Source: Alphaproteobacteria bacterium (lineage in GTDB: Bacteria > Pseudomonadota > Alphaproteobacteria > MPNO01). Taken from it: 64,000 nt of DNA. How positions within the stretch are numbered: position 1 is the first letter of the stretch; the number at the start of each line of letters is the position of its first letter. Shown in pieces: positions 1 through 64,000 of this stretch. The stretch lies in NCBI GenBank assembly GCA_964291675.2, contig OZ219866.1, positions 3,328,001 through 3,392,000 on the forward strand, given 5' to 3'. Position numbers and translations under genes: made by a program. Below the pieces are notes generated by a model. The model did not search any database. It had not been told where the DNA came from and saw only the letters and a list, made by a program, of their open reading frames with translations.

Positions 1-280
1 TGGCGAAATCCTCCGCGCCGGCGTGGTCGTCCTGGAGAGACTGGCGCTGGCGTTGGAAAACCTGCGGTGACACGCAACCGAAATCCGCGGTTGGAATGCA
101 CGTTTGCTGCGGCGGCGGCTCCGGCGGCATCGGCGGCGGCGGAGCCTCGACCCGCGGCTGCGGCGCGGAAGACTCCCCGCCACCCCCGCCGCATCCCCAG
201 ACCAGGGAGATGGCGACCAGCAGGGAGCCGACGACCGCAATGGATCGCAACCGCACAAGCCTCCAGCCCGACATCCGCAT
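1..280 (-). CDS. 5' part of a lipoprotein running off the left edge (possibly an S8 peptidase-type surface protein)
   Basis: Not in the ORF track because there is no stop in the window. ATG at 280 reads MRMSGWRLVRLRSIAVVGSLLVAISLVWGCGGGGGESSAPQPRVEAPPPPMPPEPPPQQTCIPTADFGCVSPQVFQRQRQSLQDDHAGAEDFA: signal peptide, lipobox-like VWG-C, Gly and Pro linker. The peptidase guess is inference only. Confidence 0.7.
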   Translation of the reverse strand, partial: MRMSGWRLVRLRSIAVVGSLLVAISLVWGCGGGGGESSAPQPRVEAPPPPMPPEPPPQQTCIPTADFGCVSPQVFQRQRQSLQDDHAGAEDFA

Positions 281-357
281 ACTTTTACAGCAACGGAATT
301 CGGTTAGAATAGGGCAGCGAAGCGGCCGGTCGCGCCGCGCGAAGGGCGGAGGAATGA

Positions 358-1191
358 ATGCCGAAGGTGCTGACCGAAGAGCAGATCGAGTTCTTCAAGC
401 GCGAGGGGTATCTGTTTCCGGTCGACGGTGTCGACAAGGAGAAGTGCGACGACCTGCTGGGCGCGATGAACCGGTTCGAGGACGACCAGGGGATCAACCC
501 GGGGGTGTTCAAGCTCAAGGGCCATCTCTGCCTGCCCGAGACCTGGGATTTGATCCGCGAGCCGCGCATCCTCGACGCGGCCGAGGACATCATCGGGCCC
601 AACATCCTCGCCTTCGGCTCGCGTTTCTGGGTCAAGCCGGCGGGCGACGGCTCGTTCGTCTCGTGGCACCAGGACTCGGCCTATTTCGGCTGCGAACCGC
701 ACGACATGGTGACCTGCTGGCTGGCGCTCACCCCGGCCAACAGGGGGAACGGCTGCCTCAGGGTGATGCCGCGCTCGCACGAGGTGGGTTACGAGCACAA
801 GGAGAGCCGCGAGAACGCCCCCGGCGAGGCGCCGGGCGAGAAGAAGAACATGCTGGGCCGCGGCCAGACCATCCAGGGGCTGGACGAGTCGAAGGCGGTC
901 CACATGGAGCTCGAGCAGGGCCAGTTCTCGATGCACACCGAGCGCACCGCGCACGCATCCTATCCCAACAACTCGACCGAGACCCGGGTGGGCTACTCGT
1001 TCTTCCTGATCCCGCCGCATGTCAGGTCGACGCTGGAGCGCCGACCGGCGACGCTGGTCCGCGGGGTCGACGAGTACAACCACTGGGACACCGACCCGGT
1101 GCCGACCGAGGACCGGCTGCCCGAGCTGATCAAGATGATGCTGGCGCATAACGCGCAATACACCGACCCGAAGTTCAGGCAAAGCGCCTGA
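358..1191 (+). CDS. Phytanoyl-CoA dioxygenase (PhyH) family Fe(II)/2-oxoglutarate dioxygenase
   Basis: LTEEQIEFFKREGY N-terminus, WHQD (HxD) motif, NGCLRVMPRSH, distal His (TAHAS) and Arg; GGAGG RBS. Confidence 0.9.
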   Translation: MPKVLTEEQIEFFKREGYLFPVDGVDKEKCDDLLGAMNRFEDDQGINPGVFKLKGHLCLPETWDLIREPRILDAAEDIIGPNILAFGSRFWVKPAGDGSFVSWHQDSAYFGCEPHDMVTCWLALTPANRGNGCLRVMPRSHEVGYEHKESRENAPGEAPGEKKNMLGRGQTIQGLDESKAVHMELEQGQFSMHTERTAHASYPNNSTETRVGYSFFLIPPHVRSTLERRPATLVRGVDEYNHWDTDPVPTEDRLPELIKMMLAHNAQYTDPKFRQSA

Positions 1192-1213
1192 GCGGGGCGG
1201 CGGGCGGAGAATC

Positions 1214-1345
1214 GTGGGCAAGAGCGAATACATCCTGGCCGGCGGCCTGCTGCTGCTCGGCGCGGTCTCGCTGCCGCTGGTCAAGGACGTCTATCTGGTC
1301 CAGGACATCGTGCTCGCGATCTGCAGCGGGCTGGGGTTCCAGTAG
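1214..1345 (+). CDS. Small (43 aa) hydrophobic membrane protein
   Basis: GGAGA then GTG; reads MGKSEYILAGGLLLLGAVSLPLVKDVYLVQDIVLAICSGLGFQ*; host-like codon usage; below the ORF track cutoff. Confidence 0.55.
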   Translation: MGKSEYILAGGLLLLGAVSLPLVKDVYLVQDIVLAICSGLGFQ

Positions 1346-1347
1346 GG

Positions 1348-3411
1348 CTAGCGCCCCTCCCGGCGCCAGGCGAGCATCAGCACGCCGACGCCCAGCAGCA
1401 GCACCGCGAGCGGCGGCAGCAGCGGCACCTCGGTGATGCTGGTCACCCGGTAGTCGCGGTTGGCGACCAGCCCCATCCAGCCCGACCCCGAGGCGAGGCG
1501 GTCCGGCCGCACCCGGCGAAACGAGGGCAGGCCGTCGGCCAGCCAGACGATGCCGCCGCCGGTCCTGGCGGCGATGGCCGACAGCCTGTCGGCGGTCGTG
1601 CGCATGTCGGCGAACTCGACCGGGTTGGGGCTCGCCACCGCGGCGAGCGCCGTCCGCTCCCCGTCGCTCACCCGGTAGAGCCCCATCTCGTCCGGCGCCA
1701 GAATCGCCCGCGCCCGCCCGCCGCCTTCCTCGACGAGCTCGACGGCGGTGGTCGCGCCCGACGGGGCGGTGACCTCGACCGGCGGGTGGTCGCGCTCCAG
1801 GCTGCGCCGGGTGATGACCAGGCCGCGCCGTCCGGCGGCGACGCGGAGGTCGTTCTCCTCCAGATCCGGCTCCTTCATCAGCCAGTGCGACAGCCGCCGC
1901 AAAATCTCCGAATGCGGGCCGCCGGTCTCGAAGCCGCGCGCCCACAGCCATATGTGGTCGCTCAAGAGCTGCGCCACGCGGCCCTCGCCGACCCGGTCGA
2001 CGATCAGCAGCGGCCGCTCGTCGGCGCCCTGCATCAGGATCGTGCCGCGCGCCGCGCCGACCTCGACCTGGCGGAACCAGCGGCCCCAGCGCGACCGCGT
2101 TCCCGCCGCGCCGAACAGCTCGGCGGTGACCGGGTGCCGTTCGCCGATATCGCTCACCACCGGCTTGAAGCCGCGCTCGAACACCTGCCCGGTCGGCGCG
2201 CCCGGCAGGATCGCGCCGAGCGGCGTCTGGTACAGGCTGAGCGCCGAGGCGAAGCCCGGCCCCGCCACCTCCAGCACCGCGCCGCCGCCTTCGACGAAGC
2301 GCGCGATGTTGTCGAGATAGATCGCCGGCAGCACCCCGCGGCGGCGGTAGCGGTCGAAGATGATCAGGTCGAAATCGTCCAGCTTGACCTCGAACAGCTC
2401 GCGGATCGGGAAGGCGATCAGCGACAGCTCGCGCACCGGCGTCGCGTCCAGCTTCTCCGGCGGCCGCAGGATGGTGAAATGGACCAGGTCGACCGACGGG
2501 TCCGCCTTGAGGAAGTTGCGCCACACCCGCCCGCCGGGATGCGGCTCGCCCGACACCAGCAGCACGCGCAGCCGTTCGCGCACGCCGGATATCTCGACCA
2601 CGTTGCGGTTGTTGGCGCCGGTCAGCTCGCCCGGCCGGGCGTCGACCTCGAGCTCGAAGATGTTCGAGCCGGCGCGGTCGATCTCGACCTCGACCGTGCG
2701 CGCGGCGCCGATCGTCGCGTCGACGCGGCGGGCCGGCTTGCCGTCGCGCACGATCGCGATGCTGGCGGGGCGGCCGGCCTCGGCGGCGTCCTCGACGCGG
2801 ATCTCGATCCGCGCCTTCGAGCCGACCAGCCCGTAGCTCGGCGCCTTGTCGACGAACAGGATCCGGTCGTGCTCGCCGCGCCTGCCGTTGAGCAGCACGT
2901 GCAGCGGCCCGGCGAAGGGGAGCGCGTCCTCCGCGCCGGGGACGTCGTGAACCTGGCCGTCGGTCAGCAGCACGGTCCCGGCCATGCGCCGCCGCGACGT
3001 GCTCGACAGGCTGCGGCCCAGCGCCTCGAACAGCCGCGTGCCCTCGCCGGCGCCGGCGACCGCGCTCTTCTCCGCCCCCGCCCTGACCACGCGGACATCG
3101 AGATCGTTGAGCTTGTCCAATTTCGCGAGCAAGGTTTCCAAAATGTCTTCGGAGCGCGTTCGCCGACCGTCGATCTTCTGGCTGTCCGACTCGTCGACCA
3201 CCACCGTGACCAGGTCCGGGATCGGCTCGCGCTCCTCCTCGACCAGCGCCGGGTTGGCCAAAGCGAGCCACAGCGCGGCGAGGGCGAGGCTGCGCCAGCC
3301 CAGCCCGCGGGCGCGCGTGACCGCACAGAGCGCCAGCACGGCGAGCGCGAGCGCGCCGGCGGCGGCGAGCACGGTCCAGTCGAACATCGGCGCGAAGGCG
3401 ATCGAGGTCAT
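1348..3411 (-). CDS. Conserved membrane protein with vWA-like and glutamine amidotransferase-like domains (MoxR cluster)
   Basis: N- and C-terminal TM helices, VVVDESDS, LLTDGQVHD, DPSVDLVHFTILRPPEK; overlaps the upstream gene. Confidence 0.85.
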   Translation of the reverse strand: MTSIAFAPMFDWTVLAAAGALALAVLALCAVTRARGLGWRSLALAALWLALANPALVEEEREPIPDLVTVVVDESDSQKIDGRRTRSEDILETLLAKLDKLNDLDVRVVRAGAEKSAVAGAGEGTRLFEALGRSLSSTSRRRMAGTVLLTDGQVHDVPGAEDALPFAGPLHVLLNGRRGEHDRILFVDKAPSYGLVGSKARIEIRVEDAAEAGRPASIAIVRDGKPARRVDATIGAARTVEVEIDRAGSNIFELEVDARPGELTGANNRNVVEISGVRERLRVLLVSGEPHPGGRVWRNFLKADPSVDLVHFTILRPPEKLDATPVRELSLIAFPIRELFEVKLDDFDLIIFDRYRRRGVLPAIYLDNIARFVEGGGAVLEVAGPGFASALSLYQTPLGAILPGAPTGQVFERGFKPVVSDIGERHPVTAELFGAAGTRSRWGRWFRQVEVGAARGTILMQGADERPLLIVDRVGEGRVAQLLSDHIWLWARGFETGGPHSEILRRLSHWLMKEPDLEENDLRVAAGRRGLVITRRSLERDHPPVEVTAPSGATTAVELVEEGGGRARAILAPDEMGLYRVSDGERTALAAVASPNPVEFADMRTTADRLSAIAARTGGGIVWLADGLPSFRRVRPDRLASGSGWMGLVANRDYRVTSITEVPLLPPLAVLLLGVGVLMLAWRREGR

Positions 3412-6164
3412 TGGCCGAGCCGTTCGATGATCGCCGGCACGTGGACCTGGTCGGTCTTGTAGTTGCCGGTGAGCGCGTACATCACCCAGTTGACCCCGAA
3501 GCGATAGGCCATCTCGCGCTGCATCTCGCCCTGCGGCACCACCGGGAACATCGCCGCGCCGAGCCGGTCGACGGCCCAGGCGCCCGACCAGTCGTTGGAC
3601 CCGATGATCACCGACGAGACCCCGTCATTGTGCCGCCCGCCGCGCCGTTCGACCCAGACCCGCCCGCCGCTCCAGCGCCCGGGGAAGTCGCTCAGCAGGT
3701 AGAACGCCTTGGTCAGCACGTGGTCGCGCGGCACCGGGATCAGGGTCGAGACGTCGAGGCCGCGCAGCAGCAGACGCAGATGCCGCCCCGCCGCGCCCTC
3801 GCCGCCCAGCGTGCCGGTCAGGAAGTCGCCGCGCTCCTTGGTGTCGAACAGGATGGTGCCGCCGCTGCGCAGATAGCGGTTGAGCTTTTCCAGGGCGCGG
3901 TCCGAGGGCGGCGGCTGGCGCGTCGACACTGCCCAGTAGAGCAGCGGGAAGAGGGCGAGCTCGTCGCGCTCCGGATCGACCCCGAGCGGCTCGCCCGGCT
4001 CGACCGAGGTGCGCAGGCGCAGCACCCTTGTGAGCCCGGCGAGCCCGGCGCGCGAGACCTCGTCCGTCGCGCGGTCGCGGGTGATCACATAGGCGAGGCG
4101 GGTCTCCAGCGTCGCATGCAGCGCCCGCGCGTCGGGGCCGATATGCGCCCGCCCGCCCGACTGGGCGTCGGCGGTCCCGCCGGGGGCGAGCACGGCCAGC
4201 ATCGCCGCCGCCGCGACCCCGGCCGCCTTCGGCGGGCGCAGCCGCACCAGCCCCCGCATGACCAGCCCGATCGCGGTGTCGGCGATCGCCAGCGCGAGCG
4301 CCGCGAGCAGCAGCCAGGGCGCGAGCGGGAGCGTCGCGCCGGTCTCGCGGTAGCCGGAGCGCGCGACGCCGGCCGGGAGCGGGCCGAGCGGTTTGGGCGC
4401 CGCCACCCCGTCGGCCAGGTTGAGCGCCTGGCGCGCCGTGTCGGTGCCGTAATAGCCGGGCGGCGAGGCCGGGCCCGGCGCCGGCGGCTCGGCACCCAGC
4501 GCCGCGATCGCCGCCGCCGCGGCCGGCGGGTCGCCCAGCGCGCCGAACCCGTCGAGGGTCTGGAGCGGCGCCAGGCTCGCCCGCCTGTCCCCGCCGACCA
4601 CGCCCTGCGACAGATCGACCATGCGCCGCAGCAGGTCGACGAACAGGCCGGAGATCGGCAGGTTGGACCAGTCGGTGTTGGCGGTGACGTGGACCAGCAC
4701 CAGCCAGCCCAGACCCTGGCGTTCGGCGGTGATCAGCGGGGTGCCGTCGCTCAGCCGCGCCCAGGTCTTGTCGTTGAGCTGCAGCGAGGGTTCGGCGAGG
4801 ACCTGGCGCCGCACCCGGACGTCGTGCGGGATCTCCAGCCCGAAGAACGGGCTCGCCTCCGCGAACGGCGCGAGCCTGGCCGGCGCGGTCCAGGAGAGCG
4901 CGCCGCCGAGCACCCTGCCGCCGCTCCTGAGCTTGACCGGCAGCAGCGAATCGGCGTTGCGGGCGAGCTTCGGGCCGGAGAACCGGACGGCGACGCCGCC
5001 GCGCCCGATCCAGCGCGCGAGGCCGTCCGCCTCCTCGCCGCCGAGCCGGCCGATATCGGCGAGCACGATGACCGAGAACGGCTCGGCGACGAGCTCGCCC
5101 AGCGTCCCGCGGGTCACCTCGCTGAACGGCTCCAGCGCGCGCTGCAGGAAATAGAGCGCGCTCAACAGCGGCTGGTCGGCGTCGGCGGTGTCGCCCGAGA
5201 CCAGGCCGACCGGGCGCCGCCGCCAGCGCTCGTCGAGCAGGAAGACCCCGCCCGCCGTGCGCTCGTCCTCGATCTCCAGCCGCGCGACCGCGTTCCTCAG
5301 CCGCGGCGGCAGGGCGAAGCGGATCTTGCCGCTCCGCTCGCCCGGCGCGAAGGACACCCGCTCGCGGGCCAGCACGCGGCCGTCCTCGGCCACCGCGCGA
5401 ACCCAGCGCGCCGCGCGCTCCCCGTCATCGGCGCGTTCGACCGCGGCCTCGATGCCGCCGGGATCGCCCCCCGCGCCGCGCAGCAGCAGCGCGGTCGAGC
5501 GGCCGCCGGGGGCGAGGACGTCGAGGCTGCCGAGGCGTTGCAGGCGGAGCGCGAGGTCCCTTGTCGCCGCGCCCTCCAGCCCGTCGCTCAGCCACACCGA
5601 GTGGGCCGAGCCGTCGATGGCGAGCGATTCCGAGGCGGCCAGCAGGGCGCGGTGATCCGCCGCCCAGGGCCGCGGCTCGACCGCGCGCAGGATCTCGCGC
5701 GCCTCCTCGGCGCGCAGCGGGTCGGAGAACCCGGCCGGCCCGCCGTCGCCGGCCCGCGCGGCGGTCGCCAGCCGCACCGGCCGGTTGTCGCGCTCCGCCC
5801 GGTCGAGCAGCTCGTTCCAGGCCGCCACCCGGTCCTGCCAGTTGCGCGCGGAGGCCCAGCCGTTGTCGACGATGAGGATCAGCGGGCCCGAGCCGCGCAG
5901 CCCCGCGGTCGGGTTCAGCACCGGCCCGGCCAGCGCCAGGATGATCAGCGCGGCGATGAGGCAGCGCAGCACGATCAGCCAGAGCGGCGTGCGGGCCGGC
6001 GATTCCTCGGGCGAGCGCAGGCCGAGGACGAGGCGGATCGGCGGGAAGGCGACCAGCCTCGGCGCCGGCGGGGTGACGCGCAGCAGCCACCAGATCAGCG
6101 GCAGGACGAGCCCGGCGAGCAGGAACCAGGGGGCGGCGAAGCCGAGCGCGCTGAGGCCGGCCAC
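3408..6164 (-). CDS. BatA-like N-terminal / DUF4159 domain protein
   Basis: GTG start after the DUF58 stop; FAAPWFL..LPLIWWLLRVTPP BatA motif; C-terminal FGVNWVMYALTGNYKTDQVH. Confidence 0.85.
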   Translation of the reverse strand: MAGLSALGFAAPWFLLAGLVLPLIWWLLRVTPPAPRLVAFPPIRLVLGLRSPEESPARTPLWLIVLRCLIAALIILALAGPVLNPTAGLRGSGPLILIVDNGWASARNWQDRVAAWNELLDRAERDNRPVRLATAARAGDGGPAGFSDPLRAEEAREILRAVEPRPWAADHRALLAASESLAIDGSAHSVWLSDGLEGAATRDLALRLQRLGSLDVLAPGGRSTALLLRGAGGDPGGIEAAVERADDGERAARWVRAVAEDGRVLARERVSFAPGERSGKIRFALPPRLRNAVARLEIEDERTAGGVFLLDERWRRRPVGLVSGDTADADQPLLSALYFLQRALEPFSEVTRGTLGELVAEPFSVIVLADIGRLGGEEADGLARWIGRGGVAVRFSGPKLARNADSLLPVKLRSGGRVLGGALSWTAPARLAPFAEASPFFGLEIPHDVRVRRQVLAEPSLQLNDKTWARLSDGTPLITAERQGLGWLVLVHVTANTDWSNLPISGLFVDLLRRMVDLSQGVVGGDRRASLAPLQTLDGFGALGDPPAAAAAIAALGAEPPAPGPASPPGYYGTDTARQALNLADGVAAPKPLGPLPAGVARSGYRETGATLPLAPWLLLAALALAIADTAIGLVMRGLVRLRPPKAAGVAAAAMLAVLAPGGTADAQSGGRAHIGPDARALHATLETRLAYVITRDRATDEVSRAGLAGLTRVLRLRTSVEPGEPLGVDPERDELALFPLLYWAVSTRQPPPSDRALEKLNRYLRSGGTILFDTKERGDFLTGTLGGEGAAGRHLRLLLRGLDVSTLIPVPRDHVLTKAFYLLSDFPGRWSGGRVWVERRGGRHNDGVSSVIIGSNDWSGAWAVDRLGAAMFPVVPQGEMQREMAYRFGVNWVMYALTGNYKTDQVHVPAIIERLGQ

Positions 6165-6168
6165 CGCG

Positions 6169-7083
6169 TCACCCCTCGGGCGGCGCGAGCGCCGCGTGCA
6201 ATGCGAGCAGCGCGGTCTGCGGCGGCTGGTCGGTGACATGCGCGGCGACGGTCCAGCCGAGCGATCGCACGATGCCGCCGAGGCCTTCGCGGTGCCGCGC
6301 CATCGCTCCGGCGTAGTCCTCGCGGATATTGCCGACCCGGCCGATCACCACCCCGCCCTCGTCCTCCAGTCCCTCGAAGCGGACCCTTCCATCATAGGGG
6401 AGCGACAGCTCCGCCGGGTCGATCACCCGCAGCAGATGGCCCGCCACGCCCATCGCGGCGAAGTCGCGGATGGTGCGCTCGATCTCGGCGAGCGGCGAGA
6501 GCAGATCGCCCAAGATCACCAGCCGGGCATGGCGCGGCAGGGGCTCGACCGGGGGCAGGCTCGACTCCTCCGCCAGCGCGCGCACCAGGCACTCGGTGAA
6601 GCGTTCCAGCGCGCCGCGGCCCTGGTCCGGGGCGAGGCCCGAGCCGAGCAGCGCGATCCGCTCGCCGCCGCGCACCAGGAGGATCGCCGCCGCGAGCGCC
6701 AGCACCGCCGCGCGCTGCTGCTTGTCGGGCCAGCCCGGGTCCGAGCGGAAGCGCATCGAGGGCGAGGCGTCGCACCAGATCCAGACGCTCTGCGCCGCCT
6801 CCCACTCGGTCTCGCGGACATAGGCGAAGCGCGACTTCGCGGTCTGGCGCCAGTCGATCGACTGCGCGCTGTCGCCGGGCTGGTACTGGCGGAACTGCCA
6901 GAACGTGTCGCCCCGCCCGACCCGCCGCCTGCCGTGAATCCCGGCGATCACCGAGGACGCGATGCGGTCGGCCTCGACCATCAGCTCGGGGATCCGGGCG
7001 GCCGCCTCCTCGGCGCCGCGGCGCAGCGCCGGGCCGGCGCGGTCGGGGGAGATGCCGAACCGGTCTATGCGAGGGGTGCGCAC
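6169..7083 (-). CDS. DUF58 domain protein
   Basis: GIHGRRRVGRGDTFWQFRQYQPGD..IDWRQTAK motif; follows MoxR. Confidence 0.9.
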   Translation of the reverse strand: MRTPRIDRFGISPDRAGPALRRGAEEAAARIPELMVEADRIASSVIAGIHGRRRVGRGDTFWQFRQYQPGDSAQSIDWRQTAKSRFAYVRETEWEAAQSVWIWCDASPSMRFRSDPGWPDKQQRAAVLALAAAILLVRGGERIALLGSGLAPDQGRGALERFTECLVRALAEESSLPPVEPLPRHARLVILGDLLSPLAEIERTIRDFAAMGVAGHLLRVIDPAELSLPYDGRVRFEGLEDEGGVVIGRVGNIREDYAGAMARHREGLGGIVRSLGWTVAAHVTDQPPQTALLALHAALAPPEG

Positions 7084-8087
7084 AATCTTGCGATGATGTC
7101 GTCGACCGAGATCCCGTCCGCCCGCGCCGCGAAGGTGACCGCCATGCGGTGGCGCAGCACTGGCCCGGCCAGCGCCAGCACGTCGTCGAGCGAGGGCGCG
7201 AGCCGCCCGTCGAGCAGGGCGCGGGCGCGGCTCGCCAGCATCAGCGCCTGGCTCGCCCGCGGACCCGGCCCCCACGCCACCTGGCCGGGGAGTTCCGGGA
7301 TGTCGGTGGTGTCGGGACGCCCGCGCCGCACCAGCTCGAGGATGCCGTTCACCACCGACTCGCCGACCGGGATGGCGCGGACCAGCCGCTGGGCGGCGCG
7401 CAGCTCCTCGCCGGTCAGCACCTGTTCCGCCGGCGCCTCCTCCGCGCCGGTGGTGGCGATCAGCATCTCGCGCTCGGCGTCGAGCTCGGGATAGACGATG
7501 TCGATCTGCAACAGGAAGCGGTCGAGCTGCGCCTCGGGCAGCGGGTAGGTGCCTTCCTGTTCCAGCGGGTTCTGCGTCGCCAGCACGTGGAAGGGCAGGG
7601 GCAGCGGGTGGTAGCGGCCGGCGACCGACACCCGCTGCTCCTGCATCGCCTGGAGCAGCGCCGACTGGGTGCGCGGGCTGGCGCGGTTGATCTCGTCGGC
7701 CATCAGGAGCTGGGCAAACACCGGACCCTGGATGAAGCGGAATCCGCGCCGCCCGGACTCGCTCTCCTCCATGACCTCGGAGCCCAGTATGTCGGCCGGC
7801 ATCAGGTCGGGGGTGAACTGGACCCGCTTGTCGTCCAGACCCAGCACCCCGCCGAGGGTTTCCACCAGCCGGGTCTTGCCGAGACCGGGAAATCCGATGA
7901 GCAGGGCGTGACCGCCGGCGAGAAGGGTGATAAGGGTCTCTTCGACAACCTGTTCCTGGCCGAAAATCACCCGGCCGATGCGGTCGCGCACCATCGCCAT
8001 GCGGTGGCCGAGCGCCTCGATCTCGCTCGCCCGGGGCGGCGTCTCGCCGGCGGTCTGGATGTCGGTCGGCAGGTTGGACACGGGCAC
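7065..8087 (-). CDS. moxR: MoxR family AAA+ ATPase
   Basis: Walker A GFPGLGKT, RVQFTPDLMPADILG, DEINRASPRTQSALL, ATQNPLEQEGTYPLPEAQLDRF. Confidence 0.95.
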   Translation of the reverse strand: MPVSNLPTDIQTAGETPPRASEIEALGHRMAMVRDRIGRVIFGQEQVVEETLITLLAGGHALLIGFPGLGKTRLVETLGGVLGLDDKRVQFTPDLMPADILGSEVMEESESGRRGFRFIQGPVFAQLLMADEINRASPRTQSALLQAMQEQRVSVAGRYHPLPLPFHVLATQNPLEQEGTYPLPEAQLDRFLLQIDIVYPELDAEREMLIATTGAEEAPAEQVLTGEELRAAQRLVRAIPVGESVVNGILELVRRGRPDTTDIPELPGQVAWGPGPRASQALMLASRARALLDGRLAPSLDDVLALAGPVLRHRMAVTFAARADGISVDDIIARLCAPLA

Positions 8088-8110
8088 CTCACGGAGGGCA
8101 GACGCACACG

Positions 8111-8671
8111 ATGTCCGAATCCGATCTCCGCCGCGTCTCGCGCGCCTTGCGACCGCGGCCGGCGGCCGATATCGGCACCGCTTCCGCCCAGCAGTTCTGC
8201 GGCGATATCGACATGCGAATCGCGCGCGACGGGACGTGGTTCTACCACGGCTCGCCGATCGGTCGCAAACCTCTCGTCAAGCTCTTCGCCAGCGTGCTCA
8301 AGCGCGATTCGGCCGGCGACTACTGGCTGGAGACGCCGTTCGAGAAGTGCCGCATCGCGGTCGACGACGCGCCGTTTACCGCCGTGGAGATGTTCGTCGA
8401 GGGCGCCGGCGCGGGGCGCATCATCCGCTTCCGCACCAATATCGACGAGATGGTGAGCGCCGGTCCCGAGCACCCGATCCGCGTCGAGACCGACGCCGGG
8501 AGCGGCGAGCCCGCGCCCTATGTCGGCGTGCGGGACGGGCTGGACGCGCTCATCCTGCGCTCGGTGTTCTACGACCTGGTCGAGCTCGGCGAGGAGGCCG
8601 ACGGCCCCGGCGGTCCGACCGTCCGCGTGCGCAGCGACGGCGCGTTCTTCACCCTCGGCCCGGCGGCGTAG
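8111..8671 (+). CDS. DUF1285 family protein
   Basis: CGDIDMRIARDGTWFYHGSPIGRKPLVKLFASVL, TPFEKCRIAVDDAPF. Confidence 0.9.
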   Translation: MSESDLRRVSRALRPRPAADIGTASAQQFCGDIDMRIARDGTWFYHGSPIGRKPLVKLFASVLKRDSAGDYWLETPFEKCRIAVDDAPFTAVEMFVEGAGAGRIIRFRTNIDEMVSAGPEHPIRVETDAGSGEPAPYVGVRDGLDALILRSVFYDLVELGEEADGPGGPTVRVRSDGAFFTLGPAA

Positions 8672-8681
8672 GCCCGGTCGC

Positions 8682-9290
8682 GTGATCGACACAAGCAGCG
8701 ACGGCATAAGGGCGGCCTTCGACGGCCCCGGCATCGCCGCCGGCGACGGTCCCGACTGGCGCGCGGCGAACGGCGCGGCGGGCGACGCAAGGGGGTTGAC
8801 GCCGGCCGCGGTGCTGGTCCCGATCGTGCGCCGCGACGACGCGCCGACCGTCCTGTTCACCCGCCGGACCGACCACCTGAAATCCCATTCGGGGCAGATC
8901 TCCTTCCCCGGCGGGCGCATCGAGGAGCGCGACGATTCGCCCGAGGCGGCGGCGCTGCGCGAGACCGGCGAGGAGATCGGCCTCGCCGCCGGCGACGTCG
9001 AGCTGCTCGGGCGGCTCGACCTGCGCGAGACCGGCACCGGCTATCGCGTGTTTCCCGTGGTCGGCATGGTGGTCCCGCCGCTCGCCCTGGTGCCCGACGC
9101 GCACGAGGTGGCGGAGATATTCGAGGTGCCGCTCGCCTTCCTGGTCGACCCCGCCAACCACCGCTTCGAGACCCGGGTGAGCGGCAATGTGGAGCGCCAG
9201 TTCTACGCCATTCCCTACGGCTCCCATTTCATCTGGGGGCTGACCGCGCGAATCCTGGTCAATCTGGGGGAGGTGCTGCGACGGCCATGA
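8682..9290 (+). CDS. Nudix hydrolase, CoA pyrophosphatase type
   Basis: AAVLVP, HSGQISFPGG, ALRETGEEIG Nudix box, IWGLTA. Confidence 0.9.
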   Translation: MIDTSSDGIRAAFDGPGIAAGDGPDWRAANGAAGDARGLTPAAVLVPIVRRDDAPTVLFTRRTDHLKSHSGQISFPGGRIEERDDSPEAAALRETGEEIGLAAGDVELLGRLDLRETGTGYRVFPVVGMVVPPLALVPDAHEVAEIFEVPLAFLVDPANHRFETRVSGNVERQFYAIPYGSHFIWGLTARILVNLGEVLRRP

Positions 9291-9574
9291 CGCGGATCCT
9301 GCTCACCTACATCCTGCCTTTGGTCCTGCCCGCGCTGGTCTGGTACCTGTGGCACCAGTTCCGCCCGCAGCGGCCCGGCGAGGAGAAGAAGAAGGGCTGG
9401 CGGGCGGCGCCGGTGCCGCAGCTCGCCGTCGCCGGACTGGTGCTTCTCGCCGCCACGCTCGGCGCCTATGCGCTGCTGGTCGGCGGCGATCCGGGCGAGG
9501 TCTACCAGCCCGCCCGGCTGATCGACGGCGAGGTCGTGCCCGGGCAGCATTCCGACGCCCCGGGCGGCAACTGA
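9287..9574 (+). CDS. Small two-TM membrane protein (DUF6111-like)
   Basis: Two hydrophobic helices, C-terminal YQPARLIDGEVVPG; ATGA overlap with the Nudix gene. Confidence 0.8.
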   Translation: MTRILLTYILPLVLPALVWYLWHQFRPQRPGEEKKKGWRAAPVPQLAVAGLVLLAATLGAYALLVGGDPGEVYQPARLIDGEVVPGQHSDAPGGN

Positions 9575-9621
9575 ACGGCGTCTCCTTGCGACCGGCGGGA
9601 CGCATCGAACCCCGGGAGTGG

Positions 9622-10827
9622 ATGACCGCGCCGGCGGCGCGCACCCTGCTCGCCGCGCTGGCGGGCGGCGGCGCGACGTCGCGCTTCGTCGGCGGCTGCG
9701 TGCGCGACACCCTCGCCGGCCGTCCCGTGCACGACATCGACATCGCCACCGAGGCGACCCCCGACCGGGCGGTGGCGCTGCTCCGGGCGCGCGGCATCCG
9801 CACGATCCCGACCGGGCTCGCCCACGGCACGCTGACCGCGCTGGTCGAGGGCGAGCTGTTCGAGGTCACCACGCTGCGCCGCGACGTGGAGACCGACGGG
9901 CGCCGCGCCGTGGTCGCCTTCACCGGCGACTGGCTGGCCGATGCCGCGCGCCGCGATTTTACCGTCAACGCGCTCTATCTCGACGCCGACGGCACGCTCT
10001 ACGACCCGACCGGCGGGCGCGCCGACCTCGAGTCCGGGCGGGTGCGCTTCGTCGGCGCGGCGCGCGAGCGGCTGGCCGAGGACGTGCTGCGGCTGCTGCG
10101 CTTCTTCCGCTTCCACGCAAGCTACGGCGCCGGCGCGCCGGACCCGGACGCGATGGCCGCCTGCACCGACTTCGCGCCGCGCCTGGCCGGCCTGTCGGGC
10201 GAGCGGGTCTGGGCCGAGCTCGGCAGGATCCTGGGCGCGCCCGATCCGGGCGGGACGCTGCGCCTGATGGACCGGGCCGGCGCGCTCGCCCCCATCGTCC
10301 CCGGCGCGACCGCCTTCGCCCGGCTCGACGGCGTCGTGGGGGTCGAGGCGGCGCTCGGCCTCGGCGCCGCGGCGATCCGCCGCCTCGCCGCCGTGCTCGA
10401 CGCCGACGAAGCGGAGACCGGCCGCCTCGCCCGGCGGCTGCGCATGTCGCGCGCCGAGGCGGCGCGGCTCGAAAAAGCCGTGGCGGCTTCCGGCGCGCTG
10501 ATCGGAGACCCCGATCCCGCCGCGTCCGGCTGCCGGCTCTACCGCTGGGGCGAGGAGGCGTTCGCCGACGCGCTCGCCATCGCCTGGGCCGGGCGCCGCG
10601 CGGACGGCGGCGACGAGGCCGGCTTCGAGCAGGCCGCCCGCGCGCTGGCCGCGTGGCGGCGCCCGGTCTTCCCCCTCGGCGGCCGGGACGCGATCGCGCT
10701 CGGCGCGCCGCCCGGGCCGGCGGTCGGAAGCCTGCTGCGCGAGGTCGAGGCGTGGTGGATCGCCGAGGGTTTCGCGCCCGGCCGCGACGCCTGCCTCGCC
10801 CGCCTCGCCGCCGCGGCGGCAAGCTGA
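9622..10827 (+). CDS. cca: CCA tRNA nucleotidyltransferase / poly(A) polymerase family
   Basis: FVGGCVRD, DIDIAT, EVTTLRRD, DAARRDFTVNAL, EDVLRLLRFFRF; start may be up to about 50 nt upstream. Confidence 0.9.
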   Translation: MTAPAARTLLAALAGGGATSRFVGGCVRDTLAGRPVHDIDIATEATPDRAVALLRARGIRTIPTGLAHGTLTALVEGELFEVTTLRRDVETDGRRAVVAFTGDWLADAARRDFTVNALYLDADGTLYDPTGGRADLESGRVRFVGAARERLAEDVLRLLRFFRFHASYGAGAPDPDAMAACTDFAPRLAGLSGERVWAELGRILGAPDPGGTLRLMDRAGALAPIVPGATAFARLDGVVGVEAALGLGAAAIRRLAAVLDADEAETGRLARRLRMSRAEAARLEKAVAASGALIGDPDPAASGCRLYRWGEEAFADALAIAWAGRRADGGDEAGFEQAARALAAWRRPVFPLGGRDAIALGAPPGPAVGSLLREVEAWWIAEGFAPGRDACLARLAAAAAS

Positions 10828-10836
10828 AGGGAAGGC

Positions 10837-12372
10837 ATGCAGACCGCGTTCGACCTTGTCTGGCTGTCCGCCGAGCGGACCCCGGACCGCATCGCCATCG
10901 TCGACGACCTCACGGACCGCTCGCTCACCTATGCGGCGCTGATCGCCGAGATCGAGAGCGTCGCCGCCGGCCTGGCCGCGCGCGGGCTGGGCGCCGGCGA
11001 CCGGGTGGCGACGGTGCTTCCCGGCAGCTTCGACCACGCCGTCCTCCTGCTCGCGTTGCAGCGCCTGGCCGCGGTGCCGATGCTGCTCAACCACCGGCTC
11101 GGCCCGGCCGACATCGCCGCGCTCGCCGCCCACGGCGAGGCGCGGGCCGCAATCGTCGGGCCCGACCGGGCGCTCGCCGCCGCCGCCGCGGATGCGCTCC
11201 CCGACGGCGCGCCGGTACTCGCCCCGGCAGACTTGGCCGCCTGCCGGGGCGATCCGGCGCGGCTGGGCGAGCCGCCGCGCCCCGGCCGCGAGGACCCCGC
11301 CTTCGTGTTCTACACCTCGGGCACCACCGGCCTGCCCAAGGGCGTGGTGCTCGCCCAGCGCACCACCGAGCACCGCGTCCTCTGGCTCTCCACCCAGGCC
11401 GGTCTGCGCCATGGCGGGCACAACCGGACGCTCGGCTTCATGCCGCTCAGCCACGCCATCGGCTTCTACGGCGTGTTCCTGGTCACCCTCGCCTTCGGCG
11501 GCACCTATTACGCGATGACCAGCTTCGATCCGGCGGCGGCGGTCGAGATGACCGAGCGCCACGCGATCACCTACATGTTCGCGGTGCCGACGCTCTATCA
11601 CGCGATGACCCGGGCGCCCGGCTACGCGCCCGAGCGGATGCGCTCGCTGGAGCTGGTGCTGTTCGGCGGCGGGGTGATCGAGCCTGCGCTGATCCGCCAC
11701 ATCGACCGGCACTGGCCGGCGGCGATCCGCCACATCTACGGCACCACCGAGACCATGTGCTCGCTCTACAACCCCGACCCGGTGGACCGCCCGGCCTCGC
11801 TCCGCCCCGGCTTCTATTCGCGCACCAGGGCGGTCCGGCTCGGCGGCGGCCCCGACGACGCGGTGGGTCCCGGCGAGGAGGGCGAGCTGATCATCGACGC
11901 CAGCGCGGATGCGACCTTCTCGGGCTATCTCAACCGGCCCGAGGCGACGGCCGAGAAGCTGCGCGGCGGCTGGTACTATTCGGGCGACATCGTCGAGGTC
12001 GAGGCCGACGGCGATCTCAGGCTGCGCGGGCGGGTCGACGACGTGATCCGCTCGGGCGGCGAGAACATCCACCCCGGGGAGGTCGAGGCCGCGCTCGCCG
12101 CCCATCCCGGAATCGCCGATTGCTGCGTCATCGGCCTGCCCGATGCGCGCTGGGGCGAGGCGGTGCTCGCCTGCGTCGTCGCCGCCGGCGAAGCGCCCGC
12201 GGCGGCCGCGCTCGACGCCCATTGCCGGGCGGGCGGCCTCGCCGGGTTCAAGCGGCCCAAGGGGTATCTCTTCGTCGACGCGCTGCCGCGCAACGCGGCC
12301 AACAAGGTGCTGCGCCGCGAGCTCCGCCAGACCGCCGAGGCGGGCGCGGACGCGATCCGGCGGCCGGGCTGA
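10837..12372 (+). CDS. Aryl-CoA ligase resembling 4-chlorobenzoate:CoA ligase (FcbA)
   Basis: AMP-binding motifs FYTSGTTGLPKG, IYGTTE, GRVDDVIRSGGENIHP, LPRNAANKVLRR; STQAGLRHGGHN and PGFYSRTRAVRLGGGPDD segments recall 4-CBA ligase (from memory). Confidence 0.8.
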   Translation: MQTAFDLVWLSAERTPDRIAIVDDLTDRSLTYAALIAEIESVAAGLAARGLGAGDRVATVLPGSFDHAVLLLALQRLAAVPMLLNHRLGPADIAALAAHGEARAAIVGPDRALAAAAADALPDGAPVLAPADLAACRGDPARLGEPPRPGREDPAFVFYTSGTTGLPKGVVLAQRTTEHRVLWLSTQAGLRHGGHNRTLGFMPLSHAIGFYGVFLVTLAFGGTYYAMTSFDPAAAVEMTERHAITYMFAVPTLYHAMTRAPGYAPERMRSLELVLFGGGVIEPALIRHIDRHWPAAIRHIYGTTETMCSLYNPDPVDRPASLRPGFYSRTRAVRLGGGPDDAVGPGEEGELIIDASADATFSGYLNRPEATAEKLRGGWYYSGDIVEVEADGDLRLRGRVDDVIRSGGENIHPGEVEAALAAHPGIADCCVIGLPDARWGEAVLACVVAAGEAPAAAALDAHCRAGGLAGFKRPKGYLFVDALPRNAANKVLRRELRQTAEAGADAIRRPG

Positions 12373-12380
12373 AGCGGCCG

Positions 12381-12626
12381 CTACGCCAGTACGCGGGCGA
12401 TGGTAACGATCGCGCTCGCGATCATGCCGAGCGCGGCCACGCCCAGCGTGCCGATCAGCCAGCGCAGCATCCTGGTCTCGCGCTCGGCGATCAGCGCCTT
12501 GACCTCGGCGACCAGCGCCTTGACCGCGCCGATGTCTTCCTTGGTGGCGAGATAGTCGATGCGGGCTTCGAGGGCCCCGACCCGACTATCCAGCTCGTGC
12601 ATCCCGCCGGCCGCTGTCTGCGCCAT
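12381..12626 (-). CDS. Small coiled-coil plus C-terminal TM protein (DUF1640/CCDC90-like), copy 1
   Basis: YLATKEDI heptad segment, ETRMLRWLIG then hydrophobic tail; GGGAGAGG RBS. Confidence 0.75.
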   Translation of the reverse strand: MAQTAAGGMHELDSRVGALEARIDYLATKEDIGAVKALVAEVKALIAERETRMLRWLIGTLGVAALGMIASAIVTIARVLA

Positions 12627-12758
12627 GAAGCCTCTCCCGCACCGACTGCAACTTACTATAGATGGATATCGAGGGATATTCCACTCCGAGCGGATATCCG
12701 TTCCGCCCGCGGGCCATGACGTGGCTGGAGTGCTGTGCGAGCGCGCGCGAGCCGCCGA

Positions 12759-12983
12759 TCAGGCCAGTACGCGGGCGATGGTAACGATCGCGCTCGCGAT
12801 CATGCCGAGCGCGGCCACGCCCAGCGTGCCGACCAGCCAGCGCAGCATCCTGGTCTCCAGGTCGGCGATCAGCGCCTTGACTTCGCCGATGTCTTCCTTG
12901 GTGGCGAGATAATCCATACGGGCTTCCAGGGCCCTGACCCGGCTACCCAGCTCGTTCATCCCATCGGCTGCCGCCTGCGCCAT
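12759..12983 (-). CDS. Small coiled-coil plus TM protein, tandem paralog copy 2
   Basis: MAQAAADGMNELGSRVRALEARMDYLATKEDI...; same tail and upstream region as copy 1, 7 aa shorter. Confidence 0.75.
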   Translation of the reverse strand: MAQAAADGMNELGSRVRALEARMDYLATKEDIGEVKALIADLETRMLRWLVGTLGVAALGMIASAIVTIARVLA

Positions 12984-13132
12984 GAAAGCTCTCCCGCACC
13001 GACTGCAACCTGTTATAGGTGCATGCAGAGCGAGTTTCCACCGCGAGCCGATAAACGTCCCGCCCGCACCCCTATTGCCGGTTAACATTCCCGCCGTTTC
13101 GGCCTATGGTTGCGGCGTGCCCATGAGCGGGG

Positions 13133-13741
13133 GTGACGACGATGGCAGCGCCCAGGAGAGCCAATCCGGACCGGGTGATCGATGCGGCGCTCGCGCTGGC
13201 GGCGGAGCGGCCGTGGCGGCGGGTCACCCTGTCCGAGATCGCCGGGGAGGCCGGGGTGCGGCTCGACCAGGTCCACGGCCTGTTCCGCAGCAAGGCCGCG
13301 ATCCTCGATGCGTTCACCGCGCGGATCGACGCCCAGGTGATGCGCGGCACCGACGAGGAGGCCGCCGCCGAGCCGGTGCGCGACCGCCTGTTCGACGTGC
13401 TGGCCCGGCGCTTCGAGGCGCTCCAGCCGCATCGCGCGGCGCTCGCCTCGATCGTCTGCGAGGGGCTGACGGTGCCGCGCGAGGGGTATTGCGGCACCAG
13501 GCGGCTGCTGCGCTCGATGACCTGGTCGCTGGAGACCGCCGGCGTCGGCGGCTCCGGCCCGTTCGGCGAGCTCCGGGTGCGCGGGCTGGCCGCGCTGTTC
13601 ATGTCCAGCCTGTTCGTCTTCCTGCGCGACGACTCGCCCGATCTGGCCAGGACGATGGCGCATCTCGACCGCAATTTGAGCCGCGCCGACCGGCTGATGG
13701 GGCGCCTGAACCCGAGACGGGCTCAGGCGGCGACCGCCTAG
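13133..13741 (+). CDS. TetR-like HTH protein
   Basis: IDAALALAAERPWRRVTLSEIAGEAGV..FRSKAAIL, RDRLFDVL, DDSPDLARTMAHLD. Confidence 0.85.
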   Translation: MTTMAAPRRANPDRVIDAALALAAERPWRRVTLSEIAGEAGVRLDQVHGLFRSKAAILDAFTARIDAQVMRGTDEEAAAEPVRDRLFDVLARRFEALQPHRAALASIVCEGLTVPREGYCGTRRLLRSMTWSLETAGVGGSGPFGELRVRGLAALFMSSLFVFLRDDSPDLARTMAHLDRNLSRADRLMGRLNPRRAQAATA

Positions 13742-15051
13742 ACCGGCATGCGCAGCCGGGCGCGGACGCCGCCGCCCGGCGCGGTCTCGATCCTGATGTC
13801 CCCGCCATGGCCGCGCATCACGTCGCGCGCGATGGTCAGCCCCAGCCCGGTGCCCCCGGTCGCCGGGTTGCGCGAGCCGTCGATCCGGTAGAACGGCTTG
13901 AACACGTCCTCGCGGGCGCTCTCCGGAATGCCCGGCCCGTCGTCGTCGACGACGATCTCGATCGTGTCCCGGCTGCGGCTCGCCCGCACCGAGACGCGCC
14001 CGGCGTGGCGCACCGCGTTGGAGACCACGTTGGCGAGGCAGCGCCGGAAGGCGTTGGGGCGGATCGGCACGACCAGCTCGGCAGGCGCGCGGAACTCGAC
14101 CGCCACCCCGTCGCGCCGCGCGCCGGCGACCACCTCGTCGAGGATCGGCGCCACGTCGGCGGCGACCACCGCCTCGGTGCCCTCGCCGGCGGCGAAGGCG
14201 AGATATTCCTCGACCAGCGACTCCATCTCGGCGACGTCGGATTTGAGGTCGTCGACCCGCCCGCCCTCGCCGAGCAGGGCGATCTGCAGCTTGATCCGGG
14301 TCAGCGGCGTGCGCAGGTCGTGCGACACCCCGGCCAGCATCTCGGTGCGCTGCGCGATCGCCCGCCCGATCCGCGCGCGCATCAGGTTGAAGGCGGTGGT
14401 CAGGCTGCGGATCTCGGCGGCGCCGGACGGGCTCACGTCGGGCACCTCGCGGCCCTTGCCGAATTCGTCCACCGCGACGGCGAGCCGGCGGATCGGCCGC
14501 ACCTGGTTGCGCATGAACAGAACCGCGATGACGATCATCACCAGCGAGGTGCCGATCAGCCAGGCGAGGAACAGATAGGTCGTCTCCTCGAACAGGCGGC
14601 GCTTCTCGACGAACACGTCGAGCACGCCGTCGGCGAGCTGCACCTTGACGCGGATCCAGTCGCCGTAGCCCGCGGTCTCCATGTGGTAGGGCCGGCCGAG
14701 CTGGTAGTCGAGCGCCTGCGACAGGCGGCGGTCGCGGATGCCCTCGCCGATCCGCGGCCCCGGACCGGCCAGCGCGGCGCCCCGGGCGAAGCTCGCGCGC
14801 AGCCCCGCGGTGCGCGCGCCGCGCAGCACGACCTCGCGGCTCGCCGCGCCCGGAAACGCCCGCATCCCCTCGATCACCAGCGCGATGTCGCCCGCCACCG
14901 TGGCGACCAGGCGCTTGGTCACGATGTCCCAGTGGCGGTCGTAGAACGCCCAGGTCGCCACCGCCTGAACGACGATCATCGGCACGACCAGGATGGTCAC
15001 CGACCGTCCGATCAGGGTCTTGGGCGCCAGACGCTTGAGGAAGCCCGGCAT
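13738..15051 (-). CDS. EnvZ-like sensor histidine kinase
   Basis: Two TMs, HAMP, H-box GVSHDLRTPLTR, N-box NVVSNA, DDDGPGIP, GGTGLGL. Confidence 0.95.
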   Translation of the reverse strand: MPGFLKRLAPKTLIGRSVTILVVPMIVVQAVATWAFYDRHWDIVTKRLVATVAGDIALVIEGMRAFPGAASREVVLRGARTAGLRASFARGAALAGPGPRIGEGIRDRRLSQALDYQLGRPYHMETAGYGDWIRVKVQLADGVLDVFVEKRRLFEETTYLFLAWLIGTSLVMIVIAVLFMRNQVRPIRRLAVAVDEFGKGREVPDVSPSGAAEIRSLTTAFNLMRARIGRAIAQRTEMLAGVSHDLRTPLTRIKLQIALLGEGGRVDDLKSDVAEMESLVEEYLAFAAGEGTEAVVAADVAPILDEVVAGARRDGVAVEFRAPAELVVPIRPNAFRRCLANVVSNAVRHAGRVSVRASRSRDTIEIVVDDDGPGIPESAREDVFKPFYRIDGSRNPATGGTGLGLTIARDVMRGHGGDIRIETAPGGGVRARLRMPV

Positions 15052-15056
15052 GGCGG

Positions 15057-15737
15057 TCAGTCGGGCTGCAGCACGTAGCCCTCGCCGCGCACCGTCTGCA
15101 GGTAGCGCGGGTGGCGCGGGTCGGGCTCGATCTTGCGGCGCAGCCTGGTGACCTGGACGTCGACCGTGCGCGCGCCGCCGGCGATGCCGCTCTCGGCGAT
15201 CAGCAGGCGGCGCGACAGCGTCACCCCGGGCCGCCGCGCCAGGGTGCGCAGCAGCCTCGCCTCGACCGGCGACAGGTGAACCGCGAGGTCGTTCCTGGTG
15301 AGCGCGGAACGCTCGACGTGGAAGCGGTGCTCGCCGAGGCGCACCACCGGATCCGGCACCGACCGAGGCGCGCGGCGCAGCAGGCTGGACAGGCGGAGCA
15401 CCAGCTCGCGCGGCTCGAACGGCTTGACCAGGTAGTCGTCCGCGCCGCGTTCGAGCCCGGCGATCCGGTCCTGCGGCTCGCCGCGCGCGGTCAGCAGCAG
15501 GATCGGCGTGTCCGAGACCTGCCGCAGCCAGGCGGTGAGCGAGAACCCGTCCTCGCCCGGCATCATCACGTCGAGCACAACGAGGTCGAACGCCATCGAG
15601 CGCACCCGGTCGCGCGCCTCGACCGCATCGGCGGAAGCGGTCACCCGGTAGCCGTTGGCGCCGAGATACTGGCTCAGCAGGTCGCGCAGCCTGTCGTCGT
15701 CGTCGACGACCAGCACGTGGGGGGCGTATTCCGTCAT
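15057..15737 (-). CDS. OmpR-family response regulator
   Basis: VLVVDDD, DVMMPGEDG, GADDYLVKPF, winged-helix RTVDVQVTRLRRKIE..YLQTVRGEGY. Confidence 0.95.
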   Translation of the reverse strand: MTEYAPHVLVVDDDDRLRDLLSQYLGANGYRVTASADAVEARDRVRSMAFDLVVLDVMMPGEDGFSLTAWLRQVSDTPILLLTARGEPQDRIAGLERGADDYLVKPFEPRELVLRLSSLLRRAPRSVPDPVVRLGEHRFHVERSALTRNDLAVHLSPVEARLLRTLARRPGVTLSRRLLIAESGIAGGARTVDVQVTRLRRKIEPDPRHPRYLQTVRGEGYVLQPD

Positions 15738-15771
15738 GCCGCCGCCCGGCCCGGCGCCGCGCCGCCGGGGC

Positions 15772-16464
15772 TCAGGGGCCCAGCGCCGCCGCGTCCGCCG
15801 CCATCCCGCCGAACAGCGCGAGCATGCGCCCGCGCCATTCGAGCACCGGGTCGTCGGGCGCGATGACCGCATACGGGCTGACGATGCGGATCCACTGGCA
15901 GCTGCCCATCAGGATGTAGTCCGCGTAGCCCGGCTCGTCGCCGGCGAGAAAGGGCTGGTCGGCGAGCACCGCGCGGGCCGGGGCGAGCGCCGCCCGCGCC
16001 GCCGGCAGGCGGTCCTCGCGCGCCGCGTGCAGCGCGTCCAGCGTGGTGCCGAACCGCTTCTCGCGGGTTTCCAGGAAATAGCCGCGGTCGCGCTCGTCGA
16101 TGTTGTCGTAGACGTCCCTGACCACCAGCAGGATGAGCCTGGGGTTCACCTCGCGGTCGGCCCATTCGTTGATCAGCCGCGCCATCGCCCGCTCGGCGCG
16201 GCTCGCGAACAGCGGCGGCCGGTCGGGATAGGCCTCGTCGAGATAGCACGCGATGGCCCAGGAATCGGCCACCGCCCGGTCGCCGTCGCGCAGCACCGGC
16301 ACCCGTTCCTGGCCGCTGAAGGCGATCGGCCGCTTGTCGGCGAAGCGCACCGGCACGGTGTCGAAGTCGAGCGCCTTGTGGGCCAGCGCGAAGCGGGTGC
16401 GCCAGCAATAGGGGCTGAACCTGAGATCGTCCCGTCCCACCAGCTCGTAGAGCGTGATCGCCAT
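15772..16464 (-). CDS. Glutathione S-transferase, beta-etherase (LigE)-like subfamily
   Basis: FSPYCWRTRFALAHK, VPVLRDGDRAVADSWAIACYLD, PGYADYIL. Confidence 0.85.
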   Translation of the reverse strand: MAITLYELVGRDDLRFSPYCWRTRFALAHKALDFDTVPVRFADKRPIAFSGQERVPVLRDGDRAVADSWAIACYLDEAYPDRPPLFASRAERAMARLINEWADREVNPRLILLVVRDVYDNIDERDRGYFLETREKRFGTTLDALHAAREDRLPAARAALAPARAVLADQPFLAGDEPGYADYILMGSCQWIRIVSPYAVIAPDDPVLEWRGRMLALFGGMAADAAALGP

Positions 16465-16532
16465 CTTCCCTCCCGATCGCCCGGCGCGGCTACCATGCCA
16501 CAAGCGGGTGCGATGGCAAGCCCCGGGGCCGG

Positions 16533-17270
16533 TCCTTCGATACGCCCGCCCGCGACGGGCTGCTCGGGATGAGGGGGAAGTGACAGGCGGCCCAAGCCGC
16601 GTCCCCCATCGTCACCTCCCGTCGTCACTCCCCATCGTCACTCCCCCATCGTCACCCCCCTCGTCATGCCCGGACTTGATCCGGGCATCCATGGGCGCCG
16701 CCGCCCCTCTCGTCGGACCGTCGTGCGGGCGGAGAGGCCGCGTGGATGGCCGGATCAAGTCCGGCCATGACGTAGGGGTAACAGCGGGAGCGGAGATGCA
16801 GATGCTCACGGGCGCGGAGCCCGCGTCGAAAATCTAAACCGGACAGCAGTGGACTTGATCCGGGCACCCACTGGCGCCGCCGCTCCTCCCGACGGGGCGT
16901 TGTACCGGTGGCGCCAGTGGTTGCGCGGATCAAGTCCGCGCATGGGTGGCCGGATCACCCCCGGACTTGATCCGGGGGCCGGCCATGACGGGGTGGGGGT
17001 GGCGGTGGAGGAGCACGGGAGCCGGGGGCGGCCCGCCCCGCCCGTGGGTGCCCGGAACGAGGCCGACGTGACAACGGAGGGGCAGGGACGGCAAGTGCGG
17101 GCGTGCGGCGATCCGTGTCCCGATCCGGCGGATGCGCCGATATCCCGCCCGGAACAAGGCTTTGCGCCCGGTCCAGCTCACATAAACCGGACAGCAGTGG
17201 ACTTGATCCGGCCACCCACTGGCGCCACAGCCGCGACCGACGGGCCGATGTGCCGGCGGCGGCAGTTGAT
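16533..17270. repeat. Cluster of REP-like palindromes (family A CGTCATG(C/G)CCGGACTTGATCCGG.., one family B copy) with solo IS-like ends
   Basis: Multiple inverted GTCATGCCCGGACTTGATCCGGGCATCCA / TGGCCGGATCAAGTCCGGCCATGAC arms; family B CCTTCGATACG-hairpin-CT(A/G)CTC(A/G)GGATGAGG at 16533. Confidence 0.9.
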
Positions 17271-18720
17271 GATCGTGTCCCGCCACGTGGTGTAAGAGCC
17301 CGGCGCCGATCGCGGTATCCGGCGTGTTGGGCCGGTAGGGTCAGGCTGCCACGGCGGGCGGCTTGACGGTGAGATTGTCGCTGGTCTGAGCGATGGATTC
17401 CAGTGTCATGTATCTCCTTGCAACGGCCCACTCGTCGTTCTGCTCGAGCAGGATGGCGCCGACCAGGCGGGTGACGGCGTCTTCGTTGGGGAAGATGCCG
17501 ACGACGTTGGTTCGGCGCTTGATCTCGGCATGGACCCGCTCGATGGGGTTGGTCGAGTGGAGCTTGGTTCGGTGCTCCCTGGGGAAGGTCATGTAGGCGA
17601 GGACGTCGTGCTCGGCGTCGTCCATGAGGGTGGCGAGCTTGGGCGCCTTGGGCCTGAGCTGGTCGGCGACCAGGCGCCACTGGGCGCTCGCGGCCTGGGC
17701 GTCGTCCTGGGCGAAGGCGGTGGCGACGAAGGCAGACACGACGCGCCTTCCCTGACGGCCGGCATGGGCCAGCAGGTTGCGCATGAAGTGGATGCGGCAG
17801 CGCTGCCAGGTGGCGCCGAGGATGCGGGTCGCGGCGGCCTTCAACCCCTTGTGGTCGTCGGAGATCACCAGCTTGACGCCCTTGAGCCCGCGGCCGGTCA
17901 GCGCGCGCAGGAAGGCGGTCCAGAAGGTCTCGGCCTCGGAGTGGCCGATCGCCATGCCGAGCACCTCGCGCCGGCCCTGGTCGTTGACCGCCACCGCGAC
18001 GGTCACCGCGACCGGGACGATGCGCCCGATCTCGCGCATCTTGATATAGGTCGCATCCAGCCACAGATAGGGCCACTCGCCCTCCAGCGGCCGGTCGAGG
18101 AAGCTCTCGATCTTGTCGTCGATCTCGGCGCACAGCCTGGACACCTGGCTCTTGGAGATGCCCGACATCCCCATCGCCTGCACCAGGTCGTCGACCGAGC
18201 GCGTCGACACGCCCTGGATGTAGGCCTCCTGGATCACCGCCGTGAGTGCCTTCTCGGCCATCCGGCGCGGTTCCAGGAAGCCGGGGAAGTAGCTCCCCGT
18301 CCTGAGCTTCGGGATCCTCAGCGCCACCGTGCCGGCGCGGGTCTCCCAGGCCCGCTCGCGGTAGCCGTTGCGCTGCGTGATCCGCTCCGGCGTGCGCTCG
18401 CCATGGGCGGCGCCGGTCAGCCCTTCCACCTCCAGCGCCATCAGACGCTCGGCCGAGAAGCCGATCATCTCGCGCAGCAGATCGGCGTCGGAACTCTTCT
18501 CCAAAAGCCCGCGCAGGGCCATCATGTCGTCGGTCATCGCGGTTCCTCCTCAGGTTCGGGTTGGCGTTGCACGACCCAACCCTAAACCGGAACCGCGATG
18601 GCCTCCGCTGTGGATAAGCAGCCCGCCGCCGCCAGACTCGCGGCGGTCGCGGCGGCGCGCTGCTTACCCACAGCTACAAACCAAGGCCAGAGCTCCTACA
18701 CCACGTCTGGGGACACGACC
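17271..18720 (-). mobile_element. Complete IS256-family insertion sequence
   Basis: Imperfect 28-bp TIRs GATCGTGTCCCGCCACGTGGTGTAAGAG (17271) and CTCCTACACCACGTCTGGGGACACGACC (ending 18720); 8-bp target duplication CAGTTGAT at 17263-17270 and 18721-18728. Confidence 0.95.
17341..18537 (-). CDS. IS256 family DDE transposase
   Basis: [49 protein letters not shown]. Confidence 0.97.
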
Positions 18721-18825
18721 CAGTTGATGCCCGGATCACCCCCGGACTTGATCCGGGGGCCGGCCATGACGGGGGAGGGCATGAGCGGGGGCCGGGGGGC
18801 GTATCGAGGCGCGCGCGCCGGCGCA

Positions 18826-18854
18826 TTGACGCGCCGCCGCGCGCTTTCTAATTT
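18826..18854 (+). promoter_or_regulatory. Putative sigma70 promoter of the serC operon
   Basis: TTGACG-17 nt-TAATTT about 60 nt upstream of the serC ATG. Confidence 0.45.
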
Positions 18855-18915
18855 CCCGGCCGGCCGCGCCCGGCGCCCGGGCACGGGCGCCGCCGGCATA
18901 TGCGAGGATCAGACG

Positions 18916-20091
18916 ATGGTATCGCCGGCCGCGCCGCGCGTCCGCCCGAACCGCCCGTTCTTCTCGTCCGGCCCGTGCGCCAAGCGGCCGGGCTGGACGC
19001 CCGACGTGCTGGCCGGCGCGCTGCTCGGGCGCTCGCACCGCGCGCCCGCCCCCAAGGCCCGGCTCGCGGAGGTCATCGAGCGCTCGCGCCGCCTGCTCGG
19101 CCTGCCCGAGGGATGGCGGCTCGGCATCGTTCCGGCCTCCGACACCGGCGCGGTCGAGATGGCGCTGTGGTCGCTGCTCGGGCCGCGCGGCGTCGACCTG
19201 CTGGCGTGGGAGAATTTCGGCGCGGGCTGGGCGAGCGACGTCGTGGACCATCTCGGGATCGCCGACGCGCGGGTGCTGTCGGCCGCCTACGGCGAGCTGC
19301 CCGACCTCGCCGCGGTCGATTTCTCGCGCGACGTGGTGTTCGCCTGGAACGGCACCACATCCGGCGTCCGCGTGCCCGACGGCGCGTGGATCGACCCCGG
19401 CCGCGAGGGGCTGGTCATCTGCGACGCCACCTCGGCGGCGTTCGCGATGGACCTCCCCTGGGACCGGCTCGACGTCGCCACCTGGTCCTGGCAGAAGGCG
19501 ATGGGCGGCGAGGCGGGGCACGGCATGATCGCGCTCGGCCCGCGCGCCGCCGACCGGCTGGCGAGCCATACCCCGCCCTGGCCGATCCCCAAGGTCTTCC
19601 GCCTCACCTCGGGCGGCGCGCTGATCGAGGGGATCTTCCGCGGCGAGACCATCAACACGCCCTCGATGCTGTGCGTCGAGGACGCGCTCGACGGGCTGCG
19701 CTGGGCCGAGGAGATCGGCGGGCTCGACGCGCTGCTGGCGCGCACCTCGGCCAACATGGCGGCGATCGAACGCTGGGTCGCGGCGACGCCGTGGATCGAC
19801 TTCCTCGCCGCGGTGCCGGCGACGCGCTCGCCGACCTCGGTCTGCCTCGGCTTCGCCGATCCCTGGTTCGCCGCCCTCGACGCCGCCGGCAAGGCCGCGG
19901 TGCCGAAGCGCATCGAGTCCATGCTGGAGGCCGAGGGCGTCGCCTGCGACATCAACGGCTACCGCTCGGCCCCACCCGGGCTCCGCATCTGGGCCGGGCC
20001 GACCGTGGAGACGGCAGACCTGGAGGCGCTGTTCGCCTGGCTGGGCTGGGCCTGGGGGCGGGTGCGCCAGGGCGAGCCGGTGGCCGCCTGA
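18916..20091 (+). CDS. serC: Phosphoserine aminotransferase (alphaproteobacterial/Methanosarcina type)
   Basis: [45 protein letters not shown] (PLP lysine). Confidence 0.95.
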
Positions 20092-20101
20092 GACCGCGCC
20101 G

Positions 20102-21679
20102 ATGAACCGGGTCCTCATCTCCGACAGGCTGAGCGAGCGCGCCGTCGGCGTCTTCGGCGAGCGCGGCATCGACGTCGATTTCGACCCCGGGCTGGCCTCC
20201 GAGGCGCTGCTGGAGCGGATCGGCGCGTATGACGGGCTCGCGGTGCGCTCGGCGACAAGGGTGACGTCCTCGGTGATCGAGGCCGGCGAGCGCCTCAGGG
20301 TGATCGGCCGCGCCGGGATCGGCGTCGACAATATCGACGTGCCCGCCGCCAGCGCGCGCGGCGTGGTGGTGATGAACACGCCGTTCGGCAATGCGGTGAC
20401 CACCGCCGAGCACGCCATCGCGCTGATGTTCGCGCTGGCCCGCCAGATCCCCGCCGCCGACCGCGAGACCCAGTCCGGCGCCTGGGACCGCGCCCGGTTC
20501 CTCGGCACCGAGCTCGCCGGCAAGACGCTCGGCATCGTCGGCTGCGGCAATGTCGGCTCGGTGGTCGCCGACCGGGCGCAGGGGCTCAAGATGCGGGTGC
20601 TGGTGCACGACCCCTATCTGGCGGCCGAGCGGGCCGAGCGGCTCGGCGTCGCCAGGGTGGCGCTCGACGAGCTGCTGGAGCGATCCGACGTGATCAGCCT
20701 GCACGTGCCGCTGACCGACCGGACGCGCGGCATCCTCGACGCCCGGGCGCTGGCCAGGACGCGCCCCGGGGTGCGCATCGTCAACTGCGCCCGCGGCGAG
20801 CTGGTCGATGCGCACGCGCTCGCCGACGCGCTGTCCTCGGGCCATGTCGGCGGGGTCGCCGTCGACGTCTATCCCGAGGAGCCGCCCGGCGACTACCCGC
20901 TGTTCGGCATGGCGGGCGTCGTCGCCACCCCGCATCTCGGCGCGTCGACCGCCGAGGCGCAGGAGAACGTCGCCGTCCAGATCGCCGAGCAGATGTCCGA
21001 CTACCTGCTCGACGGCGCGGTGCTGCACGCGATCAACATGCCGTCGTTCTCCAGCGAGGAATCGGCCCGTCTCGCGCCCTTCATGGATCTCGCGCGCCAG
21101 ATCGGCAGCCTCGCCGGCCAGGTCGCCGAGACCGGCTTCCGCGCCGTGGTGGTCGAGTACGACGGCGAGGCGGCGGAGCTCAACCCGCAGCCGATGACCG
21201 CTTCGCTGCTCGAAGGGCTGCTCGCGCCGATCGTCGATTCGGTCAACATCGTCAACGCGCCCATCGTCGCCCGCGAGCGCGGCATCCAGGTGACCGAGAC
21301 CAAGCACGCCAGGCGCTCCGACTACCCCTCGCTGATCCGCCTCACCGTGACCACCGAGCGGGCGACGCGGACCACCGCCGGCACGCTGTTCTCCAACCGC
21401 ATGCCGCGCATCGTCGAGCTCGACGGGATTCCCCTCGAAGCCTCGCTCGCCAGCAACATGCTGTACATGGTGAACCGCGACGAGCCGGGGTTCATCGGCC
21501 GGCTCGGCTCCTGCCTCGGCGACGCCGGGGTGAACATCGCGACCTTCCATCTCGGCCGCTCGGGCCCGCGCGAGAACGCGGTCAGCCTGATCTCGGTCGA
21601 CGGCACGATCCCGGCCTCGGTCCTCGACTGCGTGCGCGCGCTGCCCGGCGTGGTGCGGGCCCGCGCGCTCACCTTCTGA
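20102..21679 (+). CDS. serA: D-3-phosphoglycerate dehydrogenase
   Basis: GRAGIGVDNID, GCGNVG, NCARGELVD, PHLGASTAEAQ, C-terminal ACT domain. Confidence 0.97.
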   Translation: MNRVLISDRLSERAVGVFGERGIDVDFDPGLASEALLERIGAYDGLAVRSATRVTSSVIEAGERLRVIGRAGIGVDNIDVPAASARGVVVMNTPFGNAVTTAEHAIALMFALARQIPAADRETQSGAWDRARFLGTELAGKTLGIVGCGNVGSVVADRAQGLKMRVLVHDPYLAAERAERLGVARVALDELLERSDVISLHVPLTDRTRGILDARALARTRPGVRIVNCARGELVDAHALADALSSGHVGGVAVDVYPEEPPGDYPLFGMAGVVATPHLGASTAEAQENVAVQIAEQMSDYLLDGAVLHAINMPSFSSEESARLAPFMDLARQIGSLAGQVAETGFRAVVVEYDGEAAELNPQPMTASLLEGLLAPIVDSVNIVNAPIVARERGIQVTETKHARRSDYPSLIRLTVTTERATRTTAGTLFSNRMPRIVELDGIPLEASLASNMLYMVNRDEPGFIGRLGSCLGDAGVNIATFHLGRSGPRENAVSLISVDGTIPASVLDCVRALPGVVRARALTF

Positions 21680-21692
21680 CGGGGGCGGGGCG

Positions 21693-22850
21693 ATGAACGA
21701 GGGGGACCGCCGCGCGCTGCTGCCCTCCGGGCTGCGCGACGTGCTGCCGCCCGCCGCCGCCCAGGAGGCCGGCGTGGTCGAGCGGCTGATCGGCCTGTTC
21801 GAGCTCAACGGCTACGAGCGGGTCAAGGCGCCGCTGGTCGAGTTCGAGGAGGGGCTGCTGTCGGGCGCGGGCGCGGCGATCGCCTCCGAGACCTTCCGCC
21901 TGATGGACCCCGCCTCGCAGCGCATGATGGGGGTGCGCGCCGACATCACCCCGCAGGTCGCGCGCATCGCGGCGAGCCGGCTGAAGGACGCGCCGCGCCC
22001 GCTGCGCCTCTGCTACGCCGGCGACGTGCTCAGGATCAACGGCACCCATCTCCGCCCCGAACGCCAGTTCACCCAGGTGGGGATGGAGCTGATCGGCTCC
22101 GACGAGCCCGCCGCCGACGCCGAGATCGTGGTGCTCGCCGCCGAGGCGCTGACCCTGGTCGGCGCCGCCGACATCGCGATCGACCTCACCATGCCGCCGC
22201 TCGCGCCCGCGGTGTGCGCCGCGCACGGCCGCGAGCTCGCCGCCGACGCGGCGCTGCGCGAGGCGATCGACCACAAGGACGCCGCGGCGATCGCGGCGCT
22301 CGGCGGCGGGCTCGCCGACACGCTGGGCGCGCTGCTCGCCGCCGCCGGCCCGGCCGAGAGCTGCCAGGCGGCGCTCGATGCGCTCGACCTGCCGCCCGGC
22401 CCGGCCGGGGTGCGCCGCCGCCTCGCCGGGGTGATCTCCGAGATCCGCGCCGCCGCGCCCGAGCTCAGGCTCACCGCCGACCCGCTGGAGAACCGCGGCT
22501 TCGAGTACCACACCGGGATCTGCTTCACGATCTTCCCCGACGGCGTGCGCGGCGAGCTCGCCAGCGGCGGGCGCTACGTCACCGGCGCCGACGGGGACGG
22601 CGCGGGCGGCGAGCTCGGCACCGGCGTCACCCTCTATGTCGACACCATCCTGCGCTCGGTGCCGGCGCCGAGGGGGCCGCGCCGCGTGTTCCTGCCGCCC
22701 GGCACCGCGCCGGCGACCGGCCGCGCGCTCCGGGCCGAGGGCTGGATCACCGTCGCCGGGCTCGAGCCGGCGGCCGCGCCGGAGGCGGAGGCAGCCCGGC
22801 TCGGCTGCACCCATCACTGCCGCGCCGGCCGCGTGCTCCCGGTGGGCTGA
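21693..22850 (+). CDS. hisZ: ATP phosphoribosyltransferase regulatory subunit
   Basis: [41 protein letters not shown]; lies upstream of purA. Confidence 0.92.
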
Positions 22851-22860
22851 GGCCGGGCCG

Positions 22861-24153
22861 ATGGCGAACGTCGCGGTGGTCGGCTCGCAATGGGGCGACG
22901 AGGGCAAGGGCAAGATCGTCGACTGGCTGTCCGAGCGCGCCGACGTGGTGGTGCGCTTCCAGGGCGGGCACAACGCCGGCCACACCCTGGTGATCGACGG
23001 CCGGACCTACAAGCTCAGCCTGCTGCCCTCCGGCGTGGTGCGCCCGGGCAAGCTCTCGATCGTCGGCAGCGGCGTGGTGGTCGACCCGTGGGCGCTGTTG
23101 GACGAGATCGACGCGGTGCGCGGCATGGGCGTCGACGTGAGCCCCGAGACCTTCTGCGTCGCCGAGAACGCGTGCCTGATCCTGCCGCTGCACCCGGCGC
23201 TCGACCACGCCCGCGAGGCGGCGAGGGGTGCTGCGCGCATCGGCACCACCGGGCGGGGCATCGGCCCGGCCTATGAGGACAAGGTCGGGCGCCGGGCGAT
23301 CCGGCTCTGCGACCTCGCCGATGCGGACGGGCTTGCGCCGCGCGTGGACCAGCTGCTCGAGCACCACAACGCGCTGCTGCGCGGGCTCGGCGCCGAGCCG
23401 TTCGACCGCGGCGACCTGCTCGACAAGCTGCGCCGGGTGGCGCCGCGCATCCTGCCCTTCGCCGCCCCGGTCTGGCTCCGCCTCGACGAGGCCAGGCGGG
23501 CGGGCAGGCGCATCCTGTTCGAGGGCGCGCAGGGTGCGATGCTCGATGTCGACCACGGCACCTACCCCTATGTCACCTCGTCCAACACCCTGGCCGGCCA
23601 GGCGGCGGCCGGCAGCGGGCTCGGCCCGCGCGCGATCGACTACGTGCTCGGCATCACCAAGGCCTACACCACCCGCGTCGGCTCGGGGCCGTTCCCGACC
23701 GAGCAGGACAACGATATCGGCCAGGTTCTCGGCGAGCGCGGCCGCGAGTTCGGCACCGTCACCGGGCGCAAGCGGCGCTGCGGCTGGTTCGACGCGGTGA
23801 TGGTGCGCCAGGCGATCCGCTTCGCCGGGATCGACGGCATCGCGCTCACCAAGCTCGACGTGCTCGACGGCATGGCGGAGCTGAAAGTGTGCACCGGCTA
23901 CGAGACCGCGGACGGGAAGCTCGACCGCTTCCCCGCCTCGGCGCTGGGCCAGGCGACTGTGCGCCCGGTCTACGAGACCCTCGCCGGCTGGCAGGACAGC
24001 ACCAGGGGCGCGCGGAGCTGGGCCGAGCTGCCGGCCGATGCGGTAAAATACATCCGCCGCATCGAGGAGCTGATCGATTCCCCCGTCGCCCTGCTCTCGA
24101 CCAGCCCCGAGCGCGAGGATACGGTGATGGTGCGCGACCCGTTCGCCGCCTGA
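22861..24153 (+). CDS. purA: Adenylosuccinate synthetase
   Basis: [37 protein letters not shown]. Confidence 0.98.
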
Positions 24154-24187
24154 CCGGCGCGGCTTCCAGGAGGACGCAAGCGAAGCA

Positions 24188-24988
24188 ATGCCAAAGCCAC
24201 TGGTCGGCATCATCGGCTCCAGGCACCTGGTCAACGACCGCTACCCGGCGCAGCTCGTGGGCGAGAAGAATCTGCGCGCCGTCGCCGAGGTCGCCGGCGC
24301 GCTGCCGGTGATGTTCGCCGGCGCGCCCGACGTGACCGATATCGCCGCGCTGCTCGATGCCGTCGACGGGGTGCTGCTGACCGGCGGGCGGTCCAACGTC
24401 CATCCGGCGCATTTCAACGTCGAGCCCAGCCCGAGCCACGAGCCCTACGACCGGGAGCGCGACGCGGTGGCGCTGCAAGTGACCGAGGCCTGTATCGCGC
24501 GCGGCGTGCCGATCCTCGGCCTCTGCCGCGGCATCCAGGAGATGGGGGTCGCCTTCGGCAGCACCCTGCATCCCGAGATCCGAGACCTGCCCGGGCGCAT
24601 CAACCACCGCGCCACGCGGCTGGCGAACGGCGAGATCCATCCCGACCAGGACGTCGTGTTCGCCGACCGCCACGACGTGCGCCTGGTCCCGGGCGGCATT
24701 TTCGCGCGCCTGTTCGGCCGCGAGACCGTCCGCGTCAACTCGCTGCACGGCCAGGGCATATTGGAGCCCGGCGCGCGCGTCGTCGTCGAGGGGGTGGCCG
24801 AGGACGGCACCATCGAGGCCATCCGCATCGCCGGCGCCCCCGGCTTCGCGCTCGGCGTCCAGTGGCATGCCGAGCACGACCCGCAGACCAACCCGGTCAA
24901 CCGAGCCCTGTTCCGCGCCTTCGGCGCGGCGGTCAGGGAGGGCGGGCATCCTTCGATACGCCCGCCTTCGACGGGCTACTCAGGATGA
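24188..24988 (+). CDS. Gamma-glutamyl-gamma-aminobutyrate hydrolase family (peptidase C26)
   Basis: GVLLTGG, GLCRGIQE nucleophile elbow, VNSLHGQG, GVQWHAE; last about 13 codons and the stop come from a REP. Confidence 0.92.
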   Translation: MPKPLVGIIGSRHLVNDRYPAQLVGEKNLRAVAEVAGALPVMFAGAPDVTDIAALLDAVDGVLLTGGRSNVHPAHFNVEPSPSHEPYDRERDAVALQVTEACIARGVPILGLCRGIQEMGVAFGSTLHPEIRDLPGRINHRATRLANGEIHPDQDVVFADRHDVRLVPGGIFARLFGRETVRVNSLHGQGILEPGARVVVEGVAEDGTIEAIRIAGAPGFALGVQWHAEHDPQTNPVNRALFRAFGAAVREGGHPSIRPPSTGYSG

Positions 24989-25145
24989 GGGGTGGGGGCA
25001 AGGGTTTTCGCCTCATCCTGAGTAGGCCCCGCAGGGGCCGTATCGAAGGGCGCCCCCTCCGGGGGCTACTCAGGATGCGGATGGGGTGGTATCTCTGAAG
25101 AATACTCCCCTCATCCCGAGTAGGCGCGAAGCGCCGTTTCGAGGG
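24948..25145. repeat. Family B REP cluster (inverted pairs)
   Basis: CCTTCGATACGCCCGCC-TTC-GACGGGCTACTCAGGATGAGG and inverted CCTCATCCTGAGTAGGCCCCGCAGGGGCCGTATCGAAGG. Confidence 0.9.
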
Positions 25146-25150
25146 ACGCC

Positions 25151-26752
25151 ATGCCCGATCCCGCCAGACTCGACGCGCTGATCGTCGGCGCCGGCTTCGC
25201 CGGGCTCTACATGCTGCACAAGCTGCGCGGCGCGGGCTTCGCCGCGCGCGCGGTCGAGGCGGCCTCCGGCGTCGGCGGCACCTGGTACTGGAACCGCTAC
25301 CCCGGCGCGCGCTGCGACGTGGAGAGCATGTTCTACTGCTACCAGTTCGACGACGCGCTGTCGCGGGACTGGGAGTGGACCGAGCGCTACCCCGCGCAGG
25401 CGGAGATCCTGCGCTACGCCGAGCACGTCGCCGACCGGTTCGACCTCTGGCCCGACATCTCGCTCGACACAAGCGTCGCCGCGGCGGCGTGGGACGGGGA
25501 TGAAGCCCGCTGGCGGGTCGCGACCGACGCCGGCGACGAATATCTCGCCCGATACTGCATCATGGCGACCGGCTGCCTGTCGGCGGCGAACCGGCCGGAT
25601 TTCGCCGGGCTCGACGATTTCGCCGGGCGGGTGTTCCACACCGGGCGCTGGCCGCACGAGACGGTCGATTTCTCGGGAAGGCTGGTGGGCGTGGTCGGCA
25701 CCGGCTCCTCGGCGGTGCAGGCGATCCCGGAGATCGCCAGGGAGGCCGCCCGCGTCACCGTGTTCCAGCGCACGGCGAGCTATGTCGTGCCGGCGAAGAA
25801 CCGGCCGCTCGATGCCGCCGAGCAGGCCGACATCAAGGCGCGCTACCCCGAGCTCCGCGCCGCCGCGAGAAAGACCTTTGGCGGGTTCGCGGTGGCCATC
25901 GCCCAGCAATCCGCGCTCGCGGTGCCGGAAGACGAGTGCCGCGCGACGCTGGCCCGCGCCTGGGACCAGGGCGGGATCGGCTTTCTGAACGCCTATCGCG
26001 ATTTCGGCTTCGACGAGGCGGCGAACCGGCGGGCGCAGGATTTCGTCCGCCAGAAGATCCGCGAGACCGTCAGCGACCCCGAGACCGCCGAGAAGCTCAC
26101 GCCCCGGCACGTGATCGGCTGCAAGCGGCTCTCCCTCGGCGACGACTACTACGCCGCCTTCAACCGGCCCAATGTCGAGCTGGTGCCGCTCGGCGAGGAC
26201 GGGATCGGCCGCATCCTGCCGGGTGGGCTCGTCGCGGGCGGCCGGGAATACGCGTTCGACGACCTGGTGCTGGCCACCGGTTTCGATGCGATGACCGGCG
26301 CGCTCGCCCGCATCGACATACGCGGCAGGGGCGGGCGCGCCCTCGCCGAGGCGTGGCAGGCGGGGCCGCGCATGTATCTCGGCCTGATGTCGAACGGCTT
26401 CCCCAACCTGTTCGCGATAACCGGCCCCGGCAGCCCCTCGGTGCTGTCCAACATGATGCCGACCATCGAGCACCACGTGGAGTGGATCGCCGCCTGCCTG
26501 GAATACCTGCGCGACAAGGGGGTCCGCGAGATCGAGCCCGCGCTGGAGGCCCAGGACGCGTGGGTCGAGCACGGCAACGAGGTGGCCTCGAAGACGCTGC
26601 GCTACAACTGCAGCTCGTGGTATCTCGGCGCCAACGTCCCCGGCAAGCCGCGCGTCTTCATGCCCTATATCGGCGGCATGCCGTCCTACATGGAGAAATG
26701 CGCCGCCGTCGCGGAGTCGGGCTATGAGGGGTTCGAGCTGACCCCGGGGTGA
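25151..26752 (+). CDS. Baeyer-Villiger monooxygenase (cyclohexanone/phenylacetone monooxygenase family)
   Basis: GAGFAG, GGTWYWNRYPGARCD, FAGRVFHTGRWP (FxGxxxHxxxWP), GTGSSA, ATGFDA. Confidence 0.95.
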   Translation: MPDPARLDALIVGAGFAGLYMLHKLRGAGFAARAVEAASGVGGTWYWNRYPGARCDVESMFYCYQFDDALSRDWEWTERYPAQAEILRYAEHVADRFDLWPDISLDTSVAAAAWDGDEARWRVATDAGDEYLARYCIMATGCLSAANRPDFAGLDDFAGRVFHTGRWPHETVDFSGRLVGVVGTGSSAVQAIPEIAREAARVTVFQRTASYVVPAKNRPLDAAEQADIKARYPELRAAARKTFGGFAVAIAQQSALAVPEDECRATLARAWDQGGIGFLNAYRDFGFDEAANRRAQDFVRQKIRETVSDPETAEKLTPRHVIGCKRLSLGDDYYAAFNRPNVELVPLGEDGIGRILPGGLVAGGREYAFDDLVLATGFDAMTGALARIDIRGRGGRALAEAWQAGPRMYLGLMSNGFPNLFAITGPGSPSVLSNMMPTIEHHVEWIAACLEYLRDKGVREIEPALEAQDAWVEHGNEVASKTLRYNCSSWYLGANVPGKPRVFMPYIGGMPSYMEKCAAVAESGYEGFELTPG

Positions 26753-26756
26753 GGGG

Positions 26757-26872
26757 CGTCCTTCGATACGCCCGCCTGCGGCGGGCTACTCAGGATGAGG
26801 GATTGGGGCGGTGGACGGCCCGACACCCTGCCCTCATCCCGAGCAGGCCCCCGCAGGGGCCGTATCGAGGGA
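26757..26872. repeat. Family B REP inverted pair
   Basis: Forward copy starts about 4 nt after the BVMO stop; inverted copy at about 26832-26872. Confidence 0.9.
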
Positions 26873-26909
26873 TGGGCTGGACAAAAATCCCCTGATATGA
26901 AAAAACCGC

Positions 26910-26938
26910 TTGACATGGGACGCGTTTTGGGGTATATT
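26910..26938 (+). promoter_or_regulatory. Near-consensus sigma70 promoter
   Basis: TTGACA-17 nt-TATATT with A-rich upstream sequence. Confidence 0.7.
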
Positions 26939-26956
26939 TGCCACAGTGGCCAAATA

Positions 26957-26984
26957 GGGCGCCGGAAGAGCCGGCGCCCTTTTT
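26957..26984 (+). terminator. Intrinsic terminator-like hairpin right after the promoter
   Basis: GGGCGCCGG-AAGAG-CCGGCGCCC-TTTTT. Confidence 0.65.
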
Positions 26985-27029
26985 CGTGCCCGGACGGTCC
27001 CGCGCGGCGCGGCAGGGAGAGCAGCGGCT

Positions 27030-27629
27030 ATGGACGGACGCCCGATCGGCTGGCTGGACCGGGTCGAGCCGGGCGACGTCTGGCCCGGCGAGCGCGCCGA
27101 TTTCGTCCCCTGGCTGGCGGCGCCGGAGGCCCTGCGGCGGCTCGGCGAGGCGCTCCGGCTCGAGCTCGAGCCGCAGGCGCTGGAGCGGCGGGTCGGGCGG
27201 TTCCGCGCCGATCTCCTGTGCCGCGACGCCGCCAGCGGATCGCCGGTGGTGATCGAGGCCCAGCTCGGGCGTTCCGACCACCGCCATCTCGGCCAGGTCC
27301 TGGCCTACGCGGCGGGGCTCGACGCCGCCGCCGTGGTCTGGCTGGCGGCGCGGTTTTGCGACGAGCATTTGGTGGCGATCGACTGGCTGAACCGCCCCGG
27401 CGACAGCCTCGCCCGCTTCTTCGCGGTCGAGATCGCGGCGTGGCGGGCGGGCGAGGCGGGCATCGCGGCACGGTTCGACGTGATCGCCCGGCCTCCCGAC
27501 TGGCCCGCCCCGGCCGAAGAGCGCAAGCCGCTCCGCCCGCAGCCGGTGCGCGGCGCGGTGCGCTGGACCGGCCCGCGCCGTCCCGACGGCGGCCGGGCAG
27601 GGCCCAGGCGGCTGGCGATCGCGGGGTGA
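27030..27629 (+). CDS. PD-(D/E)XK nuclease-like domain (N-terminal part of DUF4268-type proteins), C-terminal domain absent
   Basis: VWPGERADFVPWL, VGRFRADLLC, VVIEAQLGRSDHRHLGQVLAYAAG, DEHLVAIDWLN. Confidence 0.75.
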   Translation: MDGRPIGWLDRVEPGDVWPGERADFVPWLAAPEALRRLGEALRLELEPQALERRVGRFRADLLCRDAASGSPVVIEAQLGRSDHRHLGQVLAYAAGLDAAAVVWLAARFCDEHLVAIDWLNRPGDSLARFFAVEIAAWRAGEAGIAARFDVIARPPDWPAPAEERKPLRPQPVRGAVRWTGPRRPDGGRAGPRRLAIAG

Positions 27630-27637
27630 GCGGGGGG

Positions 27638-30385
27638 CTACTCCGGGGCGACGGCGCCGAAGCTCCCGATCACGTTGTTGTCGTTCTTCTGGAACATGCC
27701 GGCGGCTTCCCGGTGCGCCGGGCCGAAGAAGCCGCCTTCCACGTAGCCGCCGTCGAAGCCGCCAAACGTGCCGTCGGAGGAGAGGGGGACGTTCGCGAAA
27801 CCGAAATTCGCCACCTCGCGCCGCAAGTCCATGCTCCTGACGCCGGAGAAGCCGATGTCGACCCGGTCGCGGCCGAACGAGACGCGCACGCTCGCGCGGC
27901 CCTCCACGAACGGGTCCTCGCCGGCCTCCAGGCCGGACTGGTATCCGACCATCCGCCCGTCCCAGCTCGCCCCGCCGGTCGGGCGGGTTCCGGCGAGGTC
28001 GCCCTGGAAGCCGGTTCCGCGGATGGAATGGTTCGACACCGAGCCGTCCTCCGACTCCCAGCCGTGGAAGCGGTAGAACCCGGTGCCGAACGCGGCGTGC
28101 CGCATGGTCCCGTAATAGCCGTCCTGCTGGAACCGTCCCGTGCCCCCGTCGGTGCCGTGGGCGGCGCGCCGGGCGATGCGGATCGCGCCATGATCGGCGA
28201 CCATGTCTTGGGACAGCCACTCGCCCCAGCCGGCCGTCCAGCCGAGCACGCGCTCGCGGGGCGTCCGCTCTCCCGAGGCGGCCACTTCGTACCAGTCATT
28301 GCCCGCTTGCCACCAGTTGAACCTGCCCTCGCAGCCGGACCCGCACCGGTACCGGTACCATCCGTCCGTGCCTTCGCCGGTGCCGTGCTGGGACGTCATG
28401 CCCCTGAGGTGGTCCGCCTCGGCGATCACGTCGTCGCGCCCGGGTCTCTCGTCGTGCCTCGCGCCGAAGCTCGCGACCAGCCCGGCCCGGGGATCGTCGA
28501 GCGTGCCGGCGACCTCCTCGTGCCGCGGTCCGTAGAAATCGGCCGCGAGAGACACCCCGGGGGAGTCGCCGGTTATCCCGTCATCCGTCACCGCGATCGG
28601 ATAGTGCAGGCTGCCTCCGGCGAAGAGGTGGCGCCGTCCCTCGTACAAGGTCCGCAGCGAGGTGAAGCTCGCCTTGCCGGTCATGGTATCGAGAACGACC
28701 GCGAGATTCGCATGGCCATGGACCGGGGGAAGGCCGGGCAGCTCGACCGCGGTGCCGATCAGCCCGCCCGAGTAGCGCACCGTCCCGGCGAGCGGGAAGG
28801 AGCGGGCGAGAGCGCCGCTGCTGGGATCGCCGAACGCATCGGCCTCGGCCCACAGCAGATCCACCGTGTCCAGGCTGCGGAACCCGGCGCCCGAGATCGA
28901 GTAGCGCGGCTGCGGGTCGGCGAGCGACACCTTCAGCTCGCGCGACACCGAGAGCGTGAAGGCCGAATGGTCCATCCAGCCCGCCAGCCCGTAGGTCTCC
29001 GGCCGGTCGGTCGGCGGCCCGATCGACATCCCGATATCGGCGAGGAAGGCGAAATCGATCTCCGCGGGCAGGAACGCGGGTATGCCGCCGGATTGCGTGC
29101 AATAGGCCATGACCGACGCGCAGACCCCGCTATGCGCGTAGTCGATCTGCCCAGCGTCGGAGCTGCGCTCCCCGCCATGCCAGCCATGCGTATCGTCGGC
29201 GTCCTGGAACGGCGCAGGCCCGCCATGGACCGCCATCACGTGCGGACCTCTCCAGGTGCCGGCCTCGCGGTCGATATAGGAAGCAAGCCGTTCCTCGACC
29301 GCCTCGCCGAACCACGAACCGATCACGTGGCCGATCTCGTGCACCATCACGTGGAAGAGCGAGCTTTCCGTCGCCTCTTCCAGGTAGCTCTCGTCGAGTG
29401 CGAGTGCGCCGCTATGCGGTTCCCAGACGGCGCCCGGCCGCAGGCTCCGGGCACCGCCCCTCCCGTCGGCTTCGCCCAGATCGGCCCCGGTCACGTATAT
29501 GACGAGGCCGGTGCTGGTCTCGCCGCCCGGCCCGACGCGGATCTCGCTCCCGTCGGCGCCGCGGTCTCCGATCAGGCGGCCCTTGGACTCGCCGAACCCG
29601 CGCTCCCAGGCCTGCCACGTGTCGCCGATGCGCCGGCTCCAGGCCTTGCCCGCCCGTTCGAGCGCCGCCCCGACCGAGGGGTCCTCGCGCAGCTTGCCGG
29701 TCGCATATTGGAGGTCGAAATCGATGGACAGCGTATCCGCCGGACCGCCGGCCCAGCGTCCATAGGCGATGCCGCGCCCGCGGCCCAGCATGGTGACGGT
29801 ATCGCCGTCCGCGAACCCGGGGACCGCCCGCCCGGCGCCGGCCTCCCGCGCGTCCTCCAGCAACGCCAGGAAATCGCCGATGTCGCCGTCGGGGTCCGCC
29901 GCCGCCGACAGCCCGGCCGACAGCGGGTCGCCGCGGCGGTGCCCCCAGTGGTCGAGCAGGTCGTCCGCCTCGACGTTGTTCCTGGGGCGCAGCGACACGC
30001 GCCGCCCGCCGGGCGGAGACCCGTCCGCCGACAGGCGGCCGGCCTCCGGCCCCGCGGCCTCCGGCGCGGCCGCGCCGGCGACGAGCGGGTCGAGGGCCGG
30101 GGCGGGACCCGCCGCGGCCGGGCCGGGCGCCCGGTCCCGCGTGACGGCTTGCCCGGTCCCGGCGCCGCCGCCGGCCGGCGTCACGGCGGGAGCGCGCGGC
30201 CCGACGGTCTGGCCCGGACCGATGCAGGACGTGGCCAGCAGGGTCGAGGCCAAGGCCGCGGCGGCGACGGTGCAGCGCCGGCGAAGCGCGCGCCGCGCGA
30301 TGTCCCGGCTCGCCCCCGCCACGGCGCAGGGCGTCCCGGAGTCCGAGAGCCGAAGCGCCGCTTCGAACGCGTCGTCGACCGTCAT
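27638..30385 (-). CDS. Surface lipoprotein with zinc metalloprotease (metzincin-like) domain and two TbpB-like beta-barrel segments
   Basis: Lipobox LLATS-C, Pro/Ala linker, HEIGH motif, downstream HSG and SVMAY Met-turn, FYGPRHEEVAGTL and FFGPAHREAAGMF barrel motifs. Confidence 0.75.
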   Translation of the reverse strand: MTVDDAFEAALRLSDSGTPCAVAGASRDIARRALRRRCTVAAAALASTLLATSCIGPGQTVGPRAPAVTPAGGGAGTGQAVTRDRAPGPAAAGPAPALDPLVAGAAAPEAAGPEAGRLSADGSPPGGRRVSLRPRNNVEADDLLDHWGHRRGDPLSAGLSAAADPDGDIGDFLALLEDAREAGAGRAVPGFADGDTVTMLGRGRGIAYGRWAGGPADTLSIDFDLQYATGKLREDPSVGAALERAGKAWSRRIGDTWQAWERGFGESKGRLIGDRGADGSEIRVGPGGETSTGLVIYVTGADLGEADGRGGARSLRPGAVWEPHSGALALDESYLEEATESSLFHVMVHEIGHVIGSWFGEAVEERLASYIDREAGTWRGPHVMAVHGGPAPFQDADDTHGWHGGERSSDAGQIDYAHSGVCASVMAYCTQSGGIPAFLPAEIDFAFLADIGMSIGPPTDRPETYGLAGWMDHSAFTLSVSRELKVSLADPQPRYSISGAGFRSLDTVDLLWAEADAFGDPSSGALARSFPLAGTVRYSGGLIGTAVELPGLPPVHGHANLAVVLDTMTGKASFTSLRTLYEGRRHLFAGGSLHYPIAVTDDGITGDSPGVSLAADFYGPRHEEVAGTLDDPRAGLVASFGARHDERPGRDDVIAEADHLRGMTSQHGTGEGTDGWYRYRCGSGCEGRFNWWQAGNDWYEVAASGERTPRERVLGWTAGWGEWLSQDMVADHGAIRIARRAAHGTDGGTGRFQQDGYYGTMRHAAFGTGFYRFHGWESEDGSVSNHSIRGTGFQGDLAGTRPTGGASWDGRMVGYQSGLEAGEDPFVEGRASVRVSFGRDRVDIGFSGVRSMDLRREVANFGFANVPLSSDGTFGGFDGGYVEGGFFGPAHREAAGMFQKNDNNVIGSFGAVAPE

Positions 30386-30954
30386 GGCACTGTCCCCCCG
30401 ACCGCCGTCCCGCGGCCCGTCTGCAGCGAGAAGCCCGGCCCCCGCGCGAGAGCTTCCGACGGCTTCCGGCGGGGATTCTTCTTCCTGTCTTCAACAGTTT
30501 AGGCTATGTCCTTGATGTCGTGCAAGAAGATTCGCGATGCCCTCCGCGGCGCCACGGCGGTCCGGTTCAGCGCGACCCAGGCGGACCGGGTCGGGCGCGT
30601 TCGGGCAGCGGGGCAGGCGGTCGGGTCGGAGACCGCGAAGCCGGGCCACGCGCCGGAGTCCCGGTTGGCGACGGGGCCGTGGCCGGCGCCTCCCGCATCC
30701 GATCGCGCCGTCGGCCCGGGCACCGGCTGGACGATATGCACGCCGGGGCGTCGTCGTAGAGGTCGGCGCTCGGCTCGGTTCCGGCAAGTCGTTCGTGCCG
30801 CGGCAGCCACGCAGGCTCCGCTCGCATCGACCGCTTCGCTCGTCCCGTCGCCGCGCCGGCTCTCCGCGCTCGCCGCGTTGCCGCTCGGAACGCCCCCCGG
30901 CATTAGTTCCGGCGCCCTGGCATGACAATGGGGGCGTTGCCGCTACCCCCACCA

Positions 30955-31776
30955 CGTCATGGCCGGACTTGATCCGGCCATCCATGCGGCCTCTCGGCCT
31001 GCACGGCGGCCGGCCGGGAGGTGTGGCGGCGCCAGTGGTTGCGCGGATCAAGTCCGCGCATGGGTGGCCGGATCAAGTCCGGCCATGACGGGGGGGATTA
31101 GCGGAGGCGGGGCGTATCGACGGACCGCCCCCCGCCCCCTCACACCCCCGCCAGCGGCAGCGCGGTCGCGTACTTCACCTGGTTGAGGGCGAAGCTCGAC
31201 TTGATCGAGGCGACGCCGGCGACGCGGGTCAGGTGCTCTTTCAGGAAGCGCTCGTAGGCCGTGAGGTCGGAGACCACGACGCGGAGCAGGTAGTCGGCGT
31301 CGCCGGTCATCAGGTAGCACTCCATCACCTCGGGGCGGCCGCCGACGGCGCGCTCGAAGGTCTCCAGCGCCCGCTCGACCTGGCGCTCCAGCGTCACCTG
31401 GACGAACACCGAGATCGGCAGCCCCACCGCGCCCGGCTCGACCAGCGCCGCGTAGCCCTTGATCACGCCCCCGCGCTCCAGCGCGCGCACCCGGCGCAGG
31501 CAGGGCGACGGCGACAGCCCGACCGCCTCGGCAAGCGCGGCGTTGGAGATCCGCGCGTCGGCCTGGAGCACGCCCAGGATGCGGCGGTCGATCGCATCGA
31601 GCTCGGGGTTTGGCATAACCTGCCTCCGATATGCCGTCTGCGCCGGTTTCGTTGCGCAAACCCTGCATTTCGCGCAGCCCTTCGCAACATATTTTTTGGC
31701 CGCCCGGCCTATATTCCGGGTCACGCAGGTCCCAAGCGTCCCGCTGGGGAGCGAGCGATGTCCAGCCTGTCGGCCG
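30955..31776. repeat. Direct repeat copy 1: REP + lrp + intergenic promoter + first codons of the E1-like gene
   Basis: Aligns with 32990-33776; ends in ATGTCCAGCCTGTC(G/A)GCCG. Confidence 0.9.
31140..31616 (-). CDS. Lrp/AsnC transcriptional regulator, copy 1
   Basis: LDAIDRRIL..LQADARISNAALAEAVGLSPSPCLRRVRALE, ECYLMTGDADYLLRVV. Confidence 0.95.
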   Translation of the reverse strand: MPNPELDAIDRRILGVLQADARISNAALAEAVGLSPSPCLRRVRALERGGVIKGYAALVEPGAVGLPISVFVQVTLERQVERALETFERAVGGRPEVMECYLMTGDADYLLRVVVSDLTAYERFLKEHLTRVAGVASIKSSFALNQVKYATALPLAGV

Positions 31777-31818
31777 GAGACGCATACTAAGCAGGGGCCG
31801 GCGGAAGGGGATAGCGGC

Positions 31819-32739
31819 ATGAGGACGAGCGCCCGAAAGCGAAACTCATCCGGGAATGAAGGTAAAGCCTGCGACGCCGTTGTGAAATGCATCGAGCGGC
31901 GTACTGGCGAGACGCGCGCGGCGGTTCGGCGCCCCGAGACGGACGGGATTGGTCCGCCGGTGGATTTCCGGCTGAGGCTCGGTGCCCGGGAATATGCTAT
32001 CGAACACACGCAGATCGAGGCCATCCCGGGATTGATCCGAACAGGCGAGGGATTCAAACAGCTCATCGAGCCGGTCATCGACGATCTGTCGGGAACGCTA
32101 CCCGGCCCGGCCGTCTACGCGCTGAACTTCCCCATCGACACCCATCTCGGGGTGAGTCCGGCGGAACTCGACCGAATCCGGCGGAGGCTCATCGCTTGGA
32201 TTCGGGCGCAGGCTCAGTCCCTGTACGACAGGAACAGGGACGACCTCGAACGGGAGTACATATCTCCGCGCAACCTCGATTCCATCGAGGCCAGGCCGCC
32301 GGGCTTCCCCTATTCGGTGCGTCTCTGGATCGGTGCGGCGCGCTCCGAGTCGCAGCGGGGGGCTCTCCTACCCGCGCGCCTCAGCCTGGAAGACGAGGAA
32401 TTGGAAGCTTGTCGTTCAGACCGGTTGTGGCAGGCACTTGATCGCAAGTGTCCGAAGCTTCAGCGCTGCAAGCAGGATGGCGCACGGACTGTGCTGGTGC
32501 TGGAGAGCGACGACATCGCCCTCACGAACCAAGTTCTCGTCGGCGAATGTCTCTCTGCCCTACTGCCCGAGCGCACGGATCTGCCGGACGAGATTTACTT
32601 GGTGGAGACCGCGGTGAAGTCCTGGACAGTACGCTGTATGAAGCTCGACGCCGAGCATTGGCCCGTGGAGCACTTGGACGAGCCGGTGATGTGCCATGTG
32701 GACGACCTGATCGACCTGAGTGAAGCCATCACGGCGTGA
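31819..32739 (+). CDS. Lower-GC hypothetical protein, possible restriction-endonuclease-like fold
   Basis: 306-aa ORF with GAAGGGG RBS and atypical codon usage; PPVDFRLRLGAREYAIEHT resembles a (P)D..ExK-type core (inference). Confidence 0.65.
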   Translation: MRTSARKRNSSGNEGKACDAVVKCIERRTGETRAAVRRPETDGIGPPVDFRLRLGAREYAIEHTQIEAIPGLIRTGEGFKQLIEPVIDDLSGTLPGPAVYALNFPIDTHLGVSPAELDRIRRRLIAWIRAQAQSLYDRNRDDLEREYISPRNLDSIEARPPGFPYSVRLWIGAARSESQRGALLPARLSLEDEELEACRSDRLWQALDRKCPKLQRCKQDGARTVLVLESDDIALTNQVLVGECLSALLPERTDLPDEIYLVETAVKSWTVRCMKLDAEHWPVEHLDEPVMCHVDDLIDLSEAITA

Positions 32740-32877
32740 CCTCCGGCAGGTTGAGCGTGGATGCCTCCATCAGCGCTCTTGGCGCCGACTGGTGCGCAAC
32801 TCTTCGCGAGTCGATCTGTTATCTCCCGCTACCCATGAGGCCGACCGGAAGCCGCGCGGCGGCCGACCGGGAGGGAT

Positions 32878-33100
32878 GGCGGCGGCGCCAGTGGATGCCC
32901 GGATCAAGTCCACTGCTGTCCGGTTTAGATTTTCGACGCGGGCTCCGCGCCCGTGAGCATCTGCATCTCCGCTCCCGCTGTTGCCCATACGTCATGGCCG
33001 GACTTGATCCGGGCACCCATGCGGCCTCTCGGCGCGCACGACGGCGGGCGGGAGAGGCAGCGGCGCCAGTGGATGCCCGGATCAAGTCCGGGCATGACGG
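32878..33100. repeat. Composite family A REP module, inverted copy of about 16690-16885
   Basis: CACTGCTGTCCGGTTTAGATTTTCGACGCGGGCTCCGCGCCCGTGAGCATCTGCATCTCCGCTCCCGCTGTT matches the reverse complement of about 16780-16851. Confidence 0.9.
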
Positions 33101-33134
33101 GGGGAGGCGGCCGTATCGACGGACCGCCACCCCC

Positions 33135-33611
33135 TCACACCCGCTCCAGCGGCAGCGCGGTCGCGTACTTCACCTGGTTGAGGGCGAAGCTCGACTTGAT
33201 CGAGGCGACGCCGGCGACCCTGGTCAGGTGCTCTTTCAGGAAGCGCTCGTAGGCCGTCAGGTCGGAGACCACGACGCGGAGCAGGTAGTCGGCGTCGCCG
33301 GTCATCAGGTAGCACTCCATCACCTCGGGGCGGCCGCCGACGGCGCGCTCGAAGGTCTCCAGCGCCCGCTCGATCTGGCGTTCCAGCGTCACCTGCACGA
33401 ACACCGAGATCGCCAGCCCCACCGCGCCGGGCTCGACCAGCGCCGCGTAGCCCTTGATCACGCCCCCGCGCTCCAGCGCGCGCACCCGGCGCAGGCAGGG
33501 CGACGGCGACAGCCCGACCGCCTCGGCAAGCGCCGCGTTGGAGATCCGCGCATCCGCCTGGAGCACGCCGAGGATGCGGCGGTCGATCGCATCGAGCTCG
33601 GGGTTTGGCAT
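33135..33611 (-). CDS. Lrp/AsnC transcriptional regulator, copy 2
   Basis: Differs from copy 1 at 4 residues (P/A, V/I, AG/ER); divergent from the E1-like gene. Confidence 0.95.
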   Translation of the reverse strand: MPNPELDAIDRRILGVLQADARISNAALAEAVGLSPSPCLRRVRALERGGVIKGYAALVEPGAVGLAISVFVQVTLERQIERALETFERAVGGRPEVMECYLMTGDADYLLRVVVSDLTAYERFLKEHLTRVAGVASIKSSFALNQVKYATALPLERV

Positions 33612-33757
33612 AACCTGCCTCCGATATGCCGTCTGCGCGGGTTTCGTTGCGCAGACCCTGCATTTCGCGCAGCCCTTCGCAAGATAATTCTTTGCCGCCC
33701 GGCCTATACTTCGTCTCCGCGGGGCCCGCCGCGCCCCGCCCGGCCCGGGAGCAAGCG

Positions 33758-36136
33758 ATGTCCAGCCTGTCAGCCGAGTTGGCGCATCCGGCGCGCGCGC
33801 CGGCCGACCGCCGCGCGATCCTGGCGGCGCTCGAACGCAAGGTGCTGTGGCTCGCCGCCTGGACCATCCACCACGCGAACCACGTGAGGCCGTCGCGCGA
33901 CGGGCTCAAGGTGGGCGGGCACCAGGCGTCCTGCGCCTCGATCGCCTCGATCATGACGGCGCTCTATTTCGACGTGCTCAGGCCGGAGGACCGCATCGCC
34001 GTCAAGCCGCACGCCGCCCCCGTGTTCCACGCCATCCAGTATCTGTTCGGGCGCGAGAGCCGCGAGCGGCTGGAGGGTTTCCGCGCGCTCGGCGGCGCCC
34101 AGGCCTACCCCTCGCGCACCAAGGATCGCGACGTCGACTTCTCCACCGGCTCGGTCGGGCTCGGCGCGGCGCAGACCGTGTTCGCCGCGCTGGCGCGCGA
34201 CTACCTCGCCTGCAAGGGGCTGATCGAGCAGGGCTCGGGCGGGCGCATGATCGCCCTGGTCGGCGATGCCGAGCTCGACGAGGGCAACGTGTTCGAGGCG
34301 CTGCTGGAGAGCTGGAAGCACGACGCGCGCGATCTCTGGTGGGTGGTCGACTACAACCGCCAGAGCCTCGACTCGGTGGTCTCGGACCGGCTGTTCGGGC
34401 GCATCGACGAGCTGTTCCGCTCGGTCGGCTGGCGGGTGGCGACGCTCAAATACGGCCGCAAGCTGGAGACCGCCTTCGCCGAGCCCGGCGGGCAGGCGCT
34501 GAAGCGCTGGATCGACGCCTGCCCCAACTCGCTCTACTCGGCGCTCACCTTCAAGGGCGGCGCGGGGTGGCGCGAGCGCCTGGCGCGCGATCTCTCCGGC
34601 GACGCCGAGGCCCTGGCGCTGATCGCGCGGCGCGACGACGCGGCGCTGCACGCGCTGATGACCAACCTCGCCGGCAACGACCTCGACATGCTGCTGGAGG
34701 CGTTTCGCGGCATCGACGACGACCGGCCGACCTGCCTGATCTGCTACACCACCAAGGGCTACGGCCTCCCCTTCGCCGGGCACAAGGACAACCATGCCGG
34801 GCTGATGACGCCAGACCAGATGGCAGCGTTCCGCGCCGGGATGGGGATCGCGCCGGGCGAGGAGTGGGAGCGCTTCGCCGGGCTCGACATCGCCGCCGAC
34901 GAGCTCGAGGCGTTTCTCGCCGCCGCCCCCTTCGCCGCGTCGTTCCCGCGGCGGCGCGCGGCGGCGCGCATCGCCGTGCCGGCGCGCATCGAGGCGCCTG
35001 CGCGGGAGAGGATGTCGACCCAGGACGGGTTCGGGCGCATCCTCGCCGAGATCGCGCGCGCGGGCGGCGAGCTGGCCGAGCGCATCGTCACCACCTCGCC
35101 CGACGTGGCGGTCTCGACCGGGCTCGGCTCCTGGGTCAACCGGCAGGGCGTGTTCGCCCGCCAGCGCGCCGCCGACACCTATGCCGAGGAGGCGGTGCTC
35201 ACGCCGCAGCTTTGGGCGATGTCGCCCGAGGGCCGGCATGTCGAGCTCGGCATCGCCGAGAACAACCTGTTCCTGATGCTGTCGGCCTTCGGGCTCGCCG
35301 CCGGGACGTTCGGTGCAAGGCTGCTGCCGGTCGGCACGCTGTACGATCCGTTCATCCGGCGCGGGCTGGATGCGCTGCACTACGCCTGCTACCAGGACGC
35401 GCGGTTCATGCTGGCGGCGACGCCGTCGGGCGTCACGCTGGCGCCGGAGGGCGGCGCGCACCAGTCGCAGGAGACCCCGCTGATCACCCTCGGCCAGGCC
35501 GGGCTCGCCGCCTTCGAGCCCGCCTTCGTCGACGAGCTCGCCGAGATCGTCGCCTGGGGCTTTGGCCACATGCAGGCGGATGACGGCGGCTCGGTGGCGC
35601 TCCGCCTGTCGACGCGGGCGGTCCGCCAGCCGGTGCGCGCCGACGCGGGCTGGCGCGCGGGCACCATCGCCGGCGCCTATTGGCGGGACGGCGCGCCGCC
35701 CGAGGGCGCCGGGCTCGCCGTCGCCTATATGGGGGCGATGGCGCCCGAGGCCGAGGCGGCGGTCGCGGCGCTGCGTGAGGACCTGCCCGATGCCGCCCTG
35801 CTCGCCGTCACCTCGCCCGACCGGCTGCATGCCGGCTGGCTCGCCGCCCGCCAGGCGCGCATCGCCGGCGACCGCCGGCGCACCGCGCCGATCGAGGATC
35901 TGCTCGCCCCGCTCGCCGCCGACGCCGCCCTGGTCACCGTGCTCGACGGCCACCCGGCGGCGCTCTCCTGGCTGGGCTCGGTCGCCGGGCACCGCATCTA
36001 CCCGCTCGGCGTGGCCGGCTTCGGCCAGTCCGGCGACATCCCCGACCTGCACGCCGCCTGCGGCATCGACGCCGCCGCCATCATCGACGCCGCCGCCCGC
36101 GCCGCGATCCGCCGCTTCCGCCCGCCCGCCCCCTGA
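33758..36136 (+). CDS. TPP-dependent alpha-ketoacid dehydrogenase E1 / transketolase-like protein (AceE/MdeB-like)
   Basis: KVGGHQASCAS, STGSVGLG, GDAELDEG TPP motif, ELGIAENNL, EGGAHQS, FGQSG. Confidence 0.9.
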   Translation: MSSLSAELAHPARAPADRRAILAALERKVLWLAAWTIHHANHVRPSRDGLKVGGHQASCASIASIMTALYFDVLRPEDRIAVKPHAAPVFHAIQYLFGRESRERLEGFRALGGAQAYPSRTKDRDVDFSTGSVGLGAAQTVFAALARDYLACKGLIEQGSGGRMIALVGDAELDEGNVFEALLESWKHDARDLWWVVDYNRQSLDSVVSDRLFGRIDELFRSVGWRVATLKYGRKLETAFAEPGGQALKRWIDACPNSLYSALTFKGGAGWRERLARDLSGDAEALALIARRDDAALHALMTNLAGNDLDMLLEAFRGIDDDRPTCLICYTTKGYGLPFAGHKDNHAGLMTPDQMAAFRAGMGIAPGEEWERFAGLDIAADELEAFLAAAPFAASFPRRRAAARIAVPARIEAPARERMSTQDGFGRILAEIARAGGELAERIVTTSPDVAVSTGLGSWVNRQGVFARQRAADTYAEEAVLTPQLWAMSPEGRHVELGIAENNLFLMLSAFGLAAGTFGARLLPVGTLYDPFIRRGLDALHYACYQDARFMLAATPSGVTLAPEGGAHQSQETPLITLGQAGLAAFEPAFVDELAEIVAWGFGHMQADDGGSVALRLSTRAVRQPVRADAGWRAGTIAGAYWRDGAPPEGAGLAVAYMGAMAPEAEAAVAALREDLPDAALLAVTSPDRLHAGWLAARQARIAGDRRRTAPIEDLLAPLAADAALVTVLDGHPAALSWLGSVAGHRIYPLGVAGFGQSGDIPDLHAACGIDAAAIIDAAARAAIRRFRPPAP

Positions 36137-36218
36137 GCCACCAGCCGCCTCCCCCGCCCCCCTCCGCTACAGCCCCGGTGCCCCCCGACCACGCCGCATC
36201 CCCCACAAAATTTCCGCT

Positions 36219-36237
36219 ATTGACAATCATTCGCATC
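36219..36237 (+). promoter_or_regulatory. Fur-box-like iron regulatory site overlapping a -35 upstream of bfd
   Basis: ATTGACAATCATTCGCATC resembles the Fur box; context is bfd/bfr. Confidence 0.55.
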
Positions 36238-36284
36238 GCAACATATTGTCATTCGCGTCTGGGATTGGGGCGGCATTTGGCGCC

Positions 36285-36464
36285 ATGTATGTCTGCATCT
36301 GCAACCGCCATCGGGAGTGCGACTTGCGCGATCTCGCGGCGGGCGGGGCGCGGTCGGCGGAGGAGGCCTATTCGGCGCTCGGCGGCGAGCCGCGCTGCGG
36401 GCGCTGCCTGGGCTTCGCGCAGCGGCTGATGGACGAGGTCTCGGCGCAGGCGGGGCGGCGCTGA
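36285..36464 (+). CDS. bfd: Bacterioferritin-associated ferredoxin (2Fe-2S)
   Basis: MYVCICN...PRCGRC. Confidence 0.9.
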   Translation: MYVCICNRHRECDLRDLAAGGARSAEEAYSALGGEPRCGRCLGFAQRLMDEVSAQAGRR

Positions 36465-36468
36465 CGCC

Positions 36469-36936
36469 TCACGCGCTGTGGTGCTGGATGAAGTTTTCCG
36501 GCCCCATGCGCTCGATCAGCCCGAGCTGGGTCTCCAGCCAGTCGACATGCGCCTCCTCGCCCTCCAGGATCTTCTCCAGCAATTCGCGGGTGATGTAGTC
36601 CCCCTCCGCCTCGCAGGCGGCGATCGCCTCGCGCACCGCCGGGATCGCGGCGTGCTCCAGCCTGAGGTCGCATTCGAGGATCTCGCGCGCCGTCTCGCCG
36701 ATCAGCAGCTTGCCGATATCCTGCAGATTGGGCAGCCCCTCGAGGAACAGGATGCGCTCGACCAGCGCGTCGGCATGGCGCATCTCGTCGAGCGATTCGT
36801 CGTACTCGTGCTTGGCGAGGCCGGCGATCCCCCAGTTCTTCAGCATCCTGGAGTGCAGGAAGTACTGGTTGATGGCGGTCAGCTCGTTGAGCAGAACGCG
36901 GTTGAGATGCTCGATGATCGCAGCACTTCCCTGCAC
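36469..36936 (-). CDS. bfr: Bacterioferritin
   Basis: NELTAINQYFLHSRM, DEMRHAD, EEAHVDWLETQL. Confidence 0.96.
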   Translation of the reverse strand: MQGSAAIIEHLNRVLLNELTAINQYFLHSRMLKNWGIAGLAKHEYDESLDEMRHADALVERILFLEGLPNLQDIGKLLIGETAREILECDLRLEHAAIPAVREAIAACEAEGDYITRELLEKILEGEEAHVDWLETQLGLIERMGPENFIQHHSA

Positions 36937-37004
36937 GATGCCCTCCCTGTCCGGTCCGCTTGCCCTGGCGGCGGGCGGCGACTATACCATGGCGCCGCCC
37001 GCAG

Positions 37005-37089
37005 GCGGGTGTGGTGGAACTGGTAGACACGCCGGATTTAGGATCCGGTGGCGCAAGCCATGGGGGTTCGAGTCCCTCCGCCCGCACCA
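37005..37089 (+). tRNA. tRNA-Leu (anticodon TAG)
   Basis: GCGGGTG acceptor stem, CCGGA-TTTAGGA-TCCGG anticodon arm, long variable arm, GTTCGAGTCC, CCA end. Confidence 0.95.
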
Positions 37090-37125
37090 TCCCCGCCGCC
37101 CGACGACAGGACCCACGGGACCGCC

Positions 37126-38481
37126 ATGCAAGTCACCCAGATCAGCGCCGACGGGCTCAAGCGGGCCTACCGCATCAGCGTCCCCGCCGCCGACATCGAG
37201 GACAAGGTGGTCGCCCGGCTGACCGATCTCGGCCGCGAGGCGCGCATCCCCGGCTTCCGCGCCGGCAAGGCGCCGCTCGCCATCTTGCGCCGGCGCTTCG
37301 GCGAGGCGGTCAGGGGCGAAATTCTGCAATCGGCGATCGTGGATGCGACGCAGAGCGCGATCGATGGCGAGGGCATCCGCCCGGCCATGCAGCCCGACAT
37401 CGAGGACCTCGAATTCGAGGACGGCAAGGACCTCGAATACACGCTTGCGCTGGAGCTGATGCCCGAGATCGAGCCGCCCGACCTCGCGGCGCTCGCGCTG
37501 GAGCGCATGGTGGTCGCGGTCGACGAGGCGCGGGTCGAGGAGGCGATCGGCCGCCTCGCCGAACGGCACCGGCATTTCAGCCCGGCGGCCGACGGCGCGG
37601 CGGCCGCCGACGGCGACGAGCTGGTGATCGACTTCGAGGGCAGCATCGACGGCGAGCCCTTCGAGGGCGGCGCGGCGGAGGATTTCGTGCTCCGCCTGGG
37701 CTCGGACCGCTTCGTCCCCGGCTTCGAGGCGCAGCTCGTCGGCGCGCGGGCGGGCGATGAGAAGACCGTCGCGATCGACTTCCCCGACGACTACCCGAAC
37801 GACGCGCTCGCCGGCAAGGCGGCGAGCTTCGCCGTCGCCGTCAAGGAGTTGCGCAGCGCCGACGCGCTCCTGATCGACGACGCGCTCGCCAAGCATCTCG
37901 GCGCCGAGGACCTCGATGCGCTCAGGACCGCGATCCGGGGACAGATCGAGGACGAGTTCGCCAGCCTCTCGCGCGCCCGGCTCAAGCGCTCGCTGCTCGA
38001 CACGCTGGCCGAGCGCGACGGGTTCGACCTGCCGCCCGGCATGGTGGAGCGCGAGTTCGAGACCATCTGGAGCCAGGTCGAGGAGGCGAAGCGGAAGGGC
38101 GATCTCGACGCCGACGACGAGGCGCTCGCCGAGGACGAGCTGCGGGCGCGCTACCGCACCATCGCCGAGCGCCGGGTCCGCCTCGCGCTGATCCTGTCGG
38201 AGATCGGCCGGGCCAACAACATCCAGGTGAGCGAGGACGAGCTCAACCGGGCGATGATGGAGCAGGCCCGCATGATGCCCGACCGGGCGGCGCAGGTCTT
38301 CGAGTTCTACCGCGACAACCCCGACGCGATGCAGTCGCTGCAGGCGCCGATCTTCGAGGACAAGGTGGTGGATTTCGTCATCGAGATGGCGCAGGTGACG
38401 GAGCGCGCGGTCGAGCTCGACGAGCTCACCGCCGAGCCCGCCGATGGGGACGCCGCGCCGGAGGAGGGGCAGGACGGATGA
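37126..38481 (+). CDS. tig: Trigger factor
   Basis: [10 protein letters not shown] signature, FKBP domain [24 protein letters not shown]. Confidence 0.97.
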
Positions 38482-39123
38482 GCACGGACGCGAGGATGAA
38501 CGCCCTGGTGCCGATGGTGGTCGAGCAGACCAACCGCGGCGAGCGGGCCTACGACATCTTCTCCCGGCTGCTGAAGGAGCGCATAATCTTCCTGATCGGC
38601 GGGGTCGACGATGCGGTCGCCTCGCTGATCTGCGCCCAGATGCTGTATCTCGAATCGGAGAACCCGACCAAGGACATCGCGTTCTACGTCAACTCGCCGG
38701 GCGGGCTGGTGACCTCGGGGCTCGCGGTCTACGACACCATGCAGTACATCCGCCCGGAGATCTCGACGGTGTGCATCGGCCAGGCCGCCTCGATGGGCTC
38801 GCTGCTGCTGGCCGCCGGCGCCAAGGGCAAGCGCTACTCGCTGCCGCATGCGCGGATCATGGTGCACCAGCCCTCGGGCGGGTTCCAGGGCCAGGCCTCC
38901 GACATCGAGATCCACGCGCGCGAGATCCTGACCCTGCGCGGGAGGCTCAACCGGATCTATGTCGAGCACACCGGCCAGGACATCGGCACCATCGAGGAGG
39001 CGATGGAGCGCGACCGCTTCCTGTCGCCCGACGACGCCAAGGCGTTCGGCATCATCGACGAGGTCGTCGCCAGCCGCCCCGCCCCCGAGGCCGAGCCCGC
39101 CAGCGGCGGGTGAAGGGGGGGGA
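38146..39123. repeat. Direct repeat copy 1 (about 980 bp): 3' end of tig + clpP
   Basis: Matches 43719-44698 at offset 5573 with only about 10 substitutions counted by eye. Confidence 0.95.
38478..39113 (+). CDS. clpP: ATP-dependent Clp protease proteolytic subunit, copy 1
   Basis: [37 protein letters not shown]. Confidence 0.97.
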
Positions 39124-39452
39124 CCCGTCCGTCGTTTCGACCGCAGCTCCAAAGACGCGAAGCGGAAAGAGCCGTTGCTTGAGGGGCAGGACGCCTCCGC
39201 CCCGCGCGGACGCCCCGCCGTTCCCGAAAGCCATCATCCCTGGCCGCCGGGAGAGGCAACTGTCAGGCGATTGCCCTATCTGTACAAACCGAAGGCGATT
39301 GAGGTCGCCGTCACATCCACGACAAGTTCTTCCACTAACCAACTAGTCGGCCATTCTCGGAACAGGCGCTAATTGTGTCGGAATGTCATAACACGATCTT
39401 GTTGTGAGCAATGGCGAGCCAATACGCGCCAGGACGTCAGCGTTGCCCCGTA

Positions 39453-39875
39453 CTACTTGTTTCCCGCCGCCACCAAGTGCGGCCTGAATCCCGACTCGTC
39501 CGGCATGATCTCCGTGTAATGGCAGTACCCCTCTGCCGTACGAACTTCCGCCGCCCGTTCGATCCACTTCTGAGTCCGTAGAAGGCCAACGAACAGCGTC
39601 AGCGCATTGCCATCCTGAATTCGGTGGAACGTCTCTCGCGTGTACATCCCGAACGACAGGAAACTACGCCGCCGAGGAGGACCCCCCTCTTTGCCGACGA
39701 CTTCCAGCAGTGTGCCTCTGAGCACGATCCCGAAGGCTAATGCCCACGGGTGGCTGTGCAAGCGCTCAGTGCTCTCCTGACCGCCGTATTGGTGTACGTA
39801 AACTGTAATCCAATGCCCGCGCAGCCCACGCCGATGGAGCCACGAGCCTTGAATTTTTACGTTGATGGTTCTCAT
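39453..39875 (-). CDS. Cupin-like protein
   Basis: LHSHPW..IVLRGTLLE (motif 1) and FHRI (motif 2); GAGGA RBS 5 nt after the kinase stop. Confidence 0.7.
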   Translation of the reverse strand: MRTINVKIQGSWLHRRGLRGHWITVYVHQYGGQESTERLHSHPWALAFGIVLRGTLLEVVGKEGGPPRRRSFLSFGMYTRETFHRIQDGNALTLFVGLLRTQKWIERAAEVRTAEGYCHYTEIMPDESGFRPHLVAAGNK

Positions 39876-39880
39876 GTCCT

Positions 39881-40567
39881 CTACGTCTTACCCGCTGCGC
39901 CCTCGACCCCTGATGTCGAAGCGATGCACGCACCTGCCCACCGCCAGCTGTCGATGAGTCCAATGCATCGCTCGATCACGGCTCGGCTGGTTAGAGAGCT
40001 GTCTACTATCGCATCGGCCGCCAAAGGCAACTTGTCCGTCATGTCTGCTTCGACGACATGACTTGACGCCCTGTCGAAGTCCTCCGATTCCGTGGCAGAT
40101 CGTTCTCCGACCCGGATCGAGCGCAATCTGGAGTCCGTCTCCAGGTAAATCATGCGCATCTCAGAAGGTGCCGCCATCCGAATGAGATGCGGCAGCACGT
40201 CGACATGCCGCACGCCGTCCAACACGAAATCCTCGCCGGGAACGAACCCTCCCGCTGCTAGCACGTCCCTGCAAAACGCCTCCGCGTCTTGCTCAATCCG
40301 GTATTGACCAAGATCTTGAAGCAACTCCCGGCAATCGGGATCGCTCCCGCGCGCTGCCAACACGTTGCTCAGGTAGCCGCCAAAGCTGGTGTACCCACAC
40401 CCCAGGGCTTTCGCGACCGCGACGCTTGTCGAGGTCTTGCCGCTGCCGATCTTTCCCGAAAAGCACACGAGCACGGCATTCGGCATTATCCGGGCGGAAT
40501 CCGTATCAGTACCAGACACCTCGTGCCCGGTCTGTGTGCCGCCTTCCGCGGCTCCGTCCGTGCTCAT
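39881..40567 (-). CDS. P-loop nucleotide (NMP/dNMP/dephospho-CoA) kinase-like protein
   Basis: FSGKIGSGKT Walker A, RELLQDLG, FVLDGVRH, lid-like RLRSIR; GAGGGAG RBS. Confidence 0.8.
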   Translation of the reverse strand: MSTDGAAEGGTQTGHEVSGTDTDSARIMPNAVLVCFSGKIGSGKTSTSVAVAKALGCGYTSFGGYLSNVLAARGSDPDCRELLQDLGQYRIEQDAEAFCRDVLAAGGFVPGEDFVLDGVRHVDVLPHLIRMAAPSEMRMIYLETDSRLRSIRVGERSATESEDFDRASSHVVEADMTDKLPLAADAIVDSSLTSRAVIERCIGLIDSWRWAGACIASTSGVEGAAGKT

Positions 40568-40653
40568 CTCGGGTCTCCCTCGCTCCACTGGTTACAGCTC
40601 TCCACCGATCGCGTCTCATGAATTTCGCCGTCCCATCGACCACGCTCTCACGC

Positions 40654-41247
40654 TCACCAAACCGAGGGAGGAGCTTGTCGCAGGTTCGGCACCTTGACGG
40701 GTATCTCTGCCAACTCGGGCAGACGATCGTCAAGAAAACAATCCACCAGTGCAGCGCAGTACTCCTGCTCCTCGGCGGTCAATTCCCTGCCTTTCGGAAT
40801 GTTATGCCAGTACTCAAGGCAGGTCCGGCAACATGTGGCCGTCGCGTGCTGGGCGTAGAATATGGCGTTCCCTTCGAACGGCGTCTGGCGTCCGTCCCGG
40901 GCGGGCTGCGCAGGAGCGAGATACTTGGTGAGCCGGTGCCGTGCCGCCTCTTTGAGCCGAATTCGACCCTTCCGCTGTGCATGCCGAACAGCCTTCTCGT
41001 CAAGTTTCCTGTGGAAGAAGTAGTGCCGGATCATCTCGTTCCTTAAAGCCGCGAAGGTGTACTCGACATCACCGAAGTCGCGCACGTGAAGCCTATTCCA
41101 GTCCACAAGATCAGCACCGCAGTACCGGCACCTCCCGCGTTGCTCCTGGGTCATCTTCTTCAGCTGTTTGAAGCAATGCAGATCATTCTCGCAGTCCGCC
41201 GACGTGCACTTGATGTTGAGGGGTGGCGGTCTTTGAAACTCGGGCAT
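40654..41247 (-). CDS. DUF4186 family protein with N-terminal Cys/His (Zn-finger-like) extension
   Basis: DGRQTPFEGNAIFYAQHATATCCRTCLEYWHNIPKGRELT; N-terminal CTSADC..LHC..CRYC; GAGGAG RBS. Confidence 0.8.
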   Translation of the reverse strand: MPEFQRPPPLNIKCTSADCENDLHCFKQLKKMTQEQRGRCRYCGADLVDWNRLHVRDFGDVEYTFAALRNEMIRHYFFHRKLDEKAVRHAQRKGRIRLKEAARHRLTKYLAPAQPARDGRQTPFEGNAIFYAQHATATCCRTCLEYWHNIPKGRELTAEEQEYCAALVDCFLDDRLPELAEIPVKVPNLRQAPPSVW

Positions 41248-41257
41248 TCGGATCTCC

Positions 41258-42712
41258 TCAATTCAGCGCACGATCAAGCAAAGAGCGATCGATTTCGTCT
41301 TCGATATGGTACGGATACCGCTCAAAAAATACGTCGCGCGCGACGGTCCACGGGTCTTCGTCCTCGCGCTGAAGCTTGGCAGCCGCACCCCACCAGTCGA
41401 GGCCCTGCCGGGACAACCGGAAGGCCAGGTAGTTCGCGAGCGCGCCGACGCTCACTCCCCGCTTCTTCGCCACTCGCCGGACCACACGTTGCAATCGCGG
41501 GATCATGTTGTTGGCCTGTGCAACGCAATCCTCGGCGAGTTCGTTCGCCTTGCCATCTAGCATCACGTCTCCGGCAAACTGGCTGGCCGCGATCTCCTCA
41601 TCCGATTCCCGACGTTCGCTGGACGTTGCTTCCGCCTCAACCAGCTCGAATGCCTGTTCGTCAGGCCGTTGCGCCGCATGGAACACCTCGTGGAGCAGAT
41701 CAAACGTCCAACGCGCTTCATGCCTCGACGTCTGCTTCAGCACGATCGCGTTACGGCCCTCGTAGCGCCAACACGCGCCGTGGAAAGTCCCTGTTCCCCT
41801 GAGTGGAAGCACAACCACCCCAAGGTCCCACACCGTGTGAAGAACCGTGCGGAGATCGTCCCTTCCCTCGCCGCGAGCCAAAATCTTCTTTCGCATTTCG
41901 CCCGGATCGGTCGGGATTGACTCAATAGGGTAGCCGGCCATCCCCCGTATGGCCACGACGGCCAGGTGATTGGCGTAGGTCGCGAAGAGTCCTGCGGCGC
42001 CCTCGTCACGTCGCTTCGGCATCTTGAAACGTGCGGCAGCCGCCGCCGTCATAGGTGCGGGCAATGCTTGAGCGCCGAAGATGTCGTCGCGCCTCCATCC
42101 GAAGACGCGCTCCAGCGCGGCTGCCGCTTTCGCGGTCAGTCTCTGGTCATTCCACTGATCCGGCACTTCGCCATCTGCGATGGCGGCATCCGCTGAACAC
42201 AACAAGCGTTCCACCACGAAGTCCCGACCCAGCCCCACCTGGCTGACCTTCGCGAGGAACCCCTTGAAGCTATCCGGCACGACGGGAAGTAGAATTTCGT
42301 TTTCTATCCGTAGCTCCAGGGCGCGCGCTACCTGGCACAGTCGCTGGTAGCTTGCGGACGCATAGCGCTCCGCCTCGTATCGTTGGATCTGCTGTTCCTT
42401 GAGATTTAGACGTTGCGCAAGCGCCCGTTGGCTGAGACCCCCTGCGATCCTGGCCTTGATCAAGCCATCCGCAAGTTCTTCGAACGAGCCTACTGAAATG
42501 ACTGACACCTCGGCTGATTTCAACTGCTCGTATTCCTCCAACTCTTCCCGCAGGTCTTCCAGTTGGCTCTCCATGGCCTCTCGTTCGGCCTGCACGAGCC
42601 TTGGATGCACGTCTGCCCGGTTGTCCGATTTGACATCGAATTCCTCGATTGCACGGGCAAAGCCGTGCGCCTTCTTTCGCGTGATTCGGTACTGTCTCTC
42701 GTTGGTGATCAT
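41258..42712 (-). CDS. XRE-HTH fused to ImmA/IrrE-family Zn metallopeptidase
   Basis: MITNERQY helical N-terminus, LIKARIAGGLSQRALAQRLNLKEQQIQRYE HTH, FDLLHEVFH (HExxH), EIAASQFAGDVML; ATGA overlap with the upstream gene. Confidence 0.88.
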   Translation of the reverse strand: MITNERQYRITRKKAHGFARAIEEFDVKSDNRADVHPRLVQAEREAMESQLEDLREELEEYEQLKSAEVSVISVGSFEELADGLIKARIAGGLSQRALAQRLNLKEQQIQRYEAERYASASYQRLCQVARALELRIENEILLPVVPDSFKGFLAKVSQVGLGRDFVVERLLCSADAAIADGEVPDQWNDQRLTAKAAAALERVFGWRRDDIFGAQALPAPMTAAAAARFKMPKRRDEGAAGLFATYANHLAVVAIRGMAGYPIESIPTDPGEMRKKILARGEGRDDLRTVLHTVWDLGVVVLPLRGTGTFHGACWRYEGRNAIVLKQTSRHEARWTFDLLHEVFHAAQRPDEQAFELVEAEATSSERRESDEEIAASQFAGDVMLDGKANELAEDCVAQANNMIPRLQRVVRRVAKKRGVSVGALANYLAFRLSRQGLDWWGAAAKLQREDEDPWTVARDVFFERYPYHIEDEIDRSLLDRALN

Positions 42713-43146
42713 GGCAAACTCCCCAGATCGATCAGCACGACGCCTTTTTGGACGCCGTTGCGGTCGGTCATAAAGAAGTCTCGAAAGAGCACTCCCGGCG
42801 CGGCACGTGCCGACGCCGGGAAGAGGTCTCCGAGATATTTCGCTTTCATCGCCGCCCGGGGGTGCTCCAAGTCGAGAAGCACCGGGTCCAATCGGTTCAG
42901 ATCGACACCCGCCGTTTCCCAAGCGGCGTCGTAATCCCCCGGCAGCGCCTTGGCCGTAACGAAGCTCCCGTCCAGCAACAGCTTCGCGCATCCGGCCATC
43001 GCCAAGTTGCGGCACGCAGCCAGCAAACCTTCCATCAGTCGAGCGCGATGGCTATTGCCAGCGAAGCGACGGGCGACATCGTGCCACCCAGCATCGTGGA
43101 TGCCTGGTGGGAGGTAGCCGGTCTTGGAGTCAAGTTTGGGTATCAC
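42709..43146 (-). CDS. Minimal nucleotidyltransferase-like protein (DUF6932 type)
   Basis: GYLPPGIH, LLLDGSFVTAKALPGDYD (GS..DxD pol-beta motif), KGVVLIDL; GTG start. Confidence 0.8.
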   Translation of the reverse strand: MIPKLDSKTGYLPPGIHDAGWHDVARRFAGNSHRARLMEGLLAACRNLAMAGCAKLLLDGSFVTAKALPGDYDAAWETAGVDLNRLDPVLLDLEHPRAAMKAKYLGDLFPASARAAPGVLFRDFFMTDRNGVQKGVVLIDLGSLP

Positions 43147-43153
43147 ACACCCA

Positions 43154-43181
43154 ACTATATTGTTGTGTAGAATCATGTCAA
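43154..43181 (-). promoter_or_regulatory. sigma70 promoter of the five-gene operon, probably leaderless
   Basis: TTGACA-16 nt-TATAGT, with the GTG start 7 nt downstream and no SD. Confidence 0.6.
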
Positions 43182-43319
43182 CCCCAACGCCCCGTCCCCG
43201 ACTGCCACCCCGCACAAGGCCGGGGCGACAGGTTGGGCGCGAGCGGCGGCGTGGGCATTCCGGCCGCCATTGGCGAGAAAATCGGGCTTGCCGGCCTCGT
43301 CGCCGGCTTCCGTCGCGGT

Positions 43320-43718
43320 CATTTCCGGCAACACGCCCAGCAGCACCAGGGCGTCGCGGAGATCGGGGTCGTGGGCGGCGGCCCTTCGCGGATCGTTCGC
43401 GTCGAAGCGGTCTCACAGCGGGGCGGCCGGCGTGGGCTTTCGGTAGGTCGGCCACAGCTCTCGCAAGCGGCTCTCGGCGTGTTCCGCGGCCGGAAAATGT
43501 GCTTCGCGGCAGGGGTGATGCCGGACCAGCAGGCCTTCAAGCTTCGGCCTGAGATAGACCAACGGCAAGTCCCCGAGGCCGGGCACGGTTTCCGGGTCGC
43601 GGCCGGCGACGCGGTCCGCCGCGAGCCGGTCGGCGTCCGGGAAGACCAGCGCCCCGCTGTCCCGCATCCGCTGATCGTTGCGCCGCCGCCGGCGGTCGAC
43701 GGCGAATTCGACGACCGC
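43320..43718 (-). pseudogene. Middle/C-terminal fragment of an RloB/TOPRIM-like partner gene with internal stop
   Basis: Reads [78 protein letters not shown]; 5' end cut at the tig junction; about 43610-43685 repeats at about 46870-46950. Confidence 0.6.
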
Positions 43719-44054
43719 GCGCGCTACCGCACCATCGCCGAGCGCCGGGTCCGCCTCGCGCTGATCCTGTCGGAGATCGGCCGGGCCAACAACATCCAGG
43801 TGAGCGAGGACGAGCTCAACCGGGCGATGATGGAGCAGGCCCGCATGATGCCCGACCGGGCGGCGCAGGTCTTCGAGTTCTACCGCGACAACCCCGACGC
43901 GATGCAGTCGCTGCAGGCGCCGATCTTCGAGGACAAGGTGGTGGATTTCGTCATCGAGATGGCGCAGGTGACGGACCGCGCGGTCGAGCTCGACGAGCTC
44001 ACCGCCGAGCCCGCCGATGGGGACGCCGCGCCGGAGGAGGGGCAGGACGGATGA
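43719..44054 (+). pseudogene. tig: Duplicated 3' fragment of tig
   Basis: Near-identical to 38146-38481; no start or N-terminal domains. Confidence 0.92.
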
Positions 44055-44686
44055 GCACCGACGCGAGGATGAACGCCCTGGTGCCGATGGTGGTCGAGCA
44101 GACCAACCGCGGCGAGCGGGCCTACGACATCTTCTCCCGGCTGTTGAAGGAGCGCATAATCTTCCTGATCGGCGGGGTCGACGATGCGGTCGCCTCGCTG
44201 ATCTGCGCCCAGATGCTGTATCTCGAATCGGAGAACCCGACCAAGGACATCGCCTTCTACGTCAACTCGCCGGGCGGGCTGGTGACCTCGGGGCTCGCGG
44301 TCTACGACACCATGCAGTACATCCGCCCGGAGATCTCGACGGTGTGCATCGGCCAGGCCGCCTCGATGGGCTCGCTGCTGCTGGCCGCCGGCGCCAAGGG
44401 CAAGCGCTACTCGCTGCCGCATGCGCGGATCATGGTGCACCAGCCCTCGGGCGGGTTCCAGGGCCAGGCCTCCGACATCGAGATCCACGCGCGCGAGATC
44501 CTGACCCTGCGCGGCAGGCTCAACCAGATCTATGTCGAGCACACCGGCCAGGACATCGGCACCATCGAGGAGGCGATGGAGCGCGACCGCTTCCTGTCGC
44601 CCGACGACGCCAAGGCGTTCGGCATCATCGACGAGGTCGTCACCAGCCGCCCCGCCCCGGAGGCCGAGGCCGCCAGCGGCGGGTGA
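44051..44686 (+). CDS. clpP: ATP-dependent Clp protease proteolytic subunit, copy 2
   Basis: Intact; differs from copy 1 at 3 residues (R/Q, A/T, P/A). Confidence 0.95.
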
Positions 44687-44809
44687 AGGGGGGGGGACGG
44701 AGAGCAGGCCGAGGCCGGCCACGCCACCCCGTACCGTTCACAGCGCATTTGCGGCGCGGCGTATCGAGGGACCGCCGCGCCCCTTGCCAACGCCCCGCCG
44801 TTTCCCGCA

Positions 44810-45590
44810 TCCCGTCATGCCCGGCCCCCGGATCGAGTTCGGGGGTGATCCGGGCACCAACTGCCGCCGCCGGCACAACGCCCCCCGTCGGGCGAGGCTG
44901 TGGCAGCAGTGGGTGGCCGGTACGGCCCCGCTCATCCCCCCCGTCATGGCCGGACTTGATCCGGCCATCCATGCGGCGTCCCCGCCTGCGAGGCGGCCGG
45001 CGGGAAGGGGCGGCGGCGCCAGTGGATGCCCGGATCAAGTCCGGGCATGACGATGGGGGGAGGCATGGCGCTGGGGCGGGGAACGCCGGGCGCGATCCGC
45101 GTCGAAGGCTAAACCGGACAGCAGTGGACTTGATCCGGGCATCCACTGGCGCCGCCGCTCCTCCCGACGGGGCGTTGTACCGGTGGCGCCAGTGGTTGCG
45201 CGGATCGAGTCCGCGCATGGATGGCCGGATCAAGTCCGGCCATGACGGGGTGGTGAAGATGGGGGGTGAAGTTGGGGGGACGAGGCGTCCCTCGATGCGC
45301 GGCTTCGCCGCTACTCACGATGAGGGCGAGGCTTGGGCCGGGCACCGACTGCTGCCGCCGGCACATCGGCCCGTCGGGCGCGGCTGTGGCGCCAGTGGGT
45401 GGCCGATACGGCCCCGCTCATCCCCCCCGTCATGCCCGGACTTGATCCGGGCATCCACTGCCGCCGCCGGCACATCGGCCCGTCGAGCGCGGCTGTGGCG
45501 CCAGTTGGTGGCCGGATCACCCCCGGACTCGATCCGGGGGCCGGCCATGACGAGGGGGGTGAAGATGGGGGGTGACGATGGGGGGCCGGA
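44810..45590. repeat. Large composite REP cluster containing one about 312-bp unit (45131-45442)
   Basis: Family A arms, a degenerate family B copy, and TAAACCGGACAGCAGTG at 45110; the unit recurs at 48408 and 48721. Confidence 0.9.
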
Positions 45591-46115
45591 TCAGCCCGAC
45601 GGCCGATGTCGGAACAGGCCGAGCCCGAGGCTTCGACGCAGGGTCAATTGCCGGCGTCGGTATTTCTGGAAATACAGGATGAGGTCCGCCGCCTCCTGCT
45701 GGACCGCCATGGCGCGGGAGACATCGATGGCGCGATCGTCGACCTCGTAGTCCGGCCCTCCGGTCGTCAGGTCCCCGAATTCGACCAAGCGCTTCGCATG
45801 CGTGAGAGGGTCGTCTCTCGAGGCGCGTGCCAACTCTACCGCGAGCCCATTGAGACGGCGAAAGAGTCCGACGAGGCGCGCTTCGGCCTGCCGGTCGCTG
45901 AGGTCGTCGATCTTCAGCCAGTAGTTGGTCGAAATTTCCGCCGCCTGCAGTATCGCGCCCCGGAGTTCGTCGTATCGCTGGGAGTGCTCGTCGACCCTGC
46001 TTTGCCAGACGCGAATGGCGAGGGCGGCGAACCATCCCAACAGGAAAGCGAGCAGGAGCTTGACGCCGTCCGACGTCAAACTCAGCCAAGGGTCTGGTGG
46101 CGGAGGTTCCGGCAA
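45591..46115 (-). CDS. Hypothetical protein with N-terminal TM helix (putative effector)
   Basis: VKLLLAFLLGWFAALAIRVW then a helical domain; directly downstream of STAS; TTG start uncertain. Confidence 0.6.
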   Translation of the reverse strand: MPEPPPPDPWLSLTSDGVKLLLAFLLGWFAALAIRVWQSRVDEHSQRYDELRGAILQAAEISTNYWLKIDDLSDRQAEARLVGLFRRLNGLAVELARASRDDPLTHAKRLVEFGDLTTGGPDYEVDDRAIDVSRAMAVQQEAADLILYFQKYRRRQLTLRRSLGLGLFRHRPSG

Positions 46116-46146
46116 GGCGTTGCCTGTGCTGTCGTGGCGGCGCGGA

Positions 46147-46485
46147 CTATTGCGGTCGCGCGTTGTCCATGTACCGGTTCGCGGACAACCGATAGGTCTC
46201 GTAGAGCGGGTCCAACGCCTTGAGTTCAAGGTGGCGCTTCACCTGTTCGCGGCCGAACAGGCGCCGACGGATCAGTCCGCCGAATGCTTCCTCCAGGAAC
46301 GACGAACCGTAGCCGTGGGTTCCGTCCAGTACGATGACCAGCTTGTCGTCCGACCCAATGGCCCTCCCCAGCAGATGGCCGAGCACATCGTCGCGGAACT
46401 CTTCGCCGCTATAGGGTCCGTGTTTCCTGAAGCGCCCTCCCGGCGTCGTCGAGAACTCGTCCGCGATTCTGTAGGTCATCGCCAT
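46147..46485 (-). CDS. STAS-like domain protein (DUF4325 type)
   Basis: IADEFSTTPGGRFRKHGPYSGEEFRDDVL, VLDGTHGYGSSFLEEAFGGL. Confidence 0.85.
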   Translation of the reverse strand: MAMTYRIADEFSTTPGGRFRKHGPYSGEEFRDDVLGHLLGRAIGSDDKLVIVLDGTHGYGSSFLEEAFGGLIRRRLFGREQVKRHLELKALDPLYETYRLSANRYMDNARPQ

Positions 46486-46869
46486 CCTGCCGCGCTCCCA
46501 CCAAAGCCGGAAACGCCAACGAACCGGCGTACCGCCGATCGAGCGATCGAGGGTTTCCGCCGTTTCGCCAGTACCCTTCCGATATATGTACCGTCCCCTT
46601 CTTGACAAGATTTGCGGGGACCCGAACGCAGCGCGATCTTTCGTTCCCGCATCTGCGCCGAGTCGCAGCCGCGTCCCGGCTCCTCGTAGGCACTGCGGCC
46701 CGCCGCCCAGGCCGCCCGGATACGCAGGCCGTCGTTTGCCGAGTCGAGACCCATCGCATTCGCGGACCGTTCCAGCCATTGACGCGCAAGTTCGCGCCGG
46801 CCGGAGTGCGGCAGCGCAGCGGGGGTGGCCGCTCCCGGATCGAGGAATATCGCCTCCAATGCGCACCCG
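46486..46869 (-). pseudogene. Frameshifted C-terminal remnant of a GHKL/HATPase kinase
   Basis: IFLDPGAATPAALP (DxG box), RSAYEEPGRGCDS (degenerate GxGL box), then in another frame ILSRRGRYIY..SIGGTPVRW leading into STAS. Confidence 0.55.
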
Positions 46870-47008
46870 GCGGCGCGGTCCGCCGCGAGCCGGTCGGCGT
46901 CGAGGAAGACCGGCGCCCCGCCGTCCCGCATCCGCGACCCGTTGCGCCGTCGCCTTCCGCCGCGGCGAAGATGCGTCGGCGGCGCGCGATGGGCCTGCGC
47001 GGCGGCAC
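46870..47008 (-). pseudogene. N-terminal fragment of the RloB/TOPRIM-like gene with internal deletion
   Basis: GTG 3 nt after the ATPase stop: MPPRRPIARRRRIFAAAEGD, then jumps frame to [23 protein letters not shown]. Confidence 0.6.
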
Positions 47009-47011
47009 GGG

Positions 47012-48220
47012 TCAGCCGAGCGAGGGCAGCCCGCCCAGCGCGCCGCCGCGGTAGAGCTTTCGGAGATCGGCGCCCCGGCGCAGCCCCGCGACATCGCGCA
47101 CGCCATAGGCCTGGGTGGCTCCTTCCCGGTCCTTCTCGACGATGAACACCTCTTCCTTTTCCAGGTCGTCGAGCGCCGACAGGCCGTGCAGCGAGCAGAT
47201 AAGCTGTGCGTTACGGGGGTTGGTGTCTTCGCGCCGGAACCAGCCCAAAATCTCGTCCACCAGGTCGGCGTGCAGGTCGTTGTCGAGCGCGTCCATTACC
47301 GCCAGCCCGCCGGATTCGAGCGCGTTGTCGAGCGCCGGAAATACTTGCACGGCCTGACGGGTCCCGGCGGACTCCCCTTCGAAGGTCACTGGCATGCCGA
47401 GACCGGAATGGGCAAAGACCAGGTACCAGTTCCCGTTACCCGCCTGAACCACGTTCATGCTCTCGATCCCGAGATCGAATCGTTCGAACCTGTCGGAGAT
47501 TCGTTTCCTCGCTCCGGGGGTTTCCCGGAAATAGGCGGTTATGGCGCGGTCCGAGAGGCGCATCGGTTCGACCGCCGTGACGTTCGTTTGCACCCCGTCC
47601 AAATCGTCCACCATCGCTGAAAACGTCTCGACGCCCATACGGGAAAGGGTCGACAGGGCCGAGGCGTCCCGCGGAACCGAGGCGAGCCGGTCGTCGCTCG
47701 GTCTGATGCCCATGTGCCTCGCGACGTAGACCGGTCCATCGCCGCGGCGTTCCATCAACCGCCGGGGCCGGCCCCGCGGGAAATCGTGCAGCGCCTCGTA
47801 GCCCACGGCGCCGGGTTTGAAATCCCGTGTGTCCCTCCGCAATTCCACGGTGTAGCGGTACACGTCATTGGGCGCGTCCGGGCCGGAGAGCGGCCAGGGC
47901 GCGTCGAAACCCATTTCGACCCGGGTGGGCTTGCGCAGGGAGTCCTCGGAGGCAAACGCGTTGAAGCCTCCGAGGGAATCCGGTCCGTCGCCGTAGGAGC
48001 GCACCGCGAAGCGAACCGTATCCGCCAGCGCCCGCAAACAGGCCGACTTCCCCGACCCGTTGGGGCCGATCAGCGCAACCGCGGCCGGAACCCGGAGGTC
48101 GGACCGCGCGGTGGGGCGGCGCAGCCACGGCCGCTCCGGCGTGGTCCCCGGGACGCGGAAGTCCAGCGTGACCTCGTCCCGTATAGATCGGTAGTTGTTG
48201 ACCTTGATCCAGTGCAACAT
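47012..48220 (-). CDS. ABC-type AAA_21 ATPase (RloA/AbiEii-like)
   Basis: IKVNNYRSIRD, GPNGSGKS, ESAGTRQ signature, VMDALDNDLH Walker B variant, AQLICSLH, LYRGGALGGLP C-terminus. Confidence 0.88.
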   Translation of the reverse strand: MLHWIKVNNYRSIRDEVTLDFRVPGTTPERPWLRRPTARSDLRVPAAVALIGPNGSGKSACLRALADTVRFAVRSYGDGPDSLGGFNAFASEDSLRKPTRVEMGFDAPWPLSGPDAPNDVYRYTVELRRDTRDFKPGAVGYEALHDFPRGRPRRLMERRGDGPVYVARHMGIRPSDDRLASVPRDASALSTLSRMGVETFSAMVDDLDGVQTNVTAVEPMRLSDRAITAYFRETPGARKRISDRFERFDLGIESMNVVQAGNGNWYLVFAHSGLGMPVTFEGESAGTRQAVQVFPALDNALESGGLAVMDALDNDLHADLVDEILGWFRREDTNPRNAQLICSLHGLSALDDLEKEEVFIVEKDREGATQAYGVRDVAGLRRGADLRKLYRGGALGGLPSLG

Positions 48221-48373
48221 ATGTCTAGCCTGACATTTTTTTGTCGACTATGGGCTTTAACTTGAAAAGTGTCGTCAACAATGTCAATCGGCGTCGTTGC
48301 CGGAGGCGGTCCGCCCCGCCGCCATCCCGGGAAGTCCCGCTGGGCCGGATCGAGAGACCTCCATTCCCCCAAC

Positions 48374-49105
48374 CCGTCATGCCTGGCCCCCGGATCAAGT
48401 CCGGGGGTGATCCGGGCATCCACTGGCGCCGCCGCTCCTCCCGACGGGGCGTTGTACCGGTGGCGCCAGTGGTTGCGCGGATCGAGTCCGCGCATGGATG
48501 GCCGGATCAAGTCCGGCCATGACGGGGTGGTGAAGATGGGGGGTGAAGTTGGGGGGACGAGGCGTCCCTCGATGCGCGGCTTCGCCGCTACTCACGATGA
48601 GGGCGAGGCTTGGCCCGGGCACCAACTGCCGCCGCCGGCACAACGCCCCGTCGGGCGCGGCTGTGGCGCCAGTGGGTGCCCGATACGGCCCCGCTCATCC
48701 CCCCCCGTCATGCCCGGACTTGATCCGGGCATCCACTGGCGCCGCCGCTCCTCCCGACGGGGCGTTGTACCGGTGGCGCCAGTGGTTGCGCGGATCGAGT
48801 CCGCGCATGGGTGGCCGGATCAAGTCCGGCCATGACGAGGGGGGTGACGATGGGGGGTGACGATGGGGGACGAGGCGTCCCTCGATACGCGGCTTCGCCG
48901 CTACTCACGATGACGGCGAGGCTTGGCCCGGGCACCAACTGCCGCCGCCGGCACATCGGCCCGTCGGGCGCGGCCGTGGCACCGGTGGGTGGCCGCGGCG
49001 GCGCGTCGATGCGCGGGCGCGTGTCCCCCGATACGCCCCCGGCCCCCGCTCGTCCCCCCCGTCATGCCCGGCCCCCGGACTCGATCCGGGGGCCGGGCAT
49101 GACGC
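48374..49105. repeat. Composite REP cluster with about two tandem copies of the about 312-bp unit
   Basis: 48408-48720 nearly identical to 45131-45442; a second partial unit spans 48721 to about 48990. Confidence 0.9.
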
Positions 49106-49231
49106 GGGGAGGGGGCGGGCGCGTCCCTGGATGCGCCCCCCTCCGGGAGGTCTCAGGATGGGAGGCGGTGGCCGGGACGAAGTGGGCCGAGCCCGGCCCC
49201 TCCGCCCCGCCTTCCGCGCCCCGGCCCGCCG

Positions 49232-50341
49232 CTACCGCTTGTCGGCGAACCAGCTCCCCAGGAACACGCCCTGGCCGCCGTCGGCCTCGGTCCATTCGGC
49301 GCCGGCGGTGCCGGCGGCGAGGCGCGGGTCGCCGGCGGCGTCGGCGACGGTGGAGAAGCGCCCGCCCCAGGCGCCGCCGCTGTCAGCGATGTCGCGCCCC
49401 GCGATCGCCACCGTCACGCCGTCGTCGCGGAACGTGCCGTCCGCGCCGATCGGGGCGGGGCTGAGCGCGATGTTGGCGGGGATCGTCGCGGGCCCGATCG
49501 CGACCTCTTCCGCCGCCGACGCGGCGTCGTCCGCCAGGACCATTATGCCGCCCGTACAGCCGATGCAGCCCGCGACGGTGCCGGCGTCGAAATCTGCGGT
49601 GAGCCGCGCCATGGCCCAGAACAGCCCGGCCTCGGCGGGCCCGCCGTCATGGCCATGGGCGTAGAGACCGCTCGCCCCGCCCTCGTAAGTCGCCGTGCCG
49701 CCGCTCGGCAAGGTGGGCGTTCCGCGCAAATCGGGGCCGTCGACGAAGCTGCCGACCCCCGCCACCGCCAGGCCGGAAAGCGCCTCCGCGTCCAGATCGA
49801 ATTCGAGGGAGGCCCAGGACCCCCAGGTCAGGAAATCGCCGGGATCGCCGTCCTTCCAGCGCGTCTGCACGAACCCGACGGCGATGCCCGGGTTGGCGCC
49901 CATGTCCGCGTCCGGCGGGTCCACGAGCGTGTCGAAGCGCTGCGCGTACCCGCCCGTGGCGGGGGTTATGTCCGGAGGTCCGCTCTCCTCCTCCGCCGAG
50001 TCCAGGATCAGGGTGCCGCGTCCCGGGCGGTCCACCGTCACCCGGATGTCGTGGCCGTCGAACGACGCCGAGGCGCTGTCGGCGGTGACGCGGACCGCGC
50101 CGTCGAGCGTGAAGTTGGACGATTGCGTGACGCTGCCGAAATTGGGGAGCGCCGTCGCGGCCATCGCGGCCTCGGCCCGCTGCCCGCCCGGATCGTCGGA
50201 GAGTGCGCCGGCAGTCGACGGCGGCGGCGATTCCGGCATGGGGGCGATGCCGCCGACATCGCCGTCGCCGCCCCCGCAGGCGGGCAGGAGCAGCAGGGAG
50301 GCGAGGGCGGCCAGCGCCCCCGGGGATGTCGCGGACTTCAT
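49232..50341 (-). CDS. Surface lipoprotein with C-terminal TbpB/HpuA-like beta-barrel
   Basis: Lipobox [56 protein letters not shown]. Confidence 0.75.
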
Positions 50342-50542
50342 GGCGTTCCCCTCTCTCGGCGGTCCGGGCGCGGCCGGATCCATTATCGCGCATCGCCCGC
50401 AAGATACAGTGAGCAAGAACGAATCGGTATGGAAACCCGACAACAAATGTCTTGCGGCCGTCCTTCGATACGGCCTTGCCCTCCGCCGGCGCCGCGCATA
50501 CACAGGGTCAGCCCGGGCGACCGCCGCGGGGGAGGGGAAACG

Positions 50543-51286
50543 GTGCCGACGCTGATCCTGGTGCGCCATGGCCAGAGCGACTGGAACCTGCAGAACCGGT
50601 TCACCGGCTGGGTCGATGTCGACCTCGCGCCGGCGGGCGTCGCCGAGGCGCGCGATGCCGGGCGCGCGCTCGCCCGCGAGGGGATCGGCGTCGACCGCGC
50701 CTTCACCTCGGTGCTCAAGCGGGCGATCCGCACGCTCTGGCTGATGCTCGACGAGATGGACCAGATGTGGGTGCCGGTCGAGCGCTCGTGGCGGCTGAAC
50801 GAACGCCATTACGGCGCGCTCCAGGGGCTCGACAAGGCCGAGACCGCGGCGCGGCACGGCGCCGCGCAGGTAAAGATCTGGCGCCGCAGCTTCGCCACCC
50901 CGCCGCCGGCGCTGGACGCGGCCGACCCGGGCCATCCGCGCTTCGAGCGGCGCTATGGCGGGCTGTCCGCGGCCGAGCTGCCGTCGGGCGAGAGCCTGGA
51001 GATGACGCTGGCCCGCGTGCTGCCGTATTGGCGCCAGGCGATCGGCCCGTCGCTCGCGCGCGGCGAGACCGTGCTGGTCGCCGCCCACGGCAACAGCCTG
51101 CGCGCGCTGGCGATGTATCTCGACGGGATGAGCGAGTCCGAGGTGCTCGAGCTCAACATCCCGACCGGGCTGCCGCTGGTCTACGACCTGGCCGAAGACC
51201 TCGCGCCGCGCTCGCGCCGCTACCTCGCCGACGCGGCGGCGGTCGAGGCGGCGGCGCGGGCGGTCGCCGACCAGGCCGGGGGGTAG
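50543..51286 (+). CDS. gpmA: 2,3-bisphosphoglycerate-dependent phosphoglycerate mutase
   Basis: [47 protein letters not shown]. Confidence 0.96.
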
Positions 51287-51375
51287 GGGCGGCGGCGAGG
51301 ATGGCCGGATCGCCCCCGGACTCGATCCGGGGGCCGGCCATCCACTGCGCGCCGTGCGGGCGGAAGCGTCCGAAC

Positions 51376-52419
51376 CTACTCCGGCCGGCCTTGAATCATG
51401 CGGAACAGCGGCAGGGTGACCAGGGCGATCAGCACGATCCGGGCGATGTGGTAGGCGGTCACCAGCGGCACGCCGAGGCCGAGGATCTCGGCGGTGATGC
51501 TCATCTCGGCGAGCCCGCCGGGGCAGGTCGCGGCCACCAGGGTGGCGAGCGGCACGCCCGAGGCGGCGCTTATGCCCCAGGCCAGCGCGACGCTGGCGGC
51601 CAGCAATATCGCCGTCGACAGCGCGGCGCCGACGATGACCCGGGGCGCGCGGCGCATCGGCTCGCGCTCGAAGCGCTCGCCGAGCGCGGCGCCGACCAGG
51701 AGCTGGCCCAGCACCAGGAACACGTCGGGCATGCCGGAGAGCTCGATTTCGCCCACCGTCAGCCCGGCGGCGAGGAAGCAGGCGCCCAGCATCCAGGCGT
51801 TGGTCACGCCGAGCCGGGCGAGCAGGAAGGACGCGCCGGCCGAGCCCGCGAGCAGCAGCGGCAGCAGCGACCAGTCGACCGGGATCGTCCGCAGCCCGAG
51901 GAACGACTCCCCCGTGGCGCCGAGCCAGGCGAGCCCGACCGGCACGGTGACCACGACGATGCCGACGCGCACCGTCTGCGACAGCGCGGTGGCCACCGGC
52001 TCGGCCCGGAAGCGGTCGCCGATGACGATCATCTCCGCCATGCCGCCCGGCACGCTGCCGAAATAGGCGGTCGCGGCGTCGAGCCGGGCGATGCGCATCT
52101 GGATCAGCGCGCCCACCCCGCCGAGCAGCACCGCGGCGATCGCGGCCAGCGCCATCCAGTGCAGCTGGCCCGCCACGACCGCGGCGACCTCGGGGGTGAA
52201 GCGGAGCCCGATCGCGGTGCCGATGACGATCTGGCCGAGCTGGCGGGTGCCGTTCGGACAGGCGATGCGGAAGCCCGCGAGGTTGATCCCGGCGACGCAG
52301 GCGAGCGGGCCCAGCAGCCACGGGATCGGCGTGCCGAGCGCCTGGAACACGAACCCGCCCAGCGCCGCCGCGCCGAGCGCGAGGCAGTTGAGGGCGATCG
52401 GGCGGAGCGCGGGAACCAT
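51376..52419 (-). CDS. AbrB family membrane protein (duplicated domain)
   Basis: PIPWLLGP, GQIVIGTAIG, PGGMAEM and PGGLAEM repeats, about 10 TM helices. Confidence 0.9.
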   Translation of the reverse strand: MVPALRPIALNCLALGAAALGGFVFQALGTPIPWLLGPLACVAGINLAGFRIACPNGTRQLGQIVIGTAIGLRFTPEVAAVVAGQLHWMALAAIAAVLLGGVGALIQMRIARLDAATAYFGSVPGGMAEMIVIGDRFRAEPVATALSQTVRVGIVVVTVPVGLAWLGATGESFLGLRTIPVDWSLLPLLLAGSAGASFLLARLGVTNAWMLGACFLAAGLTVGEIELSGMPDVFLVLGQLLVGAALGERFEREPMRRAPRVIVGAALSTAILLAASVALAWGISAASGVPLATLVAATCPGGLAEMSITAEILGLGVPLVTAYHIARIVLIALVTLPLFRMIQGRPE

Positions 52420-52541
52420 GCGGGGCCGGTCTTGTCGGGCGGCGGCGGCGGGCGGAAAATAGCCGCATCACCCGGCGGGCGCGACCCGACCGCCCGCGCG
52501 GCACGGCTTCGATCCGAATAGACGAGAGGAAATAACATCTT

Positions 52542-53303
<762 letters not shown>

Positions 53304-53612
53304 GGGTCCCTCGATACGGCGCTGGCGCGCCTACTCGGGATGAGGCCCTTCGATACGGCCCCTGCGGGGCCTACTCAGGATGAGGCCCTTCGATACGGCC
53401 CCTGCGGGGCCTACTCAGGATGAGGCTCTTCGATACGGCCCCTGCGGGGCCTACTCAGGATGAGGCCCTTCGATACGGCCCCTGCGGGGCCTACTCAGGA
53501 TGAGGCCCTTCGATACGGCCCCTGCGGGGCCTACTCAGGATGAGGAAAGAGCCTTGCCCCCACCCCCACCCCTCATCCTGAGTAGCCCGCCGCAGGCGGG
53601 CGTATCGAAGGA
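53304..53612. repeat. Tandem array of 40-bp family B REP units (5 near-perfect + 1 degenerate) plus an inverted copy
   Basis: TGAGGCCCTTCGATACGGCCCCTGCGGGGCCTACTCAGGA repeated from 53341 to 53540 with no spacers. Confidence 0.95.
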
Positions 53613-53776
53613 CCGCCTGCGACAATTCGCCGCGGCGGCGGGGCCGGGCCGCGCCGGGCGGAACGCCGCGCGGCGCCCGGATTCGCCGCCCGCGACGGGG
53701 CGCGGCCCATTGTCAATGGACGCTGCGCGGTCTCTCGGCTAGACTCGCGGCGGCGCCGAGTGTCGACGAGGTCCCG

Positions 53777-55042
<1,266 letters not shown>

Positions 55043-55051
55043 TCGGGGGGC

Positions 55052-55240
55052 CGTCCTTCGATACGCCCCCTGCGGGGGCTACTCAGGATGAGGGTGGTTG
55101 TTGGCCGTCCATAACCCACCCTCATCCTGAGTAGCGGCGAAGCCGCGTATCGAAGGACGCCCGCTCAGGATGGTGGGCGGGTCCGCCAAGGCCCTTCCCT
55201 CATCCCGAGTAGGCGCCGCAGGCGCCGTATCGAGGGACCG
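55052..55240. repeat. Family B REP cluster between clpX and lon
   Basis: One forward and two inverted copies. Confidence 0.9.
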
Positions 55241-55273
55241 CCGAAGGGGCCGCGAGATCCCGAGTCGCCGGGG

Positions 55274-55300
55274 TTGAAGTTTCCGGCTATTTGTCCATGT
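55274..55300 (+). promoter_or_regulatory. Putative RpoH (sigma32) promoter of lon
   Basis: TTGAA-16 nt-CCATGT upstream of a heat-shock protease gene. Confidence 0.5.
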
Positions 55301-55366
55301 TACAATCCTGCCTCGACGGCCTGCCGCCACCCGCGGCGGGCCCGTTCAACGGTTCCGGATCGCGCC

Positions 55367-57769
<2,403 letters not shown>

Positions 57770-57977
57770 CCGCCCCGCCGGGGTGATTCGGCAAAACCCC
57801 GGAATTTCCACGGAAATCCGCCGTATTCCCGATTGACGCTCGAATTTTGGGCGCACTACACTCCATGGTCGGGCGCGCCCGGTTTGACATGGCGCGTGTG
57901 TGGTTGACGGCTTGGTTGACGCGCTTCCAAGCCATTCTTTTTGCTTTTTTTTAATGTCATCATGAAGGAGGCGTGAG

Positions 57978-58250
57978 GTGAACAAGAGCGATCTCGTCCA
58001 GTCGGTGGCCGACAGTTCCGGGCTCTCCAGGGCGGATTCCGCGAAGGCGGTCGATGCGGTGTTCGACTGCATCACGGCGTCGCTCCAGGACGGCGGCGAC
58101 GTTCGAGTGGTCGGGTTCGGGACGTTCAGCGTGTCCCGGCGCGCGGCCTCCACCGGCCGCAACCCGCAGACCGGCGAAACCATCCAGATTGCGGCCTCCA
58201 ACCAGCCCAAGTTCAAGGCCGGCAAGGCCCTCAAGGACGCGCTCAACTAG
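57978..58250 (+). CDS. hupB: DNA-binding protein HU
   Basis: MNKSDL, GFGTF, GRNPQTG, PKFKAGKALKD. Confidence 0.96.
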   Translation: MNKSDLVQSVADSSGLSRADSAKAVDAVFDCITASLQDGGDVRVVGFGTFSVSRRAASTGRNPQTGETIQIAASNQPKFKAGKALKDALN

Positions 58251-58305
58251 GTCCGGGCGGGCCGCGTTGACCCGGAAGCCGGACCCGCGCTAGGGTCCGG
58301 CGCCC

Positions 58306-58381
58306 GGGCGGTTAGCTCAGCCGGTAGAGCGCCACGTTTACACCGTGGAAGTCGGCGGTTCGATCCCGTCACCGCCCACCA
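58306..58381 (+). tRNA. tRNA-Val (anticodon TAC)
   Basis: GGGCGGT stem, CCACG-TTTACAC-CGTGG, GGTTCGATCC, CCA. Confidence 0.95.
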
Positions 58382-58456
58382 TCACCCCGAATTCCCCGCC
58401 GCGCCGCGCGGTTGTTGACACCGCCGCCCCCGGCGTTCTACATCGTCGCCGGCGCC

Positions 58457-58533
58457 GGGGGTGTAGCTCAGATGGTTAGAGCGCTGGCCTGTCACGCCAG
58501 AGGCCGCGGGTTCGAGTCCCGTCACTCCCGCCA
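58457..58533 (+). tRNA. tRNA-Asp (anticodon GTC)
   Basis: GGGGGTG/CACTCCC stem, CTGGC-CTGTCAC-GCCAG, GGTTCGAGTCC, CCA. Confidence 0.95.
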
Positions 58534-58683
58534 CTTCTCCCGGCCCGTCCACCGCCACCCCGTCATGGCCGGGCTTGCCCCGGATCACGGTCCGGGGGCG
58601 ATCCGGCCATCCATGCGGCCTCGCCGTCCGCACGGCGGAGGGGCGGGAGGGGGCGACGGCACGGCGGCTTCCGGGCCGGAACG

Positions 58684-59490
58684 CTACCCCCGCCGCCGTC
58701 CCAGGAAGCCGGTGCGGATCGCCTTCATCCGGGCGGCGGCCGCGGCGTCGAACTCTTTCTCGGTGCGCGGCTCGGGCGCCCAGTGGCCGTAGCGGTCGGC
58801 GTCGCGCACCAGCGCCGCCGTCGGGCGCTCGGCGTAGCGGGTCTGGCGCGCACGGGTCGGGCAGTAGTGGATCGAGAGCCCGATGCGCCGGTAATCCGCC
58901 CGGTTGGGCTCGGACGAATGCACCGTGCATTCGTGGTGGAGCGAGAACTGCCCGGCCGCCAGCGGCATGGCGACCGCCCGCGCCTCGTCCACGTCCCGCG
59001 TGGTCTGGCCCCTGGACAGCAGGTTGGCGGGATCGGGCGTCTCGTCGAACGCGGTGTCGGCGAGATGGCTCCCCGGGATGCAGCGGATGCAGCCCGAGTC
59101 CCGGTCCGACGGCGTGAAGGCGACCCAGGCGGTGACCGTCTCGCGCGGCTCGATGCCGTAATAGTAGGTGTCGCAGTGCCACGACACGTAGGCAGGGTCG
59201 CGCGCCTCCTTGACGAAGAAGCTGGAGCCCCAGCACAGGATGTCGGGGCCGATCAGATCCTCCACCGCGTCGAGGATGCGCGGATGGCGGACGATGTCGC
59301 TGAACCGGCGGAACGGGAGGTGCGACTTGTGGGCCAGCGTCGCCATGGCGCGCTCGCCGGTGTCGCGCTCGTAGCGCTCCAGGCAGTCGACCGCCGCGCG
59401 CGCCTGCTCCGCCGTCAACGCGTCGATCGGGAACACGAACCCGTCGCGGCGGAACCCCGCCACCCGGTCCTCGGAGAGGCTTTTCGGCAC
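58684..59490 (-). CDS. PhyH family Fe(II)/2-oxoglutarate dioxygenase
   Basis: FRRDGFVFP, ILDAVEDLIGPDIL, WHCD, GCIRCIPGSH, VHSS, RRIG. Confidence 0.9.
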   Translation of the reverse strand: MPKSLSEDRVAGFRRDGFVFPIDALTAEQARAAVDCLERYERDTGERAMATLAHKSHLPFRRFSDIVRHPRILDAVEDLIGPDILCWGSSFFVKEARDPAYVSWHCDTYYYGIEPRETVTAWVAFTPSDRDSGCIRCIPGSHLADTAFDETPDPANLLSRGQTTRDVDEARAVAMPLAAGQFSLHHECTVHSSEPNRADYRRIGLSIHYCPTRARQTRYAERPTAALVRDADRYGHWAPEPRTEKEFDAAAAARMKAIRTGFLGRRRG

Positions 59491-59676
59491 CGGCCGAGGG
59501 TAGGGGGCGGCTGATCGGCGGTCAACGCGGGCGCCCCTTCGTCATATCGACCGAACCCCGCACTCGATCCGGGGCGGAGCCGTGCCCAGCACGGCGGCGC
59601 GTCGCGCGCGGACGGGCGCTGGACAGGGCGCGGCCTTCGCCGCCACACTCGCGCGGCAACCGGGGGAGGACGAGAG

Positions 59677-60726
59677 ATGGCCGAATCGCCGACCGGGCTT
59701 GCCGCGCACATGGTCGGCAGCCTGCCGCTCGACGACGCGGAGACCGCGTTCCGCACGCTGGGGCAGGCGCTGGGGCCGCATCTGCGCTGCCTGCCGGACG
59801 GCGAGACCGGGCGGCGGCGGCGCTGGATCAGCTTCGTCAACGACATGCTCAAGGCCCATCCCGACCTGGAGGTCGATCCCGACGTGCCGGTCCTCGAGTT
59901 CCGCCAGTGGGACGGCAGGCTGGTCTATTCGGTCGAGCGCCTGCGCGTCCGCGCAGGCGTGGATGCGGCGCGCCTCGGCTTCGCCACCGGCTATGCCGAG
60001 GACGCGATCCGCAACCACGCGGTCTTCGCCAGGCTCAAGGGCGAGGGCGCGGTGCCGGACGGGGCGAAGTACCAGATCTGCATGGCGACGCCGCTGGCGA
60101 TCGCCTACAACTTCATCTCGCCCAACGCCTACGACGATTTCATCCCCCCCTACACCGCCCATCTCCGCGCCGAGCTCGGGCGCATCGCCAACGCCCTGCC
60201 GCATGGCGGGATCGCGTATCAGTGGGACGTCTGCCCCGAGGTGCTGATGTGGGAGGGGTATTACGGGCTGGAGGAAGACCAGCGGGGGCGGATCCTCGCC
60301 TCGCTCGGCGAGATCGGCGACATGGTGCCGGACGGCGTCGATCTCGGCTATCACCTGTGCTACGGCAGCCCGCAGGACGAGCACATGGTGCAGCCCGCCG
60401 ATCTCGGGGTCTGCGTCGCCATCGCCAACGGCATCGCCGACAGCGTGTCGCGCGCCATCCGGTACATCCACATGCCGGTGCCCAGGGAGCGCGGCGACGA
60501 GGCGTTCTTCCAGCCGCTCCAGGACCTCGCTCTGGGGCGGGGGACGGCGCTCTATCTCGGGCTGGTGCACGAGGGCGATGCGGTGGGCAACGCGCACAAG
60601 CTCGCCTGCGCGCGCCGCTTCGCCGCCGTCGCCGGCATCGCCGCCGAATGCGGCCTCGGGCGCGGCGACCCGGACTCGCTCGCCGACATCCTGGAGCAGC
60701 ACCGCCTGCTGGCGGCGGCGGGGTAG
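59677..60726 (+). CDS. Cobalamin-independent methionine synthase catalytic-domain-like protein
   Basis: HMVGSLP, PDGETGRR, QWDVCPE, YHLCYG and ECGLG zinc-ligand motifs. Confidence 0.75.
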   Translation: MAESPTGLAAHMVGSLPLDDAETAFRTLGQALGPHLRCLPDGETGRRRRWISFVNDMLKAHPDLEVDPDVPVLEFRQWDGRLVYSVERLRVRAGVDAARLGFATGYAEDAIRNHAVFARLKGEGAVPDGAKYQICMATPLAIAYNFISPNAYDDFIPPYTAHLRAELGRIANALPHGGIAYQWDVCPEVLMWEGYYGLEEDQRGRILASLGEIGDMVPDGVDLGYHLCYGSPQDEHMVQPADLGVCVAIANGIADSVSRAIRYIHMPVPRERGDEAFFQPLQDLALGRGTALYLGLVHEGDAVGNAHKLACARRFAAVAGIAAECGLGRGDPDSLADILEQHRLLAAAG

Positions 60727-61101
60727 GGCGTCCTTCGATACGCGGCTTCGCCGCTACTCAGGATGAGGGTGGGCGGTGCCAGGCCCAGGACCCTCTTCCG
60801 ATCCCGAGCGGGGGCGTCCTTCGATACGCGGCTTCGCCGCTACTCAGGGTGAGGGTGGGCGGTGCCAGGCCCAGGACCCTCTTCCGATCCCGAGCGGGGG
60901 CGTCCTTCGATACGCGGCTTCGCCGCTACTCAGGATGAGGGTGGGCGGTGCCAAGCCCGGGACCCGCTTCCGATCCCGAGCGGGGGTGTCCTTCGATACG
61001 CCCGCCTCCGGCGGGCTACTCAGGATGAGGGATTTCCTTTGAGGCGTACTGACCTCGCCTCATCCTGAGTAGCCCCCGCAGGGGGCGTATCGAAGGACGC
61101 C
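60727..61101. repeat. Three tandem 86-bp units (family B REP + constant linker), a fourth REP and an inverted copy
   Basis: TCCTTCGATACG starts at 60731, 60817, 60903 and 60989; linkers nearly identical. Confidence 0.95.
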
Positions 61102-63396
61102 TCACCCGGCGCCGTTGGACGCCTCGCGGATCGCCTTGAGCACCTTGGGCGGCGACATCGGCTGTTCGCGCAGGCGGATGCCGATGGCGTCGTGGATGGC
61201 GTTCGAGATCGCCGCGATCGGCGGGATGATCGGCACCTCGCCGATGCCGCGCACGCCGTAGGGGTGGTTGGGGTTGGGCACCTCGACGATCTCGGTGCCG
61301 ATGAACGGCACGTCGGAGGCGACCGGCACCCGGTAGTCGAGGAAGCCCGGGTTCTCCAGCCTGCCGTCGGCGTCGTAGATGTACTCCTCGTTCAAGGCCC
61401 AGCCGATCCCCTGTACCGCGCCGCCCTGGAACTGGCCCTCGACATAGGCCGGGTGGATCGCCTTGCCGGTGTCCTGGATCACGGTGTAGCGCAGGATCTT
61501 GACCAGCCCGGTGCGGCGGTCGACCTCGACGTCGACGATATGGGTGCCGAAGCCCGGCCCCGCGCCCTCGGCGGTGATCTCCGCATGCCCCGCGATCGGG
61601 CCGCCGGTGACGCCCGCCTTGCGGGCGATGTCGACGATGGAGAGCGGCTCGAACTCGCCGACATTGGAGCTCGCCGGCCGCGCGTGGCCGTCCTCCCACA
61701 CCACCCCGTCGACCGGCACGTCCCACACCCGGGCGGCGCGCTCGCGCATCGTGTCGATCGCCTTGCGCGCGGCCACGGTCACCGCCATGCCGCTGGCGAA
61801 GGTGCCGCGGCTGCCGGCGGTGACGAAGTTGAAGCCGAGCGCCTGGGTGTCGCCGATCTGCGGGCGCACCTTGTCGACGTCGATGCCGAGCTCCTCGGCC
61901 ACCATCATCGCCATCGCCGCGCGCGACCCGCCGGCCACGTCGATGGTGCCGAGGATGACGGTCACGCTACCGTCCTCGTTGACGTTGAGCGTCGTCGTGG
62001 TCTCCTTGCCGATGTTGAACCAGAACCCGGTGGCGATGCCGCGCCCCTGGTCGGGGCCGAGCTTCTCGTCGAGATGCGGGTGTTCCTGCGCCCGCTTCAG
62101 GGTCTCCTCGTAGCCGATGGGGCCGAAGGTCGGGCCGTAATAGGTCTGCGTGCCCTCGCTGGCGGCGTTCTTCAGGCGCAGCTCGATCGGGTCGATGCCG
62201 AGCTCGCGCGACATCTCGTCCAGAATGCTCTCGACACCGAAGATCGAGATCGGCGCGCCCGGCGCGCGGTAGGCGGCGACCTTGGGCCGGTTCACGGTGA
62301 TGTCGTTGCCCCTGACCTTGACGTTGTCGAGGTCGTAGCGGGTGAACGTGCACATCGCCGCCATCGGCACCGAGGAGCCGGCGAAGGCGCCGGCCTGGAA
62401 GTCGAGCTCGGCCTCGGCGGCGACGATCCGCCCGTCCTTGCGGCAGCCGATCTTGATCCGCGTATGCGCGCCCGAGGTCGGGCCGGTCGAGCGGAACACG
62501 TCCTCCCGGCTCATCGTCATCTTGACCGGCCGGTTCGACTTCCTGGACAGCACGATGGCGAGCGGCTCGAGATAGACGTTGTTCTTGCCGCCGAACCCGC
62601 CGCCGAGCTCGGTCGGGATCACGCGGATCTTGGAGATGTCCATCTGCAAGAGCTTGGCGCATTGCGCGCGGATCACGAAATGGCCCTGGGTGGCGGTGTA
62701 GAGCTCGACCTGGCCGTCCTCGGTGTAGCTCGCGATCGAGGCCTGCGGCTCGATATAGCCCTGGTGCACGGGCTTGGTGTCGAACTCGCGCTCGATCACC
62801 AGATCGGCCTCGGCGAAGCCCTGCTCCACGTCGCCCCTGGCGAAGGCGACCACCTTGGCGAGGTTGGAGGGCTTTTCCGGCGCCGGGTCGAGCCCCACCG
62901 TCATCTGCTCCTCGTGCAGCAGCGGCGCATCGTCGGCCATGGCCTCCACCGGGTCGATGACATGCGGCAGCACCTCGTAATCGACCTCGATCAGCCGCGC
63001 CGCGCGGCGCGCGATCGCCTCCGAGGTGGCGGCGACGGCGGCCACCGGGTGGCCGTCATAGAGCACCTTCTCGCGCGCCATCATGTTGCGGGTCACGTCG
63101 CGGAAATTGACGATCAGCTCGCCCGCGGCGGCGTACTCGACGGGCATCTCCGGGAAGTCCTCGCGCGTGACTACCGCCTTGACGCCCTTGACCGCCTCGG
63201 CCTTGTCGGTGCGGATGGCGAGCACCCGCGCGTGCGCGTGCGGGCTCCTGACCACGCGGCCGTAAAGCTGGCCCGGCAGGTTGATGTCGGCGCCGTAGCG
63301 GGCGCGGCCGGTCACCTTGTCGACCCCGTCCGGGCGGATCGGCCGGGTGCCGACGACCTTGAGATCCTTGTCCTCGTATTTGAGCATCGTCGCCAT
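61102..63396 (-). CDS. Xanthine dehydrogenase family molybdopterin-binding large subunit
   Basis: KVTGRARYGAD, RSPHAHA, LGGGFGGK, AYRAPG, EGQFQGG, RGIGE. Confidence 0.93.
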   Translation of the reverse strand: MATMLKYEDKDLKVVGTRPIRPDGVDKVTGRARYGADINLPGQLYGRVVRSPHAHARVLAIRTDKAEAVKGVKAVVTREDFPEMPVEYAAAGELIVNFRDVTRNMMAREKVLYDGHPVAAVAATSEAIARRAARLIEVDYEVLPHVIDPVEAMADDAPLLHEEQMTVGLDPAPEKPSNLAKVVAFARGDVEQGFAEADLVIEREFDTKPVHQGYIEPQASIASYTEDGQVELYTATQGHFVIRAQCAKLLQMDISKIRVIPTELGGGFGGKNNVYLEPLAIVLSRKSNRPVKMTMSREDVFRSTGPTSGAHTRIKIGCRKDGRIVAAEAELDFQAGAFAGSSVPMAAMCTFTRYDLDNVKVRGNDITVNRPKVAAYRAPGAPISIFGVESILDEMSRELGIDPIELRLKNAASEGTQTYYGPTFGPIGYEETLKRAQEHPHLDEKLGPDQGRGIATGFWFNIGKETTTTLNVNEDGSVTVILGTIDVAGGSRAAMAMMVAEELGIDVDKVRPQIGDTQALGFNFVTAGSRGTFASGMAVTVAARKAIDTMRERAARVWDVPVDGVVWEDGHARPASSNVGEFEPLSIVDIARKAGVTGGPIAGHAEITAEGAGPGFGTHIVDVEVDRRTGLVKILRYTVIQDTGKAIHPAYVEGQFQGGAVQGIGWALNEEYIYDADGRLENPGFLDYRVPVASDVPFIGTEIVEVPNPNHPYGVRGIGEVPIIPPIAAISNAIHDAIGIRLREQPMSPPKVLKAIREASNGAG

Positions 63397-63397
63397 C

Positions 63398-63874
63398 TCA
63401 GACCTCCCTCATCTCGCGGGCGGCGTCGGCCACCGCCTCGACGATCTTGTGATATCCGGTGCAGCGGCAGAGATTGCCGGCGAGCCAGTAGCGGATTTCC
63501 GTCTCGCTCGGGTCGGGGTTGCGCTCCAGCAGCGCCCGCGAGGCGACCAGCAGGCCCGGCGTGCAGATGCCGCATTGCAGCGCCGCGTGTTCGAGGAATT
63601 TTTGCTGCAGCGGGTGCAGCGCCTCGCCGTCGGCCATGCCCTCGATGGTCTCGACCCGCTTGCCCTCGATTTCGACGCCGAGCACCAGGCAGGAGCACAT
63701 CAGCCGGTCGTCGACGGTGACCGAGCAGGCGCCGCAATCGCCGGTGCCGCAGCCCTCCTTGGTGCCGGTCATCACCAGTTCGTCGCGCAGCACCGAGAGC
63801 AGCGTCTGGTCGCTCTCGCACAGAAAATCGACCTCGTCGCCGTTGATCGTCGTCGTCACGTGGTAGCGCGCCAT
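63398..63874 (-). CDS. 2Fe-2S small subunit of the molybdo-flavoenzyme
   Basis: GTKEGCGTGDCGAC, QCGICTPG, GNLCRCTGY. Confidence 0.95.
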   Translation of the reverse strand: MARYHVTTTINGDEVDFLCESDQTLLSVLRDELVMTGTKEGCGTGDCGACSVTVDDRLMCSCLVLGVEIEGKRVETIEGMADGEALHPLQQKFLEHAALQCGICTPGLLVASRALLERNPDPSETEIRYWLAGNLCRCTGYHKIVEAVADAAREMREV

Positions 63875-64000
63875 CAGCTCTGCTCCGCCCGTTGCAGCGC
63901 GATCCGGGCCGCCCGTTCGGCGAGAACGCCGGCGACCTCGATCCTGAATTCTACGGTGCCCCGCTTGTCGTCGATCGGCCGGCAGGCCGCCGAGGCGGCC
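63874..64000 (-). CDS. 3' end of FAD-binding medium subunit (partial)
   Basis: AASAACRPIDDKRGTVEFRIEVAGVLAERAARIALQRAEQS*; TGATG overlap with the small subunit. Confidence 0.85.
   Translation of the reverse strand, partial: AASAACRPIDDKRGTVEFRIEVAGVLAERAARIALQRAEQS

Follow-up and report, generated by a model that had tools for sequence, protein, structure and literature searches.

The window analysed here, a 64,000-nt stretch of alphaproteobacterial DNA, carries five intact, co-directional genes on the minus strand between 39453 and 43146 (an open-reading-frame reading that bears out the initial annotation):

42709–43146, minus strand: DUF6932 nucleotidyltransferase, 145 aa from GTG 43146 (155 aa if read from ATG 43176)
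41258–42712, minus strand: HTH/M78 regulator, 484 aa
40654–41247, minus strand: long-form zinc-finger DUF4186 protein, 197 aa
39881–40567, minus strand: adenylate-kinase-like P-loop kinase, 228 aa
39453–39875, minus strand: three-His monocupin, 140 aa

Reading the junctions recovered the tight spacing first described: the transferase and regulator genes share an ATGA stop/start overlap (42712–42709), followed by gaps of 10 nt (with a GGAG) before DUF4186, 86 nt before the kinase and 5 nt before the cupin. The earlier description of lower GC also holds, with 0.58–0.62 over 39500–42999 versus 0.64–0.73 in the flanks (around ~0.70), and third-position GC is 0.70 in the cupin, kinase and DUF4186 genes (n = 3) versus 0.91–0.97 in tig, clpP and other neighbours. 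So does the placement beside clpP among defence-like genes: the operon lies 339 nt downstream of clpP, and an AbiLi-like gene (PADLOC 2.9e-54) lies 3.8 kb away. Four further features surround the operon:

39294–39309, minus strand: terminator-like hairpin and T-run, a consensus match 144 nt past the cupin stop
43208–43716, minus strand: fragment S, a 5′-truncated gene piece directly upstream of the operon
38146–39122, plus strand: left copy of a 977-nt direct repeat (tig 3′ end and the whole of clpP)
43719–44695: right copy of the repeat, at an offset of 5573 from the left

The terminator-like consensus has 5 sites in the region versus 3.3 expected. The two repeat copies differ by 9 mismatches, and the 4596 nt between them contain the operon and fragment S, whose intact counterpart in relatives is the gene after the AbiLi-like gene. 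At four loci (L007–L010), the fragment S stretch follows a homologue of 46945–48306 with ~100 nt between the two matches at each locus, and in L007 a second ORF comes after the 402-aa gene.

The domains proposed for all five proteins hold up in Pfam scores, invariant motifs and, for the cupin, PDB fold matches. The transferase matches DUF6932 (PF22014; 7.3e-30, 104.7 bits); G70, S71, D81 and D83 of its GS and DxD motifs (numbered from ATG 43176) are invariant in 30 aligned rows, and the named clusters closest to it, NTP_transf_2/Polbeta (score 0.83), are no more than a lead. A link to CBASS-type synthases, which the initial annotation had drawn, found no support, as the CBASS models in PADLOC gave no match. 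The regulator consists of an N-terminal helical hairpin, an Xre HTH (approximately residues 84–137; HTH_3 3.5e-7), a middle region and an M78 (ImmA/IrrE-type) peptidase domain. This copy has no Pfam M78 hit at E ≤ 0.01, and we base the assignment on its invariant HExxH (341–345; E342 and H345 invariant, H341 in at least 90% of family rows) and on matches among its homologues, such as L021 (Peptidase_M78 2.3e-6, 27.8 bits, cut-off 22).

Among the downstream proteins, the DUF4186 member (PF13811; 1.7e-34, 118.6 bits) is of a long form with a Cys/His zinc-finger-like N-terminal extension; C14, C19, H24, C25, C40, C139, C140, C143 and C164 are invariant, and its model (pLDDT 69) found no PDB fold match at E ≤ 0.001. 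The kinase reaches AAA_18 at 5.2e-6 (27.4 bits, below the 29.4 cut-off) and keeps its Walker A motif, with G43 and K44 invariant; its family profile finds adenylate kinases (~3e-6) and AdkA-like 3lw7/3h0k along the full length. The cupin has no Pfam family match, and its AF2 model (pLDDT 78) has 98 PDB matches at E ≤ 0.001, all of those listed being cupins, together with a match to PHROG 4786, ‘cysteine dioxygenase’ (7e-9). H40, H42 and H84 occur in at least 90% of rows, and His, Cys and Tyr positions are invariant or nearly so across a family of 65 clusters at 51–83% identity, one further partial row at 99% being probably the window's own protein. No nuclease or membrane effector is recognizable in the operon.

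Two putative control elements lie at the head of the operon:

43154–43181, minus strand: sigma-70-type promoter TTGACA-16-TATAGT, 11/12 positions matching
43149–43168, unstranded: putative palindromic operator ACACAAC-N6-GTTGGGT, differing at one position from the consensus ACACAAC-N6-GTTGTGT

The promoter, already proposed in the initial annotation, is the sole such site within 39000–43800. Shuffled sequence yields a mean of 0.9 such sites, making the window match alone not significant; we regard it as significant because 20 of 30 aligned upstream regions from homologous loci have the same motif 59–64 nt ahead of a GYLPPG anchor. The palindrome covers part of the −10 box and stops 2 nt short of the start codon. 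It is the single match in 64 kb at up to two mismatches (0.03 expected) and the single site in the 4.8-Mb genome at up to one; it occurs exactly once, always just upstream of the transferase start, in 32 of 53 related loci (≤1 mismatch) and is absent from 518,285 bp of control loci. Some variants alter both arms together (CCCAAC..GTTGGG, ACACAAT..ATTGTGT, TACAAC..GTTGTA). GTG 43146 is the most likely start codon of the transferase, because this codon aligns with the ATG start of homologues and because the nearest relative, L051, also starts with GTG; ATG 43176 is disfavoured, as it sits inside the −35 box. With the first start codon ~7 nt past the −10 box, the mRNA should be leaderless, and leaderless GTG starts are often translated poorly. 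Together, the promoter and the palindrome over its −10 box point to a leaderless, self-repressed transcript, in keeping with the autoregulatory role first suggested for the HTH-protease.

Structure prediction supports binding of the transferase to the N-terminal hairpin of the regulator (residues 2–56 at the modelled interface). Three runs gave ipSAE values of 0.85, 0.89 and 0.85 (best control 0.01), sharing at least 50% of contacts with partner pLDDT of at least 86; of solved complexes, 58 of 80 attain the same mark, as do 2 of 110 mismatched pairs, counts that hold only roughly here, where our own alignments served as input. On these models, the pair looks like a toxin–antitoxin unit.

The genes stay together in unrelated genomes well beyond the transferase–HTH pair, a check that the initial annotation had proposed. 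Across 44 loci spanning at least eight phyla (Pseudomonadota, Bacillota, Planctomycetota, Actinomycetota, Chloroflexota, Verrucomicrobiota, Acidobacteriota and, in a MAG, the archaeal Thorarchaeota among them), the pair lies directly upstream of long-form DUF4186 in 39, and a kinase is matched downstream in 35; two of the five loci lacking the pair end at a contig edge. Cyanobacteriota plasmids bear the operon too. Long-form DUF4186 is the signature gene of the operon; the short form, of which E. coli yneG is one example, stands by itself on the chromosome in many Actinomycetota and in E. coli, within ordinary metabolic contexts, and every partner is absent at 37 of 37 short-form loci. In 32 of the 44 loci, genes for radical SAM, N6-methyltransferase-like and ASCH proteins intervene between DUF4186 and the kinase. 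The idea of a five-gene system therefore stands as to co-occurrence and needs correcting as to extent, the five-gene form being a reduced variant of a seven-gene operon. This form recurs in L016 and L018, with a split kinase in L015, decayed in L066 and lacking its 5′ part in L013, and 17 of the 65 cupin clusters have a longest contig exactly as long as that of a listed DUF4186 cluster. By sequence, the family core comprises the DUF6932 transferase, the Xre-HTH/M78 fusion, zinc-finger DUF4186 and the adenylate-kinase-like kinase, and gene order, catalytic motifs, promoter and palindromic operator are kept across phyla. The window operon is a derived variant, one that has lost the radical SAM, methyltransferase-like and ASCH genes and gained a cupin confined to its sub-clade.

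The distribution is patchy. The operon is absent from 40 relatives; DUF6932 scores above cut-off in 9 of 301 genomes of the class, only one other of which holds the full operon. Seven plasmids bear it, and the two inspected (Rhizobium, Tolypothrix) were typed as conjugative; in Tolypothrix, the portion of the source consulted places it within an 18.4-kb strain-specific insertion (PMC9679502). Flanking ORFs (137) match 251 PADLOC families, including RM, AbiE, Nsn, IetA and AriA, versus 52 families for 136 control ORFs, a qualitative comparison only, as it counts families rather than proteins and its controls are mostly Actinomycetota. PADLOC 2.0.0 does not list the system, and full-text literature searches found no published description, which bears out the initial view that the combination is not a named system.

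Several known systems resemble parts of this operon. Fused Xre HTH and HExxH peptidase proteins (Xre–COG2856) occur in operons with toxins, according to the part of Makarova et al. (2009) consulted (PMC2701414), and likewise sit beside a toxin-like enzyme among the first genes of a mobile operon; there, however, the partner is RelE or PIN rather than a DUF6932 transferase, and the regulator here has an N-terminal hairpin modelled to bind its partner. These operons and the comparable switches ImmR/ImmA, DdrO/IrrE and CapH/CapP share a palindromic operator over the promoter, whereas cargo of DUF4186, kinase and cupin, or of radical SAM, methyltransferase-like and ASCH proteins, is not described there. 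The regulator also matches RmrA of Rosmer (RmrT/RmrA; 5e-7 over residues 314–400 in the window copy, 3e-8 in L021), and L021 matches PD-Lambda-2_B (9.4e-5) over the peptidase part, but these matches are partial and weak (~27–31 bits), and in PADLOC the other four window proteins match neither RmrT nor another PD-Lambda-2 component. The transferase resembles the first gene of PADLOC candidate PDC-M63AB (PDC-M63A, 6.8e-10), a two-gene candidate whose PDC-M63B is unmatched among the window proteins and which, in the part of the report consulted, did not show defence in the E. coli host it comes from (bioRxiv 10.1101/2024.12.20.629700).

In MNT-HEPN, AbiEi/AbiEii and MenA/MenT, a small pol-beta-fold transferase and a DNA-binding partner that binds it form a translationally coupled two-gene unit. 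The coupling here with a putatively DNA-binding and transferase-binding partner is similar, but the transferase comes first, the partner has a peptidase and would control further genes, and HEPN, AbiE and DUF1814 models are unmatched in Pfam and PADLOC. The full-form operon also pairs a radical SAM protein with an NMP-kinase-like kinase, as do prokaryotic viperin and its nucleotide kinase (pVip/VakA). Those matches (pVip 6e-5 in L035 and 0.0031 in L021; VakA 0.0026) are weak and limited to the generic CxxxCxxC core and P-loop, and the window copy lacks any radical SAM gene. For the radical SAM protein, NCBIfam viperin scores no better than MoaA, QueE or NrdG.

We favour, at about even odds (roughly 0.5), the reading that the five genes are a horizontally acquired, self-repressed ‘cupin’ version of a mobile operon family that is so far undescribed and has a role in genetic conflict. 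The operon would be kept off by an HTH/M78 dimer bound to the palindrome, where it covers the −10 box and transcription start. The regulator's N-terminal hairpin would hold the transferase in antitoxin–toxin fashion, which would also render the pair addictive; its solitary occurrence in L107 and its full length in loci with eroded downstream genes (both described below) fit this view. The peptidase domain may, in analogy to ImmA, IrrE and CapP, be activated by stress, for example DNA damage or phage infection, inactivating the regulator, derepressing the operon and freeing the transferase. DUF4186, the kinase and the cupin would next work on a target that is a nucleotide or a nucleic acid, joined in the full form, beside DUF4186 and the kinase, by the radical SAM, methyltransferase-like and ASCH proteins. 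The net role would be anti-phage or abortive-infection defence, addiction of islands and plasmids, or both.

Among the alternatives, the one we rate highest, although still improbable, is a damage-inducible module for repair or for nucleic-acid or nucleotide modification, horizontally spread under an IrrE/DdrO-like switch and not phage-directed. One example of such a role is the cleanup or modification of damaged nucleotides, DNA or RNA. M78/Xre pairs govern Deinococcus repair genes in the portions of two sources consulted (PMC2701414; PMC12828697), short-form DUF4186 is a chromosomal gene on its own, and the kinase, dioxygenase-like cupin, ASCH, methyltransferase-like and radical SAM proteins are plausible repair or modification enzymes; the patchy spread, the plasmid and island locations, the defence-gene-rich flanks and the toxin–antitoxin-like modelled pair argue the other way. 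A shade less probable is that two unrelated units lie side by side, a selfish pair and enzymatic cargo (DUF4186, kinase, cupin) sharing no function. In L107, the pair does stand by itself amid housekeeping genes and has a perfect operator; in L104–L106, DUF6932 is paired with short HTH proteins lacking a peptidase; and the pair is full-length in L014, L045, L051, L066 and L072 despite truncated or missing downstream genes, which are lost in L020 too, though with the regulator itself in pieces. Against this separation stand the pair–DUF4186 adjacency across phyla at a gap of ~10 nt, the single promoter-like site and the rarity of long-form DUF4186 without the pair, seen only in L013, L029 and L049 where upstream sequence exists.

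Several sub-clade copies have decayed downstream of the regulator, and the cargo may therefore be dispensable. We nevertheless doubt that the window copy is a decaying remnant in which nothing but the addictive pair still counts while kinase, cupin and DUF4186 are being lost: a quick tree nests the radical-SAM-less clade within seven-gene rows, L015 retains a partial methyltransferase-like piece between DUF4186 and its split kinase, and DUF4186 is truncated in L051, L066 and L072, but the five window frames are all open with conserved motifs kept, the cupin family preserves its His, Cys and Tyr positions, and the same gene order is shared by Alpha- and Gammaproteobacteria and an Acidobacteriota MAG. 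Least probable is a role in secondary metabolism, with the genes forming a small cluster that makes a modified nucleoside or another small molecule and is governed by a local repressor. Tailoring roles are typical of radical SAM, methyltransferase-like, kinase and cupin enzymes, and the many cupins matched by the cupin model include the nucleoside dehydratase Pac13 (~4e-4), but Pac13 is one of 98 matches, at only 9–10% identity; transporter, carrier and scaffold-forming enzyme are all absent from the operon, and ASCH and a toxin–antitoxin-like pair would be unusual in such a cluster.

Overall, we envision this operon family as a mobile, self-repressed conflict system whose probable targets, when the cell is stressed or attacked by phage, are nucleotides or nucleic acids, with a nucleotide as the presumed substrate and defence or addiction as the role it may play for its hosts and carriers.

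Five adjoining minus-strand genes make up the operon:

39453–39875, minus strand: cupin gene, 140 aa, open frame
39881–40567, minus strand: kinase gene, 228 aa, open frame
40654–41247, minus strand: DUF4186 gene, 197 aa, open frame
41258–42712, minus strand: HTH/M78 regulator gene, 484 aa, open frame
42709–43146, minus strand: transferase (DUF6932) gene, 145 aa, open frame

The initial annotation had described five intact, co-directional genes of lower GC, and this description holds: all five frames are open, and their GC is 0.58–0.62, versus 0.64–0.73 outside. Third-position GC, given for three genes of the cluster (cupin, kinase and DUF4186), is 0.70; tig, clpP and other neighbours have 0.91–0.97. 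The tight coupling first noted is likewise present, with an ATGA overlap followed by gaps of 10, 86 and 5 nt and a purine-rich stretch ahead of each start. The TTGACA-16-TATAGT element proposed as the promoter lies at 43181–43154 and is the sole promoter-like site within 39000–43800, a site that taken by itself is no better than chance because shuffled sequences yield 0.9 such sites. The operon spans 3.7 kb in this form and 5.9 kb in the full form found elsewhere.

We anchored the comparison across genomes on the rarest recognisable gene, that for long-form DUF4186. The protein matches PF13811 over residues 63–172 (118.6 bits against a cut-off of 25, 1.7e-34), and its residues 1–62 are an additional Cys/His-rich extension exclusive to the operon-linked form; across 17 rows, nine Cys/His positions never vary. 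There were 1,133 relatives at E ≤ 0.001 among 1,251 candidates, the best 120 of which are 69–89% identical and mostly 190–207 aa long. Scanning one genome per species yielded 291 confirmed stretches, and among the best 80, which were kept, 43 loci carry the long form. To these we added L108, a locus found via DUF6932, and scored partner genes by tblastn in the resulting 44 loci. Matches to the transferase and the HTH/M78 regulator lie immediately upstream of DUF4186 in 39 of the 44, meaning that the co-occurrence in unrelated genomes on which the proposal of a multigene system depended is real. The kinase gene follows DUF4186 in 35/44 loci, a radical SAM gene occurs in 32/44, a methyltransferase-like gene in 29/44, an ASCH gene in 27/44 and the cupin gene in 5/44. 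Two of the five loci with no transferase match are cut by a contig end (L036 and L046), two have the regulator gene reduced to a C-terminal remnant (L013 and L029) and one, L049, has neither gene. None of 37 control loci with stand-alone, short-form DUF4186 (L054–L092 minus L066 and L072) carries any partner gene. Hosts of the long form include Alpha-, Beta- and Gammaproteobacteria, Paenibacillus, Planctomycetota, Actinomycetota, Dehalococcoidales, Verrucomicrobiota and metagenome-assembled genomes (MAGs) of Acidobacteriota and Thorarchaeota.

The full form has seven genes, which in Bradyrhizobium (L021) run DUF6932, HTH/M78, DUF4186, radical SAM, a protein with a DPPW motif, ASCH and kinase. 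Here the radical SAM protein has 343 aa, a CxxxCxxC motif and a PF04055 match at 8.9e-7, the DPPW protein has 444 aa and the ASCH protein 167 aa. A viperin-like identity for the radical SAM enzyme was rejected, as its matches cover the generic core only. The DPPW protein, in the fused form found in L044, weakly matches an N6-adenine methylase and the PADLOC model mad2. The same seven-gene row is present in RefSeq on conjugative plasmids of Rhizobium and Tolypothrix, where its products are named hypothetical, XRE family regulator, DUF4186, hypothetical (twice), ASCH and AAA family ATPase.

Several loci depart from this order. The methyltransferase-like and ASCH genes are fused in L044 (Dehalococcoidales, 9588–11465) and L053 (Chthoniobacterales, 9570–11378), encoding proteins of about 600–625 aa, and we argue from these fusions that the two proteins work together. 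The methyltransferase-like gene is absent from three full-form loci, with the order radical SAM, ASCH, kinase in L034 and L042 and radical SAM, kinase in Paenibacillus (L035), so the middle module is itself variable. On a Rhizobium plasmid (L112, NZ_CP076855.1, 12947–14209), a DUF763 gene running in the same direction overlaps the stop codon of the kinase gene and could therefore be an eighth gene there; we saw no common eighth gene across the remaining loci. The Thorarchaeota MAG (L048, 3085–7965) holds transferase, regulator and DUF4186 genes in the bacterial order; upstream of these, encoded on the other strand, are its radical SAM, ASCH and kinase genes.

The comparison indicates that the window's form is a derived variant of the seven-gene operon. 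A quick maximum-likelihood tree of 34 regulator proteins, from which rows with a regulator ORF outside 455–510 aa were excluded, places the window with L051, L015, L072, L045 and L016 in a six-row clade (SH-aLRT 100) inside an 18-row clade (SH-aLRT 97) whose remaining 12 rows are all seven-gene. The radical SAM gene is found in 0/6 rows of the window's clade, and L015 retains a partial methyltransferase-like remnant. The cupin is restricted to this sub-clade, and its family amounts to just 65 clusters in a collection of 5.8 billion proteins. For 17 of the 65, the longest contig is identical in size to that of a listed DUF4186 cluster, suggesting that these cupin and DUF4186 genes share a contig. 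A main alternative is that the window copy is a decaying remnant. On that side are L015, which has the five-gene order with its kinase gene in two pieces, and L066, which has it in decayed form; on the other, the complete five-gene order recurs in L016 and L018.

Ahead of the transferase start, DNA aligned from 30 loci shares a pattern of TTGAC(A/G), about 11 nt, ACACAAC-N6-GTTGTGT, 0–3 nt and ATG. A TTG..N16-18..TA...T arrangement stands at a constant distance from the coding anchor in 20 of the 30 rows. At one mismatch or fewer, 32 of 53 related loci have a single copy of the palindrome each, in every case just before the transferase start; the 37 short-form control loci, 518,285 bp in all, have none. 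In some of the other loci both arms have changed: CCCAAC..GTTGGG in L045, ACACAAT..ATTGTGT in L018, L044 and L052, and TACAAC..GTTGTA in L050. Such paired changes would be expected under selection by a DNA-binding protein that acts as a dimer. The window's palindrome (43168–43149) has one mismatch to the consensus and is the sole match in the window at up to two mismatches (0.03 expected) and in the 4.8-Mb genome at up to one. It overlaps the –10 box, and self-repression of the operon through this putative operator is likely. Since the transferase start lies about 7 nt after the –10 box, the transcript should be leaderless; that start is GTG in the window and its nearest relative, L051, aligned with ATG elsewhere. 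In the Thorarchaeota MAG the palindrome is perfect and is preceded by an A/T-rich TTTAAAT stretch instead of a TTGACA box.

The first two genes appear to form a unit of their own. The transferase belongs to DUF6932 (PF22014, 104.7 bits against a cut-off of 27, 7.3e-30, profile positions 1–142 covered). A GS motif with DxD carboxylates is a hallmark of the pol-beta fold, and all 30 rows of homologues keep G70, S71, D81 and D83, so the protein carries the pattern predicted for a pol-beta-type nucleotidyltransferase. Its similarity to NTP_transf_2 (score 0.83) is a lead only, and PDB sequence searches, with the single sequence and the profile, gave no match. The regulator has an Xre HTH (HTH_3, 3.5e-7) and an HExxH zinc site whose E342 and H345 are the same in all 30 rows and whose H341 is kept in at least 90% of them. 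Its C-terminal part (residues 314–400) matches the peptidase region of RmrA at 5e-7. The window protein has no PF06114 row in Pfam at E ≤ 0.01; its 65% identical homologue in L021 reaches Peptidase_M78 (PF06114) with 27.8 bits against a cut-off of 22. PDB searches with the regulator gave nothing for the single sequence and generic HTH matches only for the profile.

Complex models of the transferase with regulator residues 1–150 scored 0.85, 0.89 and 0.85 by ipSAE against 0.01 for the best control, with at least 50% of contacts shared between runs and partner pLDDT of at least 86. Among solved complexes 58 of 80 reach the mark we used, as do 2 of 110 mismatched pairs; because the alignments were our own, these counts are only approximate here. 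The modelled interface joins a helical hairpin of the regulator (residues 2–56) to transferase residues 78 and 88–141, which supports binding of the transferase to this predicted N-terminal hairpin. DUF6932 scores over its cut-off in 9 of 301 genomes of the class, including the window's own. Among the other eight, L108 has the whole seven-gene operon, L107 has the pair alone amid housekeeping genes with a perfect operator, three (L104–L106) have DUF6932 beside a protein resembling the regulator's first 135–151 residues only, and three (L109–L111) have it with no similar neighbour.

Both genes of the pair are full-length, with downstream genes truncated or gone, in L014, L045, L051, L066 and L072; in L020 the downstream genes are gone and the regulator itself is in pieces. 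This pattern fits an addictive two-gene unit, and it agrees with an earlier prediction (PMC2701414) that Xre-COG2856 fusions act together with toxins in systems of three components. It is also where another main alternative, that the pair merely carries hitch-hiking cargo, finds its evidence; the adjacency of the pair to DUF4186 in 39 of the 44 loci is evidence on the side of a joint system.

Foldseek with the AF2 model of the DUF4186 protein found no PDB fold at E ≤ 0.001, a weak blank because model pLDDT is only 69, and PDB sequence-profile searches with the DUF4186 and cupin families returned nothing useful. The kinase keeps its Walker A motif (G43 and K44 invariant), and its family profile matches adenylate kinase 1 at about 3e-6 over some 130 residues and the AdkA-like archaeal proteins 3lw7/3h0k over the full length; its AAA_18 score, 27.4 bits, is slightly below the Pfam cut-off of 29.4. 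This predicted kinase might act on a nucleotide, on the end of a nucleic acid or on another kind of substrate. The cupin protein matched no Pfam family, and its AF2 model (pLDDT 78), which fits the double-stranded beta-helix fold of the superfamily, has 98 PDB matches at E ≤ 0.001, all cupins among the matches listed, the best being KdgF (5fq0, 3.1e-5, TM 0.54/0.67). At least 90% of rows have H40, H42 and H84, and the HxH lacks a following Glu, a pattern of three-His thiol dioxygenases. The cupin also matches a phage family, PHROG 4786, annotated 'cysteine dioxygenase', at 7e-9.

In 40 related genomes nothing matches the five-gene DNA; matches there are confined to a 509-nt fragment at the right end of the insert (43208–43716) and short repeats. 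Long-form DUF4186 is carried by 7 of 72,556 plasmids and by no phage record at 80% coverage or more; the three phage records that match DUF4186 are all short form, each covering less than 80% of the query. In Tolypothrix PCC 7712 the copy lies within an 18.4-kb insertion specific to that strain, along with an integrase and recombinases (PMC9679502). We also surveyed the two nearest ORFs on each side of the 44 system loci at E ≤ 1e-5. These 137 ORFs match 251 PADLOC families, including type I/II restriction–modification, AbiEi/AbiEii, NsnA/B, IetA and AriA, and 136 ORFs beside short-form genes match 52, mostly many models of one kinase family, a comparison that is qualitative only because families rather than proteins were counted and the control loci are taxonomically different. 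By Pfam, the 137 ORFs include Phage_integrase in three and restriction domains, methylase domains, rve and Mu transposase in two each.

The window itself has an AbiLi-like ATPase gene (47012–48220; PADLOC 2.9e-54, Pfam AAA_21) followed by a DUF4325 (STAS-like) gene, the two lying within 46147–48220, and 46862–46954 is 87% identical to 43598–43690, the start of the right-end fragment. With these two genes and this stretch, the region from clpP to clpX (53777) is a variable, defence-like hotspot. The insert (39123–43718, 4,596 nt) sits between 977-nt direct repeats (38146–39122 and 43719–44695), each comprising the last 336 nt of tig and the entire clpP, with nine differences between copies. The window thus has two full clpP genes (38478–39113 and 44051–44686) and a second, 5'-truncated tig end. 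The right-end fragment is homologous to DNA after the AbiLi-like gene in relatives L007–L010. A 5,573-nt donor stretch of a close relative's DNA, with one end inside tig and the other inside the gene that comes after abiLi, could have circularised and entered by a single crossover within the tig–clpP homology, which would fit both the repeats and the fragment. The direct repeat may instead reflect an assembly problem in a mixed sample. The island is present in one mixed-sample run at about 9x, and two further runs of that study hold next to none of it. Short contigs of the island-holding run confirm the clpP-to-island junction, and among those listed none bridges 43716/43719, leaving the assembly as the sole source for the 977-nt duplication. 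The genome has two contigs, 93.7% completeness and 6.7% contamination, and is probably metagenome-assembled, since the sole island-holding run is a very large mixed-sample contig set. Dense families of short, GC-rich palindromic repeats lie at 44700–45600 and 48300–49100, with further copies near 16.6–17.3 kb, 31 kb and 33 kb; their summed contig depth in sequencing run X1 is in the thousands, versus about 9 for the island.

The operon, a combination that the initial annotation did not recognise as a named system, is absent as a system from PADLOC 2.0.0, which gave partial matches only (such as RmrA and PDC-M63A), and NCBIfam has no system-level name for it. Membership of Rosmer (RmrT/RmrA) was rejected with no RmrT match among the five proteins, and that of PDC-M63 with A matched by the transferase at 6.8e-10 and no B match; PDC-M63AB is an untested candidate that gave no defence in one native-host study (bioRxiv 10.1101/2024.12.20.629700). 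Also rejected were a CBASS CD-NTase (at E ≤ 0.01 the five proteins gave no hit to a CBASS model), an MNT-HEPN toxin–antitoxin (the transferase's neighbour is the HTH/M78 protein, with no HEPN match) and AbiE (no model matched). In full-text literature, with subscription journals and supplements outside the search, DUF6932 was not found and nothing addressed the function of DUF4186; nor was a description of the operon found, in a scope that also excluded newer defence catalogues.

Taken together, the comparisons show, at the level of sequence, a conserved, mobile operon with a conserved operator and a head that resembles a toxin–antitoxin pair. Whether the family is a conflict system is close to an even bet, and its trigger, chemistry and biological role we infer. 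The main alternative on function is a stress or repair module; on its side is an enzyme set that would be plausible in repair or modification, and on the side of conflict are the restriction–modification and Abi families among the neighbours. We give a probability of roughly 15% to the whole reading, in which the operon is a new stress- or phage-triggered immune system of many bacterial phyla and Asgard archaea whose enzymes would generate or tag a modified nucleotide or nucleic acid. This chemistry would fall to the radical SAM, kinase, methyltransferase-like and ASCH proteins in the full form; in the window's form, a three-His cupin would take the place of radical chemistry. The transferase, which its own repressor-protease would restrain, would in either form act as executioner or produce the signal.

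The operator is nearly invariant from Alphaproteobacteria to Actinomycetota, Verrucomicrobiota and a Thorarchaeota MAG, the enzyme set matches no defence or toxin–antitoxin system among the catalogues tested, and natural variants of seven and five genes allow core parts to be told from exchangeable ones. If the conflict-system reading holds, the operon would be a well-defined, readily cloned system with clear predictions and a new effector module for Xre/M78-controlled conflict systems. DUF4186 and DUF6932, families of no known function, would gain a genetic setting and roles that can be tested. Under the immune-system reading, DUF4186 would be a new metal-binding, nucleic-acid-handling fold, which would also offer a first functional lead on E. 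coli YneG.
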